Assembly (NCBI GenBank): GCA_029934175.1
Contig: JAOZMT010000001.1
Location: forward strand, 85,286 to 121,447
Direction of reading: 5' to 3'
Length of the DNA stretch: 36,162 bases
DNA from: Victivallales bacterium
Lineage (GTDB): Bacteria; Verrucomicrobiota; Lentisphaeria; Victivallales; JAUVCU01
Under the pieces are notes generated by a model. That model had not been told where the DNA came from, made no database searches, and was given only the letters and a program-made list of their open reading frames with translations. This document shows positions 1 through 36,162 of the stretch, piece after piece. Numbering within the stretch: the stretch's first letter is position 1; every line of letters starts with the position of its first letter. The translations under genes were made by a program, and so were the position numbers.

Positions 1-18
1 TTTTGAATATAACTTTTC

Positions 19-1020
19 TTACTTCATCCATTTTTGCTCCTCCTTTTCAATGTGTTTAATTAAATCTATTATACGCATTGAATATGCCCATTCATTATCA
101 TACCATCCTAAAACTTTTATTAAATTATTTCCAATGACATCTGTAAATTCTGCATCAATAACACAAGAATTTGAATTTCCTTTAAAATCACAAGATACCA
201 AAGGAATCTCAGAATAACCCAAAATTCCTTTTAAATAAGTTTTACTTGCTTCTTTGAAAACATCATTAACTTCATTTATATTAGTAGATTTTTTTACTTC
301 CACAACCAAATCAACTAAAGATACGGTGGATGTAGGAACTCTAATAGCAATTCCATTCAATTTTCCTTTTAAATGTGGAAATATTTTTCCTATAGCTTTG
401 GCTGCTCCTGTTGTCGTAGGAATCATAGATAATGCAGCTGCTCTTGCTCTTCTCAAATCTTTGTGTGGTAAATCCAATATTCTTTGGTCATTTGTGTAAG
501 AGTGAACAGTTGTCATCAATCCCTTTTTTATTACAAAATGTTCATCTAATACTTTAACCATTGGTGCTAAACAGTTAGTTGTACAAGATGCATTAGAAAT
601 TATTCTATGTTGTTGTCTATAACTCTGATGATTCACGCCCATAACAACCATTATATCAGCATTTGGAGAAGGTGCTGTTATAATCACCTTTTTTGCATTG
701 TGAAGACCTGCCATTTCTGCTTTGGTAAAAACACCTGTTGATTCTACTACGATATCTACGTTACATTCTTTCCAAGGAATAAGCCTAGGATTTTTTTCAT
801 TGAAAATTTTAATTTCTTTTCCATTTATGGCGAATGCCTTTTCTTTTGCTTCTATATTTGCATTAAATTCACCATAATTAGAATCATATTTTAAAAGATG
901 TACTAGAGTTTTAGTGGGCACTGGTAAATCATTTATTGCTACAAAATCGACACATCTTTCAAATCCTGCTCTAAAAATTAGTCTTCCAATGCGTCCAAAC
1001 CCATTGATACCTACTTTCAT
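19..1020 (-). CDS. gap: glyceraldehyde-3-phosphate dehydrogenase
   Basis: 333 aa. It has the N-terminal NAD-binding motif INGFGRIGR and the catalytic signature SNASCTTNCLAP. The length is typical of GAPDH. Its start overlaps the stop of the upstream ORF by 4 nt. Confidence 0.9.
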   Translation of the reverse strand: MKVGINGFGRIGRLIFRAGFERCVDFVAINDLPVPTKTLVHLLKYDSNYGEFNANIEAKEKAFAINGKEIKIFNEKNPRLIPWKECNVDIVVESTGVFTKAEMAGLHNAKKVIITAPSPNADIMVVMGVNHQSYRQQHRIISNASCTTNCLAPMVKVLDEHFVIKKGLMTTVHSYTNDQRILDLPHKDLRRARAAALSMIPTTTGAAKAIGKIFPHLKGKLNGIAIRVPTSTVSLVDLVVEVKKSTNINEVNDVFKEASKTYLKGILGYSEIPLVSCDFKGNSNSCVIDAEFTDVIGNNLIKVLGWYDNEWAYSMRIIDLIKHIEKEEQKWMK

Positions 1021-1250
1021 TTGTCTCTCCTTAAAAATTCCATTTCTTTATTTCTTTTTAAAATAATTATTTCAGGATCATATTTTTCTATACATTCATT
1101 TATTTGATATAAAGTTGCTCTAATATCTGAAACAATTGGCCCACACTCTATTAATCTACTATTTGGATATTGTGAGAGAATAGAATTTTTCTCTTTTCTA
1201 CTAAACTCACCTGCTAAGACTATATTCTGAATTTTAATTACATTATTCAT
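1017..1250 (-). CDS. hypothetical protein
   Basis: The track ORF begins at GTG 1259. The ATG at 1250 is preceded by AAGGAGTG at good spacing, so 1250 is the preferred start (MNNVIK...). No recognisable motifs. Confidence 0.4.
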   Translation of the reverse strand: MNNVIKIQNIVLAGEFSRKEKNSILSQYPNSRLIECGPIVSDIRATLYQINECIEKYDPEIIILKRNKEMEFLRRDK

Positions 1251-1602
1251 AAGAAACACTCCTTTTATTTATTTTTATTTTAGGTAACTGAAATATTTTA
1301 TTTGAAATGAAAATTCCATGTCCAAAAATTACCCATGTGGAATTTTTCTTATAAAGTTGGGCTTTAGTTAATGAAGCATTATATTCAGCAATATAATAAG
1401 CTTTTTGAAACATTTTTGCTTTTTGATATTGTCCTAACAAATTTGGGTAAGTAAACATTCCTACTGCAATGCATATTATGATAAGTATAAGTGATACAAA
1501 CATAATAATAAAACTTATTGTCGTTCGTGTGTCATAAATGCCTTTTTTGATGCAGTAGGCAAACAAAATTAGACCGATTAAAAAGGAAATTACCCAAATC
1601 AT
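1243..1602 (-). CDS. small membrane protein with two predicted transmembrane helices
   Basis: Two hydrophobic stretches are present (WVISFLIGLILFAYCI and ISFIIMFVSLILIIICIAVGMF). An AGGAGAA ribosome-binding site lies upstream of the ATG. A holin-like role is only a guess. Confidence 0.45.
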   Translation of the reverse strand: MIWVISFLIGLILFAYCIKKGIYDTRTTISFIIMFVSLILIIICIAVGMFTYPNLLGQYQKAKMFQKAYYIAEYNASLTKAQLYKKNSTWVIFGHGIFISNKIFQLPKIKINKRSVSYE

Positions 1603-1611
1603 AAAATTCTC

Positions 1612-1788
1612 CTAAATATCTTCTTCTTCATTTACTGAACCTTCATCAAATTCAAAATCATTATTGGCTTCAATCAATCTTCTATCATAGGGATTTTGAA
1701 TAATGAAATCACCTAACCATCCAACTTGTTTTTTAAGTTGTGGTTTTACAATTTCTTCATCCAAAATTTTTTGATGTAAACTATTCAT
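1612..1788 (-). CDS. hypothetical acidic protein
   Basis: The internal ATG at 1788 is preceded by GGAGG, whereas the track start at 1800 has no ribosome-binding site. The C-terminus is acidic (NEEEDI). Confidence 0.35.
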   Translation of the reverse strand: MNSLHQKILDEEIVKPQLKKQVGWLGDFIIQNPYDRRLIEANNDFEFDEGSVNEEEDI

Positions 1789-1804
1789 CTTAACCTCCAT
1801 AAAA

Positions 1805-2026
1805 TTATATTCTTATAGTAACTCTACAGATATCTTCAATTTCATTACATAATCGTTTGGAAACATTTGTTATTATTTCATAATTCCATTTTGATTTTGG
1901 AATAAGTTCAATAACTTTTCCGTAAATTCGCTTATCTCCTTTTATTCCTACACTACGGACAGGCAAAACTTGCCAAGTACCATCAAATTTTTCTTCTATT
2001 AAAATTTTCTCAACTTTATCCTTCAT
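1805..2026 (-). CDS. stand-alone GMP synthase C-terminal (dimerisation) domain-like protein
   Basis: 73 aa. [21 protein letters not shown] matches the GuaA C-terminal segment [39 protein letters not shown] matches SNRIINEVNGISRVVYDIS. No ATP-pyrophosphatase or glutamine amidotransferase domain is attached. Confidence 0.5.
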   Translation of the reverse strand: [73 protein letters not shown]

Positions 2027-2035
2027 CTTATTTTA

Positions 2036-2064
2036 AAGATAATCATTCTATATTGTATTGTCAA
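2036..2064 (-). promoter_or_regulatory. sigma70-like promoter for the 1805-2026 operon
   Basis: On the minus strand, TTGACA (2064-2059), a 17-nt spacer and TATCTT (2041-2036). The predicted transcript start is only about 3 nt upstream of ATG 2026 and there is no ribosome-binding site, so the mRNA would be nearly leaderless. Confidence 0.35.
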
Positions 2065-2620
2065 GAGCCCAATTCACAATTGTTTCTTCATTTGGAACAT
2101 TTTTGGAGATTATACCTTTCTCAACTATTTTAGCACCAAGTGCTTGCATAATCCAAACAAATACATCAGGTGTGACCTTCCAAGGAACTATATGATCTAA
2201 TTTAAGCACTTCAACTAATGGATAAATACATCCTTCTGAACAAAAATACTGATTTTTCTTTTCCTTCTTCCATTTTAAAAATAAACCAAATCCAGCCCAA
2301 TAGTCAAATTTAGCTTCTTTTTTTACTAAATCAATAAAGAATTTATTTATTAAGACATATTGCGCTGTAGTTACATCTAATGCCCAAATTTCATATTCAT
2401 CGCCTTCTTTGTAGCCATCAAAAATTTTTCTAATTTTCCATCTACAATTTAATAATTCCTTATAGCTATCTGGCCAAACTTCAATTGTATGTTTATCATC
2501 AAAAATAAAAGCTATATGGGAATATTCACCTTGTGTTTCCCATTTAATAACTTTGGCCAACCAATCTGTTCCTTTATAAGCTAAATATCTTATTTGTTTG
2601 GACATTTTACAATTCTCCAT
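2048..2620 (-). CDS. permuted papain-fold / NlpC-P60 superfamily peptidase-like protein (YiiX-like)
   Basis: YSHIAFIF...IEVWPD followed by a distal YFCSEGCIYPL is the His-then-Cys order seen in permuted papain-like amidases. The ATG at 2605 has a better ribosome-binding site (TGGAG) than the ATG at 2620. Confidence 0.45.
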   Translation of the reverse strand: MENCKMSKQIRYLAYKGTDWLAKVIKWETQGEYSHIAFIFDDKHTIEVWPDSYKELLNCRWKIRKIFDGYKEGDEYEIWALDVTTAQYVLINKFFIDLVKKEAKFDYWAGFGLFLKWKKEKKNQYFCSEGCIYPLVEVLKLDHIVPWKVTPDVFVWIMQALGAKIVEKGIISKNVPNEETIVNWALDNTI

Positions 2621-2727
2621 ACTAGTGGTTTTTTACCTGTCCATCTAAAACATCTATTTTTATACTTATAAATAACTCCTGCTTTTCCTTGTTTTGGAAG
2701 TTTAGCAACTGATATTACTTGTGCCAT
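2590..2727 (-). CDS. small basic hypothetical protein (45 aa, below the track cutoff)
   Basis: The ATG at 2727 is preceded by GAGGTGA and lies 1 nt after the psd stop codon. It translates to MAQVISVAKLPKQGKAGVIYKYKNRCFRWTGKKPLVWRIVKCPNK and fills an otherwise empty 108-nt gap. Confidence 0.3.
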   Translation of the reverse strand: MAQVISVAKLPKQGKAGVIYKYKNRCFRWTGKKPLVWRIVKCPNK

Positions 2728-2728
2728 T

Positions 2729-3514
2729 TTATTTCACCTCTTTGAAAAAATTATTATTCAATATTTTCTTTTTTGATTTTATTTTAATTAATGGATCAAT
2801 TCCAGCTTCTACATGAACAAAATCTTCTGTTTTTTTAGGGCTTTTTAATAAGCATTCAAATTCTATTTTATTATTTAATGGAATTACCAATTCTCCTAAA
2901 CTGCCATAACGTATAATAGCAATTCTATCACCTTGATTAACAAATTCACCATCTTCATCTATCATAAAAACATTTGCATTTACTTCTTGATCAGCAATTA
3001 AAACTATATAATATTTAAATCCCAATGGATGGACAACTTCAACAATATCTCTTTGATTATAATATAAAAATTCTAAACTTCTTCTAAATCTTTTTGGATG
3101 TACTATTTGCTTTAATATTTCATTTTCCATGTCACGCATAGATAAATTATTCGTTACTATTGGATCAACGCTCCTTACCTTTACAAATCCATTTGTTGGA
3201 ATTCTACTCATATGGACATCAAAAAAACTTAAGAATATACCAATTACTATGCTAGGTGAATTATAACTTTCATCTTCTAGTATCTTTTTTAAATTATAAA
3301 TTTTTCCTTTGATATCTACCACTTCATCATTTGGATTTATCTTTTCATGTACATATAAAACTGTTCCATCTACTGGACTATACATTATCTCAGGATCATA
3401 ATAAATAGTTCGCATTGGATCACGAAGAAAAACTTGTTCTAACATTCTACGAATGCTGATCTTTCTTAATTTCCTTGTTTCTTCTGAATTTAGCCATTCA
3501 GTTAATGACTTCAT
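2729..3514 (-). CDS. psd: phosphatidylserine decarboxylase family proenzyme
   Basis: Shows YSPVDGTV, FLSFFDVHMSRIPTNG and a C-terminal YGSLGELVIP that matches the G-S self-cleavage/pyruvoyl motif context of the short Psd/Asd type. Confidence 0.7.
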   Translation of the reverse strand: MKSLTEWLNSEETRKLRKISIRRMLEQVFLRDPMRTIYYDPEIMYSPVDGTVLYVHEKINPNDEVVDIKGKIYNLKKILEDESYNSPSIVIGIFLSFFDVHMSRIPTNGFVKVRSVDPIVTNNLSMRDMENEILKQIVHPKRFRRSLEFLYYNQRDIVEVVHPLGFKYYIVLIADQEVNANVFMIDEDGEFVNQGDRIAIIRYGSLGELVIPLNNKIEFECLLKSPKKTEDFVHVEAGIDPLIKIKSKKKILNNNFFKEVK

Positions 3515-3517
3515 TTT

Positions 3518-4537
3518 TTATCCCTTCTTTATTAAATCTGGTGGTAAAAGAATTAAATTTGGATAATTTAAAGGAGTAATAAAACAACTTAGTAATGCTC
3601 CAAGTTTCATTGCTTCACTCAAGTCCAAATACATTACTTCAATTCCAAGTTCATTACAAATTTTTTCTAAAGTTTCGTTCTTTTTAACTTCCAAATCATA
3701 ATATTTATCCTTTTTTGACATCCTATGTAAATTAGATGCATTTATTACCAATGAAGTTCCTAATTTCAAACTATTACATATTCCCATATATGCACAATCT
3801 TTATCAACTGGATAAATGTTAGCATATTTTTCTAATTCACGAATTGGTTTCCTTTTAACTACTTTGGTACATACCATTGCATTTTCATTATCTAGCATAA
3901 AGAATGTACAGTCGCCATGATATAAATACTCATCTACAACTTCACTTTTAATAATATAAATATCATCAAATTGTTTCATTAGCCAATCATGAGTTTCAGG
4001 TTGTGTTCTAACACCATAATTTCCCCAATAAATTGCTTTATCATTATCTATTGTTATAAGTTTAAGTTCAGGATATCCTTCAAAATATGTTTCAGGTTGA
4101 ATAGTATGATAGCCAAAAGATTGTAAAAATTCCCTTGCAACTTCAGATTCAGCTTCTCTACCTTCAGCTCTAAATTTGCTAATTACTATTATATAGTCCT
4201 GTTTTGATGGAAGATACAATGAAACAAATGAATTCACAAATGTGATATCCTGTAAGCCTGGCTTACTTGGCATTAGAAGAATCATAGAATCCGCTGATAT
4301 CACTTGATACAAATCCATCCATTGTGACATAAACTTTTCTTTGTCAATTTTTCTCTCTTCTTTAGGTAGTTCTTTCATCCAAATATTATTAGCTATATTA
4401 AAATCTACATGGAAAGGCGGGGCCATGACAAAAACTTCAATATTTAAATCTGAAGGTTTGGGGCTAAATGGTTTTTCTTCTTTTATAGTTTTTATATAAA
4501 ATCCTTTTCTACAATAAGGACATGTTACAAATTGCAT
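3518..4537 (-). CDS. amidinotransferase-fold (guanidino-group-modifying enzyme superfamily) protein with an N-terminal CxxC
   Basis: The motif order FEGYPEL, then YHGDCTFFML (compare HLD), then a C-terminal KLGALLSCFITPL (compare GGxxC nucleophile) resembles DDAH, arginine deiminase and amidinotransferase proteins. The motifs are divergent. The N-terminus carries CPYC. Confidence 0.4.
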   Translation of the reverse strand: MQFVTCPYCRKGFYIKTIKEEKPFSPKPSDLNIEVFVMAPPFHVDFNIANNIWMKELPKEERKIDKEKFMSQWMDLYQVISADSMILLMPSKPGLQDITFVNSFVSLYLPSKQDYIIVISKFRAEGREAESEVAREFLQSFGYHTIQPETYFEGYPELKLITIDNDKAIYWGNYGVRTQPETHDWLMKQFDDIYIIKSEVVDEYLYHGDCTFFMLDNENAMVCTKVVKRKPIRELEKYANIYPVDKDCAYMGICNSLKLGTSLVINASNLHRMSKKDKYYDLEVKKNETLEKICNELGIEVMYLDLSEAMKLGALLSCFITPLNYPNLILLPPDLIKKG

Positions 4538-4559
4538 TTTATATCCTCCTAAATTTCAA

Positions 4560-5243
4560 CTATGTTTTTGGTATTATATATCCACATTTAGGACATACAA
4601 AGCAATTTTGATAGCAAGATTCATACTTTCTTCCAGTCCATTGCTTCATTAGAAGCATTTCAGATTTCATTTCTGATTTGCAATGAGGACAACAGATTTT
4701 ATCCATTTTATTGGTTGATCCATAACCGCCTTCTCTATTTGTTTGGATGTAATTTTTCATTATTTGCTTAAAATTATTATAAATTTCTTCATCTACAACA
4801 GTTTCAACTTCTTCCTTGCCATAAGTATCAAAAAATAATAATTGAGCAATTCTTTCTTGTGAAGTAATTGGAACTAATCCTCTTATTGCATAACAACTAA
4901 AATGAACAGTATCAAAATAATCGTTGTCTATAACACCACTATCTACAAAAATCAATCCAAATCGATGTGCAGTAGAACTCCTAGGTCTAATAATAGCTTT
5001 AATGGGTGGTGGAACATATAATTTGAAACCCAAAGAAAATTTATAAATGCAATCTTTTGTTGTATAAAGAATGCCATCCTTAGTAAAGATTTTTTGAATT
5101 CCATAGTCATTAGATTCTTCTATTCCTTCACTTAAATCAATTTTACAATCATAACCAACAGCCAATGTAGTCTTCTTTTCTGGCAAAAAATTTGAATCTT
5201 TAACTACAAATACAATTTTGTTTTGCCTAATTAAATCTTGCAT
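4560..5243 (-). CDS. dut: trimeric dUTPase with internal insertions and a C-terminal zinc ribbon
   Basis: All five dUTPase motifs are present: VGYDC, RPRSS, GVIDNDY, RIAQLLF and EGGYGSTN. A C-terminal CCPHC...CPKC four-Cys ribbon follows. An AGGAGG ribosome-binding site is present. Confidence 0.8.
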   Translation of the reverse strand: MQDLIRQNKIVFVVKDSNFLPEKKTTLAVGYDCKIDLSEGIEESNDYGIQKIFTKDGILYTTKDCIYKFSLGFKLYVPPPIKAIIRPRSSTAHRFGLIFVDSGVIDNDYFDTVHFSCYAIRGLVPITSQERIAQLLFFDTYGKEEVETVVDEEIYNNFKQIMKNYIQTNREGGYGSTNKMDKICCPHCKSEMKSEMLLMKQWTGRKYESCYQNCFVCPKCGYIIPKT

Positions 5244-5252
5244 AATAACCTC

Positions 5253-5558
5253 CTATTGAATTTCTACTGGAGTTAAATCATTCAATATCTCACTTAAATG
5301 ATTTATTGTTTTTTCGGCAAATTCTTCAAAGCTAACATTGTTTTCAATGCCCTTGTAAAGAATAGCGAGAGCAGTTAAAACATCAAAATAAGTGATTCCA
5401 ATGTCGTGTGGAAAATTTTCAAAGTGAAATGTACCTAACTCAGGATTGCTAACAAACACCGAGATGTGGCTTCCTTCTTGATATTGTTCTTTGACAACAT
5501 CCAAAAATTCATCTAAAGTCATTTGTTCTTCCTTGACTAATCCTTTTAATTTTTCCAT
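5253..5558 (-). CDS. hypothetical protein
   Basis: 101-aa ORF with an AGGAGG ribosome-binding site and its own upstream promoter. No recognisable motifs. Confidence 0.4.
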   Translation of the reverse strand: MEKLKGLVKEEQMTLDEFLDVVKEQYQEGSHISVFVSNPELGTFHFENFPHDIGITYFDVLTALAILYKGIENNVSFEEFAEKTINHLSEILNDLTPVEIQ

Positions 5559-5577
5559 AATATTCCTCCTTAAAGTA

Positions 5578-5605
5578 ATGATAATTATTTTTTACGAATT
5601 GTCAA
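5578..5605 (-). promoter_or_regulatory. sigma70-like promoter
   Basis: On the minus strand, TTGACA (5605-5600), a 16-nt spacer and TATCAT (5583-5578). It overlaps the stop of the upstream ORF and sits before the ribosome-binding site of the 5558 gene. Confidence 0.4.
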
Positions 5606-6309
5606 GTCCCATACTTCTCAGGAAATTGTAATCCCATTGGATCATGAAGAAAACAAAAAGTTTCTCTTAATCCCAAAACAGTTCTTGAATAAATAGTTGA
5701 ACAATAGCCAAAATGTGACACTATATTGGGAATTGTTACATAATAAGTCATTTTATTTTCCATTAACCATTTTCTAATCAATAAATCTTGAGCATCTTTA
5801 GGTGACACAGGTGGTGTTTTCTTTTGAAATTCGTATAACTGCTCAATTTGCCACAATCTTAACCAAAAACACGTTGAAGAACCATAATATGAATTTGGAA
5901 ATGTTATTAGATGTAATTTAAAATTATTAATAAAACTTTTAATTGTATCTTTTCTATGGCTAAAACCCGAAATAATACTATTTGGGTCTTTTCTTAATTT
6001 TTCAAAATAAAAAACAGCATCAATAAAATTATAGCAAATTATAATATCGTTTTCCAAAACCAAGAACAAATCATCTTTATTATAATTTTCTAATGCATAT
6101 TCAAATGCATGTGCCAAATTTTCTCTTTTCGTAAAATCACCTTTATAATGGAAATCTGCCTTTTTAGGTGCTTCATTTCCACCAAAAACATTTAAAACAT
6201 ATTTATCTTTTTTATTGGGAAGTCGTTGGTCTAATATAGCGAAACAAATATTTCTAGTTTCTTTTCTAATTTCAAAGTTATCGGATGTTAAATTGATTAT
6301 CAATTTCAT
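5602..6309 (-). CDS. putative glycosyltransferase (GT-A-like, weak)
   Basis: It is the last gene of the overlapping sugar cassette. The LFLVLENDII acidic motif is reminiscent of the GT25-type LEDD motif. The assignment rests mainly on context. Confidence 0.3.
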   Translation of the reverse strand: MKLIINLTSDNFEIRKETRNICFAILDQRLPNKKDKYVLNVFGGNEAPKKADFHYKGDFTKRENLAHAFEYALENYNKDDLFLVLENDIIICYNFIDAVFYFEKLRKDPNSIISGFSHRKDTIKSFINNFKLHLITFPNSYYGSSTCFWLRLWQIEQLYEFQKKTPPVSPKDAQDLLIRKWLMENKMTYYVTIPNIVSHFGYCSTIYSRTVLGLRETFCFLHDPMGLQFPEKYGT

Positions 6310-7069
6310 TCTTTAACCAATTCCTTAACTTATATTTGCATTTATAGAGTTTATTTATTTCTTTCAAATTTAAACTTACATTTTTATCACCAACTAATCC
6401 ATTTGTATAAATTATATCTGTATTAAACAATTTTGCTAAATCATTTATACTAATTGTATCTTCAGATCCAACATCAATTTTAGTGCAACATGGAATCTTA
6501 GAAAATAATGCTAAATATATTATTTCACAAACATCCAATACATGAATAAAATTTCTTTTTTGGTTTCCATTGCCATAAACAGTTAATTTTTCATTATTTC
6601 TATATTGTTTTAAAAATCTACTAATTACAGTGCTTTTCTTTTTTAAAAAATCAATACCACCATAAACATTGCTCAATCTAAGTATGTATGATTTTAGACC
6701 AGATTTACATCTGTCGATTGCATAATCTTCCACGCAAGCTTTTGTGTATCCATAATAAGAAGTTCCTTTTGCTGCTTGTGAAGAAGTAAAAATAAACGGA
6801 ATATTTCTTTCTAAACAGTAATTAATTAGTTTATAACTTGCTAAAACGTTGATTTCATATGCTCCTAATACATCCATAATACAATTTTTTAATCCACTTA
6901 TAGCGGCCAAATGAACTATTGCATCTATATTTTCAAATCTATATTTTTCAAACCTTCTTATATCACAACTAGGCAAGTCGCATTCCACAAACTGAATATC
7001 TCTATCTTTTAAAAAATATTTTAGATTAGTGCCAATATAGCCTTTAGAACCTGTAATCAAAACTTTCAT
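6278..7069 (-). CDS. NAD-dependent sugar epimerase/dehydratase (extended SDR)
   Basis: N-terminal VLITGSKGYIGTNL glycine-rich Rossmann motif and a YGYTKA (YxxxK) catalytic motif. Confidence 0.75.
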   Translation of the reverse strand: MKVLITGSKGYIGTNLKYFLKDRDIQFVECDLPSCDIRRFEKYRFENIDAIVHLAAISGLKNCIMDVLGAYEINVLASYKLINYCLERNIPFIFTSSQAAKGTSYYGYTKACVEDYAIDRCKSGLKSYILRLSNVYGGIDFLKKKSTVISRFLKQYRNNEKLTVYGNGNQKRNFIHVLDVCEIIYLALFSKIPCCTKIDVGSEDTISINDLAKLFNTDIIYTNGLVGDKNVSLNLKEINKLYKCKYKLRNWLKNEIDNQFNIR

Positions 7070-7820
7070 TTTTCATAAACTCTTCAATATTTTTTTCAAT
7101 TTGTTTCCAAGGAACATATAAATGTTTATGTCTAAAGCGTGTATTCCAATTGTTTATATATGTTATCGAGAATATTTCATCTAAATTATAAATTTCAAAG
7201 CCTAACATTTTTATTATTTTCATTAAAACAAAATCTGGCCAAGGGCCAGGTTCCCAATATTTCGAAGCTTTAATAACTGCGCTTTTCCTAAAAGCATTTG
7301 CGGAACCACTACCTAAATGAAAGCACTGTTTATATGGATATTTATTGGTATTTTTATATCTTTCATCATATATTAAGCTACATCCAGTTATGGATGCAAT
7401 TTTTTCATTTGAATTTAATCTTTGAATCATTGGTTTGACATTAAATCTAATTTCGTCATCTAAATCCAATGTTCTAACCCAATCATATTTTGCATATAAA
7501 ACAGAATTGATTACTAAATCTTTTGTATGATGCCAATATTTTAATATTTGTTTAGGCTTAAGATGTCTATGAATATTACATTTTATATCTTTTAATTCTA
7601 TTGGTTTTTGTTTGATAATTGTAAAAGGCCAATTTATATCAGCATTTCTATAATGCTTACTTTCTTCAAAAACATTCCAACTACAATTTTCTAATAATAA
7701 AATTTCATCAGCAGGTTGATATTTTATTATACTTCTTATAGCACGATGGAAAAATTGCTTGCTTAATTCAGGATTATTGTAATCACACATTATTAACGTC
7801 TGTGTCAACTTTATATCCAT
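7044..7820 (-). CDS. putative glycosyltransferase (DxD-type, weak)
   Basis: A DLDDE motif and its position inside the translationally coupled sugar cassette. No stronger signature was seen. Confidence 0.3.
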   Translation of the reverse strand: MDIKLTQTLIMCDYNNPELSKQFFHRAIRSIIKYQPADEILLLENCSWNVFEESKHYRNADINWPFTIIKQKPIELKDIKCNIHRHLKPKQILKYWHHTKDLVINSVLYAKYDWVRTLDLDDEIRFNVKPMIQRLNSNEKIASITGCSLIYDERYKNTNKYPYKQCFHLGSGSANAFRKSAVIKASKYWEPGPWPDFVLMKIIKMLGFEIYNLDEIFSITYINNWNTRFRHKHLYVPWKQIEKNIEEFMKNESFDYRF

Positions 7821-8704
7821 TTTAAATCCTCTAAATCATCATCTTTTTTTATAAATCTAATATTGGGATAATCTTTTAAGTAAGTATTGTAAAAGCTTTC
7901 TACTTTATGTGTATACCCTTTAAAAGATATAACATTAATTCCTAATATTGTTGGTATTAAACTACCATGCATTCTATCTGAAACAACAAGCTTAGCCTGA
8001 TGTAACTTATTATATGCAAATTCTTTAGCATATTCTACTGTATCTTTTGGTGAAGAATTATTTAAAATCTTCTTGTCTTTATCATCCCATAACCATCTAA
8101 TTTTGGTATATCCTTTTAGCATTGATAAAACTTTAATCAACACTGGATTGCATTCAGTTTTTGAGTGAATAATCAGTATATTGTTCCTAGGCGTTATAGT
8201 TCCAAATTCATCATATAGTAAAACGCTGGGACATGGTATTAATCTTGTAGGAACTCTTATATGTAATGTCTTTTCAAAGTAATCTTTACTCGTTCTTTCC
8301 CTAAAACAAATATATTTCATTTTTGGTAATTCAAAAAATAATGCACAATGTTTATCAAAATCTTTTACAAAACTTGTTGGCGTAAAAATTATTTCCCTGT
8401 TTTTGGCTTGGAAAAACCATTTAAAGACATCTCGCATTCCTAGAGAAGCTGAACTATATTCACAGCCCCGAATTAATATCGGCAAATTATAATTAGGCAA
8501 ATCTTCATTATATTTACAAATTACATATTCAATATCAAGAATTTCAAATAATTTCATTAAACCACCTGCAATCAAATAATCGCCAACATTGCTTAACTCT
8601 GGAATGGGAAATCCAGCAAAAATCAATCTTTTTGGTAAATCTTTTAAATTAATTATTATTTGATCATATAATATCTTATTTAGTTTTTTTACTCTATTAT
8701 CCAT
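7811..8704 (-). CDS. polysaccharide pyruvyl transferase family protein
   Basis: N-terminal SNVGDYLIAGG and C-terminal VVSDRMHGSLIPTILGINVI match the two conserved blocks of CsaB/WcaK-type pyruvyl transferases. Confidence 0.6.
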   Translation of the reverse strand: MDNRVKKLNKILYDQIIINLKDLPKRLIFAGFPIPELSNVGDYLIAGGLMKLFEILDIEYVICKYNEDLPNYNLPILIRGCEYSSASLGMRDVFKWFFQAKNREIIFTPTSFVKDFDKHCALFFELPKMKYICFRERTSKDYFEKTLHIRVPTRLIPCPSVLLYDEFGTITPRNNILIIHSKTECNPVLIKVLSMLKGYTKIRWLWDDKDKKILNNSSPKDTVEYAKEFAYNKLHQAKLVVSDRMHGSLIPTILGINVISFKGYTHKVESFYNTYLKDYPNIRFIKKDDDLEDLKWI

Positions 8705-9623
8705 TTAACTTTTCCTTAATATAATCTAATCTTTGTCTAATTTTATAACCAACATTGATGACATCAAATTTCATGCCTTGTTTAACATAATCTTTTCTAT
8801 TTTTAACTAATAATGCCTGTTCAATACATTCAATTGGATTAGAGCAAATAAATCCCAACGAACCCAATTGTTCTCTTACGCATCCAACATCTCTAATCAC
8901 AACAATACAGCCCGCATTAAGCGCCTCATATATTACTAAAGGACAGCTTTCCCTATAAGAAGCCAAAACAAAAACTTTACTTCTTTTCATATATTCAGCA
9001 ACTTCTGCTCTAGGTAAATTATAGACAAATCTGATATTGAGACTTTTAAGAAATTTTAAGTCTTGTTGATCTGTAATCGTTGTTATCATTAAGCTATTTG
9101 GATATTTTTTATGAATTTCTATAAAATCAAAACCGCCTTTATCCTTAAATTCATTTGTTCTTATAACAGTTAAAACATTAATATCCCTTTTGATATTTAA
9201 ATCCAAAGGTCTAAAAATAGAATAATCATGTGGCGGAATCATAACCAACGAAGAAATGGGAAGCTGTTTTCCAGTTGTATTGGAATTTGTCCAATATTCA
9301 ATTATATTGCTTGAAATACGAAATCCAGATATTACGCACCAAACTATTGCAGGAATCCTAAATTTATGTGCATAAAAAGCTCTAGTAAATAACAAATCAT
9401 AATCACTTTCGTTTATATTAGATTTAAAATCATTTATATTTAAAAATTTTAAATTGTAAAAATTCAATAAATTTGGAATATCTTCTATTTGGCTATTAAG
9501 TATAGAATCATAATAAATATCAACGTCATATCCTAACGACTTAAAAAAATCTGCAAAAGTCAATATTGTACAAATAGAACCACCAATTCTGAAAATTCTT
9601 GGTTGATAAACTAAAATCTTCAT
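8697..9623 (-). CDS. GT-B glycosyltransferase (GT4/GT1 family)
   Basis: The C-terminal ESCPLVIYEALNAGCIVV matches the E-x7-E / EAmaxG region of GT4 enzymes. Its start overlaps the stop of the UDP-sulfoquinovose synthase gene by 4 nt. Confidence 0.7.
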   Translation of the reverse strand: MKILVYQPRIFRIGGSICTILTFADFFKSLGYDVDIYYDSILNSQIEDIPNLLNFYNLKFLNINDFKSNINESDYDLLFTRAFYAHKFRIPAIVWCVISGFRISSNIIEYWTNSNTTGKQLPISSLVMIPPHDYSIFRPLDLNIKRDINVLTVIRTNEFKDKGGFDFIEIHKKYPNSLMITTITDQQDLKFLKSLNIRFVYNLPRAEVAEYMKRSKVFVLASYRESCPLVIYEALNAGCIVVIRDVGCVREQLGSLGFICSNPIECIEQALLVKNRKDYVKQGMKFDVINVGYKIRQRLDYIKEKLNG

Positions 9624-10768
9624 TTCCAGCTAATCCTTGGTATTAAAACTTCTCTTTTAATTCTATATTTAAATTTCATCATAATCTTGAACAAATACCT
9701 AATTTCTTTTTCCAATGTAGTTGAAGGCCTATAGCCCAATCTTTTCAATTCTCTATGAATTGGATTATACCAATAATTGTCTTCTAGTTCAACCCTTGGG
9801 TTTTTGATGTTTGATTTTCCCACATGAATTCCAAATTCATTTGCAATTTGAATAACTTTATTTGCCACATGTGTGATAGTATATACATTTTCAAATTGAT
9901 TAACAACACGATACTCTCCTTGTTTAGGAGGATTTTCCAAAAGTAAAGTGAAACATTGTACTGCATCAGATAATGGGATAAATCCTCTCTTTTGATATCC
10001 TTTACCATATAAAGTGAGTGGCATTTTTAAAACAGCTTGAGCTACGAACCGATGAACCACAGTTCCAAAAGATTCATCGATGTCGAGACGTGTTAGCAAA
10101 TTATCATCATTCATTTCTTCAGAGCGAATCCCATATATAATACCTTGATGTACATCTGTAATTTTTAAGTTCCAAACTTTAGATCCAAATTCAAGATTTA
10201 TTGCATCACAGGATTTTGTACAATGATAGAACGAGCCACCCAACTTTGGATATGGAATAGTTAATTTTTTGTTATCTATTTCTATTTCGAAATCACCTTC
10301 TGGCGTAAAAGGCAAACCATAAGAATAAACACCCATAGTTCCAGCATGTAAAATATGTGCTTTTGGACAATGTTTTTTAACATTCCAAAGAACTGATAAT
10401 GTTCCCAGTATATTATTTTTATATGTTTCAAGACATGATTTAACACTTTTCATCGAATATGCTGCTGAAGGTTGTTCTGCAAAATGCACTATGCAATCTG
10501 GCTTTTCTTTTTTAAATATATCACTAAGTAATAAAGGATTAATTACATTAATATGATAAAAATTTAATCTATAGCCAAAATGTTTAAAAAATACATTTAA
10601 TCTGTCTTCCATTGAGGGAATTGGAGTGACAGATTGACTTTGCATGCTTTTTACCCATTTTCGTCTATTGAAATTATCGACACCTGAAACTTTGTGACCT
10701 TTGTTTGCTAGATGAAGTGCTAATGTCCATCCGACAAATCCATCGATTCCTAGAATTAAGATTTTCAT
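9620..10768 (-). CDS. sqdB: UDP-sulfoquinovose synthase (SQD1/SqdB/Agl3 family)
   Basis: The resemblance to plant SQD1 runs end to end:
- ILGIDGFVGW matches IGGDGYCGW.
- SVTPIPSMEDRL matches SLTPIASIHDRI.
- VHFAEQPSAAYSM matches VHFGEQRSAPYSM.
- NNILGTLSVL, GTMGVY and FYHCTK (Thr/Tyr/Lys catalytic set) are present.
- LTLYGKGYQKRGF, KNPRVELEDNYWYN and the terminal IPRISWK are present. Confidence 0.85.
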   Translation of the reverse strand: MKILILGIDGFVGWTLALHLANKGHKVSGVDNFNRRKWVKSMQSQSVTPIPSMEDRLNVFFKHFGYRLNFYHINVINPLLLSDIFKKEKPDCIVHFAEQPSAAYSMKSVKSCLETYKNNILGTLSVLWNVKKHCPKAHILHAGTMGVYSYGLPFTPEGDFEIEIDNKKLTIPYPKLGGSFYHCTKSCDAINLEFGSKVWNLKITDVHQGIIYGIRSEEMNDDNLLTRLDIDESFGTVVHRFVAQAVLKMPLTLYGKGYQKRGFIPLSDAVQCFTLLLENPPKQGEYRVVNQFENVYTITHVANKVIQIANEFGIHVGKSNIKNPRVELEDNYWYNPIHRELKRLGYRPSTTLEKEIRYLFKIMMKFKYRIKREVLIPRISWK

Positions 10769-10899
10769 TCATCTTTCACCTTATTAATAATAATTTCTAA
10801 ATGTTTTAATATTTGATAGTAATGATATTTAAGTTCTAAATCTTCAATTTTACTCTCATCTATATTATAAATTAGATTTTGATAAGTTTCTAGTGCCAT
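10765..10899 (-). CDS. small hypothetical protein (44 aa, below the track cutoff)
   Basis: ATG at 10899. The stop TGA overlaps the sqdB ATG (ATGA-type coupling). It fills the gap between the hexulose-phosphate synthase gene and sqdB. The ribosome-binding site is weak. Confidence 0.25.
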   Translation of the reverse strand: MALETYQNLIYNIDESKIEDLELKYHYYQILKHLEIIINKVKDE

Positions 10900-10915
10900 C
10901 AATCCCAACGAATCT

Positions 10916-11560
10916 TTAAATACTTGCTTTTTCATTCGCATATATCTCCTCCTTTATTTTTAAAATTGCTTCTTTTGGATTTTTTGATTTAGTAATATAA
11001 CTACCAAAAATCAATATTTCGGGACTAAATGGAATAAGATATTTAATATCTTTCGGTTTTAAACCGCCAGCTATTGCAATTGGAACTGAAAATGATTTGC
11101 AGAATTTTTCAATTTCACTAAAAGAGATTCCCTTTGAACTTTGAATATCAATTGCAATATGGAAGCTAAAATAATCTGGAAGAAATGGTTCAATTTCTTT
11201 TCCTCTTGAAATTTTTTCCTTGACACCAATGAAATCAACCATTACTTTTTTATCTTGATTTTTTGCTTGCGTAATTGCTGACTCTATCGTTTCTAGCTCG
11301 GCTTGAGCACATACTGTCATTATGTCAGCTCCAGCATCAAATGCTATTTTAGCTTCTAAAGCACCTACATCCATTGTTTTTGTATCAGCTAAAATCAATA
11401 GATAAGGAAATTCTCTCTTCATTTCCTTTATTACTTTTAAACCTTCAGTTTTTAATAAGGGCGTTCCAATCTCAATAATATCTGCATAAGGAGCGACCTG
11501 TTTTGCAATCTTTAATGCTTCATCTTTATTTGGAATATCTAAGGCCACCTGAATTTTCAT
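10916..11560 (-). CDS. hxlA: 3-hexulose-6-phosphate synthase (OMP-decarboxylase suprafamily; the alternative is 3-keto-L-gulonate-6-P decarboxylase)
   Basis: Aligns by eye along its whole length with Bacillus HxlA: LQLALD/IQVALD, IVEIGTP/IIEIGTP, LADMKTMD/LADTKTMD, GADIVT/GADIMT and IAGG. A GGAGGA ribosome-binding site is present. Confidence 0.75.
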   Translation of the reverse strand: MKIQVALDIPNKDEALKIAKQVAPYADIIEIGTPLLKTEGLKVIKEMKREFPYLLILADTKTMDVGALEAKIAFDAGADIMTVCAQAELETIESAITQAKNQDKKVMVDFIGVKEKISRGKEIEPFLPDYFSFHIAIDIQSSKGISFSEIEKFCKSFSVPIAIAGGLKPKDIKYLIPFSPEILIFGSYITKSKNPKEAILKIKEEIYANEKASI

Positions 11561-11777
11561 TATTAGTCCTCCTTAAAATTCCTCTAATAAAACCATTTAA
11601 TTCCGAAATTTCTCTGGAGTGTTGTTCCAATCTCTCATAAATACTAGTTAGATGATTATCAACGATATCCTTTAATCCATTTTGAAGATCATTTCTTAAT
11701 GATCGTATTTGATAAAGAACTATTCCAATAATAACTGTCAATAAACTGCCAACTATTTCTCCAATCCAATTTTCCAT
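11526..11777 (-). CDS. small membrane-anchored protein
   Basis: An N-terminal hydrophobic helix (IVGSLLTVIIGIVLY) is followed by a charged, helical region. A GGAGGAA ribosome-binding site is present. It overlaps the next gene by 35 nt. Confidence 0.4.
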   Translation of the reverse strand: MENWIGEIVGSLLTVIIGIVLYQIRSLRNDLQNGLKDIVDNHLTSIYERLEQHSREISELNGFIRGILRRTNNENSGGLRYSK

Positions 11778-11789
11778 TGGAAGTTCCTC

Positions 11790-12689
11790 CTATATTAAGA
11801 AATTGTTTATTATTATTGGATTGATTCCTAAATCATAGGCTTCAGCTATTATATTTCTATAAATTTTTGTGATTTTAACAGAAGAAACTTTAGCCTTTGG
11901 AATTCCATTGCGCAATTCATTTAGAAATTTTTCATCATATGTGTTTCTGGAAATGCCGCACCAAACCAATAATGCATTGAATATTGGTCTATAAATAGTA
12001 AAACTTGTATGTCTTTTTGAAAATCTAACCTTAAATGGTACATTTTCATTGTTTAAAACCCAAACCAAAAAATTTCTTGCCAAAACATTTTGGACTTTAA
12101 AATATACCGAATCATGAACTGATTTCTTTTGAACAAATTTGAATAACAAATTCAATAATTTTTTAACTCCATTTCTATTATAGCTTTGAATTATCCTTGG
12201 TATTGTTTCTAATTCATCGGATTCTATATTATAATTTTCAAAAAATTTTTTCTTAGGATGTTTGTAAATTAAACTGTAAAGAAACATTTTATTAGCCAAA
12301 TCGACATGCTTTCCATTTTTTCCATAAAGTCGTTTTCCAATCAAAATATATAAGTTATCACCAACTTTGTAATCTTTTACTAACTTACCATTTATTATTT
12401 GATCTTCTGTTGCCGAAATATATCCTAATGGCGTCATTAAACAAGTAACAGGAACTCTCTCAACATATTTTATAATTTTTGGTAATTCAACAAACTTATC
12501 GTATGATGCAAGCGCATAAATCTTTGGAATTTGAATTCTAGGACTATCGTTATAAAAATCTCCCAAAAATATAATGCCATTTTCGGTTTGAATTATATTG
12601 TCCCAAGCAAAAATCTTATTCTTCCTCCAATACTTGTTTAACTCTATCCATTTGTGTTGGTTCACTTGGACAATAAAATCTAGGTACAA
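11790..12689 (-). CDS. hypothetical protein overlapping the 3' end of terL; possible degenerate Hint/homing-endonuclease relic
   Basis: The only upstream start is TTG 12689, with no ribosome-binding site, and the first ATG is codon 85. It overlaps terL by 74 nt in the +1 frame. The internal TCLMTPLGYISATEDQIINGKLVKDYKVGD resembles intein block A. The C-terminal AYDLGINPIIINNFLI resembles block F but lacks a terminal HN. Confidence 0.35.
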   Translation of the reverse strand: MYLDFIVQVNQHKWIELNKYWRKNKIFAWDNIIQTENGIIFLGDFYNDSPRIQIPKIYALASYDKFVELPKIIKYVERVPVTCLMTPLGYISATEDQIINGKLVKDYKVGDNLYILIGKRLYGKNGKHVDLANKMFLYSLIYKHPKKKFFENYNIESDELETIPRIIQSYNRNGVKKLLNLLFKFVQKKSVHDSVYFKVQNVLARNFLVWVLNNENVPFKVRFSKRHTSFTIYRPIFNALLVWCGISRNTYDEKFLNELRNGIPKAKVSSVKITKIYRNIIAEAYDLGINPIIINNFLI

Positions 12690-14226
12690 ATGTTGTATGA
12701 CAATTTAGGAAACATCCAGCCAAACTGTCCAATGCGTCATTATAAGTGCAATTTGGATATTCCATTATCTCCATATTCAATTCAGTTGTTTTTCTATTCA
12801 ACACTATTGTTCCATTAGCTAAATATGGTTCTAATGAACGTATTCTTATATCCTTCTCCTTAGTTGCCATTACCTTTGCAGCTCTTGGAATTGGCCTTAA
12901 TCCCCTTTCTCTAAAGTAAGTCTTTAATGCATTTAAATAAAAGATTTGGCCACCTGTAGTTTCAACATATAACCTGGATAATGGGAATTTTTCTGCTACT
13001 GATGCAATTATTTCAAATTGCTCTGTCTGCCTACAAATCTTTGAAATATTTTCTACTACATAGTATATCTTGTTTCCGTCTTCATAAGTTTTAGCTAAAA
13101 CTGTAATGGAAAACAATGTAGGTGTACTTCTTCCATGTACTTTTTTTTCGCCTATTGTTGGATCAACGTAAGCATAAAATACTAAATTTCCCCAATTTTC
13201 ATCCAAAAGTTCTTCAGTGCTTTCTATAAATCTATATTCTTCAATTCTAAATGCTCTTTCAATATCTTCTAATATCTCATTTTGTTTTTCCAAAAGAAAT
13301 TGTTGTTTGCCTTCACCATAATATTCGCACATCAAGCCATAAAGAGTTTCACCTTTTTTCCATAAGATTTCAGCACCTTTATCCATTTCATCTTTATGTT
13401 GCAAATAGAACTTTTTTGCATCTTCAAATCTATTTGGATTTGTTCTATCAGTATATATTTCAGCCCATGCATCCCATAAGTCCATTCTTTTTGGCCATTT
13501 AATAATAGATTTGAACTTAACACTACTCCAAGAAGCAAATTCTTTTGAAGTCATTAATTTATAAAGAATATGTTCCTTACCCATTAATGTACCTGTTGTT
13601 ACTATATCCGTATTATCATCTCCAGCTTTCATTACATCTCTAGTAAACCATTCATATATTTCTTTATTTCTAGATTTAGATAAAACATCTTCTCTAGAAC
13701 ATATATCATCGATTATTATCATATCTGGCCTATAATTTAAGTATTTACTTCCTTTAACTTTAGCTCCAGCGCCACGTGCACTAATGGCTGCATTATTGTT
13801 GGTAACAATAAAATTGCCACGCCAAATTGGGCCAATACCAGTTACTTCTGGATAAATTAATGTTAAATAAGGATTATTTTCTAATTCATCTTTAATAGAC
13901 AATAAATTCTGCTCAGCTAAAGTATCCGAAGCTCTTAATAAAAAACAATAGCGTTTTCTTCTAGTGCATATTAGCCATAGAATAACAATTTCATCTAAAG
14001 TAGTTTTTCCATGTCCACGTGGAGCGATGATTACTTTTCTTACTTTTTTTCCTTTTCCAACTTCATTTTGAAAAACATCTAATATGGCATCATGACATGG
14101 ACTTAATGGTTTATAAATTTTATGTTTAAAACAAACAGAAATGAATATACGTATATTTTTATCACATAATTGTCTAGCGACAGATATAGGTACTTCTTTG
14201 CCGTTAATTTTGATACTATCTCTCAT
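12616..14226 (-). CDS. terL: terminase large subunit
   Basis: Walker A APRGHGKTT, Walker B MIIIDDI, and C-terminal RNase H-like nuclease blocks (YVDPT..., ETTGGQ, YNDALDSLAG). 536 aa. Confidence 0.9.
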   Translation of the reverse strand: MRDSIKINGKEVPISVARQLCDKNIRIFISVCFKHKIYKPLSPCHDAILDVFQNEVGKGKKVRKVIIAPRGHGKTTLDEIVILWLICTRRKRYCFLLRASDTLAEQNLLSIKDELENNPYLTLIYPEVTGIGPIWRGNFIVTNNNAAISARGAGAKVKGSKYLNYRPDMIIIDDICSREDVLSKSRNKEIYEWFTRDVMKAGDDNTDIVTTGTLMGKEHILYKLMTSKEFASWSSVKFKSIIKWPKRMDLWDAWAEIYTDRTNPNRFEDAKKFYLQHKDEMDKGAEILWKKGETLYGLMCEYYGEGKQQFLLEKQNEILEDIERAFRIEEYRFIESTEELLDENWGNLVFYAYVDPTIGEKKVHGRSTPTLFSITVLAKTYEDGNKIYYVVENISKICRQTEQFEIIASVAEKFPLSRLYVETTGGQIFYLNALKTYFRERGLRPIPRAAKVMATKEKDIRIRSLEPYLANGTIVLNRKTTELNMEIMEYPNCTYNDALDSLAGCFLNCHTTFVPRFYCPSEPTQMDRVKQVLEEE

Positions 14227-14569
14227 ATAGATTCTTAGTTAAATCTTTTTCTAATTTTTCAATTTCTTCTTGCGCTAGAACATCAGCTTTTTTCTTAGGA
14301 ACTTTCTCTTTTATTAAGCCAGTGACTTTAGCCAACAATTCCAAAAGACGTATTATGTTTGATTGATAAGAAACCGCTAATTTCTCATTTCCAGTTCCTG
14401 GAATATTACAATCGTATAGCCTACTTCTAGCAATGCCAAGTTGTTCGACTATCGTTAGAATTAATAATTTTTTTCTTTTTCCTTCTTGAGAGTTTAATAC
14501 ATCAGCTTTAACTTCTCTGAGTGCTTCGTTAACCTGTTCAACTATAATTTTTTCATTAATTTCTTCCAT
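14216..14569 (-). CDS. candidate terminase small subunit / DNA-binding protein
   Basis: It lies immediately upstream of terL and overlaps it by 11 nt. It has a helix-turn-helix-like IVEQLGIARSRLYD. The track start at 14599 is TTG, so the ATG at 14569 (MEEINEK) is preferred. Confidence 0.35.
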   Translation of the reverse strand: MEEINEKIIVEQVNEALREVKADVLNSQEGKRKKLLILTIVEQLGIARSRLYDCNIPGTGNEKLAVSYQSNIIRLLELLAKVTGLIKEKVPKKKADVLAQEEIEKLEKDLTKNLYER

Positions 14570-14801
14570 CTTTCTTCTTTTTCTTTTTAACTCTTGCAAA
14601 TCTTAGACGTAAACGTCTTCTCCTACGAGCTTCTTTTTTCCTTTGTTTAGCTAATATCCTTTCTCGTTTCTTTTCGCTTGGTTTTTTATAAAATTGCCTT
14701 TCACGGAACTCCTTGATTATAGGACGACTTTCTTCAATAAATTGTCGAAGCATAAATTCAAATTTTGGATCAACTTTTTCTTCTTCAATTCTAGCTTCCA
14801 T
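14556..14801 (-). CDS. highly basic small protein
   Basis: 81 aa with an Arg/Lys-rich C-terminal half (KRERILAKQRKKEARRRRRLRLRFARVKKKKKK). It has an ATG start. Confidence 0.4.
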   Translation of the reverse strand: MEARIEEEKVDPKFEFMLRQFIEESRPIIKEFRERQFYKKPSEKKRERILAKQRKKEARRRRRLRLRFARVKKKKKKDGRN

Positions 14802-15108
14802 TTTCTTCTTTCAAAATCAAATTTTCTTCATGTGGTTCTAATGGAATATTTTTTAAAATAAATTTGATATCCTCAATAGTAAAAAATATAAGAATTTCGC
14901 CATTTCCAAAGCTAACATAAGTGCCATAAGCGATTTTATTTGGATCTTCACTTTTTTTCAACACATCTCTAAGAAGCTTAATCAAAGTGATTTTTTCTTC
15001 AGTTCCAAGGTAAATTGCAACACGAGCTTTTTTAAAAACAATTGCATAGGATAATGTACCATTACGTGTAAAACCTTTTTTAATTTTTAATCTTTCATTT
15101 TCTACCAT
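14791..15108 (-). CDS. hypothetical protein
   Basis: 105-aa ORF with an AGGAGAGG ribosome-binding site downstream of a strong promoter. No recognisable motifs. Confidence 0.4.
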   Translation of the reverse strand: MVENERLKIKKGFTRNGTLSYAIVFKKARVAIYLGTEEKITLIKLLRDVLKKSEDPNKIAYGTYVSFGNGEILIFFTIEDIKFILKNIPLEPHEENLILKEENGS

Positions 15109-15132
15109 TAAACCTCTCCTTGATTTTCTTTC

Positions 15133-15160
15133 ATTTTAACCTAAAATCCTAATTTGTCAA
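15133..15160 (-). promoter_or_regulatory. sigma70-like promoter
   Basis: On the minus strand, TTGACA (15160-15155), a 16-nt spacer and TAAAAT (15138-15133). It overlaps the nrdG stop codon. Confidence 0.5.
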
Positions 15161-15819
15161 GCTCTAATTTTTATAGAAAATTCATTATATTTTTTAATAA
15201 ATTCTTTTAAAGAGTCTTTTGTATATTGATTTGGAACATCATATCTTTCAGTTGGATTTGCTAATTGTATGTAATATTTACTAGTCTTCCCAACTATCTG
15301 CAAAACATTTTCTAAATCTTTAAAATTCAATAATGCACTATGTACGGTAGTCCTAAATTCATGCGGAATTGTCTTAACAATCTTAATTGATTTTTTAATC
15401 TTTTCGACTGAGAACTTAGCTCTTATAATCTTCTTGTATTTTTCAAATGGTGCTTTAATATCCATAGCAATGTAATCTATTAATCTTTCTTGAATGAGAG
15501 AATTCAGCAAATTAGGATTAGTACCATTTGTATCCAATTTAATTAATAATTTCAATTTCTTAACTTCCTTACAAAATTCGAGTAAGTCATTATGTAAAGT
15601 GGGTTCACCGCCTGAAATAACTATTCCATCAATTAGTGTTTTCCTTTTTTCTATGAAATTAATAGTATCTTCTAATGAGAAATTACCTTTTTTTCTAGGA
15701 ATTAAATGATAATTATGGCAAAAGATACAGTTCCAGTTGCAACCTTGAGTGTAAATTACGGTTGACAGAAATCCTTCGTAATCGATAGTTGAAAATGGAG
15801 TAAAGCCTGCTATTTCCAT
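15157..15819 (-). CDS. nrdG: anaerobic ribonucleoside-triphosphate reductase activating protein (radical SAM)
   Basis: CNWNCIFCHN (the CxxxCxxC radical-SAM cluster) and ISGGEPTL. Its start abuts the nrdD stop. Confidence 0.9.
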   Translation of the reverse strand: MEIAGFTPFSTIDYEGFLSTVIYTQGCNWNCIFCHNYHLIPRKKGNFSLEDTINFIEKRKTLIDGIVISGGEPTLHNDLLEFCKEVKKLKLLIKLDTNGTNPNLLNSLIQERLIDYIAMDIKAPFEKYKKIIRAKFSVEKIKKSIKIVKTIPHEFRTTVHSALLNFKDLENVLQIVGKTSKYYIQLANPTERYDVPNQYTKDSLKEFIKKYNEFSIKIRA

Positions 15820-17633
15820 TATGGCGACTTATTGTTCAAATTAAATCTTTTCCTATTTTGAAATTCTTCTTGTTTCCCTTTATTCCATAGTTTTGTTGGT
15901 CTATAATATCCAACTACACGATCATAAATTTCACATGCAGTTCCACATTCTATGCATTTTTCCATTTTTCCTTGATAAGTGCATTTGCATTTAGGACAAT
16001 AAGAGAAAGTTGGTGTAATCGCAAAATATGGAATTTTGGTTTTATATGTAAGCATTCTAATCAAAGGCCAAACAGAATATGGTTGTAACTTTTCTCCAAC
16101 AAAAATAAGAAACATACTTCCACCTGTAAACAAAGGCAAAATTTTGTCGTAATGTTTTATGTAATCATATAGATCATCTGAATAATCCACTGGCAATTTT
16201 AGTCCATTAGTAATAAATTGTTTATCATAGTTTTTGAGAAATTTTGCAAATCTATAGCAACACCCTTCACCAGGTGCTTCTTCCCAATTAAATAGATATC
16301 CTGTTTTTTGCTGCCATTTCAAAATTTCTTGTCTTACTATATTAGCTATTTTCAAACAAAAATCTGTAAAATTATCAGGTTTCCCTAAGAAAATCCATGC
16401 TTCCCAAGCACCTTGAACTGATACAGTTAAGAAATGATGTGAAAAATCTTTGAGATAATGTCTTAAATACGGAAACAGTCCGTATTTCCAAAGTTTATCA
16501 ACTATCTGCCTTTTCTTAATTAATGCAACACATGCAAGATTAACATAGCCAATTAAGGCTTGAAAGAATCTAAATTTATAATTTTGAGCTATAAGTGGCA
16601 AATTGATATCTACTACACCTAAACTTCCAGTTTGTGGTGAACTTCCACCAATAGAAGTTCCTACATTTCGCTTTAATTCAGTTAAATCAAGACGCAATCT
16701 GCAACACATGCTACGAATGTCCGAAACATCCAAATCACTCGAAATCATATTTTGATAATAACCGCCGCCTTTATATGCAGTCCATTCCCATAATAATTCT
16801 TGAATATCTTCAGGAACTCTTTGTTTAAAGTCTTTTGTGATATTTATTGTAATTACAGGAAAAGTAAAAGGCCTTCCCTGAGAATCGCCTTTAATTAATA
16901 ATTTCAACAAATTTCTGTTTATTCTATTCATCAATGCTTGCAATCTTTTATACTCACCATAAGTTATGTCTAATGGTTTTCCAGCTATAACAGGAAGATT
17001 TTTGAGATAATCTGGCACTGTGAAATCTATTGTGAGATTGACAAATGGCGTTTGATTCCACCTACTAGGAGTATTGATACTATATATAAATTCTTGCAAT
17101 CTTTGATAAATTTCTCTATCGCTTAATTCATCAAGTTCCAAATATGGTGCTAAAAGTACATCAAAATCATTTAATGCTACTGCACCTGCTATTTCATTTG
17201 AAACAGTACCGATGAAATTAACTAATTGACCTAATGCTGAACTAAAATGTTTTGGCGGTGCGGAACATGCCGTATTTGAGATGGCTGGTGGAAAACCTTT
17301 GGATAAAATTAGATAGGTATCGAAGCCGCAACAATATGCGGCAATACCCATATTTAAATCGTGAATGTGGAGATATCCATTTCTATGTGCATCTGCTATA
17401 TCGCCTTTGTACAAATTTTCCAAACAATATTCTGCAACTTCATGTCCAGCTAGATATTTTTCTAATTGCGCTAAGGAATATATGGTGTTGGCATTTTCTC
17501 TTTCACGCCAATCTTTCCTTTCCAAATAATCCAAAACTCTGTTTTTTATCTGCCCAATTGCTCCAATAGAATTGGATAAACAAGTTTTCAAAAAATAAAA
17601 TGCTTTCTTCACAAAAGAAAAAAACTGTTTCAT
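15819..17633 (-). CDS. nrdD: anaerobic ribonucleoside-triphosphate reductase (class III)
   Basis: CCRLRLD active-site block, a C-terminal CPKC...CIECG zinc ribbon, and the glycyl-radical motif RVVGYYRP. A GGAGGG ribosome-binding site is present. No N-terminal ATP-cone was seen. Confidence 0.9.
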   Translation of the reverse strand: MKQFFSFVKKAFYFLKTCLSNSIGAIGQIKNRVLDYLERKDWRERENANTIYSLAQLEKYLAGHEVAEYCLENLYKGDIADAHRNGYLHIHDLNMGIAAYCCGFDTYLILSKGFPPAISNTACSAPPKHFSSALGQLVNFIGTVSNEIAGAVALNDFDVLLAPYLELDELSDREIYQRLQEFIYSINTPSRWNQTPFVNLTIDFTVPDYLKNLPVIAGKPLDITYGEYKRLQALMNRINRNLLKLLIKGDSQGRPFTFPVITINITKDFKQRVPEDIQELLWEWTAYKGGGYYQNMISSDLDVSDIRSMCCRLRLDLTELKRNVGTSIGGSSPQTGSLGVVDINLPLIAQNYKFRFFQALIGYVNLACVALIKKRQIVDKLWKYGLFPYLRHYLKDFSHHFLTVSVQGAWEAWIFLGKPDNFTDFCLKIANIVRQEILKWQQKTGYLFNWEEAPGEGCCYRFAKFLKNYDKQFITNGLKLPVDYSDDLYDYIKHYDKILPLFTGGSMFLIFVGEKLQPYSVWPLIRMLTYKTKIPYFAITPTFSYCPKCKCTYQGKMEKCIECGTACEIYDRVVGYYRPTKLWNKGKQEEFQNRKRFNLNNKSP

Positions 17634-17662
17634 TTCGCCCTCCGAAAAGAAGTGGTGTTTTT

Positions 17663-17691
17663 ATCTTAAAACATTTTTTTCTTTTTGTCAA
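17663..17691 (-). promoter_or_regulatory. sigma70-like promoter for nrdDG
   Basis: On the minus strand, TTGACA (17691-17686), a 17-nt spacer and TAAGAT (17668-17663). Confidence 0.5.
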
Positions 17692-17760
17692 GATTTTTTG
17701 TCTATGTAGTAAACTGCTATTAAAATTGCGAATACACAAAAACAATACCAAATTGCTAAT

Positions 17761-18330
17761 TCATACATTTTTCAATCTCCTATCTAAATCTTCTAAAATT
17801 TTTTTATGCTTTCCGAGTTTGATTTTATTTAATAAATCAATCGCTTCTTTACAAACTTTGTCGGGATGTGCACGTATTAAATAATCTAAAAAATTTATCA
17901 CTATATCAGGTTTAATTTCAACTTTGCTTTTCTTAGAATAATATGGACAAGAAGTTACGATATAAATAAAACCTTCGTCTAATCTAGTACTTTTTTTAAG
18001 AACATAAAGCTCTTCTGTACAATGACCAGACATTTCACAAGTTTTACATAATGAATCATTTGCATTGCTTATGTGTACAAGTTCAACATGTATTCCATTA
18101 ATTTCGAAACTTTTCTCATCATTTTGCTTTTGCATTAAATCATTATGGATTTTTTTTAAAAGAATTTGATTCAAGAGACTTTTTGCTTTATCTTTTGGAA
18201 AATCAATTTTTCCAGATTTATATTTTAGAAACTTAGGTCTTGAAATGCCTAATAATTTTTGCACTTTACTTTGGCTAAGACGTTTTCCATAAGCTAATTC
18301 TAAAAATTCCAAAAAAGCATTGAAATCCAT
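17761..18330 (-). CDS. hypothetical protein with an N-terminal helix-turn-helix and Cys-rich centre
   Basis: XRE-like LSQSKVQKLLGISRPKFLKYKSG, followed by CKTCEMSGHC and a later SCPYY. It is coupled directly to the ferredoxin gene: the ferredoxin stop at 18331 abuts this gene's start at 18330. Confidence 0.45.
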   Translation of the reverse strand: MDFNAFLEFLELAYGKRLSQSKVQKLLGISRPKFLKYKSGKIDFPKDKAKSLLNQILLKKIHNDLMQKQNDEKSFEINGIHVELVHISNANDSLCKTCEMSGHCTEELYVLKKSTRLDEGFIYIVTSCPYYSKKSKVEIKPDIVINFLDYLIRAHPDKVCKEAIDLLNKIKLGKHKKILEDLDRRLKNV

Positions 18331-18516
18331 TTAATCTCCTTCCATTTTAATACAGTCATTCGGACAACTTTCCACACAATTGCCGCAACCCATACAATCA
18401 TCTGGAAATATTGCCTGAGCTTTATTTCCAACTAATGCCCAAACTCCATTAGGGCAAACTTCAACGCATTCACCACATCCCGTACAGCATTCATCTATGT
18501 GAATGATTTTTTGCAT
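18331..18516 (-). CDS. 2x[4Fe-4S] ferredoxin
   Basis: Two canonical cluster motifs, CTGCGECVEVCP and CMGCGNCVESCP, in 61 aa. Confidence 0.85.
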   Translation of the reverse strand: MQKIIHIDECCTGCGECVEVCPNGVWALVGNKAQAIFPDDCMGCGNCVESCPNDCIKMEGD

Positions 18517-18522
18517 ATTGCT

Positions 18523-18550
18523 AGTGTAAATGAAAAAATAAATTTGTCAA
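18523..18550 (-). promoter_or_regulatory. sigma70-like promoter for the ferredoxin operon (possibly a leaderless transcript)
   Basis: On the minus strand, TTGACA (18550-18545), a 16-nt spacer and TACACT (18528-18523). The predicted start site falls at or next to ATG 18516, and no ribosome-binding site is present. Confidence 0.35.
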
Positions 18551-18559
18551 GAGGCTAAA

Positions 18560-19106
18560 ATGTGAAAGTGCAGGCAGGCAGCGGGCGAAGAATTGCAAAA
18601 CTCCATTTTTTCATAATGTAAAATTTCTGTAAAGATTTTCTTCTGGAATTTACGAAAATGTAGATTTGACGCCGCTTGCGGCGCTTCTTGAACACCCTAA
18701 TTAGTTTTGGATTTAATTACTGAGTATGGAAAAAGCAAGCACTTGGGTATTTGTATAGAAAGCATAGTGTGGATTATCCTAAAAGACTCTGGAACTAGTT
18801 TTTACTAGCAGACCTTCTTATAGTTGTTCGTATGTGCACTGGTGTATGAATGTTTCGTACGGAATATTCGTTTCGAGTGATTTGTTTTTTGAAAGTTTAA
18901 CCAAAATAGCTCTGGTTGTTAAATTTTGACTGGAATGTTATTAGTTCTTCTGTCAGCCTATAAGTACAGGATGGACCCTATAAGACACTGTCGAATGCTT
19001 GGGACATAGTATGTGAATCTGAATGGTTTTATTCGTTCTCAGATGAACCACCTTTGGAATTGGCCTTGAAGGTCACTTGGTTCTCTTTCTGCCTCTTTTT
19101 TTTTCT
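18560..19106 (+). ncRNA. candidate large structured non-coding RNA (unclassified; strand tentative)
   Basis: - The track shows no ORF on either strand, and reading the plus strand I found only short ORFs (longest seen 27 aa).
- G+C is raised: hand counts give 27/60 at 18541-18600, 25/60 at 18661-18720 and 25/60 at 18961-19020.
- The plus strand is G+T-rich.
- Hairpins are present at 18670-18683 (GCCG-CUUG-CGGC), 18788-18812, 19017-19044 and 19045-19083.
- The last hairpin is followed 12 nt downstream by a T9 run at 19096-19104. Confidence 0.4.
19045..19104 (+). terminator. possible intrinsic terminator closing the candidate ncRNA
   Basis: GAACCA (19045-19050) pairs with TGGTTC (19078-19083), and CCTT pairs with AAGG inside the stem. 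Nine T residues follow at 19096-19104. The stem-to-T distance is longer than canonical. Confidence 0.3.
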
Positions 19107-19146
19107 TAGTTTCTTGGTATGGAGTGTTTTTATAAGCTTACAGATT

Positions 19147-19170
19147 AGATATTATATATTATATATATCT
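19147..19170. repeat. AT-rich near-perfect palindrome
   Basis: AGATAT (19147-19152) and ATATCT (19165-19170) flank an alternating (TA)n core that can form a cruciform. Confidence 0.6.
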
Positions 19171-19301
19171 ATAGCTAAAAGACCAAAACTAGTATTATAG
19201 ACTCTCTATAGTTTGTAGCTTATATTGTAGATACCGCATGTTAACAAAATTTGTAAAGTGTTTTGTCAAAGATTTTCTTAAAAACTATATTAAAAATTTA
19301 G

Positions 19302-19378
19302 TATTTAAATTTTAATATTTTAAATTCAACTATTTATTTTTCCCGATTTTTTCGCTATTTAAGTTTTAATATTTTAAA
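19302..19378. repeat. two copies of a 23-nt direct repeat (iteron-like)
   Basis: TATTTAAATTTTAATATTTTAAA (19302-19324) and TATTTAAGTTTTAATATTTTAAA (19356-19378) differ at 1 position. Their starts are 54 nt apart. Confidence 0.7.
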
Positions 19379-19495
19379 ATGAAATATTAAATTTTTATGG
19401 ATTTATTTTTTGACTTTAGTTTTACAAATTTTTAAAATTTTTATATAAAATTTTCTTGCTTTTCTTTTTACTTTAATTTGATTTTTTTCTTCTTG

Positions 19496-19524
19496 TTGAC
19501 ATAATAAAAAATTTATGTTATCCT
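19496..19524 (+). promoter_or_regulatory. rightward sigma70-like promoter P1 (extended -10)
   Basis: TTGACA (19496-19501), a 17-nt spacer, and TGtTATCCT with the -10 element at 19519-19524. Confidence 0.45.
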
Positions 19525-19551
19525 TGACAAAGAAATTTGATATGTTAAAAT
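19524..19551 (+). promoter_or_regulatory. rightward sigma70-like promoter P2 (extended -10)
   Basis: TTGACA (19524-19529), a 16-nt spacer, and TGtTAAAAT with the -10 element at 19546-19551. It is followed by an AAGAGG ribosome-binding site and ATG 19575. Confidence 0.55.
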
Positions 19552-19574
19552 AAAAAAAACTTTAAGAGGTTAAA

Positions 19575-20120
19575 ATGCAAGATTATCCAAATTTTTATTA
19601 TCATAATTATAAGGCTTATCAAATTTTAATTAATTATAGAGAATCTAAGTTAAAAAATATTTCAGATGTTTTTACGCCAAATTTGGTAATTGCCGTTCCT
19701 CAACCTAATTTGGCTTCAAATCCTTTTGAATGGGTTCTTAAGTATTTTCGTCCTAGTACTATTTTATATATCGCAGATTGGCTGACATTAAATCCCGATT
19801 TAGTAGGTACGTTTCCATTAAAGGATAAAAATAAGAAAATTGTTAATACATTATTTAAATTTGCTCAACGGTTCAAGACATCTTTCAATGTTGCCAAAAC
19901 ATTTGGTTATGTAGCAGTGGATAGTAGATTATGGAAATTTTTAAATGGAAAAAATAAAATTTCGTTGGATTATTATTTATGTTTAGTTTATAAACATAGG
20001 AAAAAATTTCATAATAATTATCGAGGAGTATATGCGCATTTTCTACGAAATCTTAATTTAGAAGATGAAGTTAGAAAGATAATGGAAGCTTATAAGGCTC
20101 ATTTGTTAAGAGATATTTAA
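19575..20120 (+). CDS. hypothetical early protein
   Basis: The first ORF after the tandem promoters, with an AAGAGG ribosome-binding site. No recognisable motifs. Confidence 0.5.
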   Translation: MQDYPNFYYHNYKAYQILINYRESKLKNISDVFTPNLVIAVPQPNLASNPFEWVLKYFRPSTILYIADWLTLNPDLVGTFPLKDKNKKIVNTLFKFAQRFKTSFNVAKTFGYVAVDSRLWKFLNGKNKISLDYYLCLVYKHRKKFHNNYRGVYAHFLRNLNLEDEVRKIMEAYKAHLLRDI

Positions 20121-20137
20121 TATGGTGGTGATTCAAA

Positions 20138-20293
20138 ATGAATGATAGTCAATTGGATGATCTGATTGATGTTTGCAAAAGAATTTTGGAAAGTGTTTAT
20201 ATTGACGATGATGATTATATGCCAACAGTTAAATCTGATTATCTTTTTGAAGAATTAAAACAAATTATTGATGAAATAGAGAAAGAGGAGTAA
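20138..20293 (+). CDS. small acidic hypothetical protein (51 aa, below the track cutoff)
   Basis: The ATG at 20138 is preceded by GGTGGTGA. It translates to MNDSQLDDLIDVCKRILESVYIDDDDYMPTVKSDYLFEELKQIIDEIEKEE and fills the gap between two called ORFs. Confidence 0.4.
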   Translation: MNDSQLDDLIDVCKRILESVYIDDDDYMPTVKSDYLFEELKQIIDEIEKEE

Positions 20294-20295
20294 AC

Positions 20296-21327
20296 ATGAA
20301 AAAGAGATGGACTTTAGAAGAAGCGTTAAAATTAAAGGAAGAAAAGAAATACAAAAGTTGGCAGGAACTAGAACAGATTTATGGGAAAAACATTAGAAGG
20401 ACTTATAGACGATTGAAAAAGAGATATCCAGAATTGAATGATGATATTACTAGTGATTCAGAGATTGAAGAATTGAAAGTCGGTCTTAGGAAGGCTGATT
20501 GGCGAAAGATTTTATCACAGGGACAAATGAACGCTGAATTAAATAAGGAAATCTCTGGAATTAAGAATGAATTTGTGATAGATAAATATAAAGATTATCC
20601 TCACCCATATTTTCCAGTGATGTTTACTGCTGATTGGCATATTGGAAATACGTGGACTGATTATAAAGCATTTTTACAATTTATGGAGTTTATTATTGCT
20701 AATCAAATTAAATTATCTGTCGTTGGTGATATGATAGATAATTTCATTTTGGATAATTTAAAATTTCCAATGTTGAACACTTCTTTGACTCCACGTCAGC
20801 AAAAAATAGCTTTGCTTAATCTGCTAGATGAATTGTTAAGGAATGATTGTTTATTGAATCTTTGTCTAGGAAATCACGACCTTAGAAGTGAAAGAGCTAT
20901 TGGTGAAACGATTTTTTCTTTCTTTGATTTAAAAGTGCCTGTATCTCACAATAGAGCTGTAATGGAATTAAAATTCAATAATGTTTCATATAAGATATTG
21001 GAAGTGCATAAAGCTTTGGGTTATAGTATTTATAATAAGCTGCACGCTGGACAACGTGAACTTCGTTGGCATCATCCTGATGCAGATGTAATAGTTTTGG
21101 CACATAGGCATACTCCAGCAATATTGCATGATTATAATTTTAGAAAATGGCAATGGATTGTTATGGTTGGTACTTTTCAAAAACATAGTGAGTATATTTA
21201 TGATTATTGGGATAAGGCTGCAACTATTTATAATCCGATATTTTTATTTGGAACAAAAGAGAAAAAGATAAAGTTAGTTGAGTATTTTGAAGATTTTGAA
21301 AAAATAATGGAAAAGGAGAGAAAATGA
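20296..21327 (+). CDS. calcineurin-like metallophosphoesterase with an N-terminal charged extension
   Basis: The ordered motifs are ADWHIGN (DxH), VVGDMIDN (GD), LGNHDL (GNHD/E) and LAHRHTP. Confidence 0.7.
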   Translation: MKKRWTLEEALKLKEEKKYKSWQELEQIYGKNIRRTYRRLKKRYPELNDDITSDSEIEELKVGLRKADWRKILSQGQMNAELNKEISGIKNEFVIDKYKDYPHPYFPVMFTADWHIGNTWTDYKAFLQFMEFIIANQIKLSVVGDMIDNFILDNLKFPMLNTSLTPRQQKIALLNLLDELLRNDCLLNLCLGNHDLRSERAIGETIFSFFDLKVPVSHNRAVMELKFNNVSYKILEVHKALGYSIYNKLHAGQRELRWHHPDADVIVLAHRHTPAILHDYNFRKWQWIVMVGTFQKHSEYIYDYWDKAATIYNPIFLFGTKEKKIKLVEYFEDFEKIMEKERK

Positions 21328-21689
21328 ATAAAAAATTAGATGAATTTGTTTGTAAAGCATTAGATAGAATAATTCAAGAAGTTCCATTAGTTCAATACTA
21401 TTCAATTAGTAAATTGAGAAAAAAGTATAATGATAGTGGTGGAAGAATTTCTGTTTCTTATGTGCCTGAAATGTTAAAGGCTACTTTCTATTTGTATTCA
21501 TCTTTTTATGAATTCAATCCAGATTCAGAGCTTGACAAAAAAGCTATTATATCATTGCTTTGTCACGAAGTTGGTCACATTTTTATTTGGGAATTGACTG
21601 GTTCAACTAAGGAAATAGAAAAAGCTGCTTCATATGTTGGTAGATTAGTTTATGATTTGGTAGTTAAGGATTTGGGATTAGAGCCTTGA
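21324..21689 (+). CDS. small HExxH-motif protein (putative zinc metallopeptidase-like)
   Basis: Contains LLCHEVGHIF. There is no other support. Confidence 0.35.
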   Translation: MNKKLDEFVCKALDRIIQEVPLVQYYSISKLRKKYNDSGGRISVSYVPEMLKATFYLYSSFYEFNPDSELDKKAIISLLCHEVGHIFIWELTGSTKEIEKAASYVGRLVYDLVVKDLGLEP

Positions 21690-21714
21690 CAGATTTATTT
21701 TTTAAATTTAAAAT
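21686..21714 (+). promoter_or_regulatory. sigma70-like promoter
   Basis: TTGACA (21686-21691), a 17-nt spacer and TAAAAT (21709-21714). The TTGACA overlaps the TGA stop of the preceding gene. Confidence 0.5.
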
Positions 21715-21729
21715 GAAGAAGGGCTAAAG

Positions 21730-22701
21730 ATGAAGAAGAAAAGTGAATTATTTGAAATGTTAACTAAAGAATTAAAGAGTAAAGCAAAACCTAAAAAAGT
21801 ATTGCATTTTGGTATTGCGGGATTGGATTTAATCATCCCTTCGGGAATAGAGTTTAGTAGAATTTTAGAGTTAAGTGGCTTTTCCATGTCTGCGAAAAGT
21901 TTTTTGGCGCAGAAATTATCAGCTAATTTTTTGAATCAAAATGAAGATGCATTGGTATTATATATTGATAGAGAAAATGCATGTGAAGAAAAACGTTTAT
22001 TGGAATTGGGAATTGATATGGAAAGATTTTTCATTGTTCCACCTAACAAATGCCCAACTATTGAGAAATGTTATGAAATGGCATGTGAATTTTTTGATAA
22101 ATCACATGAAGAAGGTATTGATGGTTTAGTGGTTATAGATAGTATTGCTTCATTTGGTGATAGTAAGGCTAAATTGGTAGAAGATCAAGGAAGAGCTGCT
22201 AAAAGATTACATGAATTTTTCCGTAATATTTCTGGACATATTTATGATAATAATTTATTAATTTTTAGTAATCATAAATATATAGCACCAGGATTTATTG
22301 CTAAGGAAGTCAAAAGTGGTGGTCATGCACCTAACTTTTGGGGTCATGTAGCACTAAGTTTAATGAATGTAAGTGCCTTAAAAAGAAATAATGATGAAAC
22401 TTATGCATATGTAATTAAAGCTGAAGTAAGTAAGAATAGGAGAGATGAGCATTTATTTGATTATACAAGATGGGTTTTAGATTTTAAATACGGTGCTCAT
22501 CCGTTTACTGGAGTTTTAGATTATTTAGCTCAAAAAGGAATTATTCAACCTAGAAACAAAGAACATTTTAGGACTTATAAACAATTGCCAGTATTTGAAT
22601 ATGATACTGGCGAAGCAAAAATACAGTTAAGTGAAAGAAATATTGAAAAAGCAAAAGAGATAGTGGAAAAATATAAGTTATTAGAAAAGTTGGAGAAATA
22701 A
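21730..22701 (+). CDS. RecA-family recombinase-like ATPase
   Basis: RecA-like N-terminal layout GIAGLDLIIPSGIEFSRILELSG, a P-loop position reading GFSMSAKS (Ala where the usual Gly precedes Lys), and the Walker B-like LVVIDSIASF. Confidence 0.55.
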   Translation: MKKKSELFEMLTKELKSKAKPKKVLHFGIAGLDLIIPSGIEFSRILELSGFSMSAKSFLAQKLSANFLNQNEDALVLYIDRENACEEKRLLELGIDMERFFIVPPNKCPTIEKCYEMACEFFDKSHEEGIDGLVVIDSIASFGDSKAKLVEDQGRAAKRLHEFFRNISGHIYDNNLLIFSNHKYIAPGFIAKEVKSGGHAPNFWGHVALSLMNVSALKRNNDETYAYVIKAEVSKNRRDEHLFDYTRWVLDFKYGAHPFTGVLDYLAQKGIIQPRNKEHFRTYKQLPVFEYDTGEAKIQLSERNIEKAKEIVEKYKLLEKLEK

Positions 22702-23549
22702 TGGATTTCTTTCCTGCATTAGTTATTGGAGATATTCATTTAAAAGATGATCCTTTTAGATTGAAAGAATGGAATTATCTAAAGGAATGTATCTCTAAAT
22801 TAAATGTAAATAGTTATGTTTTTCTTGGTGATATTATAAATAAAACAAAAGAGCTACCCTTTCATATTTTGTATGATTTTGCTTCTTTTCTATCTAGTCT
22901 AAAAAAACCTTGTTATATTGTGATTGGAAATCATGAAAATGAAGCTAGAAGTACAGAATTAAGACATTCATGGCTTTGTCTTATATCTTTCCTTCCAAAT
23001 GTACATATTTTTCCAAAATTAACAACAAAATTGTTGTACAACAAAACTGTTGCATTTTGGCCATATTATGATAAATCTGTTCCAACTGATGTTGATCTTA
23101 TTTTTTCTCATAAAGATATTAAAGAATTGAATAAGTATTATGATACAGAGTTTGCTATATCTATTAAGGATTTTCCAAAGAAAGCTATAATTTTTAATGG
23201 CCATTTGCATTTTGCTAAGAAAATTAAAAATTTATATATAGCTGGTGCTTGTTTTCCAGCTACTTTTAAAGATAATTATAAATTAAATAGATTTTTATAT
23301 ATTTTATATGATTCAGGTGATGTGGAACAGATTGAAATAAATATTACATCTTTCGATAAAAAAGATAAGTTATATAAATTTTTTAGAGAAAGGGAAATAA
23401 AAGTAGAGACAAAAAAGAAAATTGAATTGCCGAAATTTGAAGGAGAATTTATTTCTTTAGATGAAATTTTAAAAAAATCTGATAATAAGTTATTAAAAAA
23501 TATAATTGCTAAATTAAGGGCGAAATATTTGAAGATAGAGGAATTCTAA
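22701..23549 (+). CDS. sbcD: SbcD/Mre11-type nuclease
   Basis: Phosphoesterase motifs GDIHL, FLGDIINK, IGNHEN and GHLH. An SbcC/Rad50-like gene lies nearby. Confidence 0.7.
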   Translation: MDFFPALVIGDIHLKDDPFRLKEWNYLKECISKLNVNSYVFLGDIINKTKELPFHILYDFASFLSSLKKPCYIVIGNHENEARSTELRHSWLCLISFLPNVHIFPKLTTKLLYNKTVAFWPYYDKSVPTDVDLIFSHKDIKELNKYYDTEFAISIKDFPKKAIIFNGHLHFAKKIKNLYIAGACFPATFKDNYKLNRFLYILYDSGDVEQIEINITSFDKKDKLYKFFREREIKVETKKKIELPKFEGEFISLDEILKKSDNKLLKNIIAKLRAKYLKIEEF

Positions 23550-23852
23550 ATGAATGTTAGAAACCGTGGAAAGTCTACGGAAAGAGCAATAGCTAAGATT
23601 TTTCAATTTGATAATGCACGCAGAGTTGGAATTTTAGGTAAAGAAGATATCGTTACTGATAGGTTTATTATAGAAGTAAAGGAAAGAAAAAGTTTACCAA
23701 AATTTATATTAAGTGCTTATAAACAAGTTGAAAAACATAGAACAAAAGATAAAATTCCATTATTTATTTTGCATGAATTGAATAAAAATCATATGAATGA
23801 TTTAGTGATTTTGAAATTAAAAGATTTTTTGGAGATTATAAAAAATGATTGA
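23550..23852 (+). CDS. small PD-(D/E)xK nuclease-like protein (Hjc/RecU-type resolvase candidate)
   Basis: GKSTERAIAKIF, then EDIVTD, then IIEVKERK follows the G-x-x-x-E-R ... D ... E-x-K pattern of archaeal-type Holliday junction resolvases. It sits between sbcD and sbcC. Confidence 0.4.
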   Translation: MNVRNRGKSTERAIAKIFQFDNARRVGILGKEDIVTDRFIIEVKERKSLPKFILSAYKQVEKHRTKDKIPLFILHELNKNHMNDLVILKLKDFLEIIKND

Positions 23853-25560
23853 ACTGAAAAGCATAGAACTGAAAAATTTTAGAAGTTGGGAACATTTAAT
23901 TTATCCTTTTAAAGATGGTATTACATTATTAGAAGGTAAAATAGGTGTTGGAAAAAGTTCTATTCCAATGGCCATTAAATATGCACTTCAAGGCAATATA
24001 GAAGGTTTAAGAAAAGCCGATTTGGTTAGAGAAGGTCAAGATGATTTATTGGTAAAATTGGATATGTTAGTTGAAGATAGAAATGTTACTATTTTAAGAA
24101 AAAAATCGGGCGTTCAATTATTTATAGATTCTATCCCATATCATTTTAAACATAATTCATTACTTGATAATATTAAGGATAGAACTAAATTTGCTTTTTT
24201 ATTTGGATTTTCTTCTTTTTTGGATTTAAGACCTAGCGAAAGAAAGAAATATATTGAAAATTTGCTTCCTGATATGGAGTTCTTGAGAAAAACTGTCGGT
24301 GATTATTTATTTAGGATGGAAAAGAATGTTGAATTTAAAATAGGAAAGATAAATCTATCTTTGTGGGAAGATCATTTGAAATTTTTAATTGAAAATTTGG
24401 AAGTTGCTAAGAACGAAATTAAAGATATAAAGCTTAAACTGAGAAAAGCAGTAAAAGAAAGGAAAAAACAACCTAAGGAATATAATCTGGATGATATAAA
24501 AATCAAAATTGAGAAATTGAAGTCACAAAAGCAAAAAATTGAATCTAAATTGTCGGACTTGAATAAAGAGAAATTGGAGAAATCTAAAGATTTGAATAGT
24601 ATTATTGTTTTTGAAAAAAGATATGATTTCGTAAAAAATAAGGTGAAAGAATTAAAGAAAAATTTGAAAAATTTGGAAATTAGTATTAAATTTGAGAAAT
24701 GTAAATGGTGCGGTCAGGAAATAAAAGATTTGAGTTTTATACAGAAAAAGAAGAATGAACTTGAATCTGAGATTGCAGAGCAAATTGCAATTTTAAAGGA
24801 TTTAAATAAGAAATTATCTAAATTTTCTTCGGAATCTATTAAAAATGAAGTAGAAAGTTTGGATGAACTTATAAAATCTAATGAAAAAATGAAATATGAA
24901 ATTCAATTACAAATAAATGATTTGCAAGCTGAATTGAATTTTTATAAAGCTGAAATGGAAAATAGACAAAAGATTTTTGATGTGATTGAAATTTATAAGA
25001 AGCAATTAAAAGATTTGAATGAAAAGAAACAACAAATTGAAAAAGAGATTGAAAAAACTGAAAGAATATATAAGATAAAACAAAATTCTTTAGATATATT
25101 GGATAAATTATTGGCTAGAATTAAAGATAGCAGGATTGAACTTAAGGAAATAATAAAGAAATATTATGATTTATTTATTTCCAAATTAGTTTTTGCAATG
25201 AATGCATTTAGTGAAGGAAAAATTACTGTAGATGAGAATTTAGTATTTAAATATAATGGTAGAAAATATGAGAAATTATCTTCGGGCCAAAAACAATTGA
25301 TGAAAATATCAGCTTCTTTGGCATTAGCTTATTTTGCTCATAGTGTAGATGTAATTGTAATAGATGAAACGTTCGATGTAAATCTCGATTTGGAAGCGCA
25401 GCAGAAGTTGGCTCAAATGTTGGCAAATTTAAAAACAATTTTTAAAAAAATAATTATTATAAGTCACAATTCAGATTTGAAAAATGCTATCAAATTTGAT
25501 AATATTCAACATGTTGATTTGGTAGATGGAAAAAGTTATTTGGAGGAAATAGCTACATGA
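23845..25560 (+). CDS. sbcC: SbcC/Rad50-type SMC-like ATPase
   Basis: Walker A GKIGVGKSS, a long K/E-rich coiled coil with a central CKWCG zinc hook, the ABC signature LSSGQKQL, and Walker B VIVIDETFD. Confidence 0.8.
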   Translation: MIELKSIELKNFRSWEHLIYPFKDGITLLEGKIGVGKSSIPMAIKYALQGNIEGLRKADLVREGQDDLLVKLDMLVEDRNVTILRKKSGVQLFIDSIPYHFKHNSLLDNIKDRTKFAFLFGFSSFLDLRPSERKKYIENLLPDMEFLRKTVGDYLFRMEKNVEFKIGKINLSLWEDHLKFLIENLEVAKNEIKDIKLKLRKAVKERKKQPKEYNLDDIKIKIEKLKSQKQKIESKLSDLNKEKLEKSKDLNSIIVFEKRYDFVKNKVKELKKNLKNLEISIKFEKCKWCGQEIKDLSFIQKKKNELESEIAEQIAILKDLNKKLSKFSSESIKNEVESLDELIKSNEKMKYEIQLQINDLQAELNFYKAEMENRQKIFDVIEIYKKQLKDLNEKKQQIEKEIEKTERIYKIKQNSLDILDKLLARIKDSRIELKEIIKKYYDLFISKLVFAMNAFSEGKITVDENLVFKYNGRKYEKLSSGQKQLMKISASLALAYFAHSVDVIVIDETFDVNLDLEAQQKLAQMLANLKTIFKKIIIISHNSDLKNAIKFDNIQHVDLVDGKSYLEEIAT

Positions 25561-25817
25561 AATATAGCGAGTTTTGTAATATTGTTTCCCATAGGTTAGG
25601 TTTAAAAACTATTACTACTCAAAAAATAATGGATATAATTTTTGATACTTTAGAAGATTTAGTTATGGAAGATAATCATGAAGTAACTACGCCTATTGGC
25701 CGTTTTTATCCTGTAATACTTAAAGAGAGAATTGTAAAACATCCAATTACATTAGAAAAACATAAAATTCCTGCCAGAAAAACTATTCGTTTGAAGACTA
25801 GTAAATGTGTAATATAA
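25557..25817 (+). CDS. HU/IHF-family DNA-binding protein
   Basis: 86 aa. The N-terminal helices and the PIGRFYPVILKERIVKHPITLEKHKIPARKTIRLK arm match the HU beta-ribbon pattern (GFGxF...R.ARxGRNPxTGExIxIxA). Confidence 0.7.
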   Translation: MKYSEFCNIVSHRLGLKTITTQKIMDIIFDTLEDLVMEDNHEVTTPIGRFYPVILKERIVKHPITLEKHKIPARKTIRLKTSKCVI

Positions 25818-25820
25818 CTA

Positions 25821-25848
25821 TTGACATTACCTGTAAATTAATTATATT
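25821..25848 (+). promoter_or_regulatory. sigma70-like promoter
   Basis: TTGACA (25821-25826), a 16-nt spacer and TATATT (25843-25848), followed by an AAGGAGG ribosome-binding site and ATG 25867. Confidence 0.5.
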
Positions 25849-25866
25849 AAAATAAGGAGGTTAAAA

Positions 25867-26163
25867 ATGGAAATTAAATTTTTTAAATTAGTTACAAATG
25901 AATTTGTAATTTCTAATGTTAAAGAAGAAAATGATGATTCATATTTGTTGACGAAACCTATGGCAGTAATTCGAAATAGAAACCAATTTATATTAATTCC
26001 GTGGCTGCCAATGGAAAATTGTTGGTTAAAAAAGATTCACATTTTAGTAGAAATTCCTATTTCTCATGTGGAAGATTTGCGAAAGATGTATATTCAACAA
26101 ACATCTGGAATAGTTGTTCCAGATATTAAAGTTAATTTAAAGGATATAAGAAAGGAGGGTTAA
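25867..26163 (+). CDS. hypothetical protein
   Basis: 98-aa ORF with an AAGGAGG ribosome-binding site. No recognisable motifs. Confidence 0.45.
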   Translation: MEIKFFKLVTNEFVISNVKEENDDSYLLTKPMAVIRNRNQFILIPWLPMENCWLKKIHILVEIPISHVEDLRKMYIQQTSGIVVPDIKVNLKDIRKEG

Positions 26164-26164
26164 A

Positions 26165-26536
26165 ATGGAGAAAGCTTGTAAATATTGTGTTTTTTATGAA
26201 AATGGTAAATGTGAAGATTCAAAAGGCCCAGATTATTGCTGTGATGAATTTTTACTTGATGAAGCATTATTTCAAAGTAAAAAATCTAATCCTGATGAAG
26301 TTCAAAATGGGAAAGGCGAGAAGAGTGAGATAATTAAATCAGGAGCAAACGATAAAAATTCGACGGAATTTGATTTTAATAAAGATGGTTCAACTGATAC
26401 AAGGATATTGCTTCAATCTTCAACTTTAAAAGAAGAATCGGAAAAGCCTAGTGAAAAAGAATTGAAAAATATAAGTGTAAGTAAAAAAGATAAAAAGATA
26501 ATTATAACTATTGATTTATCTTCACTTTTTGAATGA
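26165..26536 (+). CDS. hypothetical protein with an N-terminal Cys cluster
   Basis: N-terminal CKYC...C...CC, then a low-complexity acidic/Ser-rich region. An AGGAGGG ribosome-binding site is present. Confidence 0.4.
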   Translation: MEKACKYCVFYENGKCEDSKGPDYCCDEFLLDEALFQSKKSNPDEVQNGKGEKSEIIKSGANDKNSTEFDFNKDGSTDTRILLQSSTLKEESEKPSEKELKNISVSKKDKKIIITIDLSSLFE

Positions 26537-26778
26537 TGGAAGGGATTTTACCAAAATTAACTGAAGCAATATTGAATGAAATTTTGAAAAGGCGTGGAGA
26601 TTTGTTTCCATTGCCTAAGCCGCCAAAGCGACATAATAAAGTAATATTGAATGCTTCTGTAAATGTGAAAACTAATGAAATTATTAGTAATATAAGTGCA
26701 AATTTTAAATTGCCAAAATCTTTAGTTGCTGGTATTATTTTAGATATGGTTGTGAAATATTTGTCAAATGAAGTATGA
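26533..26778 (+). CDS. hypothetical protein
   Basis: 81-aa ORF whose start overlaps the upstream stop (ATGA). Confidence 0.4.
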   Translation: MMEGILPKLTEAILNEILKRRGDLFPLPKPPKRHNKVILNASVNVKTNEIISNISANFKLPKSLVAGIILDMVVKYLSNEV

Positions 26779-27553
26779 TATTAATTATTTGATTGATAGA
26801 TTAAGACATTATTTATTTATTTTGTATGGAAGAAATGTCTATTTAGATAAGAATCTTATCTTAGCATTTGTTAAAGATAAAAATCTTACTTTAGGTGAAG
26901 CTTATCATTACTTTCTTGATGCTATTTCTTATTATTATGGTAGGTATATTTCTATTCCTAATACTCGTCACTTGATTTCTAATAAACTTTCTTTTTTGTT
27001 AAAAGAGGAATCTAATATTGATTTACTTCAATTTTCGGACTTTCATCCTTATTATAAATCTCTTTGCCAAAAATATAATATTGAATTTAGAATTGATAAG
27101 GCATATTTGGATTATTATGTAGATTTTGCAATTACAATAGCAAAATTTCAAGGAAAATTAAATTATGTTCCACAAGCGGGTATTCTTGTTGAAAATTCTA
27201 TATTTTGTTTTTATAATTATTTAGGTAAAGATACAATAGAAAATATTGTAGATGCGCATAATAAAATTTTGAATGTTAGAAAAGAACATCGTGATAATAA
27301 TCTTCTTTGGTTAAAACAACATTGGTCAAGAATTATAATTCCAAAGGAAAGAACAAATGTTTATGGATTTAGCATAAGGTATAATGAGTTAGATTATTTG
27401 TTAAATGAAGAGATATTTTTCAATTTATTTAAACGTAAGATAAATAATGATGATATTTTGCTTATAAAAAGAAAAAAATCATTGTTTGAAGAAAAGTATG
27501 GATCATTATTAAGATTCGCACCGCCAGTACGTAATTTTATTTTTAGGAACTGA
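26768..27553 (+). CDS. hypothetical protein (replication-module context)
   Basis: 261-aa ORF immediately upstream of the primase-helicase gene. No recognisable motifs. Confidence 0.45.
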   Translation: MKYDINYLIDRLRHYLFILYGRNVYLDKNLILAFVKDKNLTLGEAYHYFLDAISYYYGRYISIPNTRHLISNKLSFLLKEESNIDLLQFSDFHPYYKSLCQKYNIEFRIDKAYLDYYVDFAITIAKFQGKLNYVPQAGILVENSIFCFYNYLGKDTIENIVDAHNKILNVRKEHRDNNLLWLKQHWSRIIIPKERTNVYGFSIRYNELDYLLNEEIFFNLFKRKINNDDILLIKRKKSLFEEKYGSLLRFAPPVRNFIFRN

Positions 27554-27554
27554 T

Positions 27555-29339
27555 ATGGAGAGACCAATTGATTTTTTGAAAAGACAGAATTTGGATTTTA
27601 AAATAGAAGGCGAAGAAATAAGATTACATAAGTGTCCCTTTTGCGGTTCGGAAGGAAATCGTGCATTTGTTATCCATGCTACTACTGGCAAATGGCATTG
27701 TTTTGCATGTTTAGAAAGTGGTAGAAGTCTTTATAGTTTAAAGAAAAAGATGGGATTAATTGATCCCGTCGCTAAGTTATCTTCTGAAAAATTAAAGCCT
27801 TTGGATAGTAAATATTTGGAAGAAGTTACGTTAGCACATAATACATTAATGAAAAATAGAAAATATTTAAGGGATTTAATAAAAAATTGGAAAATTTCAT
27901 TGAATACAATAAGAAAACAAAAGTTGGGTGTTTTGGTTGAGAATGAAGAAGTTGATGGTGAGATTTTGCCAGTTCCAAAGATTTTAGTTATTCCATATTT
28001 CAAAAATGGAAGATTGTATAATATTAAATATAGAAGTTGGTTTGGATTACCGAAGACTTTTAGACAAGTGAAAAATGCGCCTAAAGTAATGTACAATGAA
28101 GATGCATTGAAAGATATTTATGATATTGGGGAAACAATCCTTTGTGAAGGAGAACATGATGTAATAACTTTAGTTGATAAGGGAATTGAGAATGTATTAG
28201 GAATTCCAGGTGCAGGTATCTTCCATCCAGAGTGGTATGAAAAATTTGAAGAATTAGAAAAAATTTATTTAGCGCTTGATGCTGATAAAGCGGGTGAATT
28301 AGGAACAAAAAAATTGATTAGTAGATTAGGTATTCATCGTTGTTATATAATTCATTTACCAGAAGGTTATGATGTATCTGATTATGTGAATGAATTTGGG
28401 ATAGAAAGATTTAAATTATTGTTAAAAGAAGCAACAAGAGCAGAACCTGAATCTGTTCATAGAATTGATAAAATAGCTGAGAATGAGATATTGACTGGCG
28501 AAATATCAGAAGATGTTTTGCCAACATTTAGTAAGGAATTGAATAGAATTTTGAATGGTGGTTTTAGGCCAGGTGAATTAATTACAGCGGTAGGCTTTCC
28601 AAAGACAGGAAAAACAAGTTTATTTTTGAAAATTGCTACAGAATTAGCACGTCAAAATATTCCAACTATGTATTATTGTGTCGAAATGACAGCTACTAGA
28701 TTAGCTAAATTAGCTTGGGGAATGTTATTAGATGTTGGTAGAGATTTTCAATTTACAAGGGATTATGTATTGATAAAACATTATTTAGATGAAAATCAAG
28801 TTCCTAATCTTTATATATGTGCACCAAGTAGTATAAAAAAACCTGAGCAAGTAGAAGAAACTATTAGAGATAGCATCTTGCGTTTTGGATTAAAATTAGT
28901 TATATTTGATAATATACATTATTTGGTGAGAACGGAAATACATAATAGAGTCCAGGTTATGGAAAGTTACATTAGAAAATTCAGAGATATTTCACGTGAA
29001 TTGGAAGTTCCAATTGTTATAGTTGCACATTTTGGTAAGGGTGATCCTACTATGATGCCAAAGGGAATGACACCACAGTGGGCTGCTAGTTTTTTATCGG
29101 ATAGTGATACAGTTTTGTTAATTCACAGGAATAGGATTCCAGGTGTTGAGGAAAGTTTTAGTAGAGTGTTATATGTTTCAGTAGAAGCTGGTAGGGAATC
29201 TCAAGGTGGAACTTGTTTTTTTGATTTGGACACTAATTTTCTTCAATTTAGAGAGATAACCAAGGAAGAAGCTATTAAATTGGAACAAATTTTTGAAAGT
29301 ATGGAGATAAAAGAAAAAGAGAAAAGGAGGAAAAAATGA
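27555..29339 (+). CDS. bifunctional primase-helicase (T7 gp4-like)
   Basis: N-terminal zinc finger CPFCGS...WHCFAC, TOPRIM motifs LCEGEHDVITL and ALDADKAG, DnaB-like Walker A GFPKTGKTS, and Walker B LVIFDNIHYL. Confidence 0.85.
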   Translation: MERPIDFLKRQNLDFKIEGEEIRLHKCPFCGSEGNRAFVIHATTGKWHCFACLESGRSLYSLKKKMGLIDPVAKLSSEKLKPLDSKYLEEVTLAHNTLMKNRKYLRDLIKNWKISLNTIRKQKLGVLVENEEVDGEILPVPKILVIPYFKNGRLYNIKYRSWFGLPKTFRQVKNAPKVMYNEDALKDIYDIGETILCEGEHDVITLVDKGIENVLGIPGAGIFHPEWYEKFEELEKIYLALDADKAGELGTKKLISRLGIHRCYIIHLPEGYDVSDYVNEFGIERFKLLLKEATRAEPESVHRIDKIAENEILTGEISEDVLPTFSKELNRILNGGFRPGELITAVGFPKTGKTSLFLKIATELARQNIPTMYYCVEMTATRLAKLAWGMLLDVGRDFQFTRDYVLIKHYLDENQVPNLYICAPSSIKKPEQVEETIRDSILRFGLKLVIFDNIHYLVRTEIHNRVQVMESYIRKFRDISRELEVPIVIVAHFGKGDPTMMPKGMTPQWAASFLSDSDTVLLIHRNRIPGVEESFSRVLYVSVEAGRESQGGTCFFDLDTNFLQFREITKEEAIKLEQIFESMEIKEKEKRRKK

Positions 29340-29803
29340 AAAAAGAAGATTTAAAATATTTATTAGATTTGAGGAAAGAATTGTATTTAGGCGCACCGAG
29401 TATTGGTGAATTGGCTGAATTGATAAAACAGCAACCATTTTTATTGGGTCAATGGGCTTTAAGAGCTCGTAAAGCTAGAAAATCTATGCATGAAGCAGAA
29501 TTAGAATTTATAGCGTATCAGGCTAAGGCAATTAATGAACAGGAATTTAAATCTGAAGCTGCTAAACAAAATTTTATAAAATACACCTTGCCATTGGATA
29601 AAGAATATGTTAAATTAAAGCAAAGGTTAGATAGGACTACTGAATTGTATGAGTTTTGTAAAACTATGTTGCAAATACATGTACAAAGAGCATCATTATT
29701 GAAAGCTTTATTAGAAATTGATAAAGAATTATTAATTAGTGAGGATAATCTTTCCAAGGCTGAATTATTAAAAATTTTGGATGGGCCTTGGAAAGAAGAT
29801 TAA
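29336..29803 (+). CDS. hypothetical helical protein
   Basis: 155-aa ORF overlapping the primase-helicase stop. The composition suggests a coiled coil. Confidence 0.4.
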   Translation: MKKEDLKYLLDLRKELYLGAPSIGELAELIKQQPFLLGQWALRARKARKSMHEAELEFIAYQAKAINEQEFKSEAAKQNFIKYTLPLDKEYVKLKQRLDRTTELYEFCKTMLQIHVQRASLLKALLEIDKELLISEDNLSKAELLKILDGPWKED

Positions 29804-29828
29804 AAAATAAAAAATAAGGAGGTTAAAG

Positions 29829-30593
29829 ATGTTTAATTGGTTAAATGACAAAACAACAGAAAATGTAAGAAGGGTAGTATCAGGTGAAAGTCAAAGAATT
29901 GGCATTCCTTGTTTGGCAATGTTTGGAATTGAATGTCCACATTGTTTAAGGGCCAGACGTTTATATGCTGAAAGACATGATGATGAAGCTAGTAGTATTT
30001 ATAAGAAGAAATTTTTTGTTTGTTATGCGTTTATTCTTAGTGATCAATATGAAGATTATTCTAGACGAGTTACACTTTTCCAGATGCCTGTCAATGTAAC
30101 AGATAAAATTGTGAGAAAAATGCATCCAAAAGCTCCAAATAGTTGGGGAGATGCCGTTGATCCAGAGAAAGGATATACATTAATTATAGAAAAGACGTCT
30201 GGAAGTGATGGTAGGACTCAATATGATGTTGATAAAGGTAAACCAATGTCAATTACAAAACTTTGGAATAAGTATAAGGAAGAAATAATAGATATTCATG
30301 ATCAGGCATTATTATCTTATATGTTAGTAAGTAATCAAATTCAAATTTTCCAACCACGATTTGAGATGAAGGAAAATGAAACAATTGAAATTAGAATGTT
30401 ACCATGCAAGAATGAAAATAAATATCCAATAAGTTATCTATTTTTCCATTGGAATGTGACTCAACTTAGAGAAGATGAGATTGCTTTCGAATGTAGATAT
30501 AAAGTAGATTGCATTAGAAAGAAGTTGGAAGCTGAAGCTGATTATCAAGAACCATCTGATATTATTCATGAAGATGAAGAAATAGAACTTTAA
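29829..30593 (+). CDS. gp32-like single-stranded DNA-binding protein
   Basis: A Zn-site-like segment ECPHCLRARRLY...FFVCYAFIL parallels T4 gp32 SCPVCQYISK...YWANILV. GYTLIIEK parallels GANFVLKV. The C-terminal tail HEDEEIEL is strongly acidic. Confidence 0.55.
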   Translation: MFNWLNDKTTENVRRVVSGESQRIGIPCLAMFGIECPHCLRARRLYAERHDDEASSIYKKKFFVCYAFILSDQYEDYSRRVTLFQMPVNVTDKIVRKMHPKAPNSWGDAVDPEKGYTLIIEKTSGSDGRTQYDVDKGKPMSITKLWNKYKEEIIDIHDQALLSYMLVSNQIQIFQPRFEMKENETIEIRMLPCKNENKYPISYLFFHWNVTQLREDEIAFECRYKVDCIRKKLEAEADYQEPSDIIHEDEEIEL

Positions 30594-30600
30594 TGATAAA

Positions 30601-30673
30601 GCGGGAATAGCTTAATTGGTAAAGCACCTGATTACCAGTCAGGAAGTTGCAGGTTCAAGTCCTGCTTCCCGCT
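30601..30673 (+). tRNA. tRNA-Gly with anticodon ACC
   Basis: The cloverleaf was folded by hand:
- Acceptor stem GCGGGAA/TTCCCGC.
- D-stem GCTT/AAGC.
- Anticodon stem CCTGA/TCAGG with loop TT-ACC-AG.
- T-stem GCAGG/CCTGC with loop TTCAAGT.
- Discriminator U73.
The 5' half is nearly identical to E. coli tRNA-Gly(GCC). No CCA is encoded. Confidence 0.85.
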
Positions 30674-30686
30674 TTGGAGTCTTGTT

Positions 30687-31619
30687 ATGAAGTTAGAAGA
30701 CATTTGCGGAAATGAGTTATTGAAAAAAATATTAAAACCATTTTTTGATGGCGAACAGCCTTTGCCTGGAGCTATCCTGATTTTCGGCCCTTCAGGTTCT
30801 GGAAAAACTACTTTGGCTAATATTATTGCAAATCATTTCACGATTCCACGTTATGTTTATTTTGTAAATGTTGCTGATTTAAGAGGCATAGATAATGCTA
30901 GGGAAATAATTAGGCGTGCCCAAACACCAATTTTTGAAGATAGAAAACGTATTTGGATATTGGATGAAATTAATGAGATTGGCACTGCTGCGATGAATAG
31001 CTTTTTAAATATTTTTGAAAATACACCAAAGGATGTACATTTTATCTTAACTGGAATTGAAGGAGATAAACTTCCGATTACTATCAGGCGTAGATGTCTT
31101 AGATTAAGAACAGAAGCTCTAGAATATAAAACTTTTTGTAAGTGTATAGCTAAAGGGTTACATTCATTGCAATTTCCAGTTAGTGCAGTATTTTTCCAAA
31201 AATTATATGAAAAATCTTATGGATGTATTGGTATTGCTAAGAAATTATTATCTGGGATGGTTCATTTTGATAATGAAGGTGATGCGTTAGATTATTTGGA
31301 AAGAATTACATCTAGTCATGAAGAATTGAGTTTTTCCAAAATAGCAGAAATATTATTTAATGTTGGAGATTTACAAGAACTAATAGATTATTTAAATAAA
31401 TATAAAAAAGAAATAGAGGCAAATACTGAAGCTTTGAGAAGATATTTATTATCCACTTTTATTAATCAACTTTTGATATTATCGCCAGATAATGTTAGAT
31501 TGATACATAATTGTATAGAGCCATTGAATCATTCTATTTATGATTCGTCTTCTGTGATTTTGGCTATATTAAAAACATATTTTGAATTAGAAAAAATAAA
31601 AAATAAATTTGGAAAATAA
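30687..31619 (+). CDS. clamp loader AAA+ ATPase subunit (gp44/RFC/gamma-like)
   Basis: Walker A GPSGSGKTT, Walker B WILDEINE, and the sensor/SRC-like ITIRRRCLRL. Confidence 0.75.
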   Translation: MKLEDICGNELLKKILKPFFDGEQPLPGAILIFGPSGSGKTTLANIIANHFTIPRYVYFVNVADLRGIDNAREIIRRAQTPIFEDRKRIWILDEINEIGTAAMNSFLNIFENTPKDVHFILTGIEGDKLPITIRRRCLRLRTEALEYKTFCKCIAKGLHSLQFPVSAVFFQKLYEKSYGCIGIAKKLLSGMVHFDNEGDALDYLERITSSHEELSFSKIAEILFNVGDLQELIDYLNKYKKEIEANTEALRRYLLSTFINQLLILSPDNVRLIHNCIEPLNHSIYDSSSVILAILKTYFELEKIKNKFGK

Positions 31620-31620
31620 G

Positions 31621-31935
31621 ATGAAAGCAGAACATTTCAAGAATCTGGAGATAAAGATTGATAATAACAGACTTATTGTTGGTAAATATCAATTTCCAAT
31701 AGGTAAAAATATAAAGGTAATAGATGAAGAAGGTAAAATAATGTTAGTAGGTAAAGTAAATCTTAAGATATATGAAGATTCAGAAGCTTATATAGATTAT
31801 TATCATTGTGGATTTATAGTAGAAATAAAGGGAAATTGTGTATATGATAATCGTTTTGGGCCAAAGATAACAATAACTTTAGCAGATTTAGTTTTTGATG
31901 CGTATGATAAAAATTGGGAAATAAAGGAGGTTTAA
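31621..31935 (+). CDS. hypothetical protein (possible small clamp-loader subunit by position)
   Basis: The track start at 31609 is TTG inside the preceding gene. The ATG at 31621 follows the clamp-loader stop. There is no motif support. Confidence 0.35.
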   Translation: MKAEHFKNLEIKIDNNRLIVGKYQFPIGKNIKVIDEEGKIMLVGKVNLKIYEDSEAYIDYYHCGFIVEIKGNCVYDNRFGPKITITLADLVFDAYDKNWEIKEV

Positions 31936-31936
31936 G

Positions 31937-32860
31937 ATGAAAGAGTTATTGAACATTTTACAAAGAAAAGGTGCTTATGTTTTTTTAATAAAGGATAAAG
32001 CAATTTTTTCTGGAATGGGAATTTATGGTGAAATTAATATGCATTTTCCTGTTGAAAAGCCCTTGCAAGCTAGTTCTGATTTAATTTATAAAATTTTGGA
32101 AATTCAAGATGGTAAATTGAATTTTAAAAAAGATAAGTTAATTTATAAAATTGGAAATTTAGAAGCGTTTGTGCCATGTGTAGAATCGGAACTTCCAGAT
32201 AAAATTGAAGTAGATAATAAGATATATTTTTCAAGGGATACATTGGAGAAAATGATTAAAGTTGCTAATATTTTAAAGAAATTTACTGGTGATATATCGT
32301 ATATAGATATTAGTTCTAAATTTTTAGCTTTAGGAAATGATTCTGTTTATGCAGAGATAAGTCCAAAATATATTGATTTCGATGAAAATATTGAGCGTTT
32401 AATAATTAATACAGACGAATTGATAATTCCACCTGATTATTTTTCGATTGCTAAATTTTCAGATGTTTGGGTAGGTCATATTACATCCGAATCTGGGTTT
32501 GTTTCTTATATAATTGGTTCTGGAGCAGAACCTGATTTTTATAAGAAAATAGATAATATTAAAAATTCAAAAGGAATTATATGTAAGATTCGTATTCCAT
32601 ATGCAGATATTAAATTATTAACTTCTTTATCAAAAATAGAGACTTTAACTTTAGAAAAGAATTATTTAATTAATGAATATCCTGAAATTAAGTTATTATG
32701 TGAAGTAAAAGGAAGATTAAATAATGCTTATATATTACCTGCAATAATTTTTAATATTCCATTTGATAGTGATTATGTTGAATTTTTTATTTATGAAAAT
32801 AATGTTGCTTATTTGGAAACAAAAGATTTAAAAATTTGGACTGCCATTGGAAATTTGTAA
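31937..32860 (+). CDS. possible sliding clamp
   Basis: The call rests on position only: it lies between the clamp loader and the polymerase. At 307 aa it could hold several clamp-type domains. No diagnostic motif was recognised. Confidence 0.3.
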   Translation: MKELLNILQRKGAYVFLIKDKAIFSGMGIYGEINMHFPVEKPLQASSDLIYKILEIQDGKLNFKKDKLIYKIGNLEAFVPCVESELPDKIEVDNKIYFSRDTLEKMIKVANILKKFTGDISYIDISSKFLALGNDSVYAEISPKYIDFDENIERLIINTDELIIPPDYFSIAKFSDVWVGHITSESGFVSYIIGSGAEPDFYKKIDNIKNSKGIICKIRIPYADIKLLTSLSKIETLTLEKNYLINEYPEIKLLCEVKGRLNNAYILPAIIFNIPFDSDYVEFFIYENNVAYLETKDLKIWTAIGNL

Positions 32861-35242
32861 ATGATGTTTGAAAAATTTGTCCCTCATAAAATAGACAAAA
32901 TTTGTGAAAAGTGTCCTTTTCTAAAGAGTCCGTCTGTATTTCCTTCTGAAGATGAACTAAAAAAATTTAAAAAAAATCCACCAAAATTAATTATTATAGG
33001 TATTAATCCAGGTCAAAGTGAAATAGAGCAAGGAAAAGTTTTTGTTGGGAAATCAGGTGATTTTTTGTGGTCTGCTTTGTCATCTTATGGAATTACTAGG
33101 GAAAATTGTTTTGCTACTAATATGGTTCATTGTTTCGATAAAGAGATTAAAATTACTGTTCCAATAATAAAAAGATGTAAGTATTATCTTGATAAGGAAA
33201 TTGAAGGTATAAATTGTGATAGATTCCTTTTGTTAGGAAATGTACCAGTTCAAGGAATTCTAGGACTTACATTAACTGAAATTAAAGATAAAGTTGTATT
33301 AAAAGATAATAAATATTTTGCAATAATGGCACATCCAGCAGCTTATATGCGTAAGTATGGAAGTGATGCTAAATCAAGATTTATTTCTGATACTTTAAAG
33401 GTTTTAGATAGGTTATTTAATAATGATTTAAAAAAAGAAAAAATAAAATATAAGTTTTTTAAAGATGCTAATGAACTCATAAGAATATTGAAACAATTAG
33501 ATGAAGTTGCAATTGATTTGGAAACTTCATCAATTGAATGGCAATTCGGCGATATTAAATTATTAGGTGTTGGAAATGATAAGTTTGCGTTTGTAACTGA
33601 TAATGTAACTAAAGATTTAATTTTAGAATTATCTAAACATAAACTCATTGGTCATAATATTAAATTTGATTTAAAATGGATTTATGATAAATTTGGGATT
33701 TGGCTTCCTATACATGCAGATACACAATTGGCTGCTTATATAATAGATCAGAATAGAAAACATTATAGTTTGCAAAGTTTATGCTATGAATATGTTCCTG
33801 AATTAGTACATTATGGCGAAGATATAAAGGGAAGTAAAGATTGGAAGACCTATATAAATCCTGAATATAATGCAAGTGATGTTATAAAGACTGCTAGATT
33901 ATATAAAATTTTGAAAGATAAATTGAAAGATAAGGATTTTTTATGGAATTTTTTGATTAAAGCCGAACGAGCTTTGATGAAAATGGAGTATAAAGGTGTT
34001 TTGGTTGATACTAAATATTTGGATATACTTACAAAGAAATTTGAAAGAAAATTGCAAATATTAAAGAAAAAAATAGAAAGCATGACAGATGGTTTTTTGG
34101 ATAATGTTGATGTAAAGTTTTTGCCTCAGAATTTGTTACGTTTTTATAAGAAAAGATTAATTAATAAAACGCCTTTTAATCCAAGTTCCGATCATGATAT
34201 TAGATTATTGTTTTATGGAGTATATGGTTTATCTTATAAAGATTATAAATCATTTAAAAATGAAGTTTTATTAAAATTGGAAGATAAATATCCTATAGCT
34301 GGTTATATATCTAAATATAGAAAATTCGAAAAATTATTTTCCACATATGGAAAAGGTATTAAATCAAAATTAATAAATGGTGTAGCTTATACAAATTTTA
34401 ATTTAACTAGAACTATTACAGGAAGAACAAGTAGTGGCTCTGAACTAGGAAGGGAAGAACATAAATTCAACTTTCAAAATTTACCAAGAACAGGTGGCGT
34501 TAGGGAAATGATTGTTGCAAGGCCAAATAAATTATTTTTAGGTTCAGATTATTCTACAATTGAAGTATGTATTGCTGGTGCTTTATCCCGTGATGAAAAA
34601 TTAATTGAAATTTTGAAATCTGGAAAAGATGTACATACAATGATTGCTTCTACAATATTCAATATTCCTTATGAGAAAGTTCAAAAAGAACAGCGACAAT
34701 TTGCAAAATCTGTAACATTTGGTATATTATATGGTATGACATCTATTGGATTGGCTAAGAGATTGAATATTTCTGAAGCTGAAGCACAACAATTAATTGA
34801 TAGTTTTTTTGGACAATTTTCACAGATAAGAGAAACAATAGATAGATGTGTAAGTTTTGTAGAAAGAAATCATTATATTAATACACCTTTTGGAAGAATA
34901 AGAAAATTTGATAAATTTGATGAAGAAACAAAACGACAAGCTTTTAATACTGTAGTTCAATCTGTTGCGTCAGATATTATGTTGATTTCACTTGGTGATA
35001 TAAATGAAATTATCGAAGAATCTTTATTGGAAGAAAGAATTTACCCAGTCATAGAAGCACATGATGAAATTATTTTTGAAATAGATAATGATGAAAAATT
35101 TATAAGAGAAATGGAAGAATTTATAACTTATGAAATGACTAAGGGAATTAGAAAGAGACATGAACTTGTCGATAAGTTATTAGGGCCAATTGATTTAGCT
35201 GTGGAAACAAAACTTTCCAAAAGGTGGCAAAGCAAAGTTTAA
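32861..35242 (+). CDS. polA: family A DNA polymerase with 3'-5' exonuclease and an N-terminal family-4 UDG-like domain
   Basis: - UDG-like domain: CEKCPF, GINPGQSE...GKSGDFL and MAHPAAYM.
- Exonuclease domain: AIDLETSS, GHNIKFDL and YNASDV.
- Polymerase motifs: A is SDYSTIEV, B is RQFAKSVTFGILYG, C is EAHDEIIFE. Confidence 0.9.
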   Translation: MMFEKFVPHKIDKICEKCPFLKSPSVFPSEDELKKFKKNPPKLIIIGINPGQSEIEQGKVFVGKSGDFLWSALSSYGITRENCFATNMVHCFDKEIKITVPIIKRCKYYLDKEIEGINCDRFLLLGNVPVQGILGLTLTEIKDKVVLKDNKYFAIMAHPAAYMRKYGSDAKSRFISDTLKVLDRLFNNDLKKEKIKYKFFKDANELIRILKQLDEVAIDLETSSIEWQFGDIKLLGVGNDKFAFVTDNVTKDLILELSKHKLIGHNIKFDLKWIYDKFGIWLPIHADTQLAAYIIDQNRKHYSLQSLCYEYVPELVHYGEDIKGSKDWKTYINPEYNASDVIKTARLYKILKDKLKDKDFLWNFLIKAERALMKMEYKGVLVDTKYLDILTKKFERKLQILKKKIESMTDGFLDNVDVKFLPQNLLRFYKKRLINKTPFNPSSDHDIRLLFYGVYGLSYKDYKSFKNEVLLKLEDKYPIAGYISKYRKFEKLFSTYGKGIKSKLINGVAYTNFNLTRTITGRTSSGSELGREEHKFNFQNLPRTGGVREMIVARPNKLFLGSDYSTIEVCIAGALSRDEKLIEILKSGKDVHTMIASTIFNIPYEKVQKEQRQFAKSVTFGILYGMTSIGLAKRLNISEAEAQQLIDSFFGQFSQIRETIDRCVSFVERNHYINTPFGRIRKFDKFDEETKRQAFNTVVQSVASDIMLISLGDINEIIEESLLEERIYPVIEAHDEIIFEIDNDEKFIREMEEFITYEMTKGIRKRHELVDKLLGPIDLAVETKLSKRWQSKV

Positions 35243-35257
35243 AGGAGGTGGAAGTAA

Positions 35258-35599
35258 ATGCCTGTATATTCTTATAAGTGTCAAAAATGTGGTACAATAG
35301 TTGAAGAACAAAAACCTGTTGCAGAACATGATAAAGCGCCAGAAGTTTGTCCTGTTTGTGGTGCAAGAGATTCGATGAAACAGGTAATTACTAGCCCACC
35401 AGCAATAGATTTAACTAAAGCTGGACCTGGGACATATTTTAATGATTATAGAATGTGGGAGAAGGGTGCTGAACCATTCGATGAAAATATTCCTAAAAGA
35501 AGAAAAGATGAAATTTTTAGCAACAGAGCAGAAAAAGGTTGGAAATCTTTACCAAAATATAATAGGAAGAAATTATTGGAAAAGCATTTAATAAAATAA
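35258..35599 (+). CDS. FmdB-family (CxxC_CxxC_SSSS) zinc-ribbon protein
   Basis: The N-terminal MPVYSYKCQKCG...CPVCG is the characteristic FmdB-type zinc ribbon. An AGGAGGTG ribosome-binding site is present. Confidence 0.65.
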   Translation: MPVYSYKCQKCGTIVEEQKPVAEHDKAPEVCPVCGARDSMKQVITSPPAIDLTKAGPGTYFNDYRMWEKGAEPFDENIPKRRKDEIFSNRAEKGWKSLPKYNRKKLLEKHLIK

Positions 35600-35605
35600 A
35601 AAATC

Positions 35606-35634
35606 TTGACAAATTTGCTTTTTTGTGTTACCAT
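35606..35634 (+). promoter_or_regulatory. sigma70-like promoter (extended -10) for the structural module
   Basis: TTGACA (35606-35611), a 17-nt spacer, and TGtTACCAT with the -10 element at 35629-35634. Confidence 0.45.
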
Positions 35635-35656
35635 CAGTTTAATGGGGTGAATCTAT

Positions 35657-36162
35657 GTGAATTTTAATGTTTCAAGAAGACATCCTAATTATGAAAAGAA
35701 AAGAGAAGAATATGAATTTTTCTTAAGAGCTTATTTAGGCGGTAAAGATTTTATTGATAGTGAGCTTTTTAAACATTCCTTAGAAGATGACGATTCTTTT
35801 AAGAGACGTCAAGAACGTGCTTCCTATATGAATATTACTAAAAAAGTCATAAATGCCTTCACTAATTTCATTTTTGCCACACCAGTTAAACGTTCCAATG
35901 CTGCTATTCTAACTCCTTTTTTTGAAAATGCTGACAGGAAGGGTGATAATATCGATAAAGTTATGCGCAAGGCTTCTAATTTATCTACATTAATGGGTCA
36001 ATCTTATCTTTGGTTGAGATTCGATGTTCCACAGAATATACAAGGATCAATAAGTTTGAAGGAAGTTTTAGAAAGAAGAATTTTACCTTATGTTAATGTT
36101 TTATCATATTTAGATGTAGTTGATTGGTCTTTAGATTCTTTTGGAAATTATAATTGGGCATT
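35657..36162 (+). CDS. portal protein, 5' partial (runs off the window; absent from the ORF track)
   Basis: The frame is open from GTG 35657 to the window end (168 codons) and is preceded by GGGGTGA. In-frame TGA at 35648-35650 limits any upstream extension. The N-terminal pattern YEFFLRAYLGG...F..RQERASYMNITKKVINAFTNFIF..PVKR resembles the conserved N-terminus of podovirus-type portal proteins. Confidence 0.5.
   Translation, partial: MNFNVSRRHPNYEKKREEYEFFLRAYLGGKDFIDSELFKHSLEDDDSFKRRQERASYMNITKKVINAFTNFIFATPVKRSNAAILTPFFENADRKGDNIDKVMRKASNLSTLMGQSYLWLRFDVPQNIQGSISLKEVLERRILPYVNVLSYLDVVDWSLDSFGNYNWA

Follow-up and report, generated by a model that had tools for sequence, protein, structure and literature searches.

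Six overlapping genes on the minus strand of the window (the whole stretch of DNA analysed, 36,162 nt; cassette at positions 5602-10768) appear to form a phage cytoplasmic cassette that would build a short glycan with acidic groups, carried by a protein or by a lipid-linked glycan, and not SQDG, a reading to which we give about even odds (roughly 0.5). According to profile, structural and tree evidence, the first gene is a member of the SQD1/SqdB/Agl3 family, and its product would probably be a UDP-6-sulfo-hexose, most likely UDP-sulfoquinovose. The remaining genes encode a GT4-like transferase, a polysaccharide pyruvyl transferase, a GT-A fold transferase, a second SDR and a conserved orphan protein.

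Phage context and layout of the locus

The gene content of the window indicates that its source is a large bacteriophage, in agreement with the earlier, sequence-only reading of the cassette as phage-borne: it encodes the large terminase subunit (TerL), NrdD/G (anaerobic ribonucleotide reductase), a family-A DNA polymerase, a clamp loader, a primase-helicase, and UvsX-like and SbcCD-like proteins. The terminase is Mu-like, and the nearest phage relatives, in which the cassette genes are syntenic with 77-94% protein identity, come from deep-sea vent samples. An HU-like protein, a bacterial-type GAPDH and the family-A polymerase point to a bacterial host. The cassette is surrounded by metabolic genes by the terminase, not by capsid genes, with a dUTPase gene just downstream and NrdD/NrdG upstream. 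Downstream, at a distance of about 2 kb, the cassette is followed by a phosphatidylserine decarboxylase gene, and thus the phage carries a lipid-metabolism gene.

The six minus-strand ORFs are in the ORF list, and their overlaps of 4, 8, 10, 26 and 32 nt agree exactly with those first described. ORFs of this length are improbable by chance in DNA of 28% GC, which is rich in stop codons, and dN/dS was 0.04-0.17 for every cassette gene when compared to the syntenic relative L001 (dS about 0.7); by these sequence measures all six genes are real and under purifying selection. The overlaps continue upstream. A 56-aa ORF (10765-10935, minus strand) that is absent from the ORF list was found by reading the sequence, and a 58-aa gene is called there in L001-L004; it shares 4 nt (ATGA) with the start of the SqdB-like gene and 20 nt with the end of the next gene upstream, which encodes 3-hexulose-6-phosphate synthase (HxlA; 10916-11560, minus strand), and its dN/dS against L001 was 0.075. 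HxlA (TIGR03128, 221.4 bits against a 200-bit cut-off) overlaps an 83-aa ORF in turn, so that the coupled block comprises nine genes, 5602-11777. Overlapping starts are the general rule throughout the phage window, and a promoter and terminator scan gave signals no better than in shuffled sequence. Judged from this arrangement, the start overlaps are tight packing and not a delimited operon: of the single six-gene, translationally coupled operon first proposed, the overlaps stand and the six-gene limit does not. The position of HxlA is conserved in L001-L004, the phage cassettes of L008 and L029 lack the gene, and its nearest named cellular homologues are from Nitrospirota and vent Campylobacterota; although overlaps link it to the cassette, HxlA is probably an auxiliary gene in its own right, for pentose or nucleotide metabolism.

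A SqdB-family protein with an altered active-site loop

Gene 1 (9620-10768, minus strand; 382 aa) encodes an extended SDR of the same length as SQD1 from Arabidopsis, bacterial SqdB and Agl3 from Sulfolobus, with which it aligns end to end. It matched NCBIfam NF041015 over its full length (469.8 bits, E 6e-141) and the SQD1 structure 1qrr over residues 2-382 (E 7e-87), and a neighbour-joining tree nested it inside the SQD1/SqdB/Agl3 family, near archaeal sequences and far from GalE-like enzymes. Gene 1 therefore groups with this family and not with epimerases or dehydratases of the GalE and RmlB types, which upholds its original description as a full-length member. The NF041015 score is under the 575-bit cut-off, but this is not disqualifying, because a bacterial sqdB adjoining an SqdX-like GT4 gene also falls below it (489.5 bits). 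The protein keeps 61 of 72 family-invariant positions. It has the GxxGxxG motif, His183 (SQD1 numbering), the C-terminal SWK and the TMG...YxxxK fingerprint, in general form [ST]MG...Yx3K, with T144, Y181, H182 and K185 in its own numbering. Its dN/dS against L001 was 0.12. Gene 1 has P100 in place of Arg101 (SQD1 numbering), as does most of the family; since members with Pro101 together with Glu148 and His183 pass the NCBI equivalog cut-off, and one of them adjoins an APS kinase gene, this proline is no argument against sulfosugar synthesis.

The clade of gene 1 is virus-only, its nearest cellular relative being 47% identical, and it has changed near the catalytic Thr and Lys (Glu148 to Val, V147 in gene 1; Gly150 to Ser; KVHD to KSCD; SQD1 numbering). 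Glu148 is invariant in 158 other family members and Val occurs in the phage clade alone. The four substitutions E147V, G149S, V186S and H187C are common to our query, L001, L007 and L005, which span 57-89% identity, while elsewhere in the family these positions are conserved at 100% (Glu147), 100% (Gly149), 94.9% (Val186) and 87% (His187). The claim that the catalytic blocks were included thus holds for Thr, Tyr, Lys, His and the TMG fingerprint, and fails for Glu148 and other near-invariant neighbours. In Agl3, the E147A mutant has 12% activity left, and E147A and Y148A lose 85-88% of the dehydration activity. Given these loop substitutions, UDP-sulfoquinovose is a plausible product and not a secure one, and the loss of Glu148 together with the Agl3 E147A result means that the product of this step may not be a sulfosugar.

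The virus-only clade could thus have changed its chemistry, with the rest of the cassette still building a pyruvylated glycan, a possibility that we rate at well under even odds. The enzyme might then catalyse a 4-epimerisation or a redox reaction, set UDP-glucose-5,6-ene free, or supply the short SDR on the way to a 6-deoxy or other C6-modified sugar. Fixation across the virus clade of substitutions at positions near-invariant elsewhere and the Agl3 mutant data speak for such a change, as does the release of UDP-glucose-5,6-ene by Agl3 when sulfite is absent. Val is also the state in one GalE-like outgroup of our tree, and the GalE motif is SSATVYG, with Val at the position matching the altered Glu. 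Furthermore, an SDR partner recurs beside family members, and the best PDB matches of the short SDR include Pal, an enzyme characterised as using a 5,6-ene sugar. However, gene 1 retains the TMG fingerprint, His183 and most invariant positions within a clade nested in the family, Agl3 E147A is not dead, and the acid/base residues of the family were listed as unknown in a 2022 review. The substitutions, stable under purifying selection, are also compatible with the same reaction and a remodelled loop.

Transferases, pyruvyl transferase and second SDR

The second gene (8697-9623, minus strand; 308 aa) overlaps the stop of gene 1 by 4 nt and encodes a GT4-like, retaining GT-B glycosyltransferase with a short N-domain. 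Pfam Glycos_transf_1 (47.7 bits) was confined to residues 193-259, in the C-terminal domain, the translation contains the EX7E motif RESCPLVIYE, and Pfam recognised no Glyco_transf_4 domain at the N-terminus. Compared with the SqdX-like GT4 beside a bacterial sqdB (L152), it was 24% identical over 118 C-terminal residues, with the N-domain unmatched, and none of 80 loci with cellular sqdB-like genes had a homologue of it. Homologues were found in phage loci only (L008, 39%; L169, 36%; L029, 29% identity), adjacent or fused to a GT-A gene and, in L029 and L169, immediately behind the gene for the major capsid protein. The earlier assignment to the SqdX/SQD2 family thus survives as a GT-B, GT4-like fold in the C-terminal domain, with its coupling to gene 1; the N-domain mismatch, the 24% identity over 118 aa and the empty cellular loci show no specific relation to SqdX-type transferases.

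The third gene (7811-8704, minus strand; 297 aa) scored 50.1 bits against Pfam PF04230, whose cut-off is 25.3, in a match that spans positions 1-276 of the 280-position profile, which confirms the polysaccharide pyruvyl transferase first recognised there, and weakly matched the Pvg1 pyruvyl transferase structure 5ax7 (E 0.006); its dN/dS was 0.17 against L001. By family analogy, it would transfer pyruvate from PEP onto a sugar as a ketal. Two weak GT-A-like proteins had also been suggested, one of which was confirmed by a structure model. For the fourth gene (7044-7820, minus strand; 258 aa), the Pfam GT2 match was below the cut-off (21.5 bits), but the AF2 model (pLDDT 80) gave SpsA as the best Foldseek match (E 7.7e-12, TM 0.60). 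This rare, phage-associated, GT2-like family has just 6 clusters among 1.8 billion representatives, with conserved motifs WVRxxDxDDE, GSGSxN and EPGPWPD, the protein here having DLDDE. The other, the orphan 235-aa protein (5602-6309, minus strand), was not confirmed and may be a GT-A-like transferase: it has no match in Pfam or NCBIfam, one homologous cluster only (97% identity), a weak match to PHROG 854 'glucosyltransferase' (E 0.006) and an unusable AF2 model (pLDDT 40), while its dN/dS of 0.038 is the lowest of the cassette.

The short extended SDR (6278-7069, minus strand; 263 aa) is of the nucleotide-sugar epimerase/reductase type, as the initial reading as an epimerase had it (Pfam Epimerase, 105.6 bits; PHROG 540, nucleotide-sugar epimerase, 151.7 bits), and its best PDB matches were the epimerase-family proteins 6wjb and 6wj9, then Pal 6bwl. 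Its homologues accompany SqdB-like genes in phage loci L008 (42%) and L029 (34%) and adjoin them in 16 of 130 loci with Pro, Glu and His at SQD1 positions 101, 148 and 183, which makes it a candidate modifier of the gene 1 product.

Genes 1 and 2 could alternatively be a viral sqdB-sqdX pair placing SQDG in the host membrane, for instance for phosphate sparing or membrane remodelling, which we think quite unlikely. An SqdB-like gene that overlaps a retaining GT4 gene with an EX7E motif by 4 nt resembles the overlapping sqdB/GT4 pair of Salinicoccus (L152), the phage relative L005 has just an SqdB-like gene and one GT-B gene, and the phosphatidylserine decarboxylase gene fits lipid metabolism, but the dissimilarity of the GT4 to SqdX, its absence from cellular sqdB-like loci, the fused or capsid-side location of its homologues and the two or three extra transferases, pyruvyl transferase and second SDR, surplus to SQDG synthesis, all disfavour it. 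Glycosylation of a hypermodified base of the phage DNA is very improbable: enzymes that glycosylate phage DNA have a GT-B or GT-A fold, the dUTPase and NrdD/NrdG neighbours belong to nucleotide metabolism and PHROG so classes the family of the short SDR, but the window yielded neither a hydroxymethylase nor a thymidylate-synthase homologue nor any base-modifying enzyme, homologous cassettes lie in structural modules and, to our knowledge, PF04230 holds only saccharide-acting enzymes.

Known systems and the predicted glycan

A phage-borne UDP-sulfoquinovose synthase is not novel. Mara et al. 2020 (PMC7785012) described a putative one as an auxiliary gene carried by a Mu-like viral contig of the anoxic, sulfidic Cariaco Basin and took it to assist N-glycosylation in the host, and family members are found on at least 208 contigs of IMG/VR. 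The cassette is therefore not a new kind of system. The Cariaco gene stands alone, whereas gene 1 leads a cassette of several transferases that includes a pyruvyl transferase; in addition, the Cariaco and IMG/VR members are 37-46% identical to gene 1, and Glu148 is present in every one examined except one. Gene 1, a putative synthase, differs from SQD1, SqdB and Agl3 in its virus-only clade, loop substitutions and sub-cut-off score. The order of a synthase-like gene and an overlapping retaining GT4-type gene recalls the sqdB-sqdX and SQD1-SQD2 pathways, but here the transferase does not resemble SqdX, the pair is coupled to four further genes of glycan type and nothing points to a lipid acceptor. 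In the archaeal N-glycan sulfosugar pathway (Agl3 and downstream transferases), as in our proposal, a family member feeds a glycan and not a lipid, and Bathyarchaeial locus L095 combines a synthase with an epimerase-type SDR, a small GT2 and APS kinase; in contrast, the host here is bacterial and the cassette has no dolichol-type GT2 or oligosaccharyltransferase. The pyruvyl transferase shares a full-length Pfam match with the CsaB/WcaK/Pvg1 family but is very divergent and phage-borne, with no NCBIfam match and no homologue in other phage cassettes.

The core of SqdB-like, GT4, GT-A and short SDR genes recurs in the unrelated phage contigs L008 and L029, accompanied by methyltransferases, a GDSL esterase and a UDP-GlcNAc 2-epimerase, enzymes typical of glycan decoration. 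L029 has its GT-A and GT4 homologues joined in a single 852-aa protein, and in both L029 and L169 these homologues lie directly 3' of an HK97-type major capsid gene; this adjacency is effectively a single observation, because the two phages are related (capsids 52-54% identical). Capsid glycosylation by phage-encoded transferases is known in mycobacteriophages (PMC11256854), as is Che8-type virion glycosylation by phage enzymes (Freeman et al. 2023, as cited in PMC11256854). Like the cassette, the Che8-type system uses soluble phage glycosyltransferases without export machinery, and it is relatives L029 and L169, not this phage, that have homologous transferases directly after the capsid gene; in Maravista, the sole mycobacteriophage layout compared, glycosyltransferase genes lie near the genome 3' end (PMC11256854). 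The enzymes are unrelated in sequence, and the cassette would in addition provide a modified nucleotide sugar and encodes a pyruvyl transferase. None of the six cassette proteins has a transmembrane segment, and neither a flippase, polymerase or priming transferase nor a sulfite-supplying gene such as PAPS reductase was found within the 36-kb window. The missing sulfite supply, the altered loop of gene 1, the orphan protein among the six and the distance of this cassette from capsid genes weigh against the glycan proposal that follows.

We propose that the SqdB-family SDR, with tightly bound NAD+, would convert a host UDP-hexose to a C6-modified UDP-sugar through C4 oxidation, 5,6-elimination, C6 addition and re-reduction, most likely UDP-glucose and host sulfite to UDP-sulfoquinovose. 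The short SDR may act on this product or on another nucleotide sugar, as an epimerase or a reductase. The GT4-like and GT-A enzymes, and possibly the orphan protein, would extend a pre-existing acceptor sugar by sugar, with order and donors assigned only provisionally, and the pyruvyl transferase would place a pyruvate ketal from PEP on one residue. As for the acceptor, we place a phage virion protein first, at under even odds, and only slightly behind it a precursor of an envelope glycan, linked to lipid, in the bacterial host. A lipid is improbable, in view of the fused and capsid-side transferase homologues, the soluble proteins, the missing export genes and the mycobacteriophage precedent, and in our reading the acceptor is not diacylglycerol. 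The predicted product would be a short, strongly acidic glycan, carrying a carboxylate and, if the first step holds, a sulfonate as well.

Family assignment and active site of the SqdB-like enzyme

The first gene of the cassette (9620-10768, minus strand) codes for a protein of 382 aa, which the sequence-only reading had placed in the SQD1/SqdB/Agl3 family and not among enzymes of the GalE or RmlB type. Profile, structure match and tree placement agree on this assignment. The NCBIfam UDP-sulfoquinovose synthase profile, NF041015, matched the protein over positions 1-384 of 384 (469.8 bits, E 6e-141), and the next-best family, dTDP-glucose dehydratase, reached 43.7 bits. According to the structure search, residues 2-382 align to Arabidopsis SQD1 (1qrr) with one small gap (E 7e-87; next fold relative 7e-10). 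In a distance-based NJ tree of 99 sequences with GalE-like outgroups, built without bootstrap and without Agl3, the query and its five closest relatives formed one clade, which falls deep within the family, close to archaeal sequences and remote from the outgroups. Because this clade is nested in the family, the grouping with GalE-like enzymes, the first outcome named as contrary to the assignment, was not found. The profile score lies below the equivalog cut-off of 575 bits. When this cut-off was calibrated, members of the archaeal type and those having Pro at 101 passed it (593-653 bits), and a bacterial sqdB from Salinicoccus that overlaps a SqdX-like GT4 gene also fell under it (489.5 bits). 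Since this sqdB next to a SqdX-like GT4 gene fails as well, the threshold is clade-specific and not a test of function, and the sub-threshold score of the phage protein is weak evidence either way.

The protein has the motifs GIDGFVG (GxxGxxG), GTMG and YHCTK, and keeps the catalytic Thr, Tyr and Lys together with the His adjacent to Tyr. The fingerprint for this enzyme class is [ST]MG...Yx3K, with the acid/base residues listed as unknown in a 2022 review (PMC8987622). Roles of SQD1 residues are quoted in PMC4388408 and PMC8987622, and no definition of the sulfite site of the family was found in the literature consulted. Mutagenesis of Agl3 has shown the importance of His95, Arg101, Met145, Glu147, Tyr148, Ser180, Tyr182, Thr185 and Lys186, among which the query keeps the His, Met, Tyr148, Ser180, Tyr182, Thr and Lys. 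Arg101, essential in Agl3, is Pro in the query, as it is in 110 of the 121 closest homologues and in the majority of members, viral and cellular alike. Members with Pro at 101 that carry Glu148 and His183 (Nitrosopumilus, Clostridiales, Bathyarchaeia) exceed the equivalog cut-off, so the Arg101 difference is not informative and was rejected as a disqualifier.

In a comparison with 158 other family members, 72 positions were conserved at 95% or more. The query retains 61 of them, and those it lacks are concentrated next to the catalytic Thr and Lys. Glu148 of SQD1 (Glu147 of Agl3) is replaced by Val and Gly150 by Ser, the Glu and the Gly each being present in 100% of the 158 others; furthermore, Pro152 is altered and KVHD reads KSCD. 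The resulting Val, Ser, Ser and Cys are common to the whole phage clade across 57-89% identity, and within the family Val at this position occurs in that clade only, with one GalE-like outgroup also having it. As the substitutions are clade-wide and clustered at the active site, the clade is stably different there. In Agl3, the E147A and Y148A variants have 12-15% of dehydration activity left. The catalytic blocks described from sequence are thus present as regards Thr/Tyr/Lys, the His and the TMG fingerprint, but the neighbouring loop departs from the family (Glu148 to Val, Gly150 to Ser, KVHD to KSCD). The most interesting feature of the system is this change at the active site, in a clade restricted to viruses.

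Judging from these residues, UDP-sulfoquinovose is a plausible product of the enzyme, although not a secure one, and we put the probability of sulfonate chemistry at roughly 0.55-0.6. A rather unlikely alternative is that the remodelled loop of the virus-only clade leads to an undescribed nucleotide sugar, either a different adduct at C6 or a sugar derived from the 5,6-ene that the cassette's short SDR completes; together with pyruvylation it would form a strongly acidic glycan coat on the virion.

Virus-borne relatives and phage setting

The three clusters closest to the SqdB-like protein (85-89% identity) belong to the same phage type. More distant relatives are found in other phage loci: at 59% identity in L007, where the gene adjoins a virion structural gene plus another SDR and a glycosyltransferase; at 57% in L005 and L006, from phage that also encode a tail spike, an amidase and a DnaD-like loader, in which a 300-aa GT-B enzyme is the sole partner of the SqdB-like enzyme; and at 51% in L008, a phage-like contig carrying a large glycan cassette. 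No homologue above 47% identity was found in representative cellular genomes. Phage nucleotide-sugar/glycosyltransferase cassettes are known already, as are virus-borne SQD1-like genes: a paper of 2020 (PMC7785012) describes a putative UDP-sulfoquinovose synthase on a Mu-like viral contig, and in IMG/VR family members at 37-46% identity are encoded on at least 208 contigs. The IMG/VR matches needed a family-alignment query, a single-protein query having found nothing, and a tblastn panel of transferases run on these loci was too insensitive to classify the neighbours. The protein search of GenBank phages returned only remote SDRs (22-30% identity) and no family member. Among cellular loci, one from Bathyarchaeia (L095, 2491-5877) has, in this order, genes for a SqdB-like enzyme, a GalE-like SDR, a 221-aa GT2 and an APS kinase. 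This row points to a glycan pathway that uses a sulfosugar, perhaps in epimerised form.

The six minus-strand ORFs of the cassette (5602-10768) overlap by 4, 8, 10, 26 and 32 nt, exactly as claimed. The GC content of the window is 24-34%, and at such low GC stop codons are frequent, so ORFs of 235-382 aa are not expected by chance. A relative from another sample has the same genes in the same order (77-94% protein identity), with dN/dS of 0.04-0.17 for every gene at a dS of about 0.7 and of 0.038 for the orphan sixth gene. The overlaps proposed to define a six-gene operon are present, but its boundary is arbitrary, as overlaps are common throughout the phage and the chain runs on upstream: a 56-aa ORF (10765-10935) shares 4 nt with the start of the SqdB-like gene and 20 nt with the 3' end of the gene for HxlA (3-hexulose-6-phosphate synthase), which in turn overlaps an 83-aa ORF. 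A promoter/terminator consensus scan found 72 promoter-like sites where shuffled sequence would be expected to give 77, and as it did no better than the shuffles the ends of the operon could not be set. The 83-aa protein (11526-11777, minus strand) contains a strongly hydrophobic segment with a maximum 19-residue hydropathy of 2.0.

HxlA (10916-11560, minus strand) scored 221 bits against an equivalog cut-off of 200, and no 6-phospho-3-hexuloisomerase partner was found in the window. Its nearest named cellular homologues are from Nitrospirota (50%) and from vent Campylobacterota such as Nitratifractor, Hydrogenimonas and Sulfurovum (41-45%), which may serve as a weak hint to the host. We set HxlA aside as part of the sugar pathway because the gene is absent from other phage cassettes; it is physically coupled to the cassette and fits a pentose/nucleotide auxiliary role better. 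Downstream of the cassette (19-5243, minus strand) lies a row of unusual auxiliary genes, coding for a bacterial-type GAPDH (19-1020), a GMP-synthase C-terminal fragment (1805-2026), an enoyl-CoA hydratase-like protein (2048-2620), phosphatidylserine decarboxylase (2729-3514), an arginine dihydrolase/dimethylargininase-like protein with an apparent N-terminal zinc-ribbon-like CxxC motif (3518-4537) and a dUTPase whose C-terminus carries a Cys-rich extension (4560-5243), all on the minus strand. A 119-aa protein on the same strand (1243-1602) has a strongly hydrophobic segment (maximum 19-residue hydropathy 3.3). In L001, the locus of the closest relative, an intein-containing protein of 654 aa, truncated by the locus edge, was found just past the GAPDH region (20629-21149).

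The phage identity of the sequence was borne out by a Mu-like large terminase, NrdD, NrdG, UvsX-like and SbcCD-like proteins, a primase-helicase, a clamp loader and a family-A DNA polymerase. Clusters of the same protein were found on contigs of 93-121 kb, and the relatives come from deep-sea hydrothermal vent samples taken at more than 3000 m depth. An HU-like protein and the bacterial-type GAPDH point to a bacterial host. Precomputed Pfam matches for the polymerase (32861-35242, plus strand; 3879-6260 in locus L171) list a uracil-DNA glycosylase (UDG) family domain in addition to the 3'-5' exonuclease and polymerase domains. A phage tRNA-Gly was also called, with anticodon ACC (30600-30674, plus strand; Rfam tRNA match of 71.5 bits); A at the wobble position is uncommon in bacterial glycine tRNAs. 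In addition, the direction of transcription flips at a gap of about 1.2 kb (18331-19574) in which every ORF is shorter than 70 aa. In this gap the GC skew changes sign, the cumulative skew reaches its minimum and GC falls to 24%, and TATTTAAxTTTTAATATTTTAAA repeats and palindromes are found at 19288-19454, which marks the gap as a possible origin of replication or region of divergent promoters.

Partner enzymes and the acceptor

The GT4-type gene (8697-9623) codes for a GT-B C-terminal domain (Glycos_transf_1, 47.7 bits) whose EX7E motif, read from the translation, is E224-x7-E232. Its N-terminal domain was not recognisable by sequence and gave no Glyco_transf_4 match. It aligns with the SqdX-like GT4 of the Salinicoccus locus (L152) at 24% identity over 118 C-terminal residues only, and none of 80 cellular sqdB-like genes has a homologue of it alongside, its homologues being found in the phage loci L008, L169 and L029. 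The SQDG pathway would call for an SqdX/SQD2 orthologue with both GT4 domains, and the protein does not qualify as one, there being no SqdX signal, no recognisable N-domain and no homologue next to a cellular sqdB-like gene. The assignment of the polysaccharide pyruvyl transferase (7811-8704) was correct (PF04230, 50.1 bits against a cut-off of 25.3, profile positions 1-276 of 280). For the gene at 7044-7820 the predicted GT-A fold was supported by an AF2 model (pLDDT 80) that matched SpsA in Foldseek (E 7.7e-12). This family comprises six clusters among 1.8 billion representatives, and an acidic DxDDE motif (DLDDE) is invariant in its alignment. The short SDR (6278-7069) is an extended SDR with an intact YxxxK and has homologues in the cassettes of L008 and L029; longer relatives adjoin SqdB-like genes in 16 of the 130 loci with Pro, Glu and His at SQD1 positions 101, 148 and 183. 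The orphan gene (5602-6309), which may code for a GT-A-like protein, is lineage-restricted, with one homologous cluster only and no PDB sequence match; profile comparison did not link it to the GT-A gene, and its AF2 model is unusable (pLDDT 40).

Fusions of these enzymes occur in two other phage loci. In L029 a single protein of 852 aa (2049-4607) joins the rare GT-A domain to a GT2 and to the GT4 homologue, and L169 has a 510-aa fusion of the rare GT-A with a GT2 (3905-5437), with the GT4 homologue next to it. In both, the transferase genes directly follow an HK97-type major capsid gene, and in L029 the whole cassette sits between the capsid and tape-measure genes. The recurring phage core consists of a SqdB-like enzyme, a short SDR, a GT-A and a GT4, joined by lineage-specific decorators: in this phage the pyruvyl transferase, and elsewhere methyltransferases, a GDSL esterase and a UDP-GlcNAc 2-epimerase. 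This composition is that of a cytoplasmic module that assembles and decorates a short glycan on an acceptor already present.

Virion proteins are a tentative candidate acceptor, slightly ahead of the others, and their glycosylation has a precedent in mycobacteriophages (PMC11256854). For a glycan bound covalently to capsid or tail proteins by the phage's own transferases the evidence is indirect: all enzymes of this cassette are predicted to be soluble, and in L029 and L169 homologues come after the capsid gene. An envelope glycan of the host, linked to a lipid, is an only slightly less likely acceptor. Unlike Gtr-type seroconversion cassettes, this one has no GtrA flippase or GtrC-type membrane protein, and all six of its proteins are without a transmembrane segment. 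Within the 36-kb window we found no flippase, polymerase, priming transferase, sulfite-forming or base-modifying enzyme; the search for a sulfite source (e.g. PAPS reductase) and for the position of the capsid gene covered this window, as beyond it the left-edge protein has no database record and the right edge matched only a 7-kb contig. A lipid acceptor is improbable, and the SQDG pathway originally proposed is argued against by the extra transferases, the fusions, the absent SqdX signal and the capsid-side position in L029 and L169. All these data confirm the observation of the cassette and support its interpretation in part.

Significance for viral glycan chemistry

If UDP-sulfoquinovose is made, the phage would build sulfonated and pyruvylated glycans with its own enzymes. 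Sulfoquinovose biology would then reach viruses of vent bacteria, beyond phototroph lipids and archaeal N-glycans, and a sulfur-cycle link would be added to viral auxiliary metabolism. If the loop change instead reflects new chemistry, the virus-only clade would be a compact and testable source of a novel nucleotide-sugar activity, and a virion coat made of an undescribed sugar would be new both in its sugar chemistry and as a way of modifying phage particles. Either way, the recurring module of SqdB-like enzyme, short SDR, GT-A and GT4, which is sometimes seen right after the capsid gene, offers a concrete lead to glycosylation of virions or host surfaces outside mycobacteriophages.

Follow-up and report, generated by a model that had tools for sequence, protein, structure and literature searches.

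A conserved, G+C-elevated non-coding element between divergent promoters of an uncultured phage as a candidate RNA gene

The segment from about 18617 to 19104 of a 36,162-nt stretch of phage DNA (hereafter the window, that is, the whole stretch analyzed) is, by comparison with its relatives, a selectively maintained non-coding element located between P_left, the promoter of the left operon, and a rightward early promoter cluster. We interpret this element (hereafter the island) as a putative plus-strand, weakly structured RNA of ~0.5 kb that would act via primary-sequence motifs; this reading is held tentatively, at somewhat less than even confidence. The phage is uncultured and low in G+C, with a genome of roughly 100 kb or larger, and its lineage is known from only a few metagenomes (JGI 3300021493, 3300021502, and 3300016457, ENA ERZ272480xx-ERZ272483xx, and SRR21545389), for whose accessions a literature search yielded no paper. 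The island adjoins a complete replication module (UvsX-like recombinase, SbcCD, HU, primase-helicase, gp32-like SSB, and PolA), and the left arm carries genes for nucleotide metabolism and terminase, among others. The scanned phage proteins included no integrase, and the phage genome is apparently lytic.

The preliminary description of this DNA had reported an ORF-free gap at 18517-19574, and our ORF scan found no ORF of at least 60 aa there, the longest small ORF being 48 aa. TAA, TAG, and TGA each occur in all six frames of the gap, so stop-codon recoding rescues no gene, and a recoded gene was ruled out. Small conserved ORFs in the island were also ruled out, being broken or frame-shifted in lineages L021 or L012, as was a leader peptide in the G-rich tract at its left boundary, which shows frame-shifting indels and broken ORFs. 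Island substitutions lack three-base periodicity (28, 34, and 26 in the three phases), and no conserved open frame was found across the relatives. The island is non-coding. The three ATG codons directly followed by a stop (ATG-TGA at 18560, ATG-TAA at 18616, and ATG-TAG at 18658) were found where they had been placed; such pairs exceed chance in the window (4 versus 0.68 in shuffles, P = 0.002), but relatives do not retain them (L012 has 2 and L025 has 1). Assemblies often break in the gap region.

The island also stands out in composition. Its G+C content is 36.5% (37.3% over 18560-19106), as against 18.4% in the right half of the gap (19107-19574), which bears out the contrast noticed earlier; the corresponding values are 28.5% for the whole window, 20-31% for other intergenic regions of the genome, and 48% for the tRNA in the window. 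The original hand counts of G+C (27/60 at 18541-18600, 25/60 at 18661-18720, and 25/60 at 18961-19020) were all correct, and a recount at 18841-18900 gave 15 G versus 4 C, in line with the reported excess of G. RNA genes in A+T-rich genomes have G+C contents above the coding average. The island is indeed rich in G+T, but the four-fold sites of both arms show an equal background plus-strand skew, and the bias does not point to an RNA strand. The features of the gap are as follows.

18523-18550, minus strand: P_left, a sigma-70-type promoter of the left operon, from the promoter scan.
18551-18616, no strand: conserved left-boundary block, from its identity to L025.
18617-18810, plus strand: 5' third of the island, its conserved core, from nhmmer homology to L025.
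18811-19044, plus strand: variable middle of the island, with no conserved ORF.
19045-19104, plus strand: terminator-like 3' end, with the hairpin GAACCA...TGGTTC (19045-19083), a U-rich tract, and T9 (19096-19104).
19107-19238, no strand: A+T-rich segment (18% G+C) with a (TA)n-rich run at ~19150-19170 and CTATAG palindromes.
19239-19300, plus strand: most conserved box of the gap with the first rightward promoter, from the promoter scan and identity.
19410-19438, 19496-19524, and 19524-19551, plus strand: tandem rightward sigma-70-type promoters from the scan, conserved in L012 and L025.

P_left consists of TTGACA (18550-18545), 16 nt, and TACACT (18528-18523), and every lineage has the same -35 hexamer. 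Because the fdx ATG follows 6-7 nt after the promoter, the left-operon mRNA is probably leaderless. In L024, an extra 70-aa gene is inserted between P_left and fdx, which shows that P_left serves the operon; because P_left is directly at fdx and promoter-proximal in L024 too, the island lies upstream of this promoter and is not its 5' UTR. The left-boundary block is 87% identical in L025, compared with ~58% for the island beyond 18616. An SD-like AAGAGG with ATG-TGA occupies 18553-18565 of this block, and TTGCAAAACTCCA with a T-run behind it occupies 18593-18611. Between them, at 18572-18588, lies a G-rich (GGC)n-like tract that is not coding, since near-identical copies differ in its length by numbers of nucleotides that are not multiples of 3. 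Other interpretations of this block were discarded. A sigma-54-like GG-N10-GC at 18583-18596 was a post hoc find that matched only the invariant dinucleotides, and a G-quadruplex of the G-tract lacks conservation in the window lineage. Antisense pairing of the RBS-like sequence at 18553-18565 with the RBS of the 181-aa gene was dismissed, because the former is a generic SD plus ATG that shows no covariation with the latter and is absent from L012.

Within the island, the conserved core has colinear nhmmer homology to the distant L025 lineage (E = 4e-4 and 3e-3), the sequence blocks being kept despite an insertion of ~150 nt between them; the core holds the blocks TTCTTGAACACCC (18686-18698) and GGAAAAAGCAAGCACTTGGGTATTTGTATAGA (18727-18758). 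The middle is 76-90% identical in L012 (50-nt windows), and homology of 18811-19044 to the L025 lineage was not detectable. Both copies of CCTATAAG (18957 and 18977) reported earlier in this region were confirmed. Farther right, the TATATATTATATATAT run of the A+T-rich segment is kept even in L025, and this segment is a possible DNA-unwinding or bending element. The adjacent box includes a stretch that is 98% identical in L012 (19250-19299), and 19239-19324 is ~83% identical to the L025 lineage. The box carries the first rightward promoter (TTGTCA at 19263, 17 nt, TATATT at 19291), the half-repeats TTTGTAAAG/TTTGTCAAAG, and the 12-mer AAAGATTTTCTT, which occurs at 19268 and again at 18631. Downstream of the tandem promoters, the 181-aa gene begins with an RBS and ATG at 19565-19577.

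The identity of the island between the window and L012 was 83.0%, as against 62.6% at the four-fold sites of the flanking genes (Fisher P = 3e-12), and between the window and L022 it was 94.5% as against 73.7% (Fisher P = 1e-18), which corresponds to a substitution rate two to five times slower than that of four-fold sites. The conservation beyond neutral drift that the preliminary description expected is thus present. The G+C content of the island is 34-37% in all lineages, compared with 13-16% at four-fold sites (neutral equilibrium ~14%) and 18% in the promoter half, and the flux between GC and AT within it is roughly balanced (40 versus 33). These comparisons show that the island is under purifying selection and functional and that selection keeps its G+C content well in excess of the neutral value. 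If the island were instead a decaying pseudogene or a functionless neutral spacer, this would account for the many stops without an ORF, for the middle that cannot be aligned to L025, and for the frequent assembly breaks; nevertheless, the slow substitution rate and the G+C content held in all lineages run against it, and an ancient relic would by now show the composition of the right half. We consider this explanation extremely improbable.

Relatives were also sought in several collections. A blastn search of INPHARED phages gave no match, three flanking proteins retrieved no relatives from IMG/VR, and protein and DNA-pattern searches of GTDB genomes found none. In IMG/VR, a terminase match (L011) was 29% identical with unrelated synteny and was rejected, as was a DNA-pattern match (L019) that proved to be a chance match inside a gene. 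The 16-mer CTTGAACACCCYDATT matched >120 contigs, and all those inspected were unrelated collagen-like Gly-X-Y repeat genes. A homologue of the 343-aa protein (54% identity) was found on short contigs only, with the upstream region missing. Both genes flanking the gap have weak HTH-type matches; searching the flanking protein sequences against NCBIfam and PDB likewise produced weak HTH-type hints only, and an AlphaFold model of the 181-aa protein from a 3-sequence alignment was unusable (pLDDT 43.5).

The preliminary description had proposed a large structured RNA that was reminiscent of the ROOL/GOLLD class or might form a new class. ROOL and GOLLD are large ornate RNAs of bacteria and prophages (PMC5737381, PMC12286853). 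The island resembles them in its size (several hundred nucleotides, here ~500 nt), its occurrence in a phage, its non-coding nature, and a G+C content above that of the surroundings; it differs in having no Rfam match, no excess folding energy, and no conserved helices. Nor does its location recall the tRNA or prophage settings of these RNAs, since it lies between divergent promoters and the sole tRNA (30600-30674) is 11.5 kb away. When the whole window was scanned by cmscan against Rfam 15 at the gathering score, only that tRNA was matched (30601-30673). Permissive filters with E values up to 10 on both strands of 18400-19650 yielded three chance matches only (SNORD102, CRISPR-DR53, and 6A), all outside the island or far below the gathering score. 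No membership of ROOL, GOLLD, OLE, HEARO, raiA, or any other Rfam 15 family was found, and the suggested kinship with ROOL/GOLLD is not supported.

Folding calculations told equally against an ornate RNA, which would have a conserved fold of many stems with covariation behind it. The MFE z-scores of the island were close to 0 (-0.09 in the window, +0.57 in L012, and -0.44 in L025), as compared with -4.08 for the control tRNA of the window, which none of 200 shuffles folded as well as. The folding energy of the alignment did not improve on that of its column-shuffled versions (plus strand, z = -0.45; minus strand, z = -1.48), none of its 100-column windows was convincingly structured, and the blocks conserved across clades showed no consensus structure (z = +0.63 and +0.74). 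Substitutions in L012 were not depleted in the plus-strand MFE stems of the window, with 24 pairs kept and 22 broken. The local helices of the preliminary description are present as sequence but fold no better than shuffles (z from -0.3 to -1.6, equaled by 12-67 of 200 shuffles); they include the stem of 5 bp that closes a CTTG loop (18670-18683), TCTG..CTAGT/ACTAG..CAGA at 18788-18812, and ATCT/AGAT with GAAT/ATTC at 19017-19044. The GC hairpin at 18670-18683 is invariant in the window clade and L012 and absent in L025. The AGGCAG repeated at 18572-18581 and the CTGCCT at 19089-19094 exist, but the helix by which they were thought to close the domain is absent from L021, L012, and L025.

In favor of an ornate fold, RNAalifold found nine pairs with two-sided changes, a number that none of 45 column-shuffled alignments reached (4.0 ± 1.9), including a 5-bp long-range helix (18564-18568/19085-19089) with three covarying pairs. 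However, this helix consists of an A-run opposite a T-run and has one pair fewer in L025, and the two-sided changes come mostly from L012 alone, several of them within a poorly aligned block. The excess is weak and insufficient, and partly an alignment artefact. Covariation in the predicted helices, by which the description itself had proposed to judge its structural claim, was absent in a comparison of four lineages, which has low power; by that measure the structural claim fails. Neither thermodynamics nor covariation supports any fold of the island, and consequently RNA-level and DNA-level constraint are indistinguishable. A large RNA with an intricate fold now appears very improbable.

The 3' end is the sole region with a weak consensus-structure signal (z = -2.65 and -1.9). 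It carries the conserved block GAAC.A..TTTGGAA.T, and a hairpin followed by a T7-T9 run marks the island 3' end in all four lineages; this hairpin with its T8-T9 run and a few short sequence blocks are what the lineages share. The GAACCA/TGGTTC hairpin and T9 run of the preliminary description are present, though the single-sequence fold is unremarkable (z = -0.34), and the scan tool lists only the inner stem (19061-19075). In L021, the stem is directly followed by T7, which is the canonical terminator form, whereas the window has a non-canonical spacing of 12 nt between stem and T9, and the region is T-rich anyway. This non-canonical form in the window and the identity of the G+T bias with the background plus-strand skew both speak against an RNA gene. 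Read as a terminator, the conserved T-run and hairpin fit the plus strand alone.

The opposite strand was considered as well. A minus-strand, untranslated, A-rich RNA with C in excess of G could arise from a leftward promoter in the A+T-rich half and act as a long leader, an antisense RNA, or a Rho-dependent insulator ahead of the left arm. A promoter-like site at 19530-19501 (TTGTCA, 18 nt, TATTAT) has counterparts in L012 and L025, and the minus strand is C-rich, G-poor, and poorly structured (MFE -105 kcal/mol, z = -0.88), like a Rho loading region. Against this, the left operon has its own conserved promoter at fdx, the C-over-G bias is the genome-wide strand skew, the T-run and hairpin fit a terminator in the other direction, and substitutions break 30 pairs of the minus-strand stems and keep 9. 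We judge such an RNA to be quite improbable.

The main rival is a cis-acting DNA element, that is, a control or architectural region between divergent promoters or part of a replication origin; we rate it as somewhat unlikely. Its variants include operator arrays or looping of repeated sites onto each other, bound by the flanking HTH-like proteins, and an origin with the (TA)n segment. The island lies exactly between back-to-back promoter regions and next to the replication module, the adjoining A+T-rich (TA)n run is conserved, and sequence is kept while structure is not. Motifs are common to the left boundary and the conserved box (AAATTTGT[CA]AAG at 18540 and 19247, in addition to AAAGATTTTCTT), TGGA is modestly enriched in one orientation (8 versus 2.9 expected, z = 3.2), and both flanking genes have the weak HTH-type matches described above. 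Furthermore, the promoter scan and manual inspection agreed with the preliminary description that no convincing plus-strand promoter precedes the island, unlike the readily recognized promoters in the phage's other intergenic regions (TTGACA, 16-17 nt, TAAAAT); this observation counts against an RNA gene and fits a DNA element. By contrast, a G+C content of 36% exceeds the coding average and is unusual for regulatory DNA, and ~500 bp of continuous constraint is long for operators.

An oriC-like or iteron-type origin was not recognized, although an origin-type feature, the A+T-rich (TA)n element, adjoins the island. No iterons or long repeats were found in the island, and DnaA-box-like sites were at chance level in the window (162 versus 153 ± 14), with two single-mismatch sites in the island. 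The four-fold-site GC skew was +0.24 and +0.25 on the plus strand of the two arms, and this shared sign means that there is no leading/lagging switch of the kind that a bidirectional origin would give. Origins of phages that have their own replisome, such as T4 oriF and oriG and the T7 primary origin, are compact and consist of a defined promoter and its transcript, with an A+T-rich unwinding element directly behind the promoter. The island is similar in lying by a replication module, in being followed by a (TA)n segment, and in having a T-rich non-template strand with G in excess of C; it differs in its length of ~500 bp, in having no promoter found, and in the unswitched skew at neutral sites.

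A non-coding, conserved sequence with a maintained G+C content and a 3' hairpin with a T-run keeps an RNA gene as the leading idea. Such an RNA would start near the 18600-18620 boundary, where its 5' end is placed by inference, and stop at the hairpin and U-run (19045-19104). It would be weakly structured rather than ornate and may act via the blocks UUCUUGAACACCC, GGAAAAAGCAA...UAUUUGUA, and GAAC.A..UUUGGAA.U, which could bind a protein or another RNA. Strong purifying selection on ~500 nt without a detectable fold points to a function read from the primary sequence by a protein or another nucleic acid. Sponge RNAs of the CsrB/RsmZ type contain many GGA motifs, roughly one per 20-25 nt, in hairpin loops. 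The island does not conform to this pattern, having 11 GGA in 490 nt (6.7 expected, z = 2.3) with no enrichment of AGGA; GTACAGGATGG at 18964-18974, which we take to resemble the SELEX consensus, is not kept in L025. It would be more speculative, and in our view unlikely, to regard the island as the first known example of a new type of large phage ncRNA working without a conserved fold. It might, for instance, be a scaffold or sponge that early in infection would display U/G-rich blocks (UYUGGA-type, UUCUUGAACACCC, and GGAAAAAGCAA...UAUUUGUA) to a protein of the host or the phage, in analogy to the abundant ncRNA of phage ICP1 described below.

Known phage RNAs offer partial parallels for a plus-strand RNA. 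The c4 RNA of P1/P7, the CI RNA of P4, and the CB RNA of N15 are regulatory RNAs from untranslated regions beside early promoters; they are ~70-90 nt after processing and complementary to target leader or RBS regions. The island shares with them an untranslated region by early promoters and regulator genes and the presumed use of short blocks instead of a large fold, whereas its complementarity to the rest of the window is at chance level (best match 14 nt, E ~0.06). The lytic vibriophage ICP1 produces an ncRNA of ~800 nt from an ORF-less gap of ~1 kb between gp139 and gp140, which is its top transcript by RNA-seq and whose function is unknown (PMC7567579, which also mentions the c4, CI, and CB immunity/leader RNAs). 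The two cases have in common a lengthy gap devoid of ORFs, a lytic phage that carries replication genes of its own, a similar order of size, and no assignment to ROOL or GOLLD. The ICP1 transcript was shown by RNA-seq, while the island is known from sequence alone; moreover, the two have no sequence relationship, as the INPHARED search indicates, and different genomic neighbors.

Long ORF-free gaps are common in lytic phages and poorly understood. The practical impact of the present example is limited for now, the lineage being uncultured and found in few metagenomes. Should the island be transcribed, it would enlarge the short list of large phage RNAs by a sequence-defined example; otherwise, it would represent a cis-control region of unusual length and maintained G+C content, placed at the switch from the replication arm to the left arm.

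The window comes from an uncultured phage with a low G+C content of 28.5%, and contigs carrying the flanking proteins reach up to 94–121 kb. The island, an ORF-free stretch of elevated G+C (18560–19106), lies within a 1,058-nt gap (18517–19574) that separates two gene arms.

Gene arms flanking the gap
Left arm, minus strand: gene fdx for a small ferredoxin (18331–18516), a 189-aa HTH-like protein, NrdD and activase, a Mu-type large terminase and more genes
Right arm, plus strand: a full replication/recombination module with a 181-aa protein (function unknown), phosphoesterases, UvsX/RecA-like recombinase, SbcCD-like nuclease, HU, primase-helicase, gp32-like SSB, clamp-loader-like ATPase and PolA

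The only tRNA of the window (30600–30674, plus strand) was assigned by ARAGORN as tRNA-Gly with anticodon ACC and matched the Rfam tRNA model with 71.5 bits; outside tRNA-Arg(ACG), bacteria seldom have an A at position 34. The family-A DNA polymerase (32861–35242, plus strand) has an N-terminal uracil-DNA-glycosylase-superfamily domain and a 3'-5' exonuclease domain.

No ORF of at least 60 aa was present within 18517–19574, where the longest small ORF was 48 aa, which agrees with the preliminary description of the gap as ORF-free. Every frame is broken by stops of all three kinds (TAA, TAG and TGA), and therefore stop-codon recoding rescues no gene. G+C is 37.3% in the island and 18.4% in the A+T-rich right half of the gap (19107–19574). 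The base counts in that description were exact or off by at most 1 base, and every motif that it listed was found in its place. The ATG codons followed directly by a stop, to which it drew attention, are over-represented in the window (4 versus 0.68, P = 0.002) and are not kept in the relatives. A (GGC)n-like G-rich tract stands at 18572–18588 inside this 28% G+C genome; its length differs by −1, +1 or +3 nt between near-identical copies, which suggests slippage, and it does not encode protein.

No related sequence was found in the reference collections. Relatives gathered through exact-protein look-ups and one metagenome scan fell into four lineages that share the synteny and have gaps of comparable length.

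Metagenomic loci of each lineage and identity of their islands to the window
Window group (L001–L010, L020, L026): 96–100%
L021/L022 lineage (L021, L022): 93–94.5%
L012 group (L012, L013, L015): 83%
L025 group (L025, L024, L017): about 58%, with an insertion of ~150 nt

The L025 lineage is mosaic. At 86% identity, its left arm is nearer to the window than that of L012, and its right arm is farther away (72%). Right of a recombination breakpoint at about 18612–18617 (L025:2469), L025 is the most distant lineage, with a 181-aa protein of 62% identity. Many metagenomic contigs begin or end within the gap at scattered sites (L007, L009, L014, L016, L017 and L003), and both L008 and L010 stop at about 18907; these ends probably reflect assembly breakage from co-occurring variants rather than a genome terminus.

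At four-fold degenerate sites of the flanking genes, identity between the window and L012 was 62.6% (n = 425) and between the window and L022 73.7% (n = 414), versus 83.0% and 94.5% in the island (Fisher P = 3e-12 and 1e-18, respectively), which bears out conservation beyond neutral drift. Island G+C is 34–37% in every lineage, L025 included, versus a neutral value of 13–16%, and the GC/AT flux in the island is balanced (40 versus 33). These values exclude a pseudogene or neutral spacer, and a neutral relic is extremely improbable. The island is a genuine non-coding element under selection and fits none of the families described so far.

The preliminary description had proposed a large ornate structured RNA, perhaps of the ROOL/GOLLD class; an Rfam search of the island gave no match to these or other families. 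The local helices that it singled out are ordinary singly (z −0.3 to −1.6, versus −4.08 for the window's own tRNA), and the AGGCAG/CTGCCT "closing helix" is absent from the other lineages. MFE z-scores were −0.09 (window, plus strand), −0.88 (window, minus strand), +0.57 (L012) and −0.44 (L025). RNAalifold energies against column-shuffled alignments gave z = −0.45 (plus) and −1.48 (minus), and in a 100-column scan only 19020–19099 reached z = −2.65. When the window's own MFE structure was used as an independent prediction and checked against 88 L012 substitutions, no depletion in stems was detected (55/88 at paired sites, with 65% of sites paired); 24 pairs were kept and 22 broken, and two-sided changes kept 3 pairs and broke 1. 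RNAalifold's own structure speaks for the ornate RNA, with 9 pairs showing two-sided changes versus 4.0 ± 1.9 in shuffled alignments (0/45 shuffles reached 9), most of them from L012 alone and some in a badly aligned block. In its most striking helix (18564–18568 with 19085–19089), an A-run is matched to a T-run, and one pair is lost in L025. The conserved 5' blocks gave no consensus structure across two clades (z = +0.63 and +0.74), and the 3' hairpin alone gave a weak cross-clade signal (z = −1.9). The Rfam, MFE, alignment-fold and stem-substitution tests were thus negative. Although a comparison of four lineages has limited power, it showed nothing like an ornate RNA; such an RNA is very unlikely, and on present evidence the island is not a ROOL/GOLLD-like structured RNA.

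Across lineages, conservation survives in short blocks; with L025, nhmmer detected colinear homology (E = 4e-4 and 3e-3) only over the island's first ~190 nt.

Shared blocks and promoters
18686–18698: block TTCTTGAACACCC
18727–18758: block GGAAAAAGCAA.C..TG..TATTTGTA.AGA
19045–19061: block GAAC.A..TTTGGAA.T
Further block: TTCTCTTT.TG with a T-run
18550–18523, minus strand: P_left, the left-operon promoter (TTGACA 18550–18545, 16 nt, TACACT 18528–18523), adjoining the fdx start
19239–19300, rightward: conserved box with a promoter (TTGTCA, 17 nt, TATATT), the first of several in tandem

The island's 3' end carries a hairpin followed by a T7–T9 run in 4/4 lineages, in canonical arrangement in L021. 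One orientation shows a modest excess of TGGA (8 versus 2.9, z = 3.2, post hoc). At 18964–18974, GTACAGGATGG is similar to RUACARGGAUGU, the high-affinity consensus of CsrA; only one such site occurs, and it is weaker in L012 and missing from L025.

The strongest conservation of the whole gap lies outside the island, in the box at 19239–19300: 19250–19299 is 98% identical in L012, and 19239–19324 is about 83% identical to the L025 lineage. The box also carries direct half-repeats TTTGTAAAG/TTTGTCAAAG and is probably the key early promoter with its operator. Two motifs, AAATTTGT[CA]AAG (18540–18551 and 19247–19258) and AAAGATTTTCTT (18631–18642 and 19268–19279), occur at the island's left boundary and again in the box, in the same order and about 640–700 nt apart; the paired copies could be protein sites or a duplication relic.

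The fdx start codon lies just 6–7 nt past the P_left −10 hexamer, and its mRNA is therefore probably leaderless. In L024, P_left and fdx are separated by an extra ORF (L024:230–500), which is hydrophobic, 70 aa long and preceded by an RBS of its own. The island as a 5' UTR of the left operon is ruled out, because P_left abuts fdx and the L024 gene is inserted downstream of the same promoter.

At four-fold sites of either arm, the plus strand has more G than C (GC skew +0.24 and +0.25), and T equals or exceeds A. The sign of GC skew is the same in the minus-strand and plus-strand arms, and the asymmetry is thus tied to the DNA strand and not to the way the genes are transcribed. Skews in the island (GC +0.15, AT −0.20) are those of unconstrained plus-strand sequence in this genome; they do not mark an RNA strand, and the argument from G+U richness fails. 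A minus-strand transcript is quite unlikely. The island could also act as DNA, as a cis-acting control or origin-associated region. This is somewhat unlikely. Four-fold sites show no skew switch at the arm junction, which weakens a bidirectional origin. No plus-strand promoter is visible for the island, though the phage's other promoters are textbook TTGACA/TAAAAT; this speaks against an RNA gene and for the DNA reading.

No result separates RNA-level from DNA-level constraint. We tentatively favor a plus-strand, weakly structured RNA that would work via sequence motifs. In this A+T-rich genome an RNA gene would fit best, because G+C is kept above even the coding average, constraint is continuous over ~500 nt and the plus-strand 3' end is terminator-like. 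Such an RNA would have a precedent in phage ICP1, which resembles the present case in its ORF-less gap and produces from it an RNA of ~800 nt (PMC7567579).
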